Shown in pieces: positions 1 to 64,000 of a DNA stretch of 64,000 nt. A model generated the notes under the pieces. The model made no database searches. It saw nothing but the letters and a program-made list of their open reading frames with translations, and was not told the origin of the DNA. Source of the DNA: Spironucleus salmonicida. Taxonomy: Eukaryota. The translations under genes and the position numbers were made by a program. Numbering within the stretch: the first letter of the stretch is position 1; each line of letters opens with the position of its first letter. Location of the stretch: the NCBI RefSeq assembly GCF_000497125.1, contig NC_090601.1:372001-436000 (forward strand). The letters are read 5' to 3'.

Positions 1-1
1 T

Positions 2-3000
2 GTTATTGATTCAGAGGATGGTCCTTATGGGTATGGAGCTATACATAATGAACATACATAATAATGTACCACTTTAGCTATTTTCCCATAAAATAAATTA
101 ACACAAAAGTTATAAGATATCATTATAGTTTAAAATAATTTGTCAAAGAAAGATATACGGTTTTTTGATAATGAATAATAATATTTAGAATATCTAGAAA
201 CACATTAGTAATTTATTGATTTTGCTATACATGTTGAATCTAATCATAATTTTACAATTTATTATAACCATAGCAAAATTGAGCCTGATATGTATAAGTT
301 ATATGGTAATGATGATTTTGGATAAAAAATATAAGGATAATTTTCAAGTATGGTCCTGACAATCTAGTTTTAGGTTTAAAATGCTCTTAATATTATAAAT
401 AACATATAATAAAACCTAACTATTGGTTAAATACCTCCAGGTTTAAATACAATGGATGTTCGTATTCCTTCTGAATTTGTTAGTATGTTGCTAATTATAT
501 TCATTTTAATAATTTAGTTAGTTTTCGTTAGTTATGATTTAATTTTAGACAAATAGCAAAGATCTTTATCATTGCTACGATTATTAGGAATGGTTGACTC
601 TATATATTTGATGACTAATTTTATTTGGGAAATAGGAATATTTATTATAGAAATAATATTGTTTGTTTTCACTATTTTCATACATAACAATTCTTCATAC
701 TTCTACTACATAGATTGTGTGCTCTTGTTTACTATGTTACTTATAACTGGGATTGCTACTACGGCATTTGCTTTTTTTGTTTCGTCAATTTGCTCGACAA
801 TAAAAGCTGGTATATTTATATCGATTGGTTATTCTTCTTTATAAATTTGTGCTTTTATAATTTTCATTATAATGAACTCGGCGCATATTTTTGATTCATC
901 GTTTTTATCTAAATGGATAGCTTATTTTCTACTATTTCTTTTTCCTTTATTACCAATATAAGTTATATTTTAACAAGCATTTAAAATAATTAATCCTGAA
1001 ATTTAATTAGATGAATAGTTAAAAATATAAATTATTATTGGTAATAAATTAAAGATGTAAAGTGCATTTAGTGAAAAATTAAGCTACAGTTGTTTAGTAT
1101 AGACGCAAAATGGATGTTAATTTTCTTAACCAACTATAGTATTCACGCTTTCTATTCTTATTATTTAAAGTTTTGTGTTTCTTTTCTTAGCATGGTCATT
1201 TTATGAATATATAGAAGATAATTATTCTACTATGCGTACTATGAAATAAATTTATTAACAAAAGGGATAATTAAGCAATGCTACTAACTCTTCTATGCAA
1301 AGATAACGTTGCAATCAATAATAGTATGAAAATATCATAGATTAGAACCAATAAGCTGATGAGAATTCTAAAATCTTAATTGCGGATTCTGTGCTTGGAA
1401 GAAATAATTAACATATAGTTTTATAAACACATTCATTGAAGAAAACATTTGCTTAATTTTAGGCAGTAAAATCATTATCAATGATTATTTAGAGAGGCCA
1501 ACTAATAAGTCTACTAGGATAAAATGGAAGTGGTAAAACAACATTTATCAATATGATAATAGGTGCGTTACGTCCAGACAAATCCATAACTGAGCTAAAT
1601 TAAGGATATGTGAATGGTTTTGACATTAGATCCCAAATATAGCAAATAAGATAGCAAATTGGAGTTTGTCCACAATTCTCTACTCTATTTGATTATTTAT
1701 CACCTTTGTAGCATTTATTATTGGCATAATTTTTGCGAAATGTTAGCTATACTTCTGCTGTTAAAAATGCTGAAGAAATGTTGCATGCTGTGCAACTATT
1801 TGATAGGAGGCATGATAGTGTTGATTCTCTAAGTGGTGGAATGCGTCGTAGAGTATCAATAGCTACAGCAATGGTTAATGATAATTCATTAATTATTCTC
1901 GATGAGCCTACCGGTTCACTTGACCCATAATGCAAAAGAATTATTTGGGATGCTATTAAATATGTTAAGAATGGAAGAAAAATTTATGACGGAAAAAGTT
2001 TCATCCCAGGAAAGATTCCTGGTATTTTACTTACAAGCCATGATATGACTGAAACTGAGATTTTAGCAGACTAAATTGTGGTAATGGAAAAAGGACTAGT
2101 AAGAGCAGTTGGCGATCCACTATAGCTTAAGAAGAATTATAACAGTGGAAAGTACATTGTAATGTCGATTAAAGATAAAGTATCATTTATGGCTGTCCTT
2201 AAACTATTGTAGAAATAAATAACCGATTCTGGTATATTTTTGATGGAAATTACTGCACATATAGCTACAATTGAGATTACGCCACAGGCTGAATTATTTA
2301 TGGGATAAATACTTAGCTTCCTAGATGATAACGTTGAAAATAGCATTATTTTGAATTATACTGTATTTGATGGGAGTCTTGAATAGGTGTTTCTAAATTT
2401 AACGAGGTATAACACTGTACCCTAAGAATTAGAAAGCCCCTTTGCCCATAACATTGGAAAGAAATAAAAATTTGTTCCATTTTTTAATAAGCTATTTAAT
2501 TCTGATCGTGCTAGTCTCTCAGCATTAATGGGGTATATAATACTGCCAATTATATTAATGATAATATGCTTATTAGTAGCTGATGTATTTATTCCATGGC
2601 TTATAAGTATGGTAAACCTTACCTTAGCTGATGTTAAGCGGAAGGTGCTACCTGGCTGTTAATTGTGTAAACTTATATATTCTCCTGATAAATGTTCAGG
2701 TTATGATCTTTCTGGGAATATGAGACTTTGTTAGCTTATTAACAAAGTTAATGGTGTTACTATTACCTTACCAGATAAATATTTAGGAGGATTCTAGACA
2801 CATAGTATTGCATCGAGTATGTATAATGCAAGTTCTACATTATTTGTAACAGGTACTGGATCAATCCTATTCTCAAATAAAACTATGGAATTCGATTATC
2901 CATGTATAATAAATGGTGATGTGCATCCAAAATGCTTGCCTGATGTTCTAGCTGCGTACTCCGCAGAATAGGCAGTCATACCTTTCTCATTTGTTTAAAA

Positions 3001-4648
3001 ATAAATAGGCACGAAGTATATAATATTCCCTGATCTTAATATAGTTTATTATCGAAGCAGTACATATTTAGATCTTATTGCTGACGTTAAAAATATTCAA
3101 CTTAGTGGTGGTTTGAAAGGTAATCTTACTAGATAGGAAATGTTTAATATTATCCCAATCGCTATTATTAATTTAGAAGATTCGGTACCAACAGCGATAT
3201 TTAGTTATTTCCCTTTTGATTATCCCAGAGGAGGTTATAAGAATTTAGGTATAGTTGTTAACAACAGCACAATTTCATTGCCACCTTAACCTTTAGAGTC
3301 AAGTTTAATTGGATTATTTCCAGATACCATAGTTGTTTCACCATTTTCAGATCTGATCGCTCGTCTAGGAAAATACTAAGTTAAGGTAAAAGCTCTACCG
3401 TTCTAATATACTGTACTTATCGCATAAGCTGAAGAACGAGCTAAAGTTTTAATTTCTCTATTCTTCCTCCTATTAGCTTGTTCTACGGTTTCACCTATCC
3501 TTGCATTTAACCCAATCCTTGACCGAGAGAAAGGAATTATTAAGTTGCTTAATCAGCTGCGGGTGAACCCTTGCTGCTATTGGGTTGCTACCTTCATCTA
3601 CCAGTTACTGGTATCTACCCTGGTACACGTGGCAATATACGTGTTCGCGGCGGTTTTCCAGCTTTCTGTGCTCAGACGGGTCAGCTTCGCGATCGCGGTA
3701 CTTCTGCTGGCCACCAGTGTGCTCTGCCAGGTGGCATGCGCCGCGCTGCTCTCGGTGTTCCGCAACGCCTCCGTGGGTTTGCTGTTTGGCTTCGTCCTTG
3801 TTCTTGTGCAGGCCCTTGCCTCTCTGGCGTTCGGGCACTATGAGAACTACAGGCTGCGCGCCTGGGAGTTCCTCACACCGTAGCTAGCGCTAAATTCGCT
3901 GTTTCTGCTGGCAGGGAGCAGTGGGAAGATCGGGCCCGTAGAGGTCCGCCTGATCGTGGGATGCCTGGTCGAGAGCGCCTGTATTCTCGTAGCCACCGTC
4001 CTTATGCACCTGGCAGGATACCTGAGTTATTAGAGCCGGGCGGCCTAGATGTATGAGAGCGGCAACTGCGTCCGACCAGTTGCTTCTCAGATTCCCGTGC
4101 TGGGCCTGCCGGGACGAGTCGCCGACGCCCTAACGCAGTCCGCCCACGACAGGGCAGTCCGGAACGACGACATGGATTGCGACGTGCAGCTGGAGCGGGA
4201 GCGCGTCGCCGGCGGCTGCCCTGTATAGGCAATCACGGCCGTGAACGTGCAGAAGCACTACGGCCCCCAGATAGCAGTACGGGACGTAACGCTGTCCGCT
4301 TGCAACGAGATCTTCGGCCTCCTCGGCTCCAGCGGGGCGGGGAAGTCCACTCTGGTGGAGATGATGGCGGGCATCTCGAGGCCCAGTCAGGGGGCCGTGA
4401 GCGTGGGCCTAGTCCCCATCGCACACGCCGCGCAAGCTATGGGGCTGTGCCTCCAGGACGACGTGTACCTGCCGAGTCTCACGGTTCTGCAACATCTGGA
4501 GTTCTTCGCGCGGATCAAGGGCGTGGACCCCCACGAGGCGTCCCGGATTGGCGAGTGCCTGGGCCTGGGGGAGAAGCTGTCCTGCCGGGTCGGCCAGCTC
4601 AGCGGCGGGATGAGGCGGCGGATGAACCTGGCGATCGGGATGATGTGA
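2..4648 (+). CDS. ABCA-family ABC transporter (5' end outside window; second NBD ends early)
   Basis: Single frame (positions = 2 mod 3) open in code 6. TM blocks; NBD1 Walker A GQNGSGKTT (~1517), signature LSGGMRRRVSIA, Walker B LIILDEPTGSLDP; ABCA motif DMDCDVQLERERV; NBD2 GSSGAGKST and LSGGMRRRMNLAI, then TGA at 4646-4648. Confidence 0.9.
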
Positions 4649-4670
4649 CGAATTCGACTGCACTGCCAGA

Positions 4671-4916
4671 ATGAGCCTCTCGGACTCGGTCGCGGCTTTC
4701 AAGCAGTCCGTGCGCTGCAACGTCTGCGAAGCCCAGTTCACAGATCAGGTGTCTTTCCTGAAGCACCTCGAGAGCGCCGACCACCGCCGCCAAGTGGGCA
4801 TGCCGACGCTGGTCCCCCGCAAGCCGACCCTTCGCGACTTGCGGACGTTCCTCACGGGGACGGAGGGAAGGTACGGCGACGCCCAGACGAAAGCGCGCAC
4901 TCGGGTAACCCAGTGA
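4671..4916 (+). CDS. ZMAT2: Matrin/U1-type C2H2 zinc-finger protein, Snu23/ZMAT2-like (81 aa)
   Basis: CNVCEAQFTDQVSFLKHLESADHRRQVGM..V.R.PTL matches my recollection of the Snu23/ZMAT2 pattern CNVC...D..NFL.H....H.R..GM...V.R.TL; ends AGTGA. Confidence 0.65.
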   Translation: MSLSDSVAAFKQSVRCNVCEAQFTDQVSFLKHLESADHRRQVGMPTLVPRKPTLRDLRTFLTGTEGRYGDAQTKARTRVTQ

Positions 4917-5088
4917 TGGGCCAATCGCCAGCTGCTGGTGGCGTTCCGCGTTGGCCATATCCCCGAAATAGACCCGGACAGTTTATCTTTGGTGCGCGGC
5001 GGGGAACGCAGTATTATATGATATCCCGCGCGCCATCGAAAACCACCCGGACGTTTCGCGTCTTTCCGAAATTTCCGCATCTCCAAGA

Positions 5089-5358
5089 ATGTCTGACCGC
5101 CAAGTCACAGTCAAAAACGCCGACATGCCCGAGGAAATGCAGCAGGACGCCATCGACGCTGCCGTCCAAGCGATGGAGCGTTTCAACATCGAGAAGGATA
5201 TCGCAGCATACATCAAGAAGGAGTTCGATAAGAAGCACCACCCCACCTGGCACGTCATCGTGGGCAAGAACTTCGGCTCTTACATCACCCACGAGACCAA
5301 GCGTTTCATCTACTTCTATGTAGGCCAGCTTGCCTTCCTCATCTTCAAATCCGGTTGA
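5089..5358 (+). CDS. LC8: Dynein light chain LC8 (89 aa)
   Basis: [13 protein letters not shown]...[43 protein letters not shown]...LIFKSG, canonical LC8. Confidence 0.98.
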
Positions 5359-5437
5359 GTGAGAATTTATCATTTCGTTTTCCGGCCCTGGGTCCGCATA
5401 CTCCCTCCACTCGTGCCTACCGCCGCCCCAGTCCTAA

Positions 5438-6115
5438 ATGTCGCAGAAATTCCCGACGCTGTAGCTGGCCCCAGCGACCACCAAGCCGACGCCCAGACAT
5501 AGCTTGACGACCAGGAATGCGCTCCGACTCAGGATCAACGAGACGCAGAAGCACCTATACGACACCCCGCACACCCAGGTGCTAGCGCTCCGGCAGTCCC
5601 AGCCTGGGAGCACGTAGCGCTTCACGCGCTCCAAGCACCAGTCGGCAATCGCCCAGATAGCTGCAATGCAGTCGAACCGCCAGGGCGCCAAGATGACGCC
5701 GAACTAGCAGGAGGAGTACCTTACGTTCCTGGTCTAGAAGGCCTTCTTCGACTACCTGAACACCCAAACTGACCTCTTCAAGGAGATAGCGCTTAAGCTG
5801 GAAGCAGCACGGGGGCAAACCTTTCAGGAATACGACAGGCTCAGCCAGCTCAAGTCTGACAACTTCTACTTACAGAAGAAACTTATTGAAATGCAGAATA
5901 GCAAGATTTACAGCAGCTGTTAGGATGTCAAAACCCTGCTTCAGAGCTGCAACAGTGACCTGATCGCGCTGCTTCAAGAGATCGGTGTGTGCAAAAAGCT
6001 ATCGAAACTGGATGAGGCGGAAGCTGTCGGCAAACAGATAGAACTAATGAACCAGAAGATACAGACGGTGCAGACAGCTGTTCACTAGCTGAACAACGTG
6101 ATCCAGGGCAAGTGA
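5438..6115 (+). CDS. Hypothetical coiled-coil protein (225 aa)
   Basis: ATG 5438 (MSQKFPTLQLAP...) to AAG-TGA 6115, open in code 6; C-rich upstream sequence. Confidence 0.75.
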
Positions 6116-6130
6116 ATAGGTTTAGCTCAC

Positions 6131-6265
6131 TCACCCGCCCATCGATCTTCCGATAGTCCTCTCTTGGTAGTCACCGATCTCGAATTCATCGTCGGAGATC
6201 TTTCCATACGCGTCCTTCTAGAATTTCAGTGCCGCTGCCGCTCTCTAGTGATATTTTTCGTCCAT
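6131..6265 (-). CDS. Small ORF, 44 aa (copy 1)
   Basis: MDEKYHQRAAAALKFQKDAYGKISDDEFEIGDYQERTIGRSMGG; stop followed by AGTGA; fills the gap between two genes. Confidence 0.5.
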
Positions 6266-6393
6266 TTTTGATTTTGGTGGAGATTTATTTGATAGGTCAC
6301 TCTGAATCTGATTTGAAGTATACAAAATGTTCCTGACTATAAATATATTATACGAAATAGTAGCCTATGCTCTTCGGTAATTGCAGAAAACGA

Positions 6394-7592
6394 TCACATC
6401 CACTATTTGACGTACTCCCAACACAGTAGACTGAAACTAACGTGGACATTGAGGCTGCGAACCACTCCAAACTGCGGAATCTCCACAAAATGGTCACACA
6501 TCTATAGAATCTTGTCCGGGCATCCTGTGGTTTCATTCCCTAGCACGATCGCACACTTAGACGGAAACTTGAACTAGTCTAAAGATACCGACCCTGAGCA
6601 CTGTTCGAGTGCTATCACGCAGTACCCTGCCTCTTTGAGAGATTTAAGTTTTTCTTATAATTCTTCCACCCGCCACTCCTCTATCACGATATGCTAGTCA
6701 GCAGTTACTGCACTACCCCTGAACACACTGTGCTCACACAATTTCAAGTCTCCTATTATCATCTTTTCTGCCCCAAAAATTTCGCTGGTACGACAAATTC
6801 CGCCCAAGTTCACTGAGTTATCCAACAGGCTACATACTGGGATGAGGCTAAATTTTTTAGGCTCTACATCAATCTTTGTTTGCTACTGGGTAGAAAAAGT
6901 AATTGGTTACAACTTCTGGTTCAGCTCTAAGATCTTTTCACTGTTTATTATAGCATTATCCCTGAGTAACTGGTTTTCTGTGAAAATTTTATGGATAGGC
7001 TGGAATGTCGGAATTTAAGTGTCAATCAGCGCAATAGCGCTAATTATTTAATCACTAACAATTATTTATGTTTTGTGGTATAATTAATTTAATGCGAAAA
7101 TCGCCAAATTACGCTACTTTGATTTGTTACTAAAACAAGCATTAACTATCTACTAGGTTAGCATACTGTCTACCGCAGCATCCTGTTAAATTGTAGATAT
7201 AATGATGTTGAGATATTTTATGTCGCTAAACACCAATTTATTCTGAACATAGTAATATGAAACGGCAGCTTCGAGTGCAGTTTGTGCTAGAAGTGGTAGG
7301 TTTTTCATTTATAAATATTTTAACAACTACATTGTATATTATGTATTTTTAAATTTAAGGCAAAGTGCGTTTAAAAGATAACTAATTTAAATTATCTACT
7401 TGAAATATGTAGAGTTCGAGCCAATTCTTTTATTTTAATTCTCGAAAAACTTGATTTTTTCTGATCTTATTTAGTAGATAAAAAAGTTATCGCTTTCTAT
7501 TAGATTAAATAACTCAGAAATCGTTGCTGAGTTACTTTCTTCTATAAATTTATCCACTATGCAATGACGGGATAAGATGTCTGATTAGAATG
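6394..7592 (-). pseudogene. 5'-truncated copy of Trm3 (3' ~400 codons including the SpoU domain)
   Basis: Matches 10099-11297; the 5' half is missing at the arm junction 7592, and I saw no in-frame ATG immediately upstream. Confidence 0.8.
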
Positions 7593-7703
7593 ATTGTTAT
7601 TAAGGTACACTATAGTTTATTATTTATACTTGATATATCGTAGAATATACTATAAAAACAATTGTTAATTAATGATATATTATATAAGTTTTAGTTTATT
7701 AAA

Positions 7704-8693
7704 ATGAATCCGACTCATATTGCAACTATTTTGCTTACTCCATTACTTAATGTAACTGATAATCTAATATTCTCTCCATTATCTTTATTACACGCACTTT
7801 CTCTACTATCTATACTTTCTGATGGGTCAGCAGCAGACGAGCTAAATAACGTATTTAACCTACAAGGATATGACCCAGCCGCGAATAAGAACTTTCATTT
7901 GGCAGCCAACATATTTATGAGGAACCTTAACCTGCTGAAGAGTAATGATGCGATGGCTGCGTTTAAGATTGATCCACAGCCACTTTTATCTGCAGAGTAA
8001 GTAAACAAATGGGTATCGGATAACACAGCAGGGATGATTCCGAAAATATTGGAGAAGATTGGAGACGAAGAAGTAATTCTGGTCTCTGCATTATATTTTA
8101 GCGGTAAATTCTAGAATGCCTTCGACCCAAGACAAACTGTTGCGGCTGATTTCTCATCATTCAACGGGAAAACGCCATGCCAGATGATGTATGCAAAGCG
8201 CCATATGGGATATGCGCGCACCAGTACAGCTCAGGTGGTGGAGCTAGAGTACGCCGATTCTGATATAGTTGCGAGGCTAATACTCCCGCTAGAGGATGGC
8301 TAGGCGGCGTTTGAGCATAGTCTATCCGAAGAAAATTTAGACGCAAAATTGCGTCCTATAGAGATAGCTCTTTAATTTCCAAAATTTGAAGTTGAATCTT
8401 CTTTAGTATTGAATGACATATTAAAGTATATAGGTGTTAGGTAAATATTTGAGAAAGTAGATTATGATAAAACTCTTGGGTCTGCTTTATAGGTCGATTA
8501 GGTTTTATAAAAATCTATTGTCAAAGTTGATGAAGAAGGAACCGTTGCTGCAAGTGCAACAGCAATTAGAATGGTAAGAATGGGAGCAAGATTACAGTAA
8601 CTAGAACGGGTTATCTGTAATAAACCTTTTTGGTTTATACTTGAGAGTAGTAATAAAATAGCTTTTGTAGTAGCAGTATCAAAATTTTAATGA
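7704..8693 (+). CDS. Serpin 1 (329 aa)
   Basis: NLIFSPLSL, VNKWVSDNTAGMI, LYFSGKF, FPKFEVES, hinge VDEEGTVAASAT, NKPFWFI; TGA 8691-8693. Confidence 0.95.
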
Positions 8694-8738
8694 ACATAAA
8701 ATAAATTATTATTATATAATATTTGATATTACTATTTA

Positions 8739-11297
8739 ATGACGAGTTTCTTTAGATAATTTTCAAATAGTTACTTAAGGGATCTTCCAGATACAACTTT
8801 GAAAGATATGAAAACGTTATAAGAAGGACATAATCATCTTTCTTATTAAATAATATAGAAGTAGTTGCTTTCAGAATAACCTGATTTATTAATTTTAGAA
8901 TCAGCTATTAACTCACCTTCAGCGTAAATCAGAAGATTAGCAGTTTAAGCAATACTGTGCTCAAGAAACTATCTATCAGAAGATTTTATCATCAATAAAT
9001 TTATTCCAGCTTTGTAATCAAAATAGGTAACGATACCTAATATACAGTAATATTATAATGATTTTATGTTAATTTAGTATTCGAAAGATAGCGCACATTT
9101 TTTGAATATTGAGGATCTATAATTTGGCCTTGCAATTTATTATTATAGTTTTTATTTATAACAAATTTAGTCAATTTCTCCAGCTTAATATTCAATTATT
9201 TGCTGTTTAGAATTAAAAAATTATTTAAAATAGTATAATATTACTAATTTAATTTAATCAATATAAGTTAGGCTTCCTGCATCAATTTTATATGTTTTAT
9301 TTGACTTAGTTAAAGAACAAAATTTAATGATATAGTAGAATGTTGTAAACAAGATTTTACAGCAAACAAGTTTAGATTGTAGGTCTTAGCTTTTAAATAT
9401 TTCTATATATATAGTAGAAGATAAATCTCAGTTAGTAATAGATCGGTAAACTGAGCTTGATTGTTTTATACCAAATATAAGTACTTTAAACAGTTTAAGC
9501 CAGTTTATAGTTGCTATAAAACGCAATAACTATATATTTATTAATAATAATATTGATATTTTTATTAATAACCAAAATTAGTTTCATTTTGGTACGATAA
9601 TAGAATTTATATCTTTATTATCGGATACCTCAAAATAGCAACTAAGTCTATTATAGCTACCATTTTCATTCTAGTACTTTCCTAATATTGATCCTTTGAT
9701 AAGTGAATACACTGATGAATTATTCCTTTAGATTCTATTATTAGCTAAGACACTTTCAATAACAGATGAATATTTCATTCATTTCTGCAACCGTGCACGT
9801 TAAATAGAAGGGCCAACCTAATTTATTGCAAGTATTTATTAAATTATTATTAATCTAGCTAATTCATAATTACGATTATTGTGCCATGAATTTGCAAATA
9901 TTTTTACATCGATTCTTGAATTTTGTTAAAAATTTCCAGCATATTCGTATATTTATACTGGTTTTTAAAAAGATATCCAATTATCTCCTATATACATCAA
10001 TATCTTGTTTTCAGCTGTTCTCACCATAGCATCTCCATCAAGTGACCCATAATTTCATGAAAGTAATCTACTTGTATTACTAAGTACAAATTAATAAGCA
10101 TTCTAATCAGACATCTTATCCCGTCATTGCATAGTGGATAAATTTATAGAAGAAAGTAACTCAGCAACGATTTCTGAGTTATTTAATCTAATAGAAAGCG
10201 ATAACTTTTTTATCTACTAAATAAGATCAGAAAAAATCAAGTTTTTCGAGAATTAAAATAAAAGAATTGGCTCGAACTCTACATATTTCAAGTAGATAAT
10301 TTAAATTAGTTATCTTTTAAACGCACTTTGCCTTAAATTTAAAAATACATAATATACAATGTAGTTGTTAAAATATTTATAAATGAAAAACCTACCACTT
10401 CTAGCACAAACTGCACTCGAAGCTGCCGTTTCATATTACTATGTTCAGAATAAATTGGTGTTTAGCGACATAAAATATCTCAACATCATTATATCTACAA
10501 TTTAACAGGATGCTGCGGTAGACAGTATGCTAACCTAGTAGATAGTTAATGCTTGTTTTAGTAACAAATCAAAGTAGCGTAATTTGGCGATTTTCGCATT
10601 AAATTAATTATACCACAAAACATAAATAATTGTTAGTGATTAAATAATTAGCGCTATTGCGCTGATTGACACTTAAATTCCGACATTCCAGCCTATCCAT
10701 AAAATTTTCACAGAAAACCAGTTACTCAGGGATAATGCTATAATAAACAGTGAAAAGATCTTAGAGCTGAACCAGAAGTTGTAACCAATTACTTTTTCTA
10801 CCCAGTAGCAAACAAAGATTGATGTAGAGCCTAAAAAATTTAGCCTCATCCCAGTATGTAGCCTGTTGGATAACTCAGTGAACTTGGGCGGAATTTGTCG
10901 TACCAGCGAAATTTTTGGGGCAGAAAAGATGATAATAGGAGACTTGAAATTGTGTGAGCACAGTGTGTTCAGGGGTAGTGCAGTAACTGCTGACTAGCAT
11001 ATCGTGATAGAGGAGTGGCGGGTGGAAGAATTATAAGAAAAACTTAAATCTCTCAAAGAGGCAGGGTACTGCGTGATAGCACTCGAACAGTGCTCAGGGT
11101 CGGTATCTTTAGACTAGTTCAAGTTTCCGTCTAAGTGTGCGATCGTGCTAGGGAATGAAACCACAGGATGCCCGGACAAGATTCTATAGATGTGTGACCA
11201 TTTTGTGGAGATTCCGCAGTTTGGAGTGGTTCGCAGCCTCAATGTCCACGTTAGTTTCAGTCTACTGTGTTGGGAGTACGTCAAATAGTGGATGTGA
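8739..11297 (+). CDS. TRM3: tRNA (guanosine-18 2'-O)-methyltransferase Trm3/TARBP1-like (852 aa)
   Basis: C-terminal SpoU domain: [46 protein letters not shown]...WEY; long N-terminal extension; ATG and TGA in the same frame (the middle was only spot-checked for TGA). Confidence 0.88.
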
Positions 11298-11425
11298 TCG
11301 TTTTCTGCAATTACCGAAGAGCATAGGCTACTATTTCGTATAATATATTTATAGTCAGGAACATTTTGTATACTTCAAATCAGATTCAGAGTGACCTATC
11401 AAATAAATCTCCACCAAAATCAAAA

Positions 11426-11560
11426 ATGGACGAAAAATATCACTAGAGAGCGGCAGCGGCACTGAAATTCTAGAAGGACGCGTATGGAAAGATCTCCGAC
11501 GATGAATTCGAGATCGGTGACTACCAAGAGAGGACTATCGGAAGATCGATGGGCGGGTGA
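11426..11560 (+). CDS. Small ORF, 44 aa (copy 2)
   Basis: Mirror of 6131-6265. Confidence 0.5.
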
Positions 11561-11575
11561 GTGAGCTAAACCTAT

Positions 11576-12253
11576 TCACTTGCCCTGGATCACGTTGTTC
11601 AGCTAGTGAACAGCTGTCTGCACCGTCTGTATCTTCTGGTTCATTAGTTCTATCTGTTTGCCGACAGCTTCCGCCTCATCCAGTTTCGATAGCTTTTTGC
11701 ACACACCGATCTCTTGAAGCAGCGCGATCAGGTCACTGTTGCAGCTCTGAAGCAGGGTTTTGACATCCTAACAGCTGCTGTAAATCTTGCTATTCTGCAT
11801 TTCAATAAGTTTCTTCTGTAAGTAGAAGTTGTCAGACTTGAGCTGGCTGAGCCTGTCGTATTCCTGAAAGGTTTGCCCCCGTGCTGCTTCCAGCTTAAGC
11901 GCTATCTCCTTGAAGAGGTCAGTTTGGGTGTTCAGGTAGTCGAAGAAGGCCTTCTAGACCAGGAACGTAAGGTACTCCTCCTGCTAGTTCGGCGTCATCT
12001 TGGCGCCCTGGCGGTTCGACTGCATTGCAGCTATCTGGGCGATTGCCGACTGGTGCTTGGAGCGCGTGAAGCGCTACGTGCTCCCAGGCTGGGACTGCCG
12101 GAGCGCTAGCACCTGGGTGTGCGGGGTGTCGTATAGGTGCTTCTGCGTCTCGTTGATCCTGAGTCGGAGCGCATTCCTGGTCGTCAAGCTATGTCTGGGC
12201 GTCGGCTTGGTGGTCGCTGGGGCCAGCTACAGCGTCGGGAATTTCTGCGACAT
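11576..12253 (-). CDS. Hypothetical coiled-coil protein (copy 2)
   Basis: Mirror of 5438-6115. Confidence 0.75.
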
Positions 12254-12332
12254 TTAGGACTGGGGCGGCGGTAGGCACGAGTGGAGGGAGTATGCGGACC
12301 CAGGGCCGGAAAACGAAATGATAAATTCTCAC

Positions 12333-12602
12333 TCAACCGGATTTGAAGATGAGGAAGGCAAGCTGGCCTACATAGAAGTAGATGAAACGCTTGGTCTCGT
12401 GGGTGATGTAAGAGCCGAAGTTCTTGCCCACGATGACGTGCCAGGTGGGGTGGTGCTTCTTATCGAACTCCTTCTTGATGTATGCTGCGATATCCTTCTC
12501 GATGTTGAAACGCTCCATCGCTTGGACGGCAGCGTCGATGGCGTCCTGCTGCATTTCCTCGGGCATGTCGGCGTTTTTGACTGTGACTTGGCGGTCAGAC
12601 AT
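12333..12602 (-). CDS. LC8: Dynein light chain LC8 (copy 2)
   Basis: Identical protein to 5089-5358. Confidence 0.98.
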
Positions 12603-12774
12603 TCTTGGAGATGCGGAAATTTCGGAAAGACGCGAAACGTCCGGGTGGTTTTCGATGGCGCGCGGGATATCATATAATACTGCGTTCCCCGCCGCGCGCC
12701 AAAGATAAACTGTCCGGGTCTATTTCGGGGATATGGCCAACGCGGAACGCCACCAGCAGCTGGCGATTGGCCCA

Positions 12775-13020
12775 TCACTGGGTTACCCGAGTGCGCGCTT
12801 TCGTCTGGGCGTCGCCGTACCTTCCCTCCGTCCCCGTGAGGAACGTCCGCAAGTCGCGAAGGGTCGGCTTGCGGGGGACCAGCGTCGGCATGCCCACTTG
12901 GCGGCGGTGGTCGGCGCTCTCGAGGTGCTTCAGGAAAGACACCTGATCTGTGAACTGGGCTTCGCAGACGTTGCAGCGCACGGACTGCTTGAAAGCCGCG
13001 ACCGAGTCCGAGAGGCTCAT
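12775..13020 (-). CDS. ZMAT2: Snu23/ZMAT2-like zinc-finger protein (copy 2)
   Basis: Identical protein to 4671-4916. Confidence 0.65.
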   Translation of the reverse strand: MSLSDSVAAFKQSVRCNVCEAQFTDQVSFLKHLESADHRRQVGMPTLVPRKPTLRDLRTFLTGTEGRYGDAQTKARTRVTQ

Positions 13021-13042
13021 TCTGGCAGTGCAGTCGAATTCG

Positions 13043-13998
13043 TCACATCATCCCGATCGCCAGGTTCATCCGCCGCCTCATCCCGCCGCTGAGCTGGCCG
13101 ACCCGGCAGGACAGCTTCTCCCCCAGGCCCAGGCACTCGCCAATCCGGGACGCCTCGTGGGGGTCCACGCCCTTGATCCGCGCGAAGAACTCCAGATGTT
13201 GCAGAACCGTGAGACTCGGCAGGTACACGTCGTCCTGGAGGCACAGCCCCATAGCTTGCGCGGCGTGTGCGATGGGGACTAGGCCCACGCTCACGGCCCC
13301 CTGACTGGGCCTCGAGATGCCCGCCATCATCTCCACCAGAGTGGACTTCCCCGCCCCGCTGGAGCCGAGGAGGCCGAAGATCTCGTTGCAAGCGGACAGC
13401 GTTACGTCCCGTACTGCTATCTGGGGGCCGTAGTGCTTCTGCACGTTCACGGCCGTGATTGCCTATACAGGGCAGCCGCCGGCGACGCGCTCCCGCTCCA
13501 GCTGCACGTCGCAATCCATGTCGTCGTTCCGGACTGCCCTGTCGTGGGCGGACTGCGTTAGGGCGTCGGCGACTCGTCCCGGCAGGCCCAGCACGGGAAT
13601 CTGAGAAGCAACTGGTCGGACGCAGTTGCCGCTCTCATACATCTAGGCCGCCCGGCTCTAGTAACTCAGGTATCCTGCCAGGTGCATAAGGACGGTGGCT
13701 ACGAGAATACAGGCGCTCTCGACCAGGCATCCCACGATCAGGCGGACCTCTACGGACCCGATCTTCCCACTGCTCCCTGCCAGCAGAAACAGCGAATTTA
13801 GCGCTAGCTACGGTGTGAGGAACTCCCAGGCGCGCAGCCTGTAGTTCTCATAGTGCCCGAACGCCAGAGAGGCAAGGGCCTGCACAAGAACAAGGACGAA
13901 GCCAAACAGCAAACCCACTGAGGCGTTGCGGAACACCGAGAGCAGCGCGGCGCATGCCACCTGGCAGAGCACACTGGTGGCCAGCAGAAGTACCGCGA
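13043..13998 (-). pseudogene. 5'-truncated ABCA fragment (last TM helices plus partial NBD2)
   Basis: Mirror of 3693-4648; no in-frame ATG found in ~340 nt upstream of the junction. Confidence 0.85.
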
Positions 13999-14392
13999 GC
14001 TGGAATGCTGCCACATATACCACGAGAGATGTGATGACCTTGTTAATTACATGGTTGGTTTTTCTGTGAAATATAAATTTTATAGAATCTTTATAGCTTA
14101 AAACTATTGGATATGCTAATATTTTAAATACCTATTCACAATTTATTTTACATATTAATTCTGCTTTACTAGTTTATAAAATAAATATTTTAACAAATTT
14201 AATAATTTGCGTTGATAATAAATATTTATTAGTAAAACTTAATAAGTAAAATTATAATATATATTTAAATTAGTAGCGATACTAGAATAAATTGATCGTA
14301 AGTAATTAGCTTTAAATTTGTTTCAAAATGCTTATTTGGAAAAATTATTACAAAATATATTATAATCAATAAATTTTAAATAAAAGTTAATA

Positions 14393-14761
14393 ATGTCGCT
14401 AGTTATTTTTGCTACAAAGACGTTTATTTCAATTTCAGCAATATTTCAGTCAATTAAAGCATTATAAAATCATAATACAGAAGAGATGGTAGCATTTTGG
14501 TTAGTATTTGGAATGTTTACTGTTTTTGAGGGATTTTATCTACAAGCACTTGTACCTTTATATGATTATATTAAGCTACTATTCTTATGTTGGTTGTTGT
14601 TTTCAGGTGGTAAAGGTGTATTTTTGTAAAAAGTTTTAGTCCCTCACCTAACAAAAATAGAATAAGCTATTGAGGATTCAGACGCTAGGAATGCAATATA
14701 AAACAGACTAAAAATATTTACTATAGCTGTTATTAAAAAAATTAAATTTCTTATTGAGTGA
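14393..14761 (+). CDS. TB2/DP1/HVA22 (REEP/Yop1) family ER-shaping protein (122 aa)
   Basis: SIKALQ...MVAFWLVFGMFTVFE...VPLYDYIKLLFLCWL...G...LQKVLVP pattern. Confidence 0.85.
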
Positions 14762-14899
14762 TAAAATTGGTTTTATTCTGATTGTTTACTTATGTATTGA
14801 AATAATGTTGATTTGTTAACAATTTACAAGATCAAAGATTTATAACTATTAAGTATATAAAACAATAATAAGAGTATACTATAATTTGCTTAATTCTTA

Positions 14900-15373
14900 T
14901 CATTCATTAACTTTCGCCTTAATTCTTCTTAAAACATTTGCTAAATCTGCCTAGTTAGGATTTTTCTGCTCTGCAAATAGTCCATTTGTACATTCTTCTA
15001 ATTAGTTCATTAAAGCTTGGATTTCACATTCTTTTTCACGTTAAATATATTTAATTTCTCCTGTTTTACTAGTAACTATATCTTATAACTCATCTATCTA
15101 AGCATTAAGTTCAGAAATAGTTACTTTCTATTATAATACCATATGCTCTAATTTTTACTAAAGTTATGTAATATTGTTATTTAACTAAGCATTATCTGTG
15201 TCCAATGTACTTACACGATTCTATGCGAATTTGTTAAATTATTCTAGTGGCTATTCTTCCAGTATAAGTGTAGGGATATTCGGGAAGTATTAATTATTCA
15301 TAGTATCTCTAGTTGATGCTTAAATTTCCATTGTGGTAATAGAAGCCTAAAGGGATTCATAGGTATTGCGCAT
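14900..15373 (-). CDS. Hypothetical coiled-coil protein (157 aa)
   Basis: MRNTYESLQASITTMEIQ...RRIKAKVNE*, open in code 6, heptad-rich. Confidence 0.7.
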
Positions 15374-15434
15374 TTGCACTAGAATGTATGATACATTATT
15401 ATAATATATTTTTAATATTAATTAAAACAGTAAA

Positions 15435-15581
15435 ATGAAAAATAAATCATATATTCCGAAATAGCTCGGGTAGATTAATGATATTGATAAAGAGATTAAC
15501 TTAAGATTAAAATAACTAGAAAAGGACACAATTGATCTTAATGGAATCAAATATAAATTAGAAGACTTAAAAAACAAATGA
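15435..15581 (+). CDS. Small coiled-coil ORF (48 aa)
   Basis: MKNKSYIPKQLGQINDIDKEINLRLKQLEKDTIDLNGIKYKLEDLKNK*, stop overlaps AGTAAAT. Confidence 0.5.
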
Positions 15582-15694
15582 GTAAATTTTATATAATATG
15601 ATATGTTTATTCATAAAGTTATATTTAAACATATAAATATTCCTTATATATTATTACTAGGGAGATAGATAAAATTTCCCATTCCGCAAAATTG

Positions 15695-18600
15695 ATGGAA
15701 TAGCTCTATATGTTTATTTCAAAATCTGTGGCAACTATATCTGGTTAAGAATTACCAGAATAGTAACCATAGGATACTACAGTTGCACTGTAGAGATTTG
15801 TTACACCAATTGAACCATAGAACCATGTTCTTTTAGTTTATTTTGAATCAGATAAACTTTTTATCGAGAATTCCCTCTCACGTACAGGAGTGGACCATGT
15901 TTTTTATTTATTAAGGAAAAACACATTTGATATCGAAAATTTGATGTAAACTACCTAAGCTGGTCTAGTATCTGGCTAGGTTGTAGATTAACTTCTCCTT
16001 GTTATGAACTAAGTATACGGACCTTGGATCAAACTTTCAAATGATTGGCCAAAGACAGTCAAAGAGGAATTTGTTAATCATTTAGAGCGTTATTTATCTT
16101 CAGTTACTGAAGCTGCTTTCTTACTGAAAAAGCGAACTGTACTTTATGTCCCATATTTTGATCAGGATCCATAAGAATAGTCTCGAAACAAAGATTTAAT
16201 TCCGCGCTTAGAGTCACTAGTCGTTCATTGGACACGCTAGATTAAAGAGCTTATTTCTGGGGTTCATTCTGGAACTAACGCAGAAGAATCAAATGCAACA
16301 TCAACACTTCATAATAATTATTATACCTTCCCTCTTCTTTTAAATCCTCTTACTGAGATAGAATATTGGCGTAGAAGAAATTCAGATTTATAGTCTGTTA
16401 TATCGTAATTACAAACAAAGTCTCTTTAAAATATCGTATAAACATTGAAATTGGCCAATTCACATTATGCAGGTCAATTTTAAGAACTTTAGAATTAAAT
16501 TTAGTAAAAAACTATTGAGGCTAACAACAATCTAACAAATCTTTAACTAATTGAAGAGTCTTGTGTTAAATTAAACAGTTCGAACCTCCCTTCTGAAATT
16601 ACAGAAATTCTACCAACATTACTTGAATAAGTAGTCATAATTAGTTAAAATAGTGTTTATTACGCTAAAGAAAGTAATTTATCCAGCTTACTTAGAAGAG
16701 TGGCGAATGCTGTTGTTAACGCATCTGCTGATTATATTTAAGTTTCTGACGTTTTTGAAAATGATGCTTTGAATTCAGTTCATAGGTTGTTAGAGTGTAG
16801 ATAGCTAACGAATCAATTTAATAATTTATATGCTGAATTGTGTAGCAGAGATGCAAGTTCATGGAAATATGATAGTAGCGTTGTTGCAAGTTGTGAAGCT
16901 TTTGGTTAAAGGTGTGTAGACTTACTTGAAGTTTGTTAGGATAGACTTTAGTTCGTAAGACCTTAAGCTTTGTTAACTAGTAATGTTGGCATTATTAAGA
17001 GAATTAAAGTCGAGATGAATCAAGAGAATTAACAAAAAAATAATGCACTAGTTAAGATTTTGGCAAATATTGGTAAAGTTATTGGTGAAGCAGAAGAAAA
17101 AAGTTAAAGTAATATTTAGGAATATGAGAGTGGAGATTATCTATTACCTAAGTTTAGTGGCAGTTAAGGTCAAATTATTAGAAAGTCTATTAAAGAGATG
17201 ATGAGAACATACAATAAGTCACTGAAAACTCTTTAAACTGTTAAATACAATCATTTAGACGTGAAATCTAGCCAATGGCACGAAGATATTGCCGCTTATA
17301 GAAGTGGTGTGAAAGACTTAACTGTTTTTGCGGAAAATATAATGAGAACAAGTTTCAGTTAAGCACAACACTCTGTTATTGATTCTTGTAGTGTTTTAGA
17401 AGCTTTTAATCATTTAGCCTCTCGTCCTGCATTTAAAAATTCAGTGAATAAAAGAATTTTGGATACCGTCCGTCTTTTCATTGACAGAGTTAATTAATTA
17501 AAATCTCAATTCGAAACTTTACGCTCTAGTACTGCTTAAAATACTCAATAGGGAGCTTAAACAACAACAATTTAATTAAATGCAATTTTATCGCATTAGA
17601 TTTATATGCCTTCTAAAGGTTCCTATGCTTTGTCAATTAAGAGATTTTTGAGTTAATTAGAATCGGATTGGGATGCAATTACTGCATCATTTTGGTTACC
17701 TGCGGGAACAAAGTAAGCCGCTTTAGATTATTTAGCTAATGAGGTTAAAACAGGTGTTACAAAATCAAAGGATACAACTCAATCTCGTGATACTTAAGAT
17801 GCAATAGAGGCTTATGCTAGAGCTAGATATTTGTTTGAAAATTAAGTAACATTAACTTATTAATAATGGGTCAAATCTTTAACCACTGATTTACCTGAAG
17901 TTGATGGTAAAAAGAGAACTTTAGATTCTTTATTAGAAGATTCTATTATTTAATTAGTTCCTACGAACAAATTCGGTATTGATAACAAATCAACAGATTT
18001 AAATTTGACATTGTTATTAAATGTTTTAAAAGTTCATTTTCCTCCTGAAATCGACTAGGCTATTAAAGAGTTTGCTTTTTGGAAATAAATGAGTTATACA
18101 GTTAATGATACCGTATAAGATCTATTCAATAAAAGAAATGTTTTACACCAACGTAAATAGCTTGTTAGTTAATGTGTTATGGAAATTAATAATGTTATTG
18201 AGAATCTTAAATTTGAAGAAATCAATCTATTTAAGTCTAGATTATCAAACTTAGCTAATTCTATATAACCTGCCTATACCACGTTTGGATGGAATACAAG
18301 AGGAATTTTATAACATATTTCCTCTTATAGAAGATAAGCAGTTGAAACATATGAACTCACATGTATTTTCCACGAAAAATCGAAGCTAATTGACGATTCT
18401 ATTAAATAGCTGTCATAAATTAATCTTGTATAGTTAAAGAATTCTTAAAAATAATTTACTCCTTCTGAGTTTAAGAACCTGTAAATATAGCAGATCAAGA
18501 CCTCTGTTGAGAAAATTCATTGTACTCTTGAAAATACACTTAATGCACTTTGTGCCTGTTATGAAATCTTCAGGTCAGATGGTGAAGATGTATAAAGAGA

Positions 18601-21600
18601 ATGGATTAATTATATTTCCGAGGTTGATAAAAGAGTGGAATAAGCACTTATTTAAATGCTGATATAGAGTTTTGAAGATTTTGCATTTTAGTCTACAGGA
18701 CGGCGTTCAAAACCGTCAGATCAATAATAATTTAACACATATAAGCCTGATGTACAAAGTCTATTTAAGTTAAGTTTAGAATTAAACAAAGAGACGTAAA
18801 AACCTGCGTTGAAGCCAAATAGCTCTGATTTATATAGCTCTGTTAGGGAAGTGCTTCAAAATATTGTTGTCAAAGTTATTACTGATATTTAAAGATTGCC
18901 ACAAAGTCTTAAAATCAAGGAAATTGCTCTTAGAAAAATTAAGAGATAGGAAGCGTTGGAAAAAGCTACATCTCGTATTGAACAGAGAAAACGTGAAGGG
19001 TTACCAACAACCGATAACGACTTAGCTGAAATCATGTAAGAAGTCACAGGGTGGGACTGCCTCCCAGATCCTAACTACAGTGTTAAGGAGGACTATATCA
19101 ATATTTTCGACTTCTTAACTCCTTATTTCACAGAAGATAAGTCAAAAATGCTATTTTAAAGGCTCAAATCAGGTACAAATCCCAAAGAGCAACTGGAATC
19201 AGTCGTCGGATGGATTCTTGTATATTTTGCATAATCTGGAATTGAAGCCGAAAGATGGTTAAATAATTACGTCAAATACCAAGATTTATGGTAAGAAGAT
19301 GTTCAAAAGTACCACTTAAAACACAACTTGCTCAATAAACCGCTTTAAGAATTCGATGAATCCATTAAGTACTTTGATAATTTAGCATCTTAAGTTTAAA
19401 ATGAAGATAACTATGTTTCTGTTAAAGCAATTTTCTTGGATGCAAATTCTTTCAAATTGGACCTCATTAAAAAAGCTCACGAATTCCATAATACTTTAGT
19501 AAAAGTCCTACAAGATAACACGCTAGCAGATCTTGACATGATCGTAAACGATCTTTAGGACATCTGTGATTCAGTTTCAAAGGCATCATAGTCTATCGAT
19601 GATCTATAAAATCAAATAAAGAAGCTTGAAGAAGCTAAAAAATACTTGGAGGCAATTGACGAGAAAGTATAACCCATGGGTAAGAAACTCGAACTTTTGG
19701 CGTAGTTGGAGGCTGAAATTCCGGCAGAAAAAGTGTAATCTGCAAACAAGTTAATGGATTAAATTGAGGCAGCAAAGCGCTCAATTGAAGAGGGAATTCA
19801 ACAGATTAGTAGAGACAAGAACAAGTTTAGGGACCAAACTCAATAAGATTCTGCGAAATTGTCATCTGATTCATCTGAATTGCGCAAGGAGTTGATGGCT
19901 GACGGCCCATTTAGGCACAATGTGGTATAGAAAGACCATACATTGCCTGTAGGTGAAAATGATATTATTCAGGCAACCCGATTATTGAATAAGTTCAAGA
20001 ACAAATATGATGATTTACTCTCCTAAAAAGATACTGTAGACCACGGCTTGAGTGTTTTTGGTAATGAATTTAGGGATATGAAGGATATTAATGCCATAAA
20101 TGTAACAATCACGTAGCTTCGATAGGTTTGGGATATATAATAAGAGTGGTTTAACTTTTACGAAAAATAGAAGCAATTGTAGCTAAATGACGTGGAGTCA
20201 TAAGTTCTAGAAGATCAACATAAGAAATTGAATTTCTCGACTCGAAAATTCAATAATGAGATGAAATAATGGGAAGTTTGTGATTATATGGTCAAGAAAG
20301 CCTCTGAATTTAGACCTATTCCAGCTATTGTGCTGGACTTAACGAATAAAGCTTTGAGAGGTCGTCATTGGGCTTAAATTACAGCTGTAACTTCTGTGGA
20401 GTTGGAATTACCTATGATTGAGGATATTCCATAAGGAACAATACCGTTAGATCCTAATAGTAATTTATTCACCTTAGAGTTCATTGTTAATAGCAAATTG
20501 AAAGAATATCCAGAAGAAATTAACTAAATTTCAGGTGGAGCTACATAAGAATTGAAAATCGAATAAGGTATTAACGAAATTATTAATGATTGGAAGTATA
20601 TCGAATTTTTCGTAGCACCATATGCTAGTAAAATGATAGGTGGATCATCTGGTGCAGCATAGCATTAACATTATATAATCAAGTAAACAGATGATATATT
20701 CACCAAATTAGAAGAACATACTTCATTGCTGTCTTCAATGAAAGGATAGAAGTTTGCAAAGGCGTTTGAATATCAACTTGATTGTTGGGAAAATATGTTA
20801 GGATAGATTTAAGAATCTATTGAATTAATTATATAAACATAACGCTCATGGATGTATTTGGAAAGTATTTTTGCTGCATCTGAAGATATTAGAAAGTAAC
20901 TTCCCGCAGAATCTTTAATGTTTGATGAAGCAAATGAGCTTTGGAAGAGATCAATGACTAGGATTAACAAATAAAAATAGGTTCTATTATGCTTAGATTC
21001 TGTTGAAGTAAACTCTTCTAAGATTCAGCTTAAAAAATAATCTTAGATTATTAAGCATATGCTAGAAATTATTGAGACATTAGACTAAGTGCAGAAGCGT
21101 TTAGAAGATTATTTAGAGCTAAAGAGATCTTAATTTCCTAGATTTTATTTCCTTTCCAATGACGAATTATTAGAAATCTTAGCTTAATCACGTGACCCTA
21201 GAGCGGTTTAACCTCATATTAAGAAATGTTTCGACGGTATCAAAAAGCTTGATATGTCTGAAGGAAAATCTCCTGTTATAGCCTCAGGCTTGTTTGGCCT
21301 TTGTGGAGAATATGTACCATTTATTAAATCAGTTAACTGCTCTAATTCAGTTGAAGTATGGTTAAATGCTATTGAAGAAACAATGAGATCTACTCTGCGT
21401 GAAATGGCTCCTAAGTGCTTTTCTGATCTAATGTAAGATAAGTTACCTCTCCAATTTTTCTTAGGTAAGTGGCCTGGCCAGTTGACTACGTCTGCTGGTT
21501 AGATGAAATGGACTCTTACAGTATAGACAGCTCTCCAATCTGGGCAAAAATATCTTAATCAGGAGTAGAACGAAGATGATGAGCCTATTGAGAATGGTGA

Positions 21601-24600
21601 AAGGCCTGGCATGAAAGAGTGTTTAGAAACTGTCAGAAGAAATTTAAAGAATGCAAGAAAGCTTTCGATATTATTCTTAAACAAGCTTACAGAAATTGTT
21701 AGATCAACACCGACAGAAATTTCCGAAAAAGTTCCATCCCAAATACCTGCAATTTTCAAACCAAACTATATGCATAATTTAGTCACTAACAAAACTAGAG
21801 CCCATATTACTCTTGAAGTACACAACCGTGATATTATTGAAGAACTTTATCATGCTAAAATTTGGAATGATAAATGTTTCGAATGGTTAAGTCAATTGAA
21901 ATTCTATTTGATTACTGATAAGAAAAAAGATGATAAAGCAGAAGAACCATATATTTTATGTAGATAAACTAGTACAGAACTTAAATATTAGTATGAATAT
22001 ATCAACAATAGCGGTAGACTTGTTGTTACACCACTTACTGATAGATGCTACATTACTATTACATCCTCAATGGAGATATAGAAAGGAACATTGCCCTAAG
22101 GTCCAGCTGGTACAGGTAAAACAGAGACAGTTAAAGATCTTACTAAGGGTTTAGGTATATTATGTGTCGTATTTAATTGTTCTGATGGTTTAGACTTTAA
22201 ATCTCTTGGAAGATTATTATCAGGATTATGTTAATCTGGTGCTTGGTCATGCTTCGACGAATTCAATCGTCTTTTACCTGATGTTTTATCAGTCGTTGCT
22301 TAGTAGATTAACTCTATTTTATAAGCGGTTTCTAGAGACGTATCAAAGTTCATGTTTGAAGGCCGTGAAATTCCTTTAAATAATAATATTAATGTATGTA
22401 TCACTATGAATCCAGGCTACGCTGGCCGCTCTGAATTACCTGAAAATTTATAGTAACTTTTTAGACCTATTTCTATGGTTGTACCTGATATGAGATTAAT
22501 TTCAGAGGTCATGATTTATTCTGAAGGCTTTACTACAGCTCGTATATTAGGGTAGAAACTAACCTCTTTATTTGCTCTTTGTAATCTTTAACTTTCTAAG
22601 CAGTCTCATTATGATTGGACACTGCGTTCACTGAAAGCTATCTTAGTTGCTGCTGGCTCATTAAGAAGATCATATCCTCTTTATTCTGAAGATGTAGTAC
22701 TCATGCGTGCTATGCAATTCTCAACTGAGCCCAAGCTTATTAAAGCTGATTAACCTTTATTCAGAGGTTTAGTCAGTGATTTGTTCCCAGGTTTAGAGCT
22801 CTCTGAAGTATCATATGGTTTACTAGATGCTGCCATTGATATGGAATTCCATATTCGAAATTTATTTTTCAATTCTAGATAGAAAGAAAAAGTATTGTAA
22901 CTTTATGAAGCTAAATCTGGACGTCATGGTGTAATGCTTATAGGAAAATCGGGCGGTTCTAAAACTTTAGTGTATGAAATTTTAGCTGCTGCTGAAATAA
23001 GATGTTATAGAGCTTATGTTGAATCATGTGATTCTAAGAGTGCATTTAAAAATCCGTATAGTTTACTCATTAAGCATGCTATAGAGGCTAATAATTTAAA
23101 GAACATTGACATTTTCTTAAAAGTTGTTTATAATGATCATTTAGGTAATGATAAAGTTCTTTCGGAACGTAACTTTTTCATCAAAACGTTATATTGGTTC
23201 AGAGATAACTCCAAGATTGAAGACCATGGTAATAATAAAAAGGTAACGTTAGTTACTGCAAATAATAATCCCGAACCTATTTATGACTAAACTAAGGCAA
23301 CTATGCATGATGTTTAATATCCTACTACAATTTCATATATTAATCCCAAGTCTTTAGACTTGAATTAATTATATGGTGCCATGGATCTATCAACAATGGA
23401 ATGGGTAGATGGTGTCGTATCTAATATTTTACGTTCAACTTCACAAGAATCTTAAAATGGGCAAGCATTTGGGGCTTACACAGTAGAATAGTTATAATAA
23501 ATTGCAAAAGATACTAAAGATTTCAGATATGACTTTATCTAAAATTTAGTCAGATTTAAATGTTACTGGGTCATGTATGATGGTCCTGTCGATACTTTGT
23601 GGATTGAGTCTTAGAATTCTGTGCTCGATGATTCCAAGGTTTTGACATTGGTAAATGGGGAGCGTATCGCTTTTCCTAGTTAAATTTCCATGTTATTTGA
23701 AGCTAACGATCTTGATGTAGCTTCACCAGCTACTGTTTCACGCTGTGGTTAATGCTATTTCGATTTGAATGATGTTAATTGGGAATGGTAATATTGGCAA
23801 TGGGTTGAGGCGAAATATAAAAATAGTGGTTCGGTCCAAAATTTAACAAACGAAGCAAAGTAAATTGTTGTTGAAGTTTTAGAAAGCTTTGCTGCCAAGG
23901 TCCTCAGAAAATTGTTCTTATTAAAGACCAACGATGAATTGCCTTAAATTATTCCTCAGGCAGATTATGCTATTGTTCGCATGTTCATTCATTTATTTGA
24001 GGCATTCTGTGCTGATTACAATGGTTTAGAAATTATTCAGGGTGAAGAAGCGTAAGTTAATCGTGTATTAGAAATGATCATCATATTTAGCGTAGTCTGG
24101 GCATTTGGTGGTTCTTTAACACCATAAGGTAGAAAGAATTTCGATATCGCTGTTAGAGAGCTTGATGGCAGTTTACCGGCCACTGATTCTGTATTTGAGT
24201 ATCGTGTTGATTTCGGAAAGAAATAATGGATCCACTGGAATGATTCTGTTCCTAAAAACTGGAGGCCTGCTCCTGGTATACCAATTTATGCAGCAATTGT
24301 TCCAACGGTTGATACTGTTAGGACGGAGTATATAATGAAGACGCTATTATTGTAAGAAAATCTTTATTATCTTCAGAAGAAACATTATATTACATTGGCT
24401 GGAACTAATGAATATACTACCAACTTTGGTACTTTATTATTTGGTACATCGGGTACTGGTAAAACCGGTATTATTAAGAATATTATTATCCCCGCATTTG
24501 ATTAAGCAAATATTTTAAACTCTGCTTATGAGATATTCAATAACAAGGCTTTAGCATCGGATAGTGCTTCAGATATTGAGAAGTTTTATGTGAAAGGATT

Positions 24601-27600
24601 ATTAGGTAAATATGATGCAGTATAGTTAGGTTTGTCTGCTTAAACATCTGCAGATAGAATCAGAGCTGTTATTGAGTCTCGATTAGGTTAAAGAGGTAAT
24701 TCTTTGGCTGCTAAGGGAACTCGTTTGATGGCATTTTTAGATGACTTTAATATGCCTAGTTATGATGATTATGGTTCACAACCTTCATTAGAAACGGTTA
24801 AACTGTATGCAGAAAGAGGTTCCTGGTATAAGCAAAAGAAAACGTAATATAACTTAACAAATATATATGACGTTGATATCTTAGCTAGCATGGCTACACC
24901 AGGTGGTGGACGTAATTAGGTCTCAGGACGTATTTTATCTAAGTTCAACATTGTTTCTATTGACACACCAGCTGATTCCGTTTTGAAATCCATATTCTAA
25001 ACTTTATTAAGTCTTCACTTTTAATCCTTCGACGAAACTATTAGATAGTAAATCGAATATTTAGTTTAAGCCGGCATTGAAGTATTTAATACTATTTCAT
25101 CTACGCTGCTTCCTACCCCAGTTAAACCATTCTATGTATTTAATTTACGTGATCTGTCTAAGTTCTTCTTAGGTTTAATGAATGCAGATTCTGAATAGTA
25201 ATCGTCGCCTGATACTATTGTTAAATTATGGGTACATGAATGTTAGAGAGTATATCAAGATAGATTATTACCTGTTGATCGTTAATGGTTCCTTGAACTA
25301 TTAGGGTAAAAATTAGGTCAACACTTTAATACAACTTTAAGCAAGGTCTATACCAACAAAGAGCCTCCTATTTTTGTTGACTTCATGGAGACTACTCCAG
25401 TTCCTATTCCGTATGGAAAGGAAGGTGACGAAAAACTAGTGGGTATATTCTAAGAAGCGAATAATAGGATATCGTTAAGAAAAGTTGTAGAAGAAAAGCT
25501 TTAATATTACAACGAAACCCACCCTCCTATGGATTTAGTCTGTTTTGCGGATGCCGTTGAGCATATTTGCCGAATGACAAGAGTGCTATCACAGCCTTCT
25601 GGCCATATGCTCTTGGTCGGTACTGGAGGTTCTGGAAGAACTTCCTTGGCAAGACTTGCAGCATCAATCTAAAATCAAGATATATTTACTATTGATGTTG
25701 GTAAAAATTATAGAATTTAGGAATTCAAAGAGGATATGAAAAAATTATTCTTTACTGCTGGTGGTTCCCAAAATCAACCAGTTTGTTTCCTATTAAATGA
25801 TAATTAAATATAGTATGAAGCTTATCTAGAAGACGTTAATTCTATCCTTTCTTCAGGTGAAATTCCAGGTCTTTTCAATGCCGAAGACATGTAATCTATT
25901 CGTGACATGATGTCTCCGATAGCGAAAGTTATGGGTCTGTCAGAAAACATGGACTCGTGCTACAATCTTCTCTTAAGAAGAGCTAAAGAAAATCTGCACA
26001 TCGTTTTGGCATTTTCACCTTCACACGAAATGTTTAGAACACGCCTTAGAATGTATCCAGGACTGATATCATCCTGCACAATTGATCTATTCGGTGAATG
26101 GCCCATTTCTGCACTAGAAGAGGTTTCTAGTTATTTCATGCATTAATTCGTTGAATTCAAGGAATATGACATTTACGACAACGACGAATTTTCTAAAAAG
26201 CAGCCACAAACTACTGGTTAGCCGACATCTGCTAGAAAGAAGCATGAACCACTATCTTCAAGAATTGCACACTGCTTCTCACACCTACACGACTCAGCAC
26301 ACCAAATATATCAATAAATGATGGAAGCTACTGGAAGAAAGCTCTTTGTGACACCAGCAAATTATTTATCATTAGTCAGGCTCTACAGAACAGTTTTACT
26401 CACTCAAAAAGGTAAAATTATGTATTCCTTAACAAAGTTATAGGGTGGTGTTGGAACGCTTTTAGACACTCGTGATTTTGTTGAAACGATGCGAATCGAA
26501 CTGAACGAGAAGAAAGTCGAAGTCGACAAAGCAGCAGCTGATTGTGAGCTTTTCATCAAAGAAATCGCTATTAAGCAGGAAATCGCCGACCAAAAAGCGC
26601 AACAAATCAGCAAAGACGCCGAAGTTCTCGCAGTGAAGCAGAAATAGTGCGAGGCGACCGTAGAGTTCACGAAAGAGAAATTGCAAAAAGCCGAACCTAC
26701 ACTGAAAGCAGCCTAGGACGCACTAGATGCACTAAACGACTCGGATATCGTCGAGGTGAAGTCCTTCAAGAAGTTCGCGAATTCGGTACAGTTGGTGCTG
26801 TTCGCGGTGATGGTTTTGCTCAAAAAGAAGCCGGATTTGGAAACCGCAAAGGCAGCGCTGAACTCGTCTTAGGTGAACTTTTTGCAGTCCCTGCGACGTT
26901 TTGACGAAAATTCGATAACAGAAGCGTAGAGCAAATAGCTAAGAAAGTACTTGTAGGACCCAAATTTCACACCAGAAACGGTAGCAAAGGCCTCTAGAGC
27001 CTGTTCAAGCATCTGCCAATGGGTGGTCGCTTTGAGCGAATATGCGACGGTGTACAGGTAGGTCAAGCCACTTTAAGACGAATATGAACGTTCTATGGCA
27101 GAATTAGCTCAATAACAGGAATTACTGCGTCTAGCACAAGAGGAATTGGCCAAAATCACTAAATAAGTCGAGCAGCTTCGTGAGGATTTCAGAAAATCGG
27201 CTGCCAAGAAAGATGAGCTTAAAAGAAGCGCAGAAGAACTAGAAACGAAGCTCCAGAGGGCCGATAAATTAGTCAATGGGCTTGCCAGCGAGCGAGAGCG
27301 TTGGACTCAGAAGATTGGTGAACTAAAGAACGATTTAAGCAAGCTTCCTGGTGATTGTCTTATTGCTAGTGCATTTATCAGTTATTCTGGTAGTTTGATT
27401 GGCAAATATAGGCGTGAATTGATGAAAAAGTGGATGGATGGAGTTATTAAGTATGAAGTTCCTTATTCGGGTTCTACATTTAACGTTGCGCACTTCTTAG
27501 CAGGTGCTGCAAATATTTTCTAATGGACGACGTTCGGCCTTCCTTCTGACAACTTCTCTGCTGAAAACGGTGTTCTGATTACTTAAACTACGAAAGCTCC

Positions 27601-30600
27601 GTTTATTATCGATCCTTAGCGTCAAGCTAGTAGGTGGTTGAAGAGAATGTATCAAAATGATCCCACATAGGCTGATAATGTTAAAATAACGAATATCAAG
27701 GATCCTGATCATATGAAAATTATTGAAATGGCTGTTTAGTTTGGTTAAATTGTTATTTTAGAAGATGTGGTCGAAAACGTTGATCCCTCTCTTGATCCTA
27801 TTATCTAAAGATAAGTTGTTAAAAAATAAGGTAGAAATGTAATTAAAATCCGTGATAAGGATGTTGAGTTTAATGATAATTTTAGGATTTTCCTATGTTC
27901 TCGTTTGAATAATCCAGAACTCACACCAGAATTGTTTGCTAAATGTTGTATTATCAATTTCTCCGTTGTTAAGGAAGGTTTAACAGATTAATTGCTAGCA
28001 TGTGTTGTTTCTAAAGAACGCCCAGAGCTAGAAGAGCAAAAGAATAAAATAGTGGTAAATACTGCTGCGATGAAGGATACTATTGTTAAGTTAGAAGATT
28101 AAATTTTGTAACTTTTATCTTCATAGGCCGAGGCTGGAGGATCAATACTCGACAATGAACCACTTATTAAGGCTCTTGAAGATTCAAAGCAAACATCCAT
28201 ATAGATTACCAAGGAACTCGAGTCATCTGCGATTACAGAGCGTAAAATTGATATTGCTAGACGTGGATATTAGCCTATCTCAGAACGCGCTTCGCTCTTA
28301 TTCTTTGTACTTTAAGATCTTTCCACGATAGATTTCATGTATCAATTCTCATTAGATGCTTATACAAAATTATTTATTAATTCTATCGCTAATTCTTAAT
28401 AGCATGATGATATCTCGGCAAGAATAAAGATTCTTAATGAATTCCATACTTATTCTGTTTACAAATTCTGTTGCAGAGGTCTATTTACTAGACATAAAGT
28501 TCTGCTATCCTTGCACATGTCAGCTAAAATTTTAGAGAACCAAGGTAAATTAAATATATAAGAATATTAATTCTTGCTGAGAGGTGGGCAAATATTCGAT
28601 AAGTCATAATAACCATAGAATCCATCACCTGATTGGATCTCAGAATAAATGTGGGATAACCTTTGTGTTTTAGATAAGTTAGGAAATTTCAAAAATATTG
28701 TCCCCTAATTTGAGTAAAGATTGAAAGACTGGTACTAGAATTACTTTATTGTTACTGAGCCAGAACACGCTCCGCTTATTGGCGAATTTGAAGGAAATTT
28801 AGATGAATTACAGCGAATGTTAGTACTTAGATGTATCAGACCAGATAGATTAATCCATGCAATTAATAATTATATTGGTAATAACATTGGTATTAATTAT
28901 ACTTTGCCACCGCCATTTGATCTAGGATCCGCTTTAGGAGATTCTGCACCAACCATTCCACTAATCTTCATTTTATCGCCAGGAACAGACCCAACTGCTA
29001 CTTTGATTAATTTCTCCAAATAAGGACGTGGTGATCGCGCAGATCGTTTGAAGATTGTTGCTTTAGGTCAAGGGTAACAAGAAATTGCTAGATAGGCATT
29101 TTATGATGGTGTTAAAAACGGATATTGGGTATTATTAGCTAACGTTCATCTTTCGTCTTCATTCTTAGAAGAATTAGAGAAAATGATTGACGATTTATCT
29201 CGGTAAAACGTCCATAAAGACTTCAGATTATGGCTATCTACAGTTGCCTCTAAGACATTCCCTATTGGTATACTTCAAAATTCTATTAAGATAACTACAG
29301 AGGCACCTGCAGGTATTCGTGCCAATTTGGCAAATGCATATAATGTTATTGAAAATTCTGTAATCAACACATTTGCCGCTTCAAATGAGGATGACGCTAA
29401 ACGTTTATCTAACCCTAAGAATCCTTAATCTTTAACTATCGATTAGAAAGATATTGCGTTTAGGAAGGTTTTATTTGGTACTGCATTCTTCTATGCACAA
29501 TTGGTAGAAAGAAGAAAGTTTGGAACTTTAGGTTTTAATATTAAATATCCATTTTCCTAGGCGGATTTTGAAACTAGTATTACTTTTGTAAGAAAATATA
29601 TTGAAAATTATGATGTTGTTCCTTACGAAGCTATTAGATATATTGTCGCATAGATTGTGTTTGGTGGTAGGCTAATTGATGAGCTAGATAGAAGAGTTCT
29701 TATTTGTTATATTGATGAACTTTATAACGAGACTGTTTGTGGAGAAGAATAATATTAATTTTGCCCATAATATGAGTAATATTATATCCCGGCTCGAGGT
29801 TAGTTGCAAGATTATAAGGACTATATTAATTAGCTTCCAGGAACAGATCCTGCTGCATTATTTGGTTAACATAACAATGCTGATGTGTTCTCACGTAGAG
29901 TTGAATCTGCCTTATTTTTATCAGATTTGCTATCCATTTAAGGATAAGTAGAAGAACCATAGTAAAAATAGGATGAAAAAGATAAATAGTAAGAAAATGA
30001 AGAAGGTGAATAAAAGAAAGAAGAAAAGTAATCATCTACGCTATCTGCTAGAGAAGAGAGAATTATTTAAATGGCTAAAGACATAATGGCCAACCTTCCA
30101 GCTGAAATTACGAATCTTCCACCTACTATTGATCCAGCTGACCCCAACGCACCTATGCTTTCCGTTCTTTGTTAAGAAAGCGCTAGGTTCTCGCTCTTAC
30201 GTGAAAAAATCTCCAATGACATGTAAGATGTGTAAAAAGGTATTAGAGGTTTAATTGGGATGAGTTAACATTTAGATGATATTGCAAATGATTTAAGCTA
30301 AAATCGATTACCTGTCTCGTGGAATTTAGTTTATAAGTCTACTAAGAGCCTAGCTCCATGGAGTAGAGATTTCACAAAGAGGGTAGAGCAATTATAAAAA
30401 TGGGCTAACAGTGGTCATCCTAAATGTATGTGGCTAGGTGGATTGAGTGTACCAACTGGTTATTTAACTAGTTTGTTATAATAAGCCAGTAGAAAGACGG
30501 GAATAGCCATTGATAATTTAGAATGGGGCTTCAATATTACTACTGCATTGGATCCTGTAAGAGATATTTAAGATAGTCAAGTTCCAAAGATAGGTGATGG

Positions 30601-30910
30601 TGTATTTGTATATGACTTATTCTTGGAAGGTGCTGGTTGGAATATTGATAATAAGTGCCTTAAAGATTCTAACCCTATGGAATTATTTGTTCCTATGCCA
30701 GTCATTAAGTTTATTCCTTAGGAATAAAGGAAGAAATCAGTTAAGTTTAAAGCTGCATTTTATGAATGTCCAGTCTACTTTTATCCGATCCGTACGGGTA
30801 CTAGAGAATAACCCAGTTTTATGCTTAATGCATGGTTAGCTGTAGGACAGAATCCCTCTGAAATGTACGTTAAAAGAGGTACTGCTTTATTGTTGAACTT
30901 AGGGGACTGA
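15695..30910 (+). CDS. DNAH2: Axonemal dynein heavy chain, inner-arm I1/f beta (DNAH2-type), 5071 aa
   Basis: Start, stop and all internal track fragments share one frame. P1 GPAGTGKTE (~22100), [10 protein letters not shown]2 GKSGGSKT, P3 GTSGTGKT, P4 GTGGSGRT, stalk/MTBD, C-terminal CPVYFYP...KRGTALLL. N-terminal [15 protein letters not shown] and RTVLYVP resemble DNAH2 as I recall it. Confidence 0.93.
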
Positions 30911-30967
30911 TTCATTTAATTTCTTTTTATATTATATGTCATTTTTTTAATATTAATTTAATAAAAA

Positions 30968-31666
30968 ATGTTCCGCATCAAAGTAATTAAAACTTCCTAG
31001 TTAGTTTAATGTTTATAGTAGACCGATTAGTTCAATTCAATTTCAAACGAGTACTACAAATAAATATCTGATAAACAATTATGCAATGCAACTCCAAATA
31101 AGCTATTATATATTAGAAAATTTTCTATGAAAAATTATAAGCCATCTTATGCTTAGCATAGGAAATAAATTCAACGTGAAGTAGAGGGTAGGGATTTTAT
31201 TAATCAAGAAATATAAATTTCATAGGATAAATCGTTTTTCTAAGAAAAGTTTATAGAAGAATGTGATTTCAATCATATTTTCTCAGTATGTATACGAAAA
31301 GGTAGAAGAAGATTCATCAATCTTTTAATTAATAATTTTATACTGTCATCGGAGAAAAAATAATAAGTTTACTAGCGGGATGTAAGTAAAATATTTTTCT
31401 AAAGCCCTAAATTAAAATCATAGTCTATATTAAATAGTTCAACTTAAATAAATTGTTAAATGAATCAAAATTTACTATAAACATAGGCTTACGAACTTTA
31501 GTTGATATTTGGCAATGGTTATAATATGCTTCAATATTTAGCATATATTAAGCATTAAAAAACAGAATAAGATACTTTTAAAATATATAAATATTCTAAA
31601 TCTAGTGTAGAAACATTATTAAGTATGATAAACAGTGGGATAGTTCATGCAATAGGTGCTATGTGA
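30968..31666 (+). CDS. Hypothetical protein (232 aa)
   Basis: MFRIKVIKTSQ...GIVHAIGAM*, no in-frame TGA. Confidence 0.65.
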
Positions 31667-31687
31667 TTATATTTTAATTGTATTTTA

Positions 31688-32848
31688 TCACTTGTTACTT
31701 TATATCTCAAGTAGAATTAATTAGATAATTACATTGATAAATCCCATATTCTCAGCACCTAGGGACTACTAAATAACTTTTCTGTCAATTTCAGATTTAC
31801 CCTATTCGAATGCATCTATAACAATTTGATAGGTATTGAAAAATCTATCAAACCCGATCTATTTTTCTAAATATGCTCTAACGCTTTCTATTCTGTACAT
31901 TGCTGAATCACCCTTTGACTTTAATCTATCAATAAGGTTCTCAGCTGTTGATTTTTACACATTACTAGGCGCATCTGAAAAATCTTTTGCCTCATTTTTA
32001 ACATCAAACTCTTTTATATATTCCTCTTAGCTGAGTATTTTTTTAGCTACATCTTTAATAAATTTTAACCCTAGAATGTCATTAATTTAAGGTCTATCAA
32101 TAGGATTCTTGGCTAGCATTTTGCCAATCAAATTTTACATATCTTTGCTATAAATTCCTGGAATAGGCTTATATGTTCCTGATAAAATCTTCATTTATAG
32201 CATTTTAAGACTACCAGCATCGAAAACATGCTCCAGTGTACATAATTCATATAGAACACATCCTAATGACCAAATATCAGTCTTGGTATTATATGGAACG
32301 TTATTCACTATTTCTGGACTCATATAATATGGAGTGCCTATAGCAGTTTTTGCAACATCAAGAGTTCCACCAAGGACTTTACTAACACCAAAATCACCTA
32401 GCTAACACGATATTTAACCAGTTTCTTCATGCAAAAATACATTAGCTCCTTTTAAATCTCTATGGAGAATATGTTGGCTGTGAACATACCTTAAGCCTAA
32501 TGCCATCTACACAAAGAATGTAAGCACTAGTTCTTCTTTTACAAATCCTTTTTTCTCTTTTTTCTAACGATCTAAAAATTACTGCAAATCACCAGCATTA
32601 GCGTATTACATAACTATGCAAAGGTTATTATTTTATTAAAATGCTTCTACACAATTTGTGACATATTTGTGCTTACATTTTAATAAAATTCTAGCTTCTT
32701 GAAGAGCAGAAGCTCTCTCTTCTGGGGGTATATTTGATAATGATATTATTTTCATTACATATTAAGTATTGGTATTAGTATCATTCACCAAAAAAGCTGA
32801 ACCAAAAGAACCTTTGCCAAGCAATTTGATTTAAGTGTACTTATCCAT
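31688..32848 (-). CDS. NEK (NIMA-related) Ser/Thr kinase, NEK1-like (386 aa)
   Basis: [56 protein letters not shown]; catalytic residues intact. Confidence 0.95.
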
Positions 32849-33004
32849 TAAAAATTTATTTTTTGAATATAAAGAGATTATATAGAATATATAATATAAA
32901 TTATTAGAAGTATCTTTATTTTAGATGAATGAATAAATAATAACTATAAAAGTTAAAGATTTAACATTTTATTAATACAATTTTAATAAAAAACTAAAAT
33001 TAGA

Positions 33005-33994
33005 TCACTTTGTAGTTTAAATTCCTGCAGAGAATATAAGGTCTTGTCCATCCTATAAAATAAACCAAAAAGGTTTATTGAATGAAACTTCTAAGACTTT
33101 TTCTTAAACTAAGCTGCTGCCACGCATGGATATTATCGTAACGCTTGCTGCATCTGTACCAAACTCATCAACTGTTATAACAGACTTCTAAATAACACTA
33201 CTGACTCTTAGTTAACTTCCTAACGATTCCCTGCAATCTATACTTTCAAACATCTGATTCACATCAACTTTCTACAATATTTATTTTAGCTCAAAAGTTG
33301 ACTGTATTTCAAACTATGGAAGCCTCAATTCTATTTCTTTAGATCTCAACTTTGCGTCTAAATTTTCTTCGGATAGACTATGCTCAAACGCCGCCTAGCC
33401 ATCCTCTAGCGGGAGTATTAGCCTCGCAACTATATCAGAATCGGCGTACTCTAGCTCCACCACCTGAGCTGTACTGGTGCGCGCATATCCCATATGGCGC
33501 TTTGCATACATCATCTGGCATGGCGTTTTCCCGTTGAATGATGAGAAATCAGCCGCAACAGTTTGTCTTGGGTCGAAGGCATTCTAGAATTTACCGCTAA
33601 AATATAATGCAGAGACCAGAATTACTTCTTCGTCTCCAATCTTCTCCAATATTTTCGGAATCATCCCTGCTGTGTTATCTGATACCCATTTGTTTACTTA
33701 CTCTGCAGACAAAAGTGGCTGTGGATCAATCTTAAACGCAGCCATCGCATCATTACTCTTCAGCAGGTTAAGGTTCCTCATAAATATGTTGGCTGCCAAA
33801 TGAAAGTTCTTATTCGCGGCTGGGTCATATCCTTGTAGGTTAAATACGTTATTTAGCTCATCTTTTGCAGGGCCTTATGCAGATGCAGAAAGCAGTGCCA
33901 GGACATATATTAATGATAATGGTGAGAAAACGATATTCTAACCTTAAGCTAAAGCTGGAGCCATATTGATAGCTGCAATTTTTGTTGGCTCCAT
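33005..33994 (-). CDS. Serpin 2 (329 aa)
   Basis: NIVFSPLSL, core shared with serpin 1, hinge VDEFGTDAASVT, NKPFWFI; ends AAG-TGA. Confidence 0.95.
33351..33859 (-). repeat. 509-bp near-identical core shared with serpin 1 (7839-8347)
   Basis: Paired coordinates sum to 41698; two synonymous differences seen. Confidence 0.93.
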
Positions 33995-34156
33995 TTTTAT
34001 TATAATTGTAGATATTTCTTTGATATAAATGTTATAAATTTCTAACAAGTGTTTTGTCGTTTCCATAACTTTATATCATAGCACAAAATTACAATTATAA
34101 TAGAAATTCTATTCAAACAAATATTTATTATAGAATTATATATATAGTTAACAATT

Positions 34157-37100
34157 TCACTCAATATCAATTTTGAACTTCCCGACTCCATCTCCTCTCT
34201 AAACACCGCCTTTCAATCCTTCGAATATATCACTGAAAAATCCCCCTTCAACTTTGCTTCCTTTCTTATTGTCTTTCTTTCCAACTCCAAACATTACTTC
34301 TTCGCCATTTACCTCGATCTAAATCGGCTTGGTAGCGTTCAGTGCTTAGTTCGCAGCAATTTAAGGATTTCCAACAACTTCTTATCCTTTTTTAGGTTTA
34401 GAGCTAATCTGTGTAGAATCAACGATAGTATGAGGAACGGTACTATATACTAATTTCTATAAATCGCTAACTCTCGAATTTACATGCAAATGATTACATT
34501 ATTTTTTAAATTGCTCAGCGTATAAAACGTATTCTTTTGAATACATTTGGGCTGTAATTCGGTTTAAAATAACATTAGGGAGGTTCGAAAGAACACACGA
34601 TGGTGTATTCTCGGTAGCTAAAGAATATTATACAAGCTATACTCCTTCAGTGATTCGAAGTGTTAACTGCAAATTTTCAGGAATTTTAAGAATAAGAATA
34701 AAATCGTCGCAAACTTCAAACTATTAAATTATTTAAAGGGGAGCGGATGCAGCCTATATGAGTCTTGCATTTTCATTTAAAATGTCATTTACTAATTTTT
34801 GCTACTCGTTTTTAGCTGATTTTTAACGCTCTGGTTATTTCATATTAATGCTTTCTGGTAGTTATATTACTTCAATGAAATTTTTATAAATATTATACTC
34901 ATTGGACTAGGATTTATTTTCATCCAATATACTAATTGCTCTAGAAGGTATTTTTTCTTTGTAAAACTACAAAATGCTCAACCCCTAATTTTAAAATGAC
35001 AATGTATATGCACTATTTCCAGGGAAATAACCTTCTTGGACCTCATTTTGAAGTAACGGTGTGTCAAGTTGAAATTCATTATTACTGAAGAATACAAGTT
35101 TGATACTGGTTTAAAACAAACCATTTGCTTATTACTTGCCCTTATTATCCAAGGAATGTGGGCCAGTTTAACGTGATTTTAGTAAAATGAAGAATTTTTC
35201 AGAGTGGAAATTTTACGGAATTTCTACAAACCATAAATTGGGAGTTCCATTTTTAAGAATAGGAAGATTTTAGAATAACATATTTTGATCAGAATCTAGC
35301 AATGAAATTGAGTAATTTGCATTACATAACACGCCGTCATCCATTTATAACCAAAAATAAGCTTTTCGTTGTGATTTTTTGTATTTATTCTGCAAAAATG
35401 CTTCGTTCTAATGAATGAATAGGTCATAGCTAGTTAGTGAGTTATTTTCATTTGTTTCCTCTGTATCTTAATTAATTTCAGCATTCTAACCTATACTATC
35501 GTTTTATTCGTTTCCAAAATTACCCTTCCACTATAAATTGTCAGTGTTTTAATTCGTTTTAGCACTTCCTCCTTCTAAAAATTAAACGCCGAAAACTGTA
35601 GAAACTGTACAAAAATCCCCGAAAACACAGTTCGTTTTAACGCCAATTTAACTAATATAATCGCTACCAAAATTTCCTTTCTCCACCTAACCCTTGCCTT
35701 ATAAGGGCTAAACTATCATTTCCAGCCCATTTGACGAGTTTGAGCTAATGCTGACCACGCCACCCACTTGACTCAAAACAAATTTCCCAGATAAAAGACT
35801 CTCATCTTCGTTAAGCATATTATCAAGTTTATGTAGAAAATCGACTTTTAATACAAAAAATTCGCCCCCATTCAACTCTTCTAGTGGCAAAATTAAGTCT
35901 TTTAAAACAACGAATTCCTACGTCTTCGCCCCACAAAAGATGACTATTTTCGCAAAGCTGTCAGCTTGCAAAAATTCAAACTTGAATGTTAAATATGCAG
36001 AGAAATCTGGTTTTCCACTCCCAAAAATAAAAGTTTGCGAACTCGAAATAGAAGTATTTGCAAGGAATTTCGGTCCATTTTTCTCGAAATTTCCAGGCAA
36101 ACTCAAACTTGAGCAATCAAGTTTATACTGCTATTACCCATTAAATTTCATAATATCATCATTTAGTTCCTCGTAAACCTCAATGAAATCAGCCAATTTT
36201 TGTAAATTTTACATCTCAAAAATGAAGAAATTCGTGTTTTCGGAATCGTTTTCGTCACTAAAAAGCTCAGAATCGTCACCATTTTCGAAGAAAAGTGGCT
36301 CAAATTGACTCGTTTGCTCAAGCATTTCGGCAGTTTTCTTTGCTACAATTTCGTTCTAAATAGCGAGATTTGACGTCGGACGGCGGAGTTTTGGCAGCTG
36401 TTGAGTAGTCAAATTATCGGTTTTCTAATGGTTCAAGAGGTCTTTAAACGAAATTTTAGGCGTCGGTGGCTTGATATAAGGGTTGATTTTGATTGTTTTA
36501 GACGTAGCGTTCTGGTTTAAAAATTTGTGCATTTGATAGCGACGGGTATAATTATAAGCTTAAAAATGGTCCTAGACAGCCGGTGAGAGATCATCTGTGA
36601 GCAAAAATGCTATTATAGGATCTGCAGCAAGGATTTTCACATAGATAGAATTTTCAATTTCGACTGCTTCCAGTACTGGGAGGAGGATTTCTCTATTTTC
36701 TAGGTGTTTTAGAGGGTTTGTCGACGATCCAAGATATGCTTAGAGCTTAAGACCCAAAATATTGTAAAACGTGGTTGATTTGAGGAAAATTAGGCGATTT
36801 GGCACTTTCTGGTTAAATTTACGCATGACATGGTATACAGGTAACATGTATACGTTAAGTTACTTCTCAGCTAGCATAAGCTGCACGAAGTTGAGTTGCA
36901 GGTTGTCATAGAGGAAATTAAGTACAGTGCAATAATAATTCCTAAGTGAAAAACAGCCTTCTGCTGTATGAACATCCTGCTATTGATGTAAGAAATAATT
37001 GTCATCGAAATTCGAGGCTGGAACCACCACATTTTAATTATTAAAGATTAGTGTAAAGAAAAGATTTGGTGTTTTGTCAATTTATGTCGCTTAATTTGTC

Positions 37101-37573
37101 TTCATTATTGTGTTTAAAGAAAAATTGTCGATAGTTGTATATAAATATTTTAAAAGTGATACAATTTAGATTTGGTTTGGAGAGACCATTTTATCTATAC
37201 CTAAAAATGCGTTTGCAGTTAGTTCAGGAGTAAGTTATTTGATTAACTATTGTTCATCTAGTTCTGTTAATTTTTCGCTAATTGATACTGGTTTTTGTGT
37301 TATATAGGAAGTTTTAGAATTGTTTTCAAACAGTGTTCCTGGGGGGAATAGGTATCGTACTGAAGGTGGCGCTCCTTTGCCGAAAATTTATGGGTTTGGG
37401 AATACGTCATTTACTGGAGTTCTAGATGTTGGGTAGTTAAATTATCCAGGAGGTTTAGTTTAATTGGGGATTACTGAGGATGCCAGGTCAGATGCATGGT
37501 TAAGTTTTTACAGTGATGAGGTATCTAAAAGTGAAAATAAATCATCAGGTGATTTCTTTTTAGATTTTGACAT
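34157..37573 (-). CDS. Large hypothetical protein (1138 aa)
   Basis: MSKSKKKSPDDLFSLLD...GKFKIDIE*; same frame as track fragments 35708-36106; no family recognised. Confidence 0.8.
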
Positions 37574-37690
37574 TGCGGAATTGATACTGAAAAATATATA
37601 ATCATAAAACTATATTAGTTTAATATAATATATTAAATGAAAATTTATATATAGTATTATATACAACTATTATGAATTTTTAATAACGTC

Positions 37691-38326
37691 ATGGATAAAT
37701 TGAAAATTTCAGATCAGATGATGATTTGGTTAGAAACATTCGATATTATAATATGTAAAGATCAGTTTGGTATTCTGTATAACAAATAATTTATTCCTCT
37801 TATAAGAATTATATCAAAAAATTTATTTCCAAATGATTATAATAAGTATCTGATCAGGTTAATTGATAAACGACCATATAATTTATAAAAAGAGAATTTC
37901 AAAGTATTATATGATTATCCTATACTTACTATCAAGGAAATTTTTACTAAATCGGAAATAGTAAAGTTTACCGAAAATAAATAAAACTATCACTACTATA
38001 ATAAAGCTAATTATGTTCTGATAACTGATTTAAATAAAATACCAGTTACATTAGTCGATTTGTAAGAATTCTAGCGCTTAAATCTAATAAATTTAAATGT
38101 TAAAATTGTAAACTATTATCCAATTGCGAGGAAAGCACGACTCCATATACTTATTATTAGTCAAAAGGGGATCTATGATTACGAAATACACCATATAAAT
38201 TAAAATTAATTAGATAATCGAAAATAGAATTTAGTAAAATTAACTCCATAAGAACATAAAACAGAACATAATTGCCAATTTGCTTACAAAAAGTAGGTCG
38301 ACTAAAATTTGGATATATTTATATGA
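37691..38326 (+). CDS. Hypothetical protein (211 aa)
   Basis: MDKLKISDQMMIWLETF...LDIFI*, open in code 6. Confidence 0.6.
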
Positions 38327-38438
38327 TTAAATTTTAAGGATTTGAAAGATTAGTATTTACTCATTAAATTCATATCCTTGATACAAATATATAATAATCT
38401 ATAATTAATATGCCTTTTCTTTATCCACTCCTCATAAA

Positions 38439-39218
38439 ATGGCTTAAGGTGATTACATCAAGCTTCATTAAAAACGTCATGGTAAACGTCTAGACCATGA
38501 CGAGAAGATGCGTAAAAAAGAAGCTCGTATGCCTCATATTATTTCAAAGAAGGCAACTCATCTTATTGGTCTTCGCTAAAAATTATTCTCAGAAGAGCGT
38601 AGAAAGGAAAAGATTGAATTAAAGAAGAAAATTAGACAAAACAATGAAAAGAGCGTCAATAACACTACTAAGAATAATAATACAGTTCCTAAACCAGCGT
38701 TCTTGCTTGACAGAGAAACCGAAAATAGAGCCAAAATACTATCAAATACAGTTAAGTAAAAGAAGAAGCAGCGTTCTGCACAATGGTCATTGCCTATTTC
38801 TTAAGTTAACCCTTTAGCAGATAGCCAAGTTTTCAAAGTATTAAAAAGTGGTAAGCGTGGAAAGAAAGAATGGAAGCGAAAAATCAACATGGCTACATTC
38901 TCCCCACTTGGTGCTACTAGAAAAGCCCCTAAATTTGAAAGATTTATCAAACCTTCTGCATTAAGATATAGATTTGCAAATGTAGTTCACCCTGAACTTA
39001 AAGCTACTCATCAGTTAGAAATAATTGGTGTTAAAAAGAATCCTAGTAGCTAATTATATACTGAATTAAATGTACTGACAAAGGGAACTGTCATAGAAGT
39101 CAATGTAGCCGATTTGGGTTTGGTTACTGCTGGTGGTAAAGTTGTCTGGGGGAAATACGCATAAATTAGCAATAACCCAGAAAGAGATGGATGTATTAAT
39201 GCAGTTTTACTAGTGTGA
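38439..39218 (+). CDS. NSA2: Ribosome biogenesis protein NSA2 (259 aa)
   Basis: [20 protein letters not shown]..., [46 protein letters not shown]. Confidence 0.97.
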
Positions 39219-39255
39219 TCTATATTTTCTTATATGTAAATAAACATAAATTTCA

Positions 39256-40239
39256 TCATTCTAACAGTTTATTAACCTAACTGGTGTTATCAAAATCGTC
39301 CTATTCTTTTTACTCTTCCTATTATTGGACTTCATTATTTTAATCATCAAATTTTTCCTCTTTCTCTTCTTCTTCTTCTTTTTACATTTCGTTCCTTATA
39401 TCAAACATATCATCATTTTCTATCTTTTATTATCCACTTCCCTAGCTTTTACCTTCAATTCTATTACCAAATTCAATAGTATCTCCATAATAATCACCTT
39501 AAATATCTACCTGTGGCTGGTCTGCAAACACATCAAATCCATCTCCATCGTTTTATTCGCCTTCGAAGTATTCAATTTCTTCAATTTCTCGCTTTTCGCG
39601 GCCTCCATATCCACCTAAAACCTTTATAATTTCTGGCAAAACAGCAGGTTTTGTTATTTTTCCAGCTGCATAAATCTGCTGTTATTTAAACTCTGATCCT
39701 TAAGCAGCCGCGTTGTAGACAGGTTTAATGTTTGGATTTGGTACTTTCTTGGATCTAATTTTACCTATTTCTGGTACTGATCTCATAGCTAAATCATATG
39801 AAAATCTATCTCCTGTGGCTTCTTAGTAAGCTCTCAATGCATCTGAATTTGGTACAGCCATAGAAGTTCGAATTTTTCTAATGTAAGTTTCATGTAGCGC
39901 CATCTACTCTTGTTCTTATAGCATTTTTGTTGAAATACGATTAGCAGGAAGCTCAAAATGCTTTAAATTTTCTTAGCAATAACCTCCTTTGCTATCGAAT
40001 GTTTTACGCATTTAGTTAAATATTTTAACATTTTATCCATCAATAGATTTCTAGCGCTCGCGTTATTATAGAGCACCACCACCAGTAAAACGTGATAGAT
40101 GTGTGCATTTCCTGGGAGCAGAGCAGTCAACTGTGGCTTTTATTTATGATTTTGCGCGTTTATGTTTTAAGTCCATCTCTTTTTATAATTTATCTGCTAT
40201 GTGCTACTTTGGGGGATGAAGGAGATATGCGCGGTACAT
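39256..40239 (-). CDS. CFAP97D/KIAA1430 (Hemingway)-domain-like protein with acidic tail (327 aa)
   Basis: MYRAYL...HKRAKSQIKATVDCSAPRKCTHL...QQRERQKSIDGQNVKIFNQM resembles the CFAP97D1/2 N-terminus as recalled; C-rich element before ATG. Confidence 0.7.
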
Positions 40240-40560
40240 TTGGAGGGGTAGGGAACAGGGCCAGCTTATACCTTGGATATAATATTATGTAAATATATTA
40301 TTATTTACATTCTATTATAAATTATAACTATATAATATTATAAACTTATTTATAATATTATAAATGAATATTTATGTATTGCTTATAATATACCAATACA
40401 TGAATTTAATTGTTTAGAATAACACAGGCTAGTATTTTCAATGTTAAATAATAATAAAGCATAATACTAACTTAAAAGTAGAATTAAGCAAATTTTATAT
40501 AATATTAAAATAGTATCAGCTTGTTTGTTAATGAATAAATTTAATTCTGACTCAAACATA

Positions 40561-40926
40561 ATGAGGAAAATTCGTTAGCTGTCATTGGATAACTTAGACC
40601 CACCTACCAATAGTTCTATAACTATTAAACAGTCACGACATTATTAAATGCGGCCTAAATCTAGAGGATGGGATATACCTAAATTATTGAAACCATATTC
40701 GGTTGAAGTGGTTAAACCTAGGGTTACAAATATGTAAAAGGATTTTCTAAAGAGATCATAGACAATAGAATAAGAAAATAAGCTACTTATTCGATCCATT
40801 TCAGCAAGTATGAGTATTGACGATATGCTTAGGGGCTATACTCCTGATGTTAAGCTGACATAAAAAGAAATATAGGCAGCAAAAGCTATAATTGATAAAA
40901 AATAAGTAAAATAGTGGATTAAGTGA
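40561..40926 (+). CDS. Hypothetical protein (~121 aa; alternative in-frame starts at 40441 and 40531)
   Basis: MRKIRQLSLDNLDPP...KQWIK*, ends AAGTGA. Confidence 0.65.
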
Positions 40927-40929
40927 TAT

Positions 40930-42198
40930 TCATGCTTTGTCAGTTCGATGATTTATTTTTGGTATATATTATTTTTCAATCTCCTCGGCCGTCCTTTAAA
41001 ATGTTTCTGGTAACAATATCAACGCAACTGTCCCAAAAAATCCTGTAAATATAAAATAAACACAGTATGCAGTCCAAACTTAAGGATAAAGTGGGAACAC
41101 AAGCGTAACACTAATGTTAACTACCCAATTTACAGTAAACGCTAGTGAAGTTAATTTTGGTCCAAAGTTCTATGGGAAAATTTCACCCCAAAGCATTAAG
41201 ACTATAGGGCCTGGTCCAATCTGATAAAAAATAATAAACATAATAACAACAGTTATTTACAACCAACTAATATCATACTTAAATGCAAAAATTAAAATAA
41301 AATTAGAAACAACACACCCATATAAACCAATTGCAAGCAGTATTTTTCGTCTCAATCGATTAATAATTGGCATAGCAGATATTGTTGCAATTATTTTAAC
41401 AACACCTATCACTATAGCCCCAAGAGAAGAATTATTGGGGAATGAACTTGCTAATATTTGAGAAGCATAAGCTAAAATAGAATTAATGCCAGTAGTAAGT
41501 TATGCAGCTGATAATGTTATAGTAACAATTACTAGTCTCCATATTGGAAATTTAACAGCTACTTGCTAAATTATCTCTTAAACAGTATATTCTACTTTTT
41601 GTTCAGCTGTAGGCTGGGCAGCTTCTAAGTCTTTATCCGCTATTTATACGTTTGTTTTTTCAGATGCTTTTAATTTAATAAAAAACGTAGAGATAAAAGT
41701 TAAAATATTACTGGATAAAATAAAACAGTTGGTTGATGCCCAATATGGCGTAAGATTTAGCAAATATCCTACTACGATTCCGACATTAAGGTTAATCGAA
41801 AATACTGTTTATACTAAAGTTTTATATTTCATTATCGTATTATCATTAATAAATTTCGGCATTAACATAAATTATGATGCAATAGTAGTTGAAGTTAAAG
41901 CTCTACAGAATACCAAAAAAACTAGATGCACAGGAATAATAGTTAATACCAAAAAGAAAACTACACACATTGAAAGAATTCTAGTTGAAACTATAGTTCC
42001 TAACCGCTTTTAATAGAAAACTGTAGTTGCTGATCCTAGCATTCCTCCCATTGCTGCGGAGGCACCTAAAAATGATTTATATGTTGGTGTAATAGTTTAG
42101 CCAACTAATTTTGCGTATTTATTCATTGATTCAACTGAAAGTGAAGTAAGAAGGGCTCCTTATGAGATAGAACTTAACGCAGTCATCATATGCTGCAT
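40930..42198 (-). CDS. MFS sugar porter (GLUT/hexose transporter-like, 422 aa)
   Basis: QLTTGINSILAYA, IGPGPIVLMLWGEIFP, VNWVVN, LPET motifs; many hydrophobic helices. Confidence 0.9.
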
Positions 42199-42783
42199 TT
42201 AAGTATTCTTATAGTTATATTATTAAATAAATATAATTAACATATATTTTAAAAATACTCTCTCTCTCATTATATTTAATTATATAAGAGTTATTATCTG
42301 GGCGTTGAGTATTTAATACTATTAATCCGCAGTATGGTAATGGGAGTCTCATCATCTATACTTAAAGTACAATTACCTTATAGTCTCTGGGTATATTAAT
42401 TATTCATATTTATTAATTTAAAGTATATTAAATAGTAAAATTAATATATAACAAGATTGCCAGGTAAAACCTATAATAAACATAAAACATCAATATATTA
42501 CCTAATGTAGTACAGCTGATAAAAGTTAATAAATAAAAACTATTAAGATAATTTAAGAATCAATTAAGAAGCATATGAAAACTAATATTATAGATATACA
42601 TCTATTTAATGTATATTTTTATATTTCAAAGTAATTAATTATATTCACATTATCATAACTTGTAGTAAGAATGCCATACTTTCATAAAATAGATCATTTA
42701 ATAGTGTATTTGGCAGCAAAAAAGAGTATTCATACTTCTAAATTAATATTCTAACATATAAACCATTTATCAATATCCTCCAA

Positions 42784-44841
42784 TCACTCCCTCCAGTCGT
42801 ACATTTCGTCCTCCATTCCCTCTCCGTCACCAATTCCCCCATTCTCTCCTTCCATTCCTTCCTCTCCACCTTCCACACCAATAGTAATCCGTTCAGGCTC
42901 GTCAAGTCCCATTGGTTCTAAATTCATGCGCAGGTTTAATTCGGCCTCTTGTTCCGCAATTTCTTAGTGGATCGCTCTGGGAACACCATTTCTACCTGGG
43001 AACTCGACTTGTAACTCTAAAGCGTCCATTATAAATCGCTTGTTCACCTCTTTCTTTTCGATAATTTTTCTGAATTCACGCGCCTCATCGTCGTAAGTGA
43101 TCATAGCGCTAATTTTTTTGAAATGGAAAGGTGGAATTAGAAGAGTTGCTATTTGCTTAAAAAGAGAGCTTTCCTGGTCGAAGCGACGTCGTTACTCCAC
43201 AATTTCGTCGATTTTGGCTGAATTCTGCATCTTTTCGTCATCAATATCCTATTCAATCTAGCGAATTTCAGTCTTTTTACCTTCTATTTACCGCTTTAAT
43301 TCCTCGATTTACTATTCTTACGTGAAAGTATTTTAAATGGTCTTTTAAGACTATTCCTACCTCTTTTATAATTCTCGTTGAATAATATTCTCTCTCTCCT
43401 TTCTCTCTGCTATTTTTGCTCTAGCTTCGCGCAGTTTTCTCTCTGTTTCTCGCTACTGTGTTTCCAAATTATCTGAAGAAACTATTTCGCTTTTAATGCT
43501 AAGCAGCTCCTCTTTCAACTTGATCAAATCCTCTTTACTAAGTTGCTAATCGTCACTAGGTGTTAAATTTTCTAAACTTTCTTTCTATCTTTACAACTAA
43601 TTCAACTTTTCTAGTTATTCTGTATCACCTTCAATCTCAATAATCTCCTCTACTATTTCTTCTACCTCATCGCAATTATCGACTCCTTCCTTAATTTACT
43701 GAATTTTCTTGAACAAATTTTTGACTTTCTTGCTTTTCTCACGTGTCATTTCTCCCGAACTAGCCTCCTAAATAGCTTTGGTGAGTTCGGCAATTCTATC
43801 TCTCATGATACGAATTTGGGCATCTTTAGGGTCTTCATTAATAACAGCCTTATTGGTGATTTTCTTTGCCTGATCAGCATATCTTAATGTAGAAAGTGTC
43901 TCCTCATAATTCGTACTAGCAGGATTCAAATTTGCCACCATCAACGTCTTACTGTTTCCACCTAAGGATTCCTATAATAAACGTGTTAAGATACTATCTC
44001 GATATGGGATGTGTGGTGAATTTTACACGAGCTTTTAAATAACTATTCCAAGTGTACTAAGACTTAGATTGATAGAATTTGCCTCCTAAAGCCTTTTACC
44101 TTCTGCACCAGTCTTACCCTGCCGCTCTGAACCAGCTAAATCAACTAGATTGAGCTTTCCGCATCGTACTGTTTCTTTGTCACTAATTGTCTCTAAACGC
44201 TCAACACGTACCATAAAAATACTATGGGAACGGCTACTCGTTGCGTTCATTTTAGTAGCCGCTACAGTTCTGTGTGATGTTCCTTAGTCCATAATTTGTA
44301 TTATTTCTTTTTCAGATTTAACTGGAAAAGACTTTAATCCTTCAATATATATTCCCTTTTTAGGGTTTTCACGTACTGCTAATTTAGCCTTACCAGTCAT
44401 CAGATCACGTACTTCTTCATTATAAATTTCTATAAAAGAAGCAGAAACAAGAAATTCTGTGTTAGGTATTGTTGACATAGTGTCAAACAGATATTAGAAA
44501 GAATTTGGGATACATCCAGGGTTTTCTGAAACCCCTGACATTGTGAAGGTTTTCCCTGATCCAGTCTAACCGTATGCAAAAATACAAGCATTATATCCTT
44601 CAAGAACCTATGATACTAGAGGTCTAAATGATATATTAAAAATATCAATGTTTTTCGATTCTGTACCGTAAACTGCATCAAAAGTGAAGGAACGGGCTTG
44701 CTTTTAAATATTTGCTGGAGGTGTTATTTTTATCTGTGCTAACTCATTATTAGTTTCAATAACATTTGATGCGCCTTCGTTAGCCTCTTTCTAGTTAAAG
44801 GGACGGCATCTTATAACAACTTTAACTGTATCGTCAGGCAT
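42784..44841 (-). CDS. Kinesin-2 motor subunit (685 aa)
   Basis: [40 protein letters not shown], and kinesin-2 neck [11 protein letters not shown]; coiled-coil stalk. Confidence 0.93.
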
Positions 44842-44848
44842 TGAATTT

Positions 44849-44856
44849 GGAGTGGG
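44849..44856 (-). promoter_or_regulatory. C-rich start-proximal motif CCCACTCC (representative instance)
   Basis: 7 nt upstream of the kinesin ATG; similar CCAYTCC at 15679, 38425 and 60217, each before an ATG. Confidence 0.55.
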
Positions 44857-45074
44857 ACTATTTATATAATAATAATGATAATAAAATATTTTCTGATATA
44901 AATTTTATAATAAAAAGGTCGATTATAATAATTGGTATAGTATGTTAATTTATTTTTAAATGCTAATTTGGAATGAAGCATTTACTTATTAAAGAGGAGA
45001 TTATATGAATAATAATTACACTACTCTGCAGATATAACATCATTAAGTAATTAGTAATGTTTAAATAATAAAAA

Positions 45075-45620
45075 TCAGTCAAGATAGTTATAAAAATCAG
45101 AAAAACTGTTACTATCGATAATGAAAGGATATGGTGAAACTGATTTGTCTTACTATTAAAACTGAGTATTGATAGTATTAAGAAAAGGTGTTGGGACTTT
45201 ATTCCTCTCAGCTTCAAAAATAAGTTTATTTTATTTTGCTAATTTATTTTCATGTAAGCTATGATTTTTAATAGTACACACCATTTGTGTATCAATATAG
45301 TCAATAAAATCTTCAGCTGTTATTCCTAGCCTTTGTTATAATTTATAAAAATGCACTTAGCACTAACTTGGATTTCGAGTTGTTAATTCATTAGATATTT
45401 CAACCCAGTGTCCAATACCAAATTTCTTAATACCTTCAATGAAAATTTTATGCTCCTAAGGGTGCCATGCCCCTTTATTATAATGAGAAAATGTTTTAGG
45501 CCGTATCTTCGAATGAAATCTACAATATCTAGTGTTTTTACACGGTCCTTATAAGGTAGGATATCCACAAATTTTTTAATTATTTCCATTGTAGATTGGT
45601 TGATTTTAATCTAATTCCAT
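45075..45620 (-). CDS. Myb/SANT-domain protein with N-terminal CCCH-type motif (181 aa)
   Basis: CGYPTLQGPCKNTRYCRFH, then KGAWHPQEHKIFIEGIKKFGIGHWVEISNELTTRNPSQCQVHFYK. Confidence 0.88.
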
Positions 45621-45683
45621 TGTTATAAGAACATTTTGAGATGTAAATCTCCATTATGTAATAATATATATACAATAATACGA

Positions 45684-45851
45684 TCAGTGATACTTCTTAA
45701 TCGTCCTTATAGTTGATGTCCTAGCCATGCTAAGAGGTACTCCCTGATCTGCATTTGTCAAATTTGAAGGCCCATAGTTTATTGGTATAAAGGTTCCCAT
45801 AGCATTTCTATATTCGAACTGAGGTAAACACTTGTGATACGGGCCGTACAT
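45684..45851 (-). CDS. Small ORF (55 aa)
   Basis: MYGPYHKCLPQFEYRNAMGTFIPINYGPSNLTNADQGVPLSMARTSTIRTIKKYH*; higher GC than its flanks. Confidence 0.5.
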   Translation of the reverse strand: MYGPYHKCLPQFEYRNAMGTFIPINYGPSNLTNADQGVPLSMARTSTIRTIKKYH

Positions 45852-46046
45852 CTTAATGGAAATAGATTTAGTGGCAATTGTTTTATTTATTCCTCAAAGT
45901 AATTATAGAAATAGTTTTTCAAAAATAGTTTCATTTTATTATTATAAAATAATTATATTAATTTTACAATACCTTCCAAATTTATACAAATTTGTTACAT
46001 TATTATTATATATTAATATATATTATATTAATTTTTACGCTTTCTA

Positions 46047-46379
46047 ATGTCCTAACGCGTTAACAAGGAAAAAGTGAAATGTGCAATAGCTACCACCGGT
46101 ACAGTTATAGCAACCACACTAGTAGTATCATCTATGCTACACTCCTTCCTTTGTACTGAGGAAAAACCCTGTTTTGTATGCAGAAAAATAACAGCTTTCA
46201 AAGCATCCCGCGCTGTCCAGAAAACACTTAATGAGGCAGCAGATGCGTTAGAGGCTGAAAGTTTTGCTCCAACTACTGATGCAGCGCAGGCTCCTACTTA
46301 AACAGTCGCAGGTAGGGTCACAATCGGAGCAGTAGATCTCGATAGTGAGATGCAAAACCTTGAAAATATTGATCAGTGA
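46047..46379 (+). CDS. Hypothetical small protein with one hydrophobic segment (110 aa)
   Basis: MSQRVNKEKVKCAIATTGTVIATTLVVSSML...ENIDQ*, ends CAGTGA. Confidence 0.7.
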
Positions 46380-46387
46380 GATAATTG

Positions 46388-47623
46388 TCACTTCATTCTT
46401 GCTACTGCAGACAGCTCGTCTGTCCGTGCTTTCTGTACTTGCAGGTCATTTATAATCTGAGAAATCGCCTCTGCAGTACATTGAGAAAAATGCAAGAAGT
46501 AATCGTAAATGCACGTTTATTTTGTGCTATGTTTAGGAGTTTTCAACGTTGAAAAAGTGTTTTCATATTGAAAAATCGGTTTAATGTTTACATTTTAGGA
46601 GGAAACTGGTTCTTCAACTTCGTGGATCTCATTAAAAATAAGGAGTTCCTTGTTAGACTTTATCGGATCCGTAGTGATTGAATTATCGAAATTGACGTAT
46701 TCAACGCTGCAAAGTTAGTTACTAGATTTACGCTATACAACACTTCCCAATGGCTCTGAAATACTTGAAACGTCATTCTCAAACTCGCTGAGCTCTGAAA
46801 ATTCGAAAATATCAATCGTTCCAGTGTAGATGTATAATTTATTTTCGTTAAATAATACGCTTGGTGTGCAACTGTTTTGAATTGCGCTTAAGTGTCTTAA
46901 TTTTAATGTTTACAAGTTAAATTGGTATAGAACACCTTTAGTAGCCACTAAAATACTTCCATATACGTCACAACCTACAAGGTTACTTTACGGCTTAATT
47001 TCTCCAAGTTTTTACCAATTCTACTTTTCATCAAATGCCCAGACATCACCAAGTTCCAAATTTTCGCACCGGCCACCAATGAGGATAATTCGATTTTTAT
47101 AAGTGAAAAATGCGAAGAAGCAGCGTTTTTCTGGTGTTTTTATATTTATTTTTGTCCAAATATTTGTTACAAAATCGAATTTCCAGAAGTCGTTATATAA
47201 CTTACCAGGCGCTTTTCCGCCGAAAATGTACATTTTATTTTCCAAAACAGCAGCTCCGTGACCATATCTCGCCGGTGGTTAAATATCACTATTTATCAGA
47301 ATGTAGTCAGTTTCAAACCGGTAGAGGTTATCTTGTGCGGTTCCTTAAGCATCGCCACCGAAAATGTAAGGTTTACCGTTGTAGTTAACAACAGAATGTG
47401 CACGAAGTGGTTGCTGGTGCTGAACTTCAAGATTTACCAATTTGGTTTATAACAGAATTTGTGTTGTATTCACATATTTCTGAGAAAACCCACCATAAGT
47501 GAAAATTTAGCTTCCAGATTAAAATATAGAACCTGATTAGATTTGCCCTCCCATTAATTTTTGGTGATCTTCAATTTGCAGCTGTTTACTATCTGTTGAA
47601 ACATCACCTAAGAAGCTAGACAT
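46388..47623 (-). CDS. Kelch-repeat protein (~411 aa; alternative start 47638)
   Basis: Repeated IFTYGG/YIFGG/ILIGG, PPARYGHGAAV, NDFWKFDF...W motifs. Confidence 0.88.
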
Positions 47624-48129
47624 TTTGTATTTTCGCATATTAAATATTTTAGGCTCAAAAGTTTATCTATACCATTTCTAAATATCTTTATAACCGGTTG
47701 ATGATTTAGCCTTATTCCAATCAATCTAGACTTCCATACTCTCTTTTTACAATAAAGAATAATTCTCTAACAGCTATGAGAAAGTGTAATCAGATTAAGC
47801 TGCAACTTATTTTCCTATTTCATAGATAAGAATATCTTAATTTACATTCATTTATGAAGTTTGTAGAGTATAGTTAATTACAGAGCATGATGTAATACTT
47901 TGCTAAAATCATATATAAAATTGTTATTTATAACTGTACTAGAATATAAGTATATAATATTATACTAAATATACAGTGTACTATAAAATGTATACACCAT
48001 TTAAAGATTGAATTACAATTAAAATTTCAGTGCAATTAATAGACAGTCACCAATTAATATTTGATTTAAATAAGCTAGTGAGGTTATAGTTAATCACAAA
48101 CTTTTTGTAGACCTCAGAATCTTGGCTAA

Positions 48130-48264
48130 TCATTCTAGGCTAAAATTATCACCAAAGCTTAGCTCCTCAATAGTCTCATCTTCAGAATCAGATGCACGTG
48201 CAAATTCTATATAATCATACGCATTCATAGTTGTAAGAGCAGATGAATGTTAAACTCTTAGCAT
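48130..48264 (-). CDS. Small acidic ORF (44 aa)
   Basis: MLRVQHSSALTTMNAYDYIEFARASDSEDETIEELSFGDNFSLE*. Confidence 0.4.
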
Positions 48265-49201
48265 TTTAAAAAACAAAGTAGAATTTTTGTCAATAACTTT
48301 ATTTGGATTAATATATTATAATAGCTTATGAAAATTAATTTTAGATATAAGTTAGAATCTAATTCTAAAATATATTAGTATACTATTCTATTGATTTAAA
48401 AACTAAAATTTAATGAGTTGTAAGGAGTTAAAAAATTTAATAAAATATCTGAAAAACATACTGAGTTCTTAAATCGGAGTTATACTATAATATTAAGTAG
48501 ATACAAAACTTTAGGATATGTGAATCTCAGATACTGATAATTATATTCCTATTTCATGATATTACTGTTCTCTACAAAAAAAATAATTTCATCGATTTAT
48601 TTGTTTTGTATTTTTTTATTGTTTAGGAAATACAAAATATAGTTAATTCGATTAATTGTTTTACTCTGATACTAAATATATACTCGTATCTTAAATCCTT
48701 TCCTATTTTTGTAAAATCCCTCAATTCCAATTCTGATAATAATAATCAATTATATGTTAATTAAGTAAATTGTCTTTGTTTATTTGGATTTTTTTTGAAA
48801 TTCCTGATGGATTAAAGTTTAACACTCATTCAAATAACATTATAAAATAAAAGTATTATAAATTAATAATCACTACCTAATGTAAACATCTATACATTGA
48901 ACCTTTAAATTATACTTATAATATGATTTAATACTTTCAATTGATTAACTGATTGACTATTTTTGACTGACTAGAAAATAAAGTTTGTTATTTAATAATA
49001 TAATTATCTGTATAACAAATTTGTTGATAGTATGAAAAGTTTTAAAGCTAGAATAACTTTAATAACATTAGTAAATAATTACAGTATTATTAAGTTTGAG
49101 AAGAATAAAGTGCATTTTTAATCAATGTCATTAATTTTTTAGACATGCCTTAGTCAAAAATAAATAGAACGACATAAAAATTTCTCTACAAATGTATTCA
49201 T

Positions 49202-49750
49202 TCACACTCTATGCTCTTTGTTTTTTCCACCAGCCCAATCACTATCTATAAGTGTAACATCTCTTCCCCACTTTGGCCTACCTTTAATAACTTTTGCGGG
49301 TGAAACTTTATGCGAAAAAACTCGGTTTGTTGCAGTATTCAAAAGATTAGTTGTATTTAATGATATTCGTTTAGGGCTGCTTCTAGACATAACCCGTGAT
49401 TAAGCAATGGGAGAAGATGGTACTCCCATATTATATGTTTCCTAGAAAACACTTTTTAATCCTGATAAAAGCTAGACATACCCGCGTTCTTTAGCGAACC
49501 CTGAACTTTTATCCCTACATTTTGCTTCTAAATCTATGATCGCTTGATCATCTGCTGGAGTTCTCAACTGCATATAAGGTGGCGGAGGCTTATATGCTGA
49601 AAAAGGCCCTTTGATAAACTTAAGCTACTCATAAACTGGTATCTTTGGAATAATTTAGCCGGCGTCACAATATGTTATATCAAATTTCTTAGCAGTAATC
49701 CCCATAGGTCTAGCCGTCAGCTACACCTTATATCGATATTTCAATTCCAT
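49202..49750 (-). CDS. Hypothetical protein (182 aa)
   Basis: MELKYRYKVQLTARPMG...KNKEHRV*, extends the track fragment through TAA/TAG. Confidence 0.75.
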
Positions 49751-49804
49751 TTAAACTGTTTTCAAGTAATTTATTTAATTTATATAATAATTAAATATGT
49801 TAAA

Positions 49805-50167
49805 ATGAACAATTTGTTTCGTAGTTTCAGTTACCTCTAAAATAGATACGACCGTAAATTTCCAGTTCACTATCCACAGTAGCTTCTAGTAACTTAACTC
49901 ATGGAAGAGCAGAATGCTGCAGACACTGAGCAGGTTGAACTTGAAGACAAGAAGATCATTCAGGCGAACTATCGCAGGTACGGCGTTATCAGACGCCCGC
50001 ATCAGGAAAAACTAGAGATTGATGAGGACATCTTTTTTGATCTCGATGGTATCGATACAAATCAGGCACAACCCCGCGACCTAGACTTCATCAACGCGCA
50101 GTTCGTGCGTAACAACCGGCTGTAGATAGAGCGGCGGCGGTACCGCAGGGGCGGGGTACCGGAGTGA
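49805..50167 (+). CDS. Hypothetical protein (120 aa); its 3' end lies inside IR2
   Basis: MNNLFRSFSYLQNRYDRK...RRGGVPE*, ends GAGTGA. Confidence 0.7.
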
Positions 50168-50173
50168 GCAGTT

Positions 50174-51388
50174 TCATCCCCATCCGAATGACGTGTTTGC
50201 GAGCTTGTTGCTGAGCTGGAATGTGTGGTTCTGGATCCGCTCTGCACGCTGCTGCCGCTAGGCACGGTGGTGCTTCATGGACAGGAACACTATATAGGCA
50301 ACCCATACCGCGGTCAGCGCAAGGAACACAAATTCAGTGTTCGTGATGGTGTGTTGCTCTGCATGGCAGCCGCCGCCCCGGTTCGTGAACTTCGGACCGC
50401 AGATGCGGCAGCGGCCATCCGCATAGCACAGATTGCAGTTTGATGCGTGACACTGTAAAGGCTAGCATCCAATCAGCGTCATCTCAAAGCCGAAGAGACA
50501 CTTCTGACAGTTGGAGTGTTCGTCGCAGCTTGCGCAGTTTTGGCGACTGATACAGACGCACACGCCGCCGAGCAGCTAGCTTCCAGTTCCGCATTGAGAG
50601 CAGATGGTATCTGCGCCCAATATGCAGTTCTGTACCAACGGTGCGCCGCAAATACCGCGCGTGCCAGCTTGCCCAGACTCACAATTTCCACAAATAGTTG
50701 GATCCACATCGTCACAAAACAGGCAGTCCCGGGTGTCACAGGAGCCGCACGTGAGACCGTTCTAAGTTGGAATACCGCTGGTGCATGCAATGCAGCGGTT
50801 GTCCTCGCATAGCGTGCAGTGGGGAATGGTCTAGCAGGCGCTCGAGACACAGGAGTCTCCCGATATTGAAACCGAAAGTGAGCCACAGAGCAGGCACATT
50901 CCATTTACTAAAGCGAAGCCCTATTTGCATGCGGAGCAGTGGCGTGTAAAAATATCGCACTGGGCACAGTAGGGAATGTTGGCACAGTCACGCGAGCAGG
51001 CGTGATCTGGCGTTGGCAAATAAGTAGAATGGCATTCCTGACAGATTTTGGTGTTTCCAGAGATAGTACAGGCGAGACACCCGCGAGGGCAATCGCAGTT
51101 ATTGTGTGAAAGAAAGTATCCAGCAGCGCACTGCATGCATATATCGGGTACGTTAGCTATCCGACAGTTTATACCACTATATGCGATACAGGTATTTGAG
51201 TCCTCGTTGGTGACGAACCCTGGTATGCAGCGCGCACAAAGCTTGCCTTAGATAGGCTTACAGATTGCACAGTTCTCAACACTACTACAAGATCCACATG
51301 ATGTATGGTATAGATCTGGTAGGAAACCGGGCATGCACTTGAGGCAGACTGGAGTTTCGGGATGTTCGATTAGACAGTTGGTTATCAT
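50174..51388 (-). CDS. Cysteine-rich (CxxC) membrane protein, copy 1 (404 aa)
   Basis: Mirror of 60227-61441. Confidence 0.85.
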
Positions 51389-51917
51389 TTAGGAATGGAA
51401 ATCATTCAGACTGATGAACGTAGTTCCGTATCCAACCGGTGAAGGAGATTGGGAGGTTACGTTGGATGTACTGCGGCGTGGATATATAGTTCGTATCTGC
51501 GGTGATGGTTTTGGTAAGATCTGAGAAGGCTAGGACGTCGGTACTGAAGGGGTGTTCCCGGTACATTATCTGTGGTAACATCTCTTATATTATGTTTACT
51601 TAGGGGTGAGCCCATCTGGTCCTGCTCGCGGGTGGAGTAACAGTGATCGTTTCTGATATGACATTCGTATACACTGAATAAGTTTTGCTTCATTCCTGTA
51701 CATAATAATATATGATCAAGTTATTTATGAAAAAATCTATTAACTACCTCACCATAATATATTTATAACATTGAATGAAAAACAGGACCTTTACCCAACA
51801 TTGCGAATACTGCCTAATAGATCTAAAGCTATTTCCCTTCCTATTTATAACTTATGATCTGAATGACCATATTAATATATTAATATTCAGTATGTGGTTT
51901 CTACGTATATCTTACAA

Positions 51918-52088
51918 ATGAAGCTTGACTCGGCAAGGCTAAGATAGAAGCTACTTGCAATCAAAAGTAACGAAGCACTGCCACCAAAGCAGTCAATTGA
52001 GGAGGCCCAGCTTCCAATATTATAAACCAATGATAGCTACGAATAGGACTCGTTCGAATTGTCTATGACTTGTATTGAAGGAAAGTGA
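51918..52088 (+). CDS. Small ORF (56 aa), copy 1
   Basis: MKLDSARLRQKLLAIKSNEALPPKQSIEEAQLPILQTNDSYEQDSFELSMTCIEGK*, ends AAGTGA. Confidence 0.55.
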
Positions 52089-52777
52089 GTATATATAATA
52101 TAAAACTATCCTCAGCCAACCAGTTCTTTAAATTGCTGCGGTATCACACTTATAATCGCCCATTAACTAGGTAGCTGGCTTAATATCTGGTAACTCCGCT
52201 GCATGGGAAGCGAAGTATTATTTAAGGTTATGCGATGGAATTTCATATTTTAGATGGTTACACAAGTTTGAAGCGTTTAGTCGATAAAAGCTCTAGTCAG
52301 ACTAAGCAGAAGGAAGTACATAATGGAAGATTTTAAACACGAATATACTTCTTAAATATATTGCACCTCATTATACTTACTAGTCGTGCAGTCGTGTCAA
52401 GGACCAGATAACTGCGGAGATATTACCTTCTTTGAAAATGTATATAATTTCTCTATTATTATCCTAATGTTCAACATTTGCACAGAAACAGCCGAATATC
52501 TATTCCACGAAAATTGTTCTGTATCAGCTTACTACTCTATATAATAAATATTTAGTATTTGGAGGGTTATATTATTTGCTCTCAGTGTATTTTAATCTAG
52601 AAAATACCCCATTGAAAGTCACGAGCTGCATATGAAACACTATACGCTACAAAATCTGCAGTCATTAGTCCCGATCCCTATTTATGTGATACGTATGGGT
52701 GTTTATCAGTCAGCCCTCAGCATGCACATTTATCTAATTCTATAAAAAACCAAGTGTAAAGTAAGTAATCATATTTC

Positions 52778-53029
52778 TCACTCGTCTATCAGGCGCACCA
52801 GCGCCAGGATATCATTAAGCGTGATATCTGAAAGTGATGGAGATTCCCGGATGACAACCTCATCAGATGGATCGTTCCTAGCAATCTTGTAATACTTGTT
52901 CTTCAGCTGAGATACAGTATGACCGCGGAAAGATCTTTCCCGTATGGTCTCCCACCTCCCTCGATATTCCTTATATGCTTGTTGCAACCGTTCCTCTTGT
53001 TCGTAAGTCCATTTAATTCTTCCTGGCAT
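52778..53029 (-). CDS. Small single-repeat Myb-like DNA-binding protein, copy 1 (83 aa)
   Basis: RIKWTYEQEERLQQAYKEYRGRWETIRERSFRGHTVSQLKNKYY; start chosen at MPGR because of the upstream CCACTTC. Confidence 0.85.
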   Translation of the reverse strand: MPGRIKWTYEQEERLQQAYKEYRGRWETIRERSFRGHTVSQLKNKYYKIARNDPSDEVVIRESPSLSDITLNDILALVRLIDE

Positions 53030-53778
53030 TATATATGAAGTGGAGAATCTGTTGATCTCTTTGTATCTATAATATAAGTTTATTTTTATTCTCTCAGATT
53101 TTCTTATCATGTGTAGACTAGATAATCGCGTTCAGTATGAGTTATTTTGGGAAAGAGTACTATCAACCTAAAAATCTTTATATGTATTTTTTAGTATATC
53201 TGCTAGAATAGAAAAAGTTTTTTCTGCATTATTAAAATAATATATGTATTAATGTAATAAAACCAGTAACCATGCAAAATGTCTATATACATTTTAATAT
53301 ATTTATAGTATATACCAACCTCAATACTGATCTAGAAATAGATAATTTTAGGATATAATTTGATAAATAGTAAATTATGATGATCTTAGGAAATTCGAAT
53401 GTATACATTTGTAAAAGATTGCCTAATCATAAATTATATATAAAAGTCCTTTACATAATACTTAAAACTTTATAATTTTTGTAACTAGTAATATTATCTG
53501 AAATTACAATCATTTTTACTTGGCATTTTATATTTATATTATAATATAATATTAGTATTACTAAAAATTATCACAACTATTATAAAATTTAAATTTAGCG
53601 CTAATCGCAGGAAAAATGTTTAAATTTAAAAAATATACAGGTGGATTATATATATTTTTATTAAACACTTACGATATTTGGTATCTCACGTCATAAAGTC
53701 AGTGAGTAATTTGACTTGACGAACTAAAAGTGTTGTTCGTCGTGGTAAAATATAAGTGATTGGTATGAAGAGATAAAA

Positions 53779-54879
53779 TCACTTTATCTCTTACCCATTG
53801 ATCTGTGAAATCCACGAAGATACTACCTCTACCATCGTCTCAGCCCCCATATCCTGTACTGCCTAACTAGGGACTACTCTGATTCCTTAGATAAGATTCC
53901 TCTGCATTTCTTTCATCGTTTTTGGGTACTATTTTTCCAAGTAAAATGAGCTACTGCCAAGGGGGACACTTGCTCTCATTGTTTCATAGAGCATGCTCTC
54001 AAGATCTGTTCGTTTTTGTAGGATCAAGGCAGATATAGTTCTAAGCCTATACAGCTCCTTACACTTAATATATACTAGTTTTTCCAAACTGCGTAGTTCC
54101 TATTTGTAGTGTTGCTTCTCACTTTCGAATTTTTTCAGCAACTCACTGACGAAACTACTCACCTACTACTTTTCTGCTTCATATTTTCTCTCGAAGTCAC
54201 TGATAATCACTTACATCTAGATAATTTGATTGCTTTACTCGCCTATTTTTCTCTCCATTTCTTGTTTTACACTCAGCTCATATCGCTATACGTCTTTTTA
54301 CCCGATAAAGCCCTCGCTGACTGGCTTACTTTACTTTTTCAGCAACTGGATGCCCTTCTAGAGTTCAATGTTCTGTATTCGTAAAAGCTTAGTCTCTCTT
54401 CCAACGTCTTAGTTATATCTTGCCAGCTTCTCTGCAACGGCATCTTCTACAGCTTTCCTTTTGTCTATCTCAAATGCTGCAGTTCGCTATGCAGCATCTG
54501 CAAGTGCTTACTACTTCAAAAGATCTAATTAAAGCTCTAAATCCTACCTCTATTCTTCGCTAATTTCTAGGCGCCGCAAAAGTTAAATCTTCTCTCCTGC
54601 AAACTAACCGAAGTCACTTAGCAGCTACTAAAAGTCATTAATTCGCGATCTTTCCTAGTCTAGATCAGTTCGTAATAATTAATTCTCATGGGCGGCATCA
54701 TCTAGACGCTTATTAGCTTGCTTTTCAGTTTGCGCCTGAAATTCCTCAAGCTTAGACTCCATCGCGCGGTACTTAGCGCGTTCGCGTGCGAGCTCTTCTT
54801 TGAGCTAGTTGATTTATTCGGCACTTCTTCGCTCAATGTTTGCTATTTTCTGATGCAGAAATGTTGGGTCGTTTTGCAT
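53779..54879 (-). CDS. Coiled-coil protein, BBOF1/CCDC176-like, copy 1 (366 aa)
   Basis: Mirror of 56736-57836. Confidence 0.7.
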
Positions 54880-54921
54880 TTTTATATAATAATTTCTATA
54901 TAAATTCACTTATAATTTTTA

Positions 54922-55659
54922 TCATCTTCTTTTGACTTTAAGTTTATAAATTACCTCGTTAAGAATATTCATAACTGTTTAGCTTGCTTGCATATCATAT
55001 AGGTTAAATGAAATAAAACTAGCACAGTTTTTTTCATACTTCATAAAAGCAATATATTATTAGAATTTAGTACCCTCAGCTCCATACAGTAATTAAAATT
55101 CATAAAATTATTTTTGAATGAAAGAATTTTGCTTTAGTTCAAGTAATTATTAAGGTTACATTATAATAGACTTTTAGGTTGATTTTTAATATGGGAAAAA
55201 AATATTGTTTAGTTCTGATTTGTTCAGTTTTTAACCAATTTTTTATTATGAAATAACGTTAGCCACTATATTTTATATAAATTTTTCACGGCCACGTAGT
55301 ACAATCTAAGAAAATAATCCTTTGAAGTTATAAATATCTAATAACTTATCTTATGCCCGCCTCCTAAACTATTTAATTTAAACTTTTTAAATTACTGAAT
55401 TTTATAGTGTAAACTTATTCTGATTAATATCTGATTAAAAATTTAATTATTCCTATGAATAGTTACAGCAATATTAATTACGTAAGCACCCCTTTGTGCT
55501 AATGTCTGTTTACGGTTATTTGTAGGATACATTTCTTTAACTAAATTAACGTTATCTATTGCAACTTTGTGTCTAAGCTTTTTATTTATCTTCTAATACA
55601 TTTTCTATAGTTTTTTTAAGAGTAATGTGAAGTTAATATTAATTTAGTCTTGACATCAT
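54922..55659 (-). CDS. Hypothetical protein in IR2 spacer (245 aa)
   Basis: MMSRLNQYQLHITLKK...KLKVKRR*, open in code 6; AGTGAA shortly downstream. Confidence 0.6.
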
Positions 55660-55800
55660 TTTTTAATATCTTATTTATAACATAAAATAATAATATTTTA
55701 AAACTTTACTTATAATATGAACTTAAAAAATTAGTAATATAAACAAGTAAACAGAATTCACTCTATTAAAAATTACATTTTCAATAAAGTATAATAAATA

Positions 55801-56634
55801 TCATTACACCGAAAGCCAATCTAATATTGTCTTTGATAATTCAAGAGGAATAGCACTGCCTATACTATGGATGCTATTAAAATAAACAATTTATCCCAAT
55901 TTATTCTCGTTAACTAAGGAATAAACTGCTTCGCTGTCAATATAACTATCATTGTCAACTAATATAAACAACCCATTTTATACCGATAAATATGCATTCT
56001 CTAAGCCAGAGAATTAAAAATCTCTTAAATACTTCATCTAAGAATTCACATACTTTTATATTTGATTGTGATAACCGAGTTTCCATATTGCCTTATACTG
56101 ATGATGCTATGGAATTATTTGAGATGTTCTAGAAGAGACTTAGCCTTAAATTATTTAGAATGTTTAATTCCAAAAATATCTTAATAGATAGTTCAAACCT
56201 CTTATTTTGCAAACTTATACCAAGAAGCCTTCTTTTACTTTAACACCACCAGGAGTTATTGCAATAACCAAAGACTCCGATATAGTTCTATTCAATAATA
56301 TGGCAAGTAGTCCGCCAAGTGAATGCCCACATAATATAATGTACTTAAATTTAAACGATTGAATAAATATTTTTAATATTGAGACTACACTTTCTGTTGC
56401 ATATGACTATAATTCTTCTGATTTTCCATGTCCTGGTAAATCAGGTGCTATGACACGATATTCATTCTCTAAATATAAAATCAAAGGTGTATAAGATTCA
56501 ATAAGTTAACCAAACCCATGAAAAAAGAATAAAGGTTACTTATCATTTTAAGAATCATAATAAGATATGCTCTGAAAGAATTAAATTTTTAATTGATCAA
56601 GTTAAATTGACCAATCAACATCTTCGAATTCCAT
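55801..56634 (-). CDS. Alpha/beta-fold hydrolase in IR2 spacer (277 aa)
   Basis: FFHGFG, RVIAPDLPGHGKS, nucleophile elbow GHSLGG, candidate acid in DNDS and His in SIHS. Confidence 0.92.
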
Positions 56635-56735
56635 ATATGTTTAGTCTTATTATGATTATTATATTCATTAAAGTATTAATTTGTTTTATCATGAATATAT
56701 TATTATATTGTTATAATATGTTTATATACCTTAAA

Positions 56736-57836
56736 ATGCAAAACGACCCAACATTTCTGCATCAGAAAATAGCAAACATTGAGCGAAGAAGTGCCGAATA
56801 AATCAACTAGCTCAAAGAAGAGCTCGCACGCGAACGCGCTAAGTACCGCGCGATGGAGTCTAAGCTTGAGGAATTTCAGGCGCAAACTGAAAAGCAAGCT
56901 AATAAGCGTCTAGATGATGCCGCCCATGAGAATTAATTATTACGAACTGATCTAGACTAGGAAAGATCGCGAATTAATGACTTTTAGTAGCTGCTAAGTG
57001 ACTTCGGTTAGTTTGCAGGAGAGAAGATTTAACTTTTGCGGCGCCTAGAAATTAGCGAAGAATAGAGGTAGGATTTAGAGCTTTAATTAGATCTTTTGAA
57101 GTAGTAAGCACTTGCAGATGCTGCATAGCGAACTGCAGCATTTGAGATAGACAAAAGGAAAGCTGTAGAAGATGCCGTTGCAGAGAAGCTGGCAAGATAT
57201 AACTAAGACGTTGGAAGAGAGACTAAGCTTTTACGAATACAGAACATTGAACTCTAGAAGGGCATCCAGTTGCTGAAAAAGTAAAGTAAGCCAGTCAGCG
57301 AGGGCTTTATCGGGTAAAAAGACGTATAGCGATATGAGCTGAGTGTAAAACAAGAAATGGAGAGAAAAATAGGCGAGTAAAGCAATCAAATTATCTAGAT
57401 GTAAGTGATTATCAGTGACTTCGAGAGAAAATATGAAGCAGAAAAGTAGTAGGTGAGTAGTTTCGTCAGTGAGTTGCTGAAAAAATTCGAAAGTGAGAAG
57501 CAACACTACAAATAGGAACTACGCAGTTTGGAAAAACTAGTATATATTAAGTGTAAGGAGCTGTATAGGCTTAGAACTATATCTGCCTTGATCCTACAAA
57601 AACGAACAGATCTTGAGAGCATGCTCTATGAAACAATGAGAGCAAGTGTCCCCCTTGGCAGTAGCTCATTTTACTTGGAAAAATAGTACCCAAAAACGAT
57701 GAAAGAAATGCAGAGGAATCTTATCTAAGGAATCAGAGTAGTCCCTAGTTAGGCAGTACAGGATATGGGGGCTGAGACGATGGTAGAGGTAGTATCTTCG
57801 TGGATTTCACAGATCAATGGGTAAGAGATAAAGTGA
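56736..57836 (+). CDS. Coiled-coil protein, BBOF1/CCDC176-like, copy 2 (366 aa)
   Basis: Long heptad-rich ORF; LEKLVYIKCKELYRLRTISALILQKRTDLESMLYETM resembles the BBOF1 C-terminal motif as recalled (the CDS is secure, the name is tentative). Confidence 0.7.
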
Positions 57837-58585
57837 TTTTATCTCTTCATACCAATCACTTATATTTTACCACGACGAACAACACTTTTAGTTCGTCAAG
57901 TCAAATTACTCACTGACTTTATGACGTGAGATACCAAATATCGTAAGTGTTTAATAAAAATATATATAATCCACCTGTATATTTTTTAAATTTAAACATT
58001 TTTCCTGCGATTAGCGCTAAATTTAAATTTTATAATAGTTGTGATAATTTTTAGTAATACTAATATTATATTATAATATAAATATAAAATGCCAAGTAAA
58101 AATGATTGTAATTTCAGATAATATTACTAGTTACAAAAATTATAAAGTTTTAAGTATTATGTAAAGGACTTTTATATATAATTTATGATTAGGCAATCTT
58201 TTACAAATGTATACATTCGAATTTCCTAAGATCATCATAATTTACTATTTATCAAATTATATCCTAAAATTATCTATTTCTAGATCAGTATTGAGGTTGG
58301 TATATACTATAAATATATTAAAATGTATATAGACATTTTGCATGGTTACTGGTTTTATTACATTAATACATATATTATTTTAATAATGCAGAAAAAACTT
58401 TTTCTATTCTAGCAGATATACTAAAAAATACATATAAAGATTTTTAGGTTGATAGTACTCTTTCCCAAAATAACTCATACTGAACGCGATTATCTAGTCT
58501 ACACATGATAAGAAAATCTGAGAGAATAAAAATAAACTTATATTATAGATACAAAGAGATCAACAGATTCTCCACTTCATATATA

Positions 58586-58837
58586 ATGCCAGGAAGAATT
58601 AAATGGACTTACGAACAAGAGGAACGGTTGCAACAAGCATATAAGGAATATCGAGGGAGGTGGGAGACCATACGGGAAAGATCTTTCCGCGGTCATACTG
58701 TATCTCAGCTGAAGAACAAGTATTACAAGATTGCTAGGAACGATCCATCTGATGAGGTTGTCATCCGGGAATCTCCATCACTTTCAGATATCACGCTTAA
58801 TGATATCCTGGCGCTGGTGCGCCTGATAGACGAGTGA
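58586..58837 (+). CDS. Small Myb-like protein, copy 2
   Basis: Mirror of 52778-53029. Confidence 0.85.
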   Translation: MPGRIKWTYEQEERLQQAYKEYRGRWETIRERSFRGHTVSQLKNKYYKIARNDPSDEVVIRESPSLSDITLNDILALVRLIDE

Positions 58838-59526
58838 GAAATATGATTACTTACTTTACACTTGGTTTTTTATAGAATTAGATAAATGTGCATGCTGAGG
58901 GCTGACTGATAAACACCCATACGTATCACATAAATAGGGATCGGGACTAATGACTGCAGATTTTGTAGCGTATAGTGTTTCATATGCAGCTCGTGACTTT
59001 CAATGGGGTATTTTCTAGATTAAAATACACTGAGAGCAAATAATATAACCCTCCAAATACTAAATATTTATTATATAGAGTAGTAAGCTGATACAGAACA
59101 ATTTTCGTGGAATAGATATTCGGCTGTTTCTGTGCAAATGTTGAACATTAGGATAATAATAGAGAAATTATATACATTTTCAAAGAAGGTAATATCTCCG
59201 CAGTTATCTGGTCCTTGACACGACTGCACGACTAGTAAGTATAATGAGGTGCAATATATTTAAGAAGTATATTCGTGTTTAAAATCTTCCATTATGTACT
59301 TCCTTCTGCTTAGTCTGACTAGAGCTTTTATCGACTAAACGCTTCAAACTTGTGTAACCATCTAAAATATGAAATTCCATCGCATAACCTTAAATAATAC
59401 TTCGCTTCCCATGCAGCGGAGTTACCAGATATTAAGCCAGCTACCTAGTTAATGGGCGATTATAAGTGTGATACCGCAGCAATTTAAAGAACTGGTTGGC
59501 TGAGGATAGTTTTATATTATATATAC

Positions 59527-59697
59527 TCACTTTCCTTCAATACAAGTCATAGACAATTCGAACGAGTCCTATTCGTAGCTATCATTGGTTTATAATATTG
59601 GAAGCTGGGCCTCCTCAATTGACTGCTTTGGTGGCAGTGCTTCGTTACTTTTGATTGCAAGTAGCTTCTATCTTAGCCTTGCCGAGTCAAGCTTCAT
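59527..59697 (-). CDS. Small ORF (56 aa), copy 2
   Basis: Mirror of 51918-52088. Confidence 0.55.
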
Positions 59698-60226
59698 TTG
59701 TAAGATATACGTAGAAACCACATACTGAATATTAATATATTAATATGGTCATTCAGATCATAAGTTATAAATAGGAAGGGAAATAGCTTTAGATCTATTA
59801 GGCAGTATTCGCAATGTTGGGTAAAGGTCCTGTTTTTCATTCAATGTTATAAATATATTATGGTGAGGTAGTTAATAGATTTTTTCATAAATAACTTGAT
59901 CATATATTATTATGTACAGGAATGAAGCAAAACTTATTCAGTGTATACGAATGTCATATCAGAAACGATCACTGTTACTCCACCCGCGAGCAGGACCAGA
60001 TGGGCTCACCCCTAAGTAAACATAATATAAGAGATGTTACCACAGATAATGTACCGGGAACACCCCTTCAGTACCGACGTCCTAGCCTTCTCAGATCTTA
60101 CCAAAACCATCACCGCAGATACGAACTATATATCCACGCCGCAGTACATCCAACGTAACCTCCCAATCTCCTTCACCGGTTGGATACGGAACTACGTTCA
60201 TCAGTCTGAATGATTTCCATTCCTAA

Positions 60227-61441
60227 ATGATAACCAACTGTCTAATCGAACATCCCGAAACTCCAGTCTGCCTCAAGTGCATGCCCGGTTTCCTACCAGA
60301 TCTATACCATACATCATGTGGATCTTGTAGTAGTGTTGAGAACTGTGCAATCTGTAAGCCTATCTAAGGCAAGCTTTGTGCGCGCTGCATACCAGGGTTC
60401 GTCACCAACGAGGACTCAAATACCTGTATCGCATATAGTGGTATAAACTGTCGGATAGCTAACGTACCCGATATATGCATGCAGTGCGCTGCTGGATACT
60501 TTCTTTCACACAATAACTGCGATTGCCCTCGCGGGTGTCTCGCCTGTACTATCTCTGGAAACACCAAAATCTGTCAGGAATGCCATTCTACTTATTTGCC
60601 AACGCCAGATCACGCCTGCTCGCGTGACTGTGCCAACATTCCCTACTGTGCCCAGTGCGATATTTTTACACGCCACTGCTCCGCATGCAAATAGGGCTTC
60701 GCTTTAGTAAATGGAATGTGCCTGCTCTGTGGCTCACTTTCGGTTTCAATATCGGGAGACTCCTGTGTCTCGAGCGCCTGCTAGACCATTCCCCACTGCA
60801 CGCTATGCGAGGACAACCGCTGCATTGCATGCACCAGCGGTATTCCAACTTAGAACGGTCTCACGTGCGGCTCCTGTGACACCCGGGACTGCCTGTTTTG
60901 TGACGATGTGGATCCAACTATTTGTGGAAATTGTGAGTCTGGGCAAGCTGGCACGCGCGGTATTTGCGGCGCACCGTTGGTACAGAACTGCATATTGGGC
61001 GCAGATACCATCTGCTCTCAATGCGGAACTGGAAGCTAGCTGCTCGGCGGCGTGTGCGTCTGTATCAGTCGCCAAAACTGCGCAAGCTGCGACGAACACT
61101 CCAACTGTCAGAAGTGTCTCTTCGGCTTTGAGATGACGCTGATTGGATGCTAGCCTTTACAGTGTCACGCATCAAACTGCAATCTGTGCTATGCGGATGG
61201 CCGCTGCCGCATCTGCGGTCCGAAGTTCACGAACCGGGGCGGCGGCTGCCATGCAGAGCAACACACCATCACGAACACTGAATTTGTGTTCCTTGCGCTG
61301 ACCGCGGTATGGGTTGCCTATATAGTGTTCCTGTCCATGAAGCACCACCGTGCCTAGCGGCAGCAGCGTGCAGAGCGGATCCAGAACCACACATTCCAGC
61401 TCAGCAACAAGCTCGCAAACACGTCATTCGGATGGGGATGA
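60227..61441 (+). CDS. Cysteine-rich (CxxC) membrane protein, HCMP/CRMP-like, copy 2 (404 aa; frame also open from ATG 59912)
   Basis: About 20 CxxC motifs, C-terminal TM FVFLALTAVWVAYIVFLSM and a 33-aa basic tail; CCATTCC just before ATG 60227. Confidence 0.85.
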
Positions 61442-61447
61442 AACTGC

Positions 61448-61530
61448 TCACTCCGGTACCCCGCCCCTGCGGTACCGCCGCCGCTCTATCTACAGCCGGT
61501 TGTTACGCACGAACTGCGCGTTGGTGAAGT
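61448..61530 (-). pseudogene. 3' remnant of the 49805-50167 gene
   Basis: Mirror of 50085-50167; no upstream in-frame ATG before the next TGA. Confidence 0.7.
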
Positions 61531-62973
61531 TTTCACTACGTAACAATACTAGGCGATATATTGTTAGTATTAAAATGGATGACACTTATATTTTTATTGA
61601 ATCTATGCTAGTCTTACTATACTCTATATAATGTCTTTTAGCTTTCGTAAGAACAGATCATATAATATGCTAAGAAAATGATTCTATTTACATAACTTTT
61701 TTATTATTGTAAATCTAATTTAATAATAAATTATCAATAGATCAAGTTATGAAAATATAATTTATTTAAATATACTTCAATTTAAAAGCACTAAATAGTT
61801 TAGAACTGTTAGTATTGCGAGAAAATAAAAGTTACTTAATATTATATTGGATAATAAAAAATAAAAAGTCGATTTTGATATATTTGGATCTTATTATTTT
61901 ACTTTTTACACACATTAATTACTATTGCTTAGTTGAGTAAAAATAAGATGAATATAGCAGATAGCTTTAATTGTTAGAAAAAATTAAACAGTTTATATAC
62001 TTTATGTAATATTATAGCCTAATATAATAAACAAATAATATTTTATTTATTAATATTTAAAAGAATAAAAATACCTTTAATAGTTATTAATAATATATTC
62101 ATTTCTATGTTTATTAAATAAAAATATTGCAGCTGGGAGGATTTGCCATTTAGGGAATACAAAAATAATAGTTTAAATTTTATCTATATTATTGATACAA
62201 TTTATTTTTAGATATAAACATATAGTTATGGAAGAAATTAAATTGTTAATAGTAATATATAATTTTGTATGTAGGTTTATAATATATTAACTAATAAATT
62301 TTTTTATATGTGTAGACACATATTACTACTATCAAATTACTAATTGATTAATTATTAATATTATATGATCAAATAAGTCAGTTAGTTAATTTAAAATTTC
62401 AAAATGCTTGATAAATAGAGGTTTTAATATATTAACATAAGTATGTGCCTAGGAGTTAAAATTAATTAATATATATTTAATTATAAGTATTATAATATGT
62501 TGTTATACAATTAAATATCTAAAAATAATACAATAAACTAGTAACTTAATATTCGATATTCATATTCAATAGTATAAAGTGAAATAACCTTAACTAGCAT
62601 TTTTACAATTATCTTATTCTACAATAAATTGATAGCTGCATATTAGAAATATAAGACATACTTTAACAAAAGGAATGAAATCATATTATTTTTAAAAATT
62701 ATGCTTTAATACTATTTTAATTATTCTCGTATCAAAATATCTTATATAAAGTAATTTCACATAACTATTAATTATATGTAATAAAAAATATAATTAGCAT
62801 TTATTGTAATGTTTTTAAAATTATAATATAAATATAATTTAATTATTTAGTTATTATAAAGATTTTTACAGATTGATTTATAATTAATTATAATTATTGA
62901 ATGTCAATAGTTATCAATCATTGTGAAGAAAATTAATAATTATCAATATTATATACTAATAATAATATAAATT

Positions 62974-64000
62974 ATGGCAATAGATTTGCAAATGACTGAA
63001 ACTATTCCATTATTTGATGCTGAAATTGCATCAGACTACAAGTATACAGCTACTGAATTACGTGATATAGTAAAGAATCGTAATAAATCCAAATTTACTG
63101 AAACTTTTTAATCTCAGGAGTAAGTTGGTCATTCTTTACACACGACTGCTTTAGCAGGTATTTCATAAAATACAGTTTAACGTAGAATATAATTATTTGG
63201 CAGAAATCTAGTTGCTCCCCCACCATCAAAGCCATTCTGGTGGCTTTTGCTTCAACCTCTTAAGGATCTCACCATGATGATTTTGTTAGTTTCCGCTATT
63301 ATCTCTATCATATTAACTACCACAGTTGCTGACCCAGCAGAACTAGAGTGGATTGATGGTGTGGCAATTTTGTTTGCTGTTGTCATAGTAACTTTGGTCA
63401 CAGCTTGCAATGATTATTCAAAAGAGAAGCAATTCAGAAAGCTTAATGCGGTTAAGGATGATAAAAAAGTTAAGGTTATAAGATAAAGCCAGTAATGCGA
63501 AATTTCTATTCATGATGTTGTTGTTGGAGATATTATTTTACTTATTACTGGAGATTAGATACCTGCTGATGGACTTTTACTTACCGGATCGGAGATCAGA
63601 GTCGACGAGTCAGGTATGACTGGAGAATCTAATGAAATTAAGAAAACTCCTACTGGTGATTGCTTTATGATAGGTAGTAGCCTTATTACTTCAGGATCAG
63701 GCAGAATGGTTATTACAGGTGTTGGTGAAAACTCTATTTATGGAGATATTCTACTTACTCTTTAAGAAGAAGATACTCAAACTCCTCTTTAAGAAAAATT
63801 AGATATTTTAGCAAAACTTATCGGCTATATTGGAATGGGCTCTGCTGGTTTGACTTTTCTTACTTTAGCTATCAAATTTTTCACTTCACATGATTCAGAA
63901 TTTTTGACAGTTCCTAAAAACTATATTGTATTTGTTGACTATTTAATTTTAGCAATTACTATTATTGTTGTTGCTGTTCCTGAAGGTTTACCCCTTGCAG
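62974..64000 (+). CDS. Plasma-membrane-type Ca2+-ATPase (P2B/PMCA), 3' end outside window
   Basis: WIDGVAILFAV, NDYSKEKQF, VVGD, IPADG, DESGMTGES, TPLQEKL, IIVVAVPEGLPLA. Confidence 0.95.

Follow-up and report, generated by a model that had tools for sequence, protein, structure and literature searches.

A GC-rich local inverted duplication with an apparently inverted spacer in Spironucleus salmonicida

The window analysed here, a stretch of 64,000 nucleotides of Spironucleus salmonicida DNA (contig NC_090601.1, positions 372,001 to 436,000 of the forward strand), carries a 3.9-kb inverted duplication whose arms are GC-richer than the flank and the spacer, at silent and at non-coding sites. 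The arms are very probably old and kept alike by GC-biased copying, around a spacer that appears inverted relative to the ancestral order. As each edge is crossed by a gene, a single frame shows how duplication affects base composition; we regard the locus as a clean internal experiment on base composition, not as a switch. The features are the following:

2 to 4648, plus strand: ABCA-type transporter, beginning 18 codons upstream of the window, ending shortly after the signature motif of ATPase domain 2
3542 to 3692, plus strand: GC-rich ABCA shoulder outside the present arm (GC3 0.68, 34/50 codons, versus 22/100 immediately upstream), probably a former extent of the left arm
3693 to 7592, no strand given: left arm, 3900 bp, with GC declining from 0.62 over its outermost 600 bp to 0.29 over its innermost 600 bp
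4671 to 4916, plus strand: C2H2 zinc-finger protein, 81 aa, GC3 0.86 (copy at 12775 to 13020, minus strand)
5089 to 5358, plus strand: dynein light chain LC8, GC3 0.79 (copy at 12333 to 12602, minus strand)
5438 to 6115, plus strand: 225-aa protein with no Pfam match, GC3 0.76 (copy at 11576 to 12253, minus strand)
6394 to 7592, minus strand: headless 3' half of Trm3, the partner copy, cut at the left inner edge
7593 to 10098: spacer, 2506 bp, GC 0.29, putatively inverted, as judged from the continuity of open reading frames
7704 to 8693, plus strand: serpin 1, with a core (7835 to 8367) 98.3% identical to serpin 2 (33331 to 33863, inverted)
8739 to 11297, plus strand: Trm3/TARBP1-like SpoU methyltransferase, 852 aa, GC3 0.19 in its spacer part and climbing from 0.30 to 0.56 within the arm
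10099 to 13998: right arm, an inverted copy of the left arm with 4 mismatches, all G/C versus A/T
13043 to 13998, minus strand: headless 3' copy of ABCA, with an internal 214-aa frame (13043 to 13687)
13999 to 14054, minus strand: candidate decayed ABCA remnant past the right outer edge (weak)

Self-BLAST aligned 3693-7599 with 10092-13998 at 99.85% identity. The four mismatches in the 3900-bp core lie at left-arm positions 3772, 3935, 4030 and 4993, and the inner 2.6 kb of the arms shows no difference between copies; just one of the four alters an amino acid, in the outer part. The spacer has the size originally given but is not entirely unique as had been claimed, since the serpin 1 core has its inverted copy in serpin 2.

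With NCBI translation table 6, a single open frame carries ABCA past the outer edge of the left arm, and Trm3 likewise forms one frame of 852 aa through the inner edge of the right arm, which is also bridged by a contig of run X6 (9664-10172). Continuity with the parent sequence is found in the left arm at the outer edge and in the right arm at the inner edge, and the partner copies are cut; this reciprocity confirms the original prediction that neither arm is simply the parent and that Trm3 is intact across its junction. ABCA is intact with respect to frame but not to length: it ends at the position matching residue 1593 of the 1867 of a plant ABCA1, upstream of the second-domain Walker B motif, leaving the second ATPase domain without its end. 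A profile search with ABCA returned distant ABCA proteins, and the region outside the ATPase domains matched only ABCA itself among 7999 candidates; no orthologous DNA was recovered.

Since the outer edge of the left arm falls within ABCA and the inner edge of the right arm within Trm3, the spacer would be inverted relative to an ancestral order proposed as ABCA-ZMAT2-LC8-hyp-Trm3(minus)-serpin(minus), from which the present flank, arm, inverted spacer, inverted arm and flank would derive. The geometry of this order holds provided that both frames are ancestral; the name ZMAT2 is not confirmed, Pfam returning only C2H2 zinc-finger matches for this protein. We give about an even chance to a one-step birth of the inverted arrangement followed by rare flips, on old GC-converted arms. 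An old local rearrangement would have inverted the block made of the 5' part of Trm3 and the serpin and added an inverted copy of the 3.9 kb next to it, the simplest course being a single event, either a staggered break with fill-in or two template switches. It may have survived because each cut gene retained one whole copy, the cut copies having lost their 5' ends and three small genes having been doubled. Later homologous repair would copy arm to arm with a bias towards G + C, holding the arms at 99.9% identity and raising the GC of silent sites from about 20% to some 80%; over time the arm edges would have shifted slightly, and arm crossovers could turn the spacer, leaving promoters and reading frames unaffected.

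This simplest origin was omitted from the original prediction, which proposed a spacer flip or a fold-back. Frame continuity places an inverted duplication of ancestrally unique sequence at both ends of the putatively inverted block. Drosophila inversions resemble the locus in this respect and in their partial gene copies; one-sided inverted breakpoint duplications are reported there as common (12 of 18 cases) and are explained by a staggered-break model (PMC1885836). However, the fly duplicates have a median of 321 bp, reach at most 1.9 kb and have decayed to about 88% identity according to the same report, whereas here 3.9 kb is 99.9% identical and GC-rewritten, and the inverted block is just 2.5 kb. 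Human fold-back inverted duplications also consist of inverted copies with a single-copy spacer of a few kilobases, but the cases described in PMC3907307 come with terminal deletions or translocations and have a loop collinear with the parent; the present repeat is interstitial, with an apparently inverted spacer. By extension of that model, a plain fold-back duplication would keep spacer and parent arm collinear, an arrangement not found here, and would not by itself give the present order. Just past the inner edge 5 of 7 positions match; the edges are eroded, so that microhomology at the junctions is unreadable.

A possible alternative, although a less probable one, is that the repeat was born with its spacer in native orientation, by fold-back or local inverted insertion, had the same conversion history and was flipped later by a crossover, perhaps being polymorphic still. 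The sequence is compatible with this course of events because both orientations share the same two new junctions; both also keep one whole (in-frame) ABCA and one whole Trm3, as the original prediction stated. Crossover accompanies conversion in primate palindromes, with 3 inversions per 56 conversions reported for a human palindrome (PMC3723533) and spacers inverted between primates in about 50% (PMC8327919). Of the two copies of a 4.4-kb GC-rich direct repeat (C6:441507-445942 and 455414-459849), one is located within the spacer of a different inverted repeat, which is the arrangement a flip would leave. Against a later flip, two events are needed where one is enough, and an even split of orientations is predicted. 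Seven of 22 examined repeats could be oriented: six were like this locus and one, C6:468140, was clearly of the native-orientation kind, a lean that is not significant (p=0.125 against 50:50; 5 to 1 and p=0.22 when this locus is left out). This lean slightly favours birth as an inversion with one-sided breakpoint duplication over later flipping. The ratio of reciprocal to collinear repeats bears on whether conversion comes with crossover, and hence on diplomonad recombination. With much conversion crossovers are expected, which speaks against a one-step birth.

The GC3 of ABCA rises from 0.21 outside the arm (250/1180) to 0.81 inside it (257/317) within one continuous frame. At fourfold sites, GC was 283/365 in the outer arm genes and 477/2379 in unique genes. 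If the ancestor was AT-rich, about 210 net silent changes are common to both arms, compared with the 4 differences between them; together with the step inside ABCA, this count indicates that the arms are old, and so many shared silent changes with so few differences point to GC-biased conversion from arm to arm, in which the direction of the substitutions would be towards G + C. Intergenic DNA is also GC-rich in the arm (0.55-0.57 in the outer part, 0.41 in the inner part, 0.07-0.16 outside), so that codon selection is not the cause. The rise was smallest at second codon positions (0.31 to 0.44), as expected from protein constraint on the gene. Over an 864-kb survey, 65 of 71 arm differences were G/C versus A/T, these being unpolarised. 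Genes for a Rad51/Dmc1-family protein and for Rad52 are present in the genome. The GC step of ABCA, the main signal overlooked in the original prediction, sits 150 bp beyond the present arm edge, and the conversion account must therefore add the assumption that the edge has retreated.

This offset speaks for a recent duplication of an already GC-rich stretch, in which case the arms would be 99.9% identical simply as they are young. We consider such an origin unlikely, although no local repeat was detected at 68 of the 292 GC-rich windows and GC-rich DNA has been proposed to favour palindrome formation (PMC8981503). It leaves the GC islands without explanation, and repeat edges coincide with GC edges at many loci. 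Moreover, along the serpin genes, two old paralogs, GC is raised only in the 533-bp tract over which they are identical: GC3 is 0.46 in the serpin 1 core and 0.14 and 0.17 on its two sides. A possible decayed remnant beyond the right edge (13999 to 14054) also speaks against a young duplication, but weakly, as its score was reached by 44 and 53 of 2000 DNA shuffles and by 240 of 2000 at the protein level. When homology beyond the edges was scored for the two repeats of the window, three of four edges were not above shuffles (299, 241 and 74 of 500) and the fourth was weak (17 of 500). Orthologs in a sister species are described as having no extreme GC3 (PMC2874811).

The locus belongs to a class. 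In 864 kb, 24 inverted matches were found, of which 20 were kept after removal of the serpin tract, one overlapping composite and two nested pieces; this is about one repeat per 43 kb, two of the 20 being copies of each other. GC3 over this length was 0.62 in local repeats and 0.29 elsewhere, and local repeats accounted for 224 of the 292 GC-rich windows of 500 bp. Among repeats whose spacer is below 3 kb, 6 of 7 were GC-richer at the outer end, as was the single further case. The data do no more than suggest a dependence of this GC ramp on spacer length (p=0.005 by Mann-Whitney, for which the 3-kb cut was set post hoc; Spearman p=0.13). Loop distance as the sole cause was rejected because GC3 differs at comparable arm-to-arm distances (about 3.7-4.3 kb), being 0.45 here but 0.86-0.91 where repeats with spacers of 3-4 kb have their inner ends. 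By eye, the parent arm was on the left along the chromosome in about 10 cases and on the right in 3, and gene strands were balanced.

We propose tentatively, as an improbable extension, that the genome is reshuffled by small inversions born with a breakpoint duplication, whose arms are then maintained by crossover-poor directional copying from the spacer outwards. If true, this would account jointly for the 6/7 reciprocal lean, the sharpness of the GC edge on the outer side, the ramp towards the spacer and the GC islands, long unexplained in this species, and would imply an unusually strong, polar GC-biased conversion visible every ~40 kb. Sharp GC islands with high GC3 have been reported in S. 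salmonicida (PMC1805757, PMC2874811), and in the literature on its GC-rich and duplicated regions (these two papers and PMC9509377) the latter are given as 19.2% of the genome, with 44.7% GC versus 30.7%. In the portions available of these three papers the duplications are not described as local inverted repeats and no mechanism is offered for the islands, for which local inverted repeats are a testable cause; gene conversion in this species is proposed there for surface-protein families only. The word 'invert' is absent from the main text of PMC3916229, and in the main texts of open papers (supplements apart) we found no description of such palindromes in diplomonads.

Primate X/Y palindromes are alike in having inverted arms more than 99% identical around a unique spacer (PMC3723533, PMC8981503, PMC8327919); as described there, they carry genes in arms and spacer, arm GC is raised and spacer inversions are expected to be neutral. 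In contrast to those of the human X, reported as 8-140 kb, arms here are 0.5-16 kb and occur every ~43 kb. The GC gain here is far larger (GC3 0.21 to 0.81, compared with 46% versus 41% total GC in the primate reports), the edges cut genes and GC declines towards the spacer. The S. salmonicida cell has two diploid nuclei, so that an allelic partner is present, unlike in palindromes lacking one.

The term invertible gene cassette, used in the original prediction, was overstated. The switches fim and hin have a segment bounded by inverted repeats; by comparison, there are here no short recombination sites, and the genome gave no match to the tyrosine (PF00589) and serine (PF00239) recombinases, the two families searched (controls matched in 14/14 and 12/14 genomes). 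A programmed cassette switching gene expression is very improbable: all genes are preserved in either orientation and a spacer serpin could matter to a parasite, but the serpin and Trm3 begin within the spacer and move with their own upstream DNA, a flipped Trm3 would end in an identical arm, the sole amino-acid-changing arm difference is in the outer part, and similar repeats recur about once per 43 kb. A flip would move no promoter and make no new gene or coding fusion, and hence would not be a gene switch.

An assembly artefact or amplification chimera, of which near-perfect inverted repeats are a familiar product, is scarcely credible even though runs X1 and X2, where the new junctions are seen, are one sample and possibly the source of the assembled DNA: their contigs contain the left inner junction (7600 joined to 10092, on opposite strands) and span 13998 into the right flank, at 2 of the 4 sites where the arms differ the two runs disagree on the letter, and the GC profile tracks the arms. 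No single record extends across the arms. Contig depth in the arm, which is not a copy number, was also about twice that in spacer and flank (321 versus 152-193, and 21.5 versus 10-11.4). The predicted inverted duplication is thus real, on the evidence of self-BLAST and of both new junctions.

A search for relatives of Trm3 gave 10 matches, none named as diplomonad. Contigs of runs X5 and X6 (presumed RNA, from one study) on Trm3 have their first positions at 10314 and 10299, close to where the headless copy has an internal ATG; contig depth cannot rank the parts of a gene, and nothing is drawn from these starts. From this ATG, at 7332, the headless copy is predicted to encode a 312-aa protein with a complete SpoU domain.

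The inverted duplication named in the original prediction is real and old, and represents an unusually strong and dense form of a known kind. Its arms differ at 4 of 3900 bases, and both new junctions are present in contigs of sequencing runs X1 and X2, with an arm depth of about 2x; X1 and X2 are one sample, from which the window itself may derive, so the junction support is not sample-independent. The junctions and the doubled depth rule out a simple assembly error. Contigs of X5 and X6, two runs that come from a different study, carry the two ancestral joins alone. NCBI table 6 was the sole code giving long reading frames in the window, which fits a hexamitid diplomonad. The repeat is organized as follows.

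3693-7592: left arm, containing the ABCA 3' end, a C2H2 zinc-finger gene (ZMAT2 in the original prediction; its Pfam matches are to C2H2 zinc fingers only), LC8, a 225-aa gene and the 3' half of a Trm3-like SpoU methyltransferase gene
6394-7332, minus strand: headless Trm3 copy, potentially coding for 312 aa that include the complete SpoU domain; it is oriented head to head with serpin 1
7593-10098: spacer, 2506 bp
10099-13998: right arm

ABCA crosses the left outer edge, and Trm3 the right inner edge, each as a single frame. ABCA had been described as intact, which is correct for the frame across this edge and incorrect for its length: it stops at residue 1593 of the 1867 of a plant ABCA1, directly past the signature motif of the second ATPase domain, a short 3' end common to both arms, and its activity is doubtful. 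Past the stop, at 4646-4680, Asn-Glu-Pro is found in the ABCA frame at the spacing of the Walker B Asp-Glu-Pro; this stretch overlaps the start of the zinc-finger gene and may be a remnant or a chance match.

The focal repeat belongs to a class. The window is positions 372001-436000 of contig C6; an 864-kb sample of this contig gave 24 inverted hits, of which 20 were retained. Local repeats represent 34% of the sampled bases, have a third codon position GC (GC3) of 0.62 versus 0.29 elsewhere, and include 224 of the 292 GC-rich windows of 500 bp. Two further repeats were present in 100 kb picked on contigs C8 and C1. GC islands have been reported, with no mechanism in the text available (PMC1805757, PMC2874811), and duplicated regions are described as GC-rich in the available part of PMC9509377. 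The window holds a second inverted repeat (50085-54882 and 56733-61530; 4798 bp, 1 mismatch), with an alpha/beta hydrolase in its 1850-bp spacer and a cysteine-rich membrane-type protein, a Myb gene and a 366-aa gene in its arms; its GC ramp is also outer-high, and its inner edge lies 3 bp before an ATG. At C6:737923-864580 an ABC transporter pair is present in four copies of alternating orientation, which suggests nested inverted repeats. For about 11 kb of GC-rich windows (C6:990501-1002000), the sample contained no local partner repeat; the partner may be elsewhere. Three mutually similar tracts of 500-600 bp (C6, near 539800-540420, 1031420-1032065 and 1098560-1099040) are nearly devoid of G/C.

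Composition changes sharply at the focal repeat. Among ABCA codons, G or C is the last letter in 250 out of 1180 upstream of position 3542, in 34 out of the 50 between 3542 and 3691, and in 257 out of the 317 that lie within the arm. GC3 is 0.76-0.86 in the three small arm genes; in Trm3 it is 0.19 in the spacer and rises from 0.30 to 0.56 within the arm, and intergenic GC follows a parallel trend. Assuming that the ancestor resembled its neighbours, both arms share about 210 net changes from A/T to G/C at fourfold sites, versus 4 arm differences, a contrast that excludes a young duplicate unless the DNA was GC-rich beforehand; on these counts we consider the arms old. The spacer, claimed to be unique, is so except for 7835-8367, a 533-bp tract 98.3% identical to 33331-33863 in serpin 2, an old paralog of serpin 1. 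Serpin GC3 is raised (0.46) only within this tract of identity between otherwise diverged paralogs, which argues against DNA that was GC-rich before duplication. The tract ends before the C-terminal part, which contains the reactive loop and remains different between the paralogs. The ABCA GC step is displaced 150 bp outward from the current arm edge and a putative faint remnant is found past the right outer edge (44 of 2000 shuffles; 240 of 2000 at the protein level, not significant), so the arm has probably retreated from a former extent. We infer arm-to-arm conversion with a GC bias.

Arm GC starts high at a sharp outer edge and declines inward, reaching almost background level next to the spacer. 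Among repeats whose spacer is shorter than 3 kb, outer GC exceeded inner GC in six of seven; among those with longer spacers it did so in 5 of 13. The cut-off was set after the fact, and the rank correlation is not significant. One further short-spacer repeat was concordant (0.56 versus 0.35). Such a ramp could result from arms growing inward stepwise or, alternatively, from copying running outwards. For primate palindromes, the available text of PMC8981503 gives arm versus flank GC differences only.

The arm letters varied between runs: in X5 and X6, a contig that includes the ABCA left flank carries the right-arm letter at each of the three ABCA differences (13661-13998), whereas X1 and X2 carry mostly left-arm letters. 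This could reflect conversion in that culture, misplaced assembly letters or an assembler's choice between two variants.

Given an ancestral order A B C D, the segments now stand as A B C' B' D, where a prime marks inversion. We give an even chance to a single step, inversion with one-sided duplication, a process described in PMC1885836 (partial text). Somewhat less likely is a two-step history, in which a fold-back type duplication (partial text of PMC3907307) yielded A B C B' D and the arms then crossed over with each other. Both produce the same two new junctions, so the focal locus alone cannot decide. Other repeats were therefore oriented by asking, for each edge, on which side a gene stays uninterrupted; this relied on Pfam, start contexts and a codon model that had been trained on long frames. 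Among 22 repeats, 7 were callable and 1 ambiguous; the other 14 each had an edge that cuts through no gene.

C6:107348, reciprocal (weaker gene calls)
C6:208666, reciprocal
C6:275342, reciprocal
focal repeat, reciprocal
C6:468140, collinear
C6:544577, reciprocal (weaker gene calls)
C6:1086237, reciprocal

Primate palindromes combine crossovers with conversion (3 per 56 in the available part of PMC3723533), and about half of primate spacers are inverted between species (PMC8327919, partial text), which favours randomization; the lean of our tally, 6 to 1, opposes that expectation (p=0.125 against 50:50; p=0.22 without the focal locus). A 4.4-kb GC-rich direct repeat (C6:441507-445942 and 455414-459849; loci L004, L006, L008) has one copy inside the spacer of the inverted repeat C6:438482-454388, and turning that spacer would invert the copy.

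Judged from its anatomy, a flip of the focal spacer would not matter. Serpin 1 and Trm3 start inside the spacer and ABCA outside; after a flip Trm3 would finish in an arm identical across the inner 2.6 kb, and the three arm differences in ABCA are two silent changes and one Pro/Ser. A genome search for tyrosine and serine recombinases found none; Rad51/Dmc1-family and Rad52-family genes were found. The proposed invertible gene cassette is therefore not an invertible switch, as fim and hin are. At most gene-cutting edges the 3' part of the gene lies in the arm, with exceptions, as would be expected if headless, silent fragments alone were tolerated. On C8, a 4.5-kb inverted repeat (loci L083:6737-7591 and L084 near 7500-8250) has the Rad52 gene itself at its outer edge, and the second copy of this gene is seemingly frameshifted.

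Follow-up and report, generated by a model that had tools for sequence, protein, structure and literature searches.

An inverted segmental duplication with a GC ramp in Spironucleus salmonicida and its probable upkeep by GC-biased conversion between the arms

Introduction

Spironucleus salmonicida is a hexamitid diplomonad in whose genome sharp shifts from 30% to 70% GC were described in 2007 for which neither mutation nor selection seemed a ready explanation (PMC1805757). A later assembly was reported to be 19.2% duplicated, with GC contents of 44.7% versus 30.7%; in the accessible parts of that paper, only the GC-richness of the duplicated regions was noted, and gene conversion comes up solely in connection with the expansion of surface proteins (PMC9509377). 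The word "inverted" is absent from the main text of PMC1805757, PMC2874811 and PMC9509377, which treat these GC-rich segments and duplicated regions. No published description of inverted repeats of the kind analyzed here was found for Spironucleus in the literature searched, which consisted largely of the main text of openly accessible papers.

The closest described systems are found elsewhere. Primate X and Y palindromes, which undergo GC-biased gene conversion between arms, have inverted arms more than 99% identical, a unique spacer, and arm GC above that of the flanks (PMC8981503, PMC3723533, PMC8600007); replacements in them are skewed to G and C, and their arm-spacer borders shift over time (PMC8981503). 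Similarly, the copies of the plastid inverted repeat are kept identical by conversion and show an "ebb and flow" of borders, which shift through conversion or the repair of breaks and can fall within genes (PMC5010901; PMC9778900, citing Goulding 1996). Genes entering it gain GC at third positions, and its non-coding DNA becomes richer in GC as well. Among diplomonads, Giardia carries identical head-to-head or tail-to-tail pairs of Cys-rich surface genes (vsp and CRMP), 2-4 kb apart, that lie in GC-rich regions and whose flanks match exactly until the sequences abruptly part (PMC2996952, PMC7641422, bioRxiv 2022.03.07.483299). In Drosophila, staggered-break inversions leave an inverted duplication of the unique genes flanking the inverted segment (PMC1885836).

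Results

Architecture and gene content of the repeat

In the window, which is the whole stretch of 64,000 nucleotides that was analyzed, the repeat termed IR2 occupies 50085-61530. Its left arm (50085-54882; 4,798 nt) and its right arm (56733-61530), the reverse complement of the left, surround a single-copy spacer (54883-56732; 1,850 nt, GC about 0.25); none of the three features has a strand of its own. The arms match at 4,797 of 4,798 nt, and the sole mismatch (50091/61524) is 7 nt inside the outer end. As in primate X and Y palindromes, IR2 is thus composed of two long inverted arms, more than 99% identical, around a unique spacer. A companion repeat, IR1 (3693-13998; arms 3693-7599 and 10092-13998), was used as a comparison case and shows the same GC ramp; together, the arms of IR1 and IR2 come to 17.4 kb. 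The first-pass annotation had given this total, the outer ends of IR2, its arm length, the spacer length and the two spacer genes (a hydrolase and a hypothetical gene), and all of these were reproduced.

A genome search with the IR2 arm, spacer and right flank returned no further copy beyond the two local arms. Past the IR1 and IR2 junctions, no decayed homology was detected, alignment scores being those of shuffled sequence. A mobile element with terminal inverted repeats was considered for IR2 and rejected, as Pfam found no mobility gene among the arm and spacer ORFs and other copies were absent.

ORFs were translated with NCBI code 6, and the gene models, made in this analysis, are imperfect. 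The left outer junction is spanned by an ORF of 120 aa (49805-50167, + strand), of which only an 83-nt 3′ remnant lacking the start is left at the right outer junction (61448-61530, − strand), just as the annotation had claimed for a gene cut at the edge. No homologue of this ORF was found among 4 candidates of similar length, a result that says nothing on longer forms. Inside the arm lies a cysteine-rich membrane protein gene (50174-51703, − strand; its first ATG gives 509 aa, a start at 51388 gives 404 aa) with an identical copy (59912-61441, + strand) in head-to-head orientation. The predicted protein has 20 CxxC and 2 CxC motifs and a C-terminal hydrophobic segment (hydropathy peak 2.35 at residue 353 of 404), and the motif [KR][KR]x[KR][KR] is absent from it. 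In S. salmonicida, CRMP-2 is defined by at least three CxxC/CxC motifs, a C-terminal transmembrane segment and no [KR][KR]x[KR][KR] (PMC3916229); judged from its sequence, the IR2 protein is therefore a putative CRMP-2. Its UniRef label is Spironucleus salmonicida.

Further inward are a candidate 56-aa ORF ending in AGTGA (51918-52088, + strand; mirror copy 59527-59697), a Myb-domain ORF (52778-53110, − strand; PF00249, E 1e-6) with its identical second copy (58505-58837, + strand), and a 366-aa BBOF1-like coiled-coil protein (53779-54879, − strand; GC3 151/355), likewise present in a second identical copy (56736-57836, + strand). The BBOF1-like ATG is 3 nt inside the inner arm edge. Thus, IR2 carries a multi-gene block in mirror-image duplicate, with a cut gene at its outer edge. 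The annotation's list of duplicated cargo held for the CxxC membrane protein and the Myb gene; the BBOF1 label is provisional, since the nearest ESM-feature clusters were BBOF1/PF14988 (score 0.95-0.96) while the 366-aa protein matched no Pfam profile at E 0.01. The spacer contains an ORF of 253 aa (54922-55683, − strand; no Pfam hit, GC3 45/246) and an alpha/beta hydrolase of 277 aa (55801-56634, − strand; PF00561, E 1e-13, GC3 59/271). Matches to the Cys-rich, Myb and BBOF1-like genes came from contigs presumed to derive from RNA, which cannot distinguish the gene copies, and none among the matches listed crosses the right junction.

IR2 is a real duplication

The DNA read evidence consisted of short-read contigs of two runs, X1 and X3, from one sample that is possibly the source of the assembly itself; such contigs cannot phase a 4.8-kb arm. 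The IR2 arm appeared as a single 4,791-nt contig at a depth of 378.5, compared with 171.9 for the left flank, 150.5 for the spacer and 158.9 for the right flank. In run X3, arm depth was 21.2 versus 8-13 elsewhere at the locus. Both outer junctions were bridged by contigs containing 37 nt of arm, and the spacer contig reached just 30 nt into each arm, one nt short of the bridging criterion. The single arm mismatch shaped the contig ends. The annotation had named missing read support as counting against it, and these depths and bridging contigs dispose of that objection. An assembly or amplification artefact, such as a fold-back chimera, could draw only on the shared origin of the two runs and on the evidence being contigs. 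Against it stand the roughly doubled arm depth in two runs, the contigs over both outer junctions, the mismatch at the contig ends, and a base composition that follows the arm edges, which is impossible for an artefact; we regard it as hardly credible. IR2 is a real inverted segmental duplication.

Inverted pairs recur across the genome

Pairs with arms of at least 350 nt and at least 97% identity were collected from 1,064 kb, composed of 864 kb and a 200-kb hold-out. The sample held 31 inverted pairs (29 and 2, respectively), extrapolating to roughly 420 (220-630) genome-wide. Arm length ranged from 0.4 to 6 kb (median 1.8 kb), and about three pairs per 100 kb occurred on 7 of the 8 contigs sampled. 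Inverted blocks with housekeeping cargo made up 16% of the first 864 kb. Ten pairs in that portion had arms of 2-10 kb and spacers under 5 kb, namely 9 of the 28 clean pairs, IR1 and IR2 included, plus C7:544021-552187, so the two repeats in the window are not the only ones of their kind; the annotation had set the opposite outcome, a genome with these two alone, against its own proposal. IR2 is an ordinary member of this repeat class, to which its GC ramp is its own contribution.

Mismatch density climbed with spacer length (rho 0.69, 28 pairs). The hold-out yielded 2 pairs against 6 predicted, and 4.1 mismatches per kb at 8-12 kb against fewer than 1 predicted. An apparent mismatch step at 12 kb in the first sample (about 0.4 versus 3.2 per kb) was not reproduced there and was discarded. 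Protein-level matches were found in 5 of 53 flank comparisons (28 pairs); in two of the five, the match is a 327-nt block that nested arms share without a difference. Nested pairs do not count as independent observations.

The annotation had proposed a recurrent genome-wide mechanism that generates and maintains spaced palindromes. Recurrence stood, given the 31 pairs, as did maintenance, given the GC evidence for arm-to-arm conversion presented below; the generating half of the proposal gained no such support. In the Drosophila model, the intact outer gene on the left and the intact inner gene on the right of IR1 fit the layout, and a later spacer flip yields an identical one. Judged by eye, the intact junction genes are split between the two arms in three pairs (IR1, C1:711393 and C6:275317), and two further pairs apparently have them together on one arm. 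Because this layout differs among pairs, it cannot pick a birth mechanism.

GC content follows the arm edges

Across the sampled pairs, GC was 0.506 in arms versus 0.339 elsewhere, fourfold-site GC 0.716 versus 0.377, and non-coding GC 0.405 versus 0.272; in the hold-out, arm GC was 0.632 versus 0.338. Among genes crossing a boundary, 17 of 19 had the higher GC4 inside the arm (P 2e-5). Furthermore, the GC3 change-point fell no more than 40 nt from the edge, with the higher value inside the arm, in 22 of 35 gene crossings, where 3.4 were expected. In IR2, the change-point in the 120-aa ORF falls 13 nt from the edge, with GC3 of 23/26 inside and 42/92 outside (P 1e-4). The annotation had placed the junction inside a GC-rich island; instead, the junction is the edge of the island, as 100-nt GC drops from 0.61 to 0.25 across the right junction.

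Within the IR2 arm, GC by thirds from outer to inner was 0.52/0.34/0.34, and only the outer ~1.5 kb is GC-rich. The Cys-rich gene showed GC3 climbing from 0.44 to 0.69 toward the outer arm edge. The BBOF1-like GC3 of 0.43 is possibly ordinary, as 31% of non-arm genes reach 0.44, and non-coding GC between the Myb and BBOF1-like genes was 0.226, a background level. The enrichment of arms in GC at weakly selected sites therefore holds sample-wide, and in IR2 it is clear in the outer 1.5 kb and weak or absent in the inner non-coding DNA.

The repeat seems to have produced the island rather than to have landed in it. We also weighed a recent 4.8-kb duplication, identical because young, whose outer break fell at a GC-rich relic of a lost duplicate or a recombination hot spot, so that the ramp is this relic tailing off. 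A single mismatch in 4,798 nt and the background GC of the inner non-coding DNA would suit it, as would a GC3 still at 0.44-0.46 left of the junction and an IR1 change-point 151 nt outside the edge. Several ramped arms also abut GC-rich DNA on one side; of the abutting islands, one belongs to another inverted pair and another is without a copy. However, the 22 of 35 change-points at the edge include inner edges, GC gain in the polarized comparison described below was confined to the inside of an arm, and the sharpest IR2 step is 13 nt from the present edge, so a new break would have to reuse an old one. We consider a recent duplication unlikely.

Selection fared worse and is already disfavoured. 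Gene dosage or surface-antigen duplication would keep the copies identical and codon-use selection would raise GC, in line with the CRMP-2-type candidate in the arm and with identical inverted vsp pairs in Giardia (PMC2996952). Yet remnants without promoters and stretches of non-coding DNA are just as identical, GC is elevated in non-coding DNA as well, GC3 steps at the arm edge in mid-gene, and the cargo of IR1 is the end of an ABC transporter and the end of a SpoU methylase. Selection is thus very improbable here.

Polarity of replacements between copies

A third copy on C1 allowed replacements in the C6:468140 arm to be polarized. Inside the arm, 170 differences had G/C in the arm copy and 71 the reverse, compared with 81 versus 73 outside (Fisher P 4e-4 for inside versus outside). 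The 449 sites nearest the inner edge of this arm showed no bias (18:21), nor did a serpin pair (11:12). IR2 is without a third copy in the genome, and the polarized test applies to the C6:468140 arm only. In two old palindromes, identity and GC covaried along the alignment (C5, rho 0.80; C2:705986, rho 0.68), with 32% protein-level homology remaining between conserved blocks; C2:700001 ran opposite, its near-identical part being GC-poor (rho −0.68). Old age was seen indirectly in the nested C5 and C2 pairs. For IR2 itself, age is read from one 120-codon ORF, since there is no third copy and no decayed homology past the edges.

The GC ramp toward the spacer

In IR2, and likewise in several pairs with short spacers, GC declines toward the spacer, which hints at inward growth of the arms. 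Ramp counts ran from 18:1 to 10:0 at cut-offs of 0 to 0.2, and the cut-off used, 0.075, was chosen after seeing the data. Where the spacer was shorter than 5 kb, outer halves held 16 mismatches and inner halves 1; the corresponding counts for longer spacers were 35 and 28. The ramp and this asymmetry fit moving borders; the hold-out contained no short-spacer pair of at least 97% identity, and its 94% pair was rampless.

The same asymmetry would suit a position-dependent process, in which IR2 is old throughout and was homogenized near the spacer by copying with little GC bias and farther out by mismatch-repair-dependent, GC-biased conversion. Pooled GC3 rose with the distance between paired positions, from 0.37 (<2 kb) to 0.86 (12-16 kb), and mismatches were fewest at short distance. 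In contrast, inner-edge GC3 reached 0.96 in C1:750034 (spacer 2.2 kb) and 0.89 in C3:949873 (2.9 kb), and the C8:438509 pair (spacer 2.2 kb) kept a flat GC of 0.67-0.73 up to its inner edge. We judge this account quite improbable; a purely distance-dependent GC law was ruled out by such short-spacer pairs with saturated GC.

Discussion

We propose, as the best and a probable explanation, that these repeats are old duplications held identical by GC-biased gene conversion between their arms. Most likely, continual mutual overwriting has kept the arms identical and made them rich in GC, and this would account for the long-puzzling GC-rich patches of S. salmonicida. Counting against this explanation are the background GC of the inner non-coding DNA of IR2, the opposite trend in C2:700001, the unbiased sites nearest the inner edge of the C6:468140 arm, the departures of the hold-out from prediction, and 2 of 4 GC islands outside the sampled arms that lacked any copy in the genome. 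The observed start is a multi-gene block present twice, mirror-wise, around a unique spacer, with an outer edge that cuts a gene. Such a repeat may have been born by homology- or template-switch-based repair; parasitic diplomonads are without NHEJ and alternative end joining (PMC8516963). It would persist because recombination between inverted arms just flips the spacer, whereas direct repeats get deleted. The arms would then very probably repair each other by gene conversion, making them about 99.9% identical, dead gene remnants included. Conversion would, also very probably, favour G and C, with the island as the repeat's footprint, stopping where the repeat stops even if that is inside a gene. 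That pairing in IR2 is oldest in the outer 1.5 kb, the inner part having joined afterwards to give the ramp, is a serious possibility that falls short of probable.

A wider picture can be offered tentatively. Some 400 small inverted repeats might organize the nuclear genome like miniature plastid repeats, with breaks repaired from the neighbouring arm for want of end joining, strongly GC-biased homogenization, and arms that lengthen step by step into the spacer until they meet a unique gene that the cell needs. GC3 would then act as a clock of paired time, with IR2 oldest at 50085 and youngest at the BBOF1-like start codon.

Once GC islands are linked to where hundreds of inverted repeats end, the GC-rich segments of S. 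salmonicida have a cause that can be put to the test. The link also offers many natural replicates of GC-biased conversion, with an effect well above that in primates, in a lineage that lacks canonical end joining. In about a sixth of the genome, concerted evolution would then shape gene counts, codon-usage signals and read mapping.

Compared with known systems, IR2 resembles the Giardia pairs in carrying identical Cys-rich membrane genes in inverted orientation. Those pairs, however, comprise a gene plus 139-729 nt of flank with ORFs 2-4 kb apart (PMC2996952), whereas identity in IR2 extends 3.2 kb past the gene and the ORFs are 8.2 kb apart. Giardia has mostly single vsp genes, in 14-20 pairs, with 2.4% of genes duplicated, while Spironucleus has multi-gene blocks; GC-biased conversion is not proposed in the accessible parts of the Giardia reports. 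The Drosophila model ends with NHEJ, which is absent in metamonads, and does not explain lasting identity. The plastid repeat occurs once per multicopy organelle genome, in contrast to hundreds of small nuclear ones in Spironucleus, and its border movement was shown by phylogeny, whereas in Spironucleus movement is read from the GC ramp alone. In primate palindromes, arm GC is 46% versus 41% (PMC8981503), compared with 0.51 versus 0.34 in Spironucleus (fourfold 0.72 versus 0.38), whose arms are 0.4-6 kb long with edges cutting through genes. Our analysis favours, as the best explanation, the same kind of process as that acting in plastid repeats and in the palindromes of primate sex chromosomes, which in Spironucleus would have produced a much larger GC shift.

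Structure and read support of IR2

Self-alignment of the window resolved IR2, the inverted duplication at 50085-61530, into a left arm (50085-54882) and a right arm (56733-61530) of 4,798 nt each, separated by a spacer of 1,850 nt; they differ at a single position, 7 nt from the outer edge. The window, C6:372001-436000, follows NCBI code 6, under which 15695-30910 forms a single ORF of 5,071 codons. The arm carries a Cys-rich gene of CRMP-2 type (50174-51703; 20 CxxC and a C-terminal hydrophobic segment), a Myb ORF and a BBOF1-like gene, whose ATG has the inner edge of the arm 3 nt upstream and whose nearest ESM-feature clusters carry PF14988, although it had no Pfam match itself. The spacer holds one hydrolase gene and one ORF of unknown type. 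A 120-aa ORF is cut by the outer junction; it is complete at the left end of the repeat and reduced to an 83-nt remnant at the right end. The arms, spacer, cut outer gene and gene cargo described in the first-pass annotation were borne out by self-alignment, ORF calls and read contigs.

UniRef entries matching part of the Cys-rich protein identically are labeled Spironucleus salmonicida CRMP-2. Two such entries, P0005 and P0006, are variously frameshifted forms of this gene, and the frameshifts are probably sequencing errors in its two copies. Between the Cys-rich gene and the Myb ORF lie two candidate ORFs, 51918-52088 (+, 56 aa) and 52112-52321 (−, 69 aa), and the mirror region 59086-59682 is covered by a contig guessed to be RNA. 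The right flank (61531-62900) is single-copy and extremely AT-rich (GC 0.17), and our own gene caller predicts a 1,411-codon ORF running through it from 61948.

IR2 is not an assembly artefact. Contigs from four of the eight runs on record were compared with the window. The arm was recovered as one 4,791-nt contig in both DNA runs, at approximately twice the depth of flanks and spacer (378.5 vs 150-172 in one run, 21.2 vs 8-13 in the other), although both runs derive from one sample, possibly the source of the assembly, and contig depth is not copy number. Both outer junctions were crossed by contigs with 37 nt of arm, whereas the spacer contig overlapped the arms by 30 nt, under the bridging threshold. 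The lack of read support that the first pass named as a refutation was not seen.

Inverted pairs across the genome

The main sample covered 864 kb, namely 264 kb including and around the window and 100 kb from interior, hand-chosen positions on each of six other contigs. It contained 29 inverted pairs (at least 350 nt, at least 97% identity), three of them cut by block ends, and their arms covered 16.3% of bases. A 200-kb hold-out (contig C8 and a part of C6 distant from the window) yielded 2 further pairs, where approximately 6 had been predicted. The total of 31 pairs in 1,064 kb extrapolates to ~420 genome-wide (bootstrap over nine blocks, 220-630). Ten pairs in the main sample had arms of 2-10 kb and spacers under 5 kb, the size range proposed at first pass, which supports its suggestion of a recurrent genome-wide class. 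Direct repeats and tandem arrays of like size, simple repeats aside, occupy ~8 loci in the sampled DNA by our reading.

GC composition follows the arms

GC was 0.506 in arms vs 0.339 outside in the sampled DNA. Our own gene models (754 predicted, of which the 465 scoring at least 25 were used for composition) gave a fourfold-site GC of 0.716 vs 0.377 and a non-coding GC of 0.405 vs 0.272. Fourfold-site GC was higher inside the arm in 17 of 19 edge-crossing genes. Among 35 crossings by genes scoring at least 20, some of them read-through extensions, 22 had a third-position (GC3) change-point within 40 nt of the arm edge with the higher value inside, against 3.4 expected. In IR2, this change-point fell 13 nt from the edge (23/26 vs 42/92, P = 1e-4). 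Synonymous steps of such size would not arise at the edges of a recent copy from the copying alone, which makes long-term GC-biased conversion the best explanation.

One other arm could be polarised by a 6-kb third copy (C1:715359-721634 vs C6:471029-477434, 91-93% identity), which lies within one repeat's spacer and overlaps another repeat's arm. Inside the arm, the arm copy carried G/C at 170 differences and the third copy at 71, compared with 81 and 73 outside (contrast P = 4e-4). In two old palindromes, blocks of 99-100% identity were GC-rich and decayed blocks GC-poor. At C5:656240-676407, one old 20-kb palindrome is now three nested 99-100% blocks. Apart from 400 nt at the outermost end these blocks are GC-rich, and the decayed, AT-rich DNA that separates them retains 32% protein homology.

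Other observations point against conversion. An inverted C2 pair 39 kb apart (C2:700001-704298 and 743405-747704) showed the opposite trend, its near-identical part being GC-poor and its diverged part GC-richer, and a C8 pair showed no GC trend. Among four GC islands that lay outside the arms sampled, two were themselves arms with a partner beyond the block, and for the other two no copy was found in the genome. For IR2, neither a third copy in the genome nor decayed homology in the flanks was found, which leaves few codons as evidence of its own age.

As a side observation, the direct and tandem repeats at C5:692344-700000, C6:441507-459849 and C1:774142-777054 are likewise GC-rich (0.58-0.68), indicating that the bias is not confined to inverted copies. 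Serpin paralogues at window 7770-8367 and 33331-33928, inverted and 25 kb apart, share 94% identity over 598 nt only; their comparison gave no GC polarity.

Taken together, we consider it quite probable that the GC island is a footprint of the repeat, left by long-term GC-biased conversion between arms at unusual density and strength. The arms would convert each other over long periods with a bias to G/C, so that the island ends at the arm edge.

GC ramp along the arms

In IR2, GC3 peaks at the outer edge (0.85), drops from 0.69 to 0.44 along the Cys-rich gene, and is ~0.43 in the Myb and BBOF1-like genes and ~0.2 in the spacer genes; non-coding DNA from Myb to BBOF1-like has background GC (0.226). 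Like-directed ramps occur in IR1, the companion repeat at window 3693-13998, and in several further short-spacer pairs, and the ramp was linked to a short spacer (rho −0.63; 28 pairs, some nested). Pairs with spacers under 5 kb had 16 mismatches in outer halves vs 1 in inner halves. An inner part that is at least as homogeneous but less GC-rich is what later addition would give, comparable to the expansion of plastid repeat borders; the inner part would have joined the repeat after the outer part. Such inward growth may explain the ramp, a suggestion we offer tentatively and with some doubt, for a pattern that was recognised after data inspection and for which the hold-out held no eligible pair. 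The mismatch-distance prediction failed in the hold-out. Distance alone was rejected as the cause, as three pairs whose spacers measure 2-3 kb have high GC at the inner edge.

Origin of the repeats

IR1 has an intact ABC transporter at its left outer edge, and its right inner edge is crossed by a long SpoU-domain ORF (8739-11297) running from spacer into right arm, indicating an inverted orientation of the spacer with respect to the left arm. This arrangement matches either an inversion that duplicated its breakpoint or an inverted insertion followed by a flip of the spacer. The left ORF 6394-8160 is a 5′-cut copy reading through the antisense serpin. A near-spacerless palindrome at C7:544021-552187 (arms ~3,998 nt, 2 mismatches, ~171 nt between) has an outer part that is gene-poor and GC-poor (~0.26), which sets it apart from most arms, and is either very young or an assembly product. 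Inverted repeats are probably more stable than direct repeats. Parasitic diplomonads are described, in part of PMC8516963, as lacking NHEJ and alternative end joining, and we infer from this that homology-driven repair is the likely engine of repeat birth.

Comparison with known systems

Sections of earlier papers report the sharp GC shifts of S. salmonicida as unexplained (PMC1805757), weaker shifts in S. barkhanus (PMC2874811), and GC-rich duplicated regions of S. salmonicida whose orientation is not given there (PMC9509377). The word "inverted" did not occur in the main texts of these three or of PMC3916229, and our literature search, confined to main texts, found no paper that describes such repeats, although supplements may bear on the point. 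Conversion with a GC bias between the arms of palindromes is a known process; its density and strength here would be unusual. In Giardia, identical inverted vsp pairs occur, and the S. salmonicida repeats extend this pattern to multi-gene blocks. As far as the relevant sections of the sources describe them, IR2 probably operates in the manner of the palindromes on primate sex chromosomes (PMC8981503) and of the inverted repeat in plastids (PMC5010901, PMC9778900).
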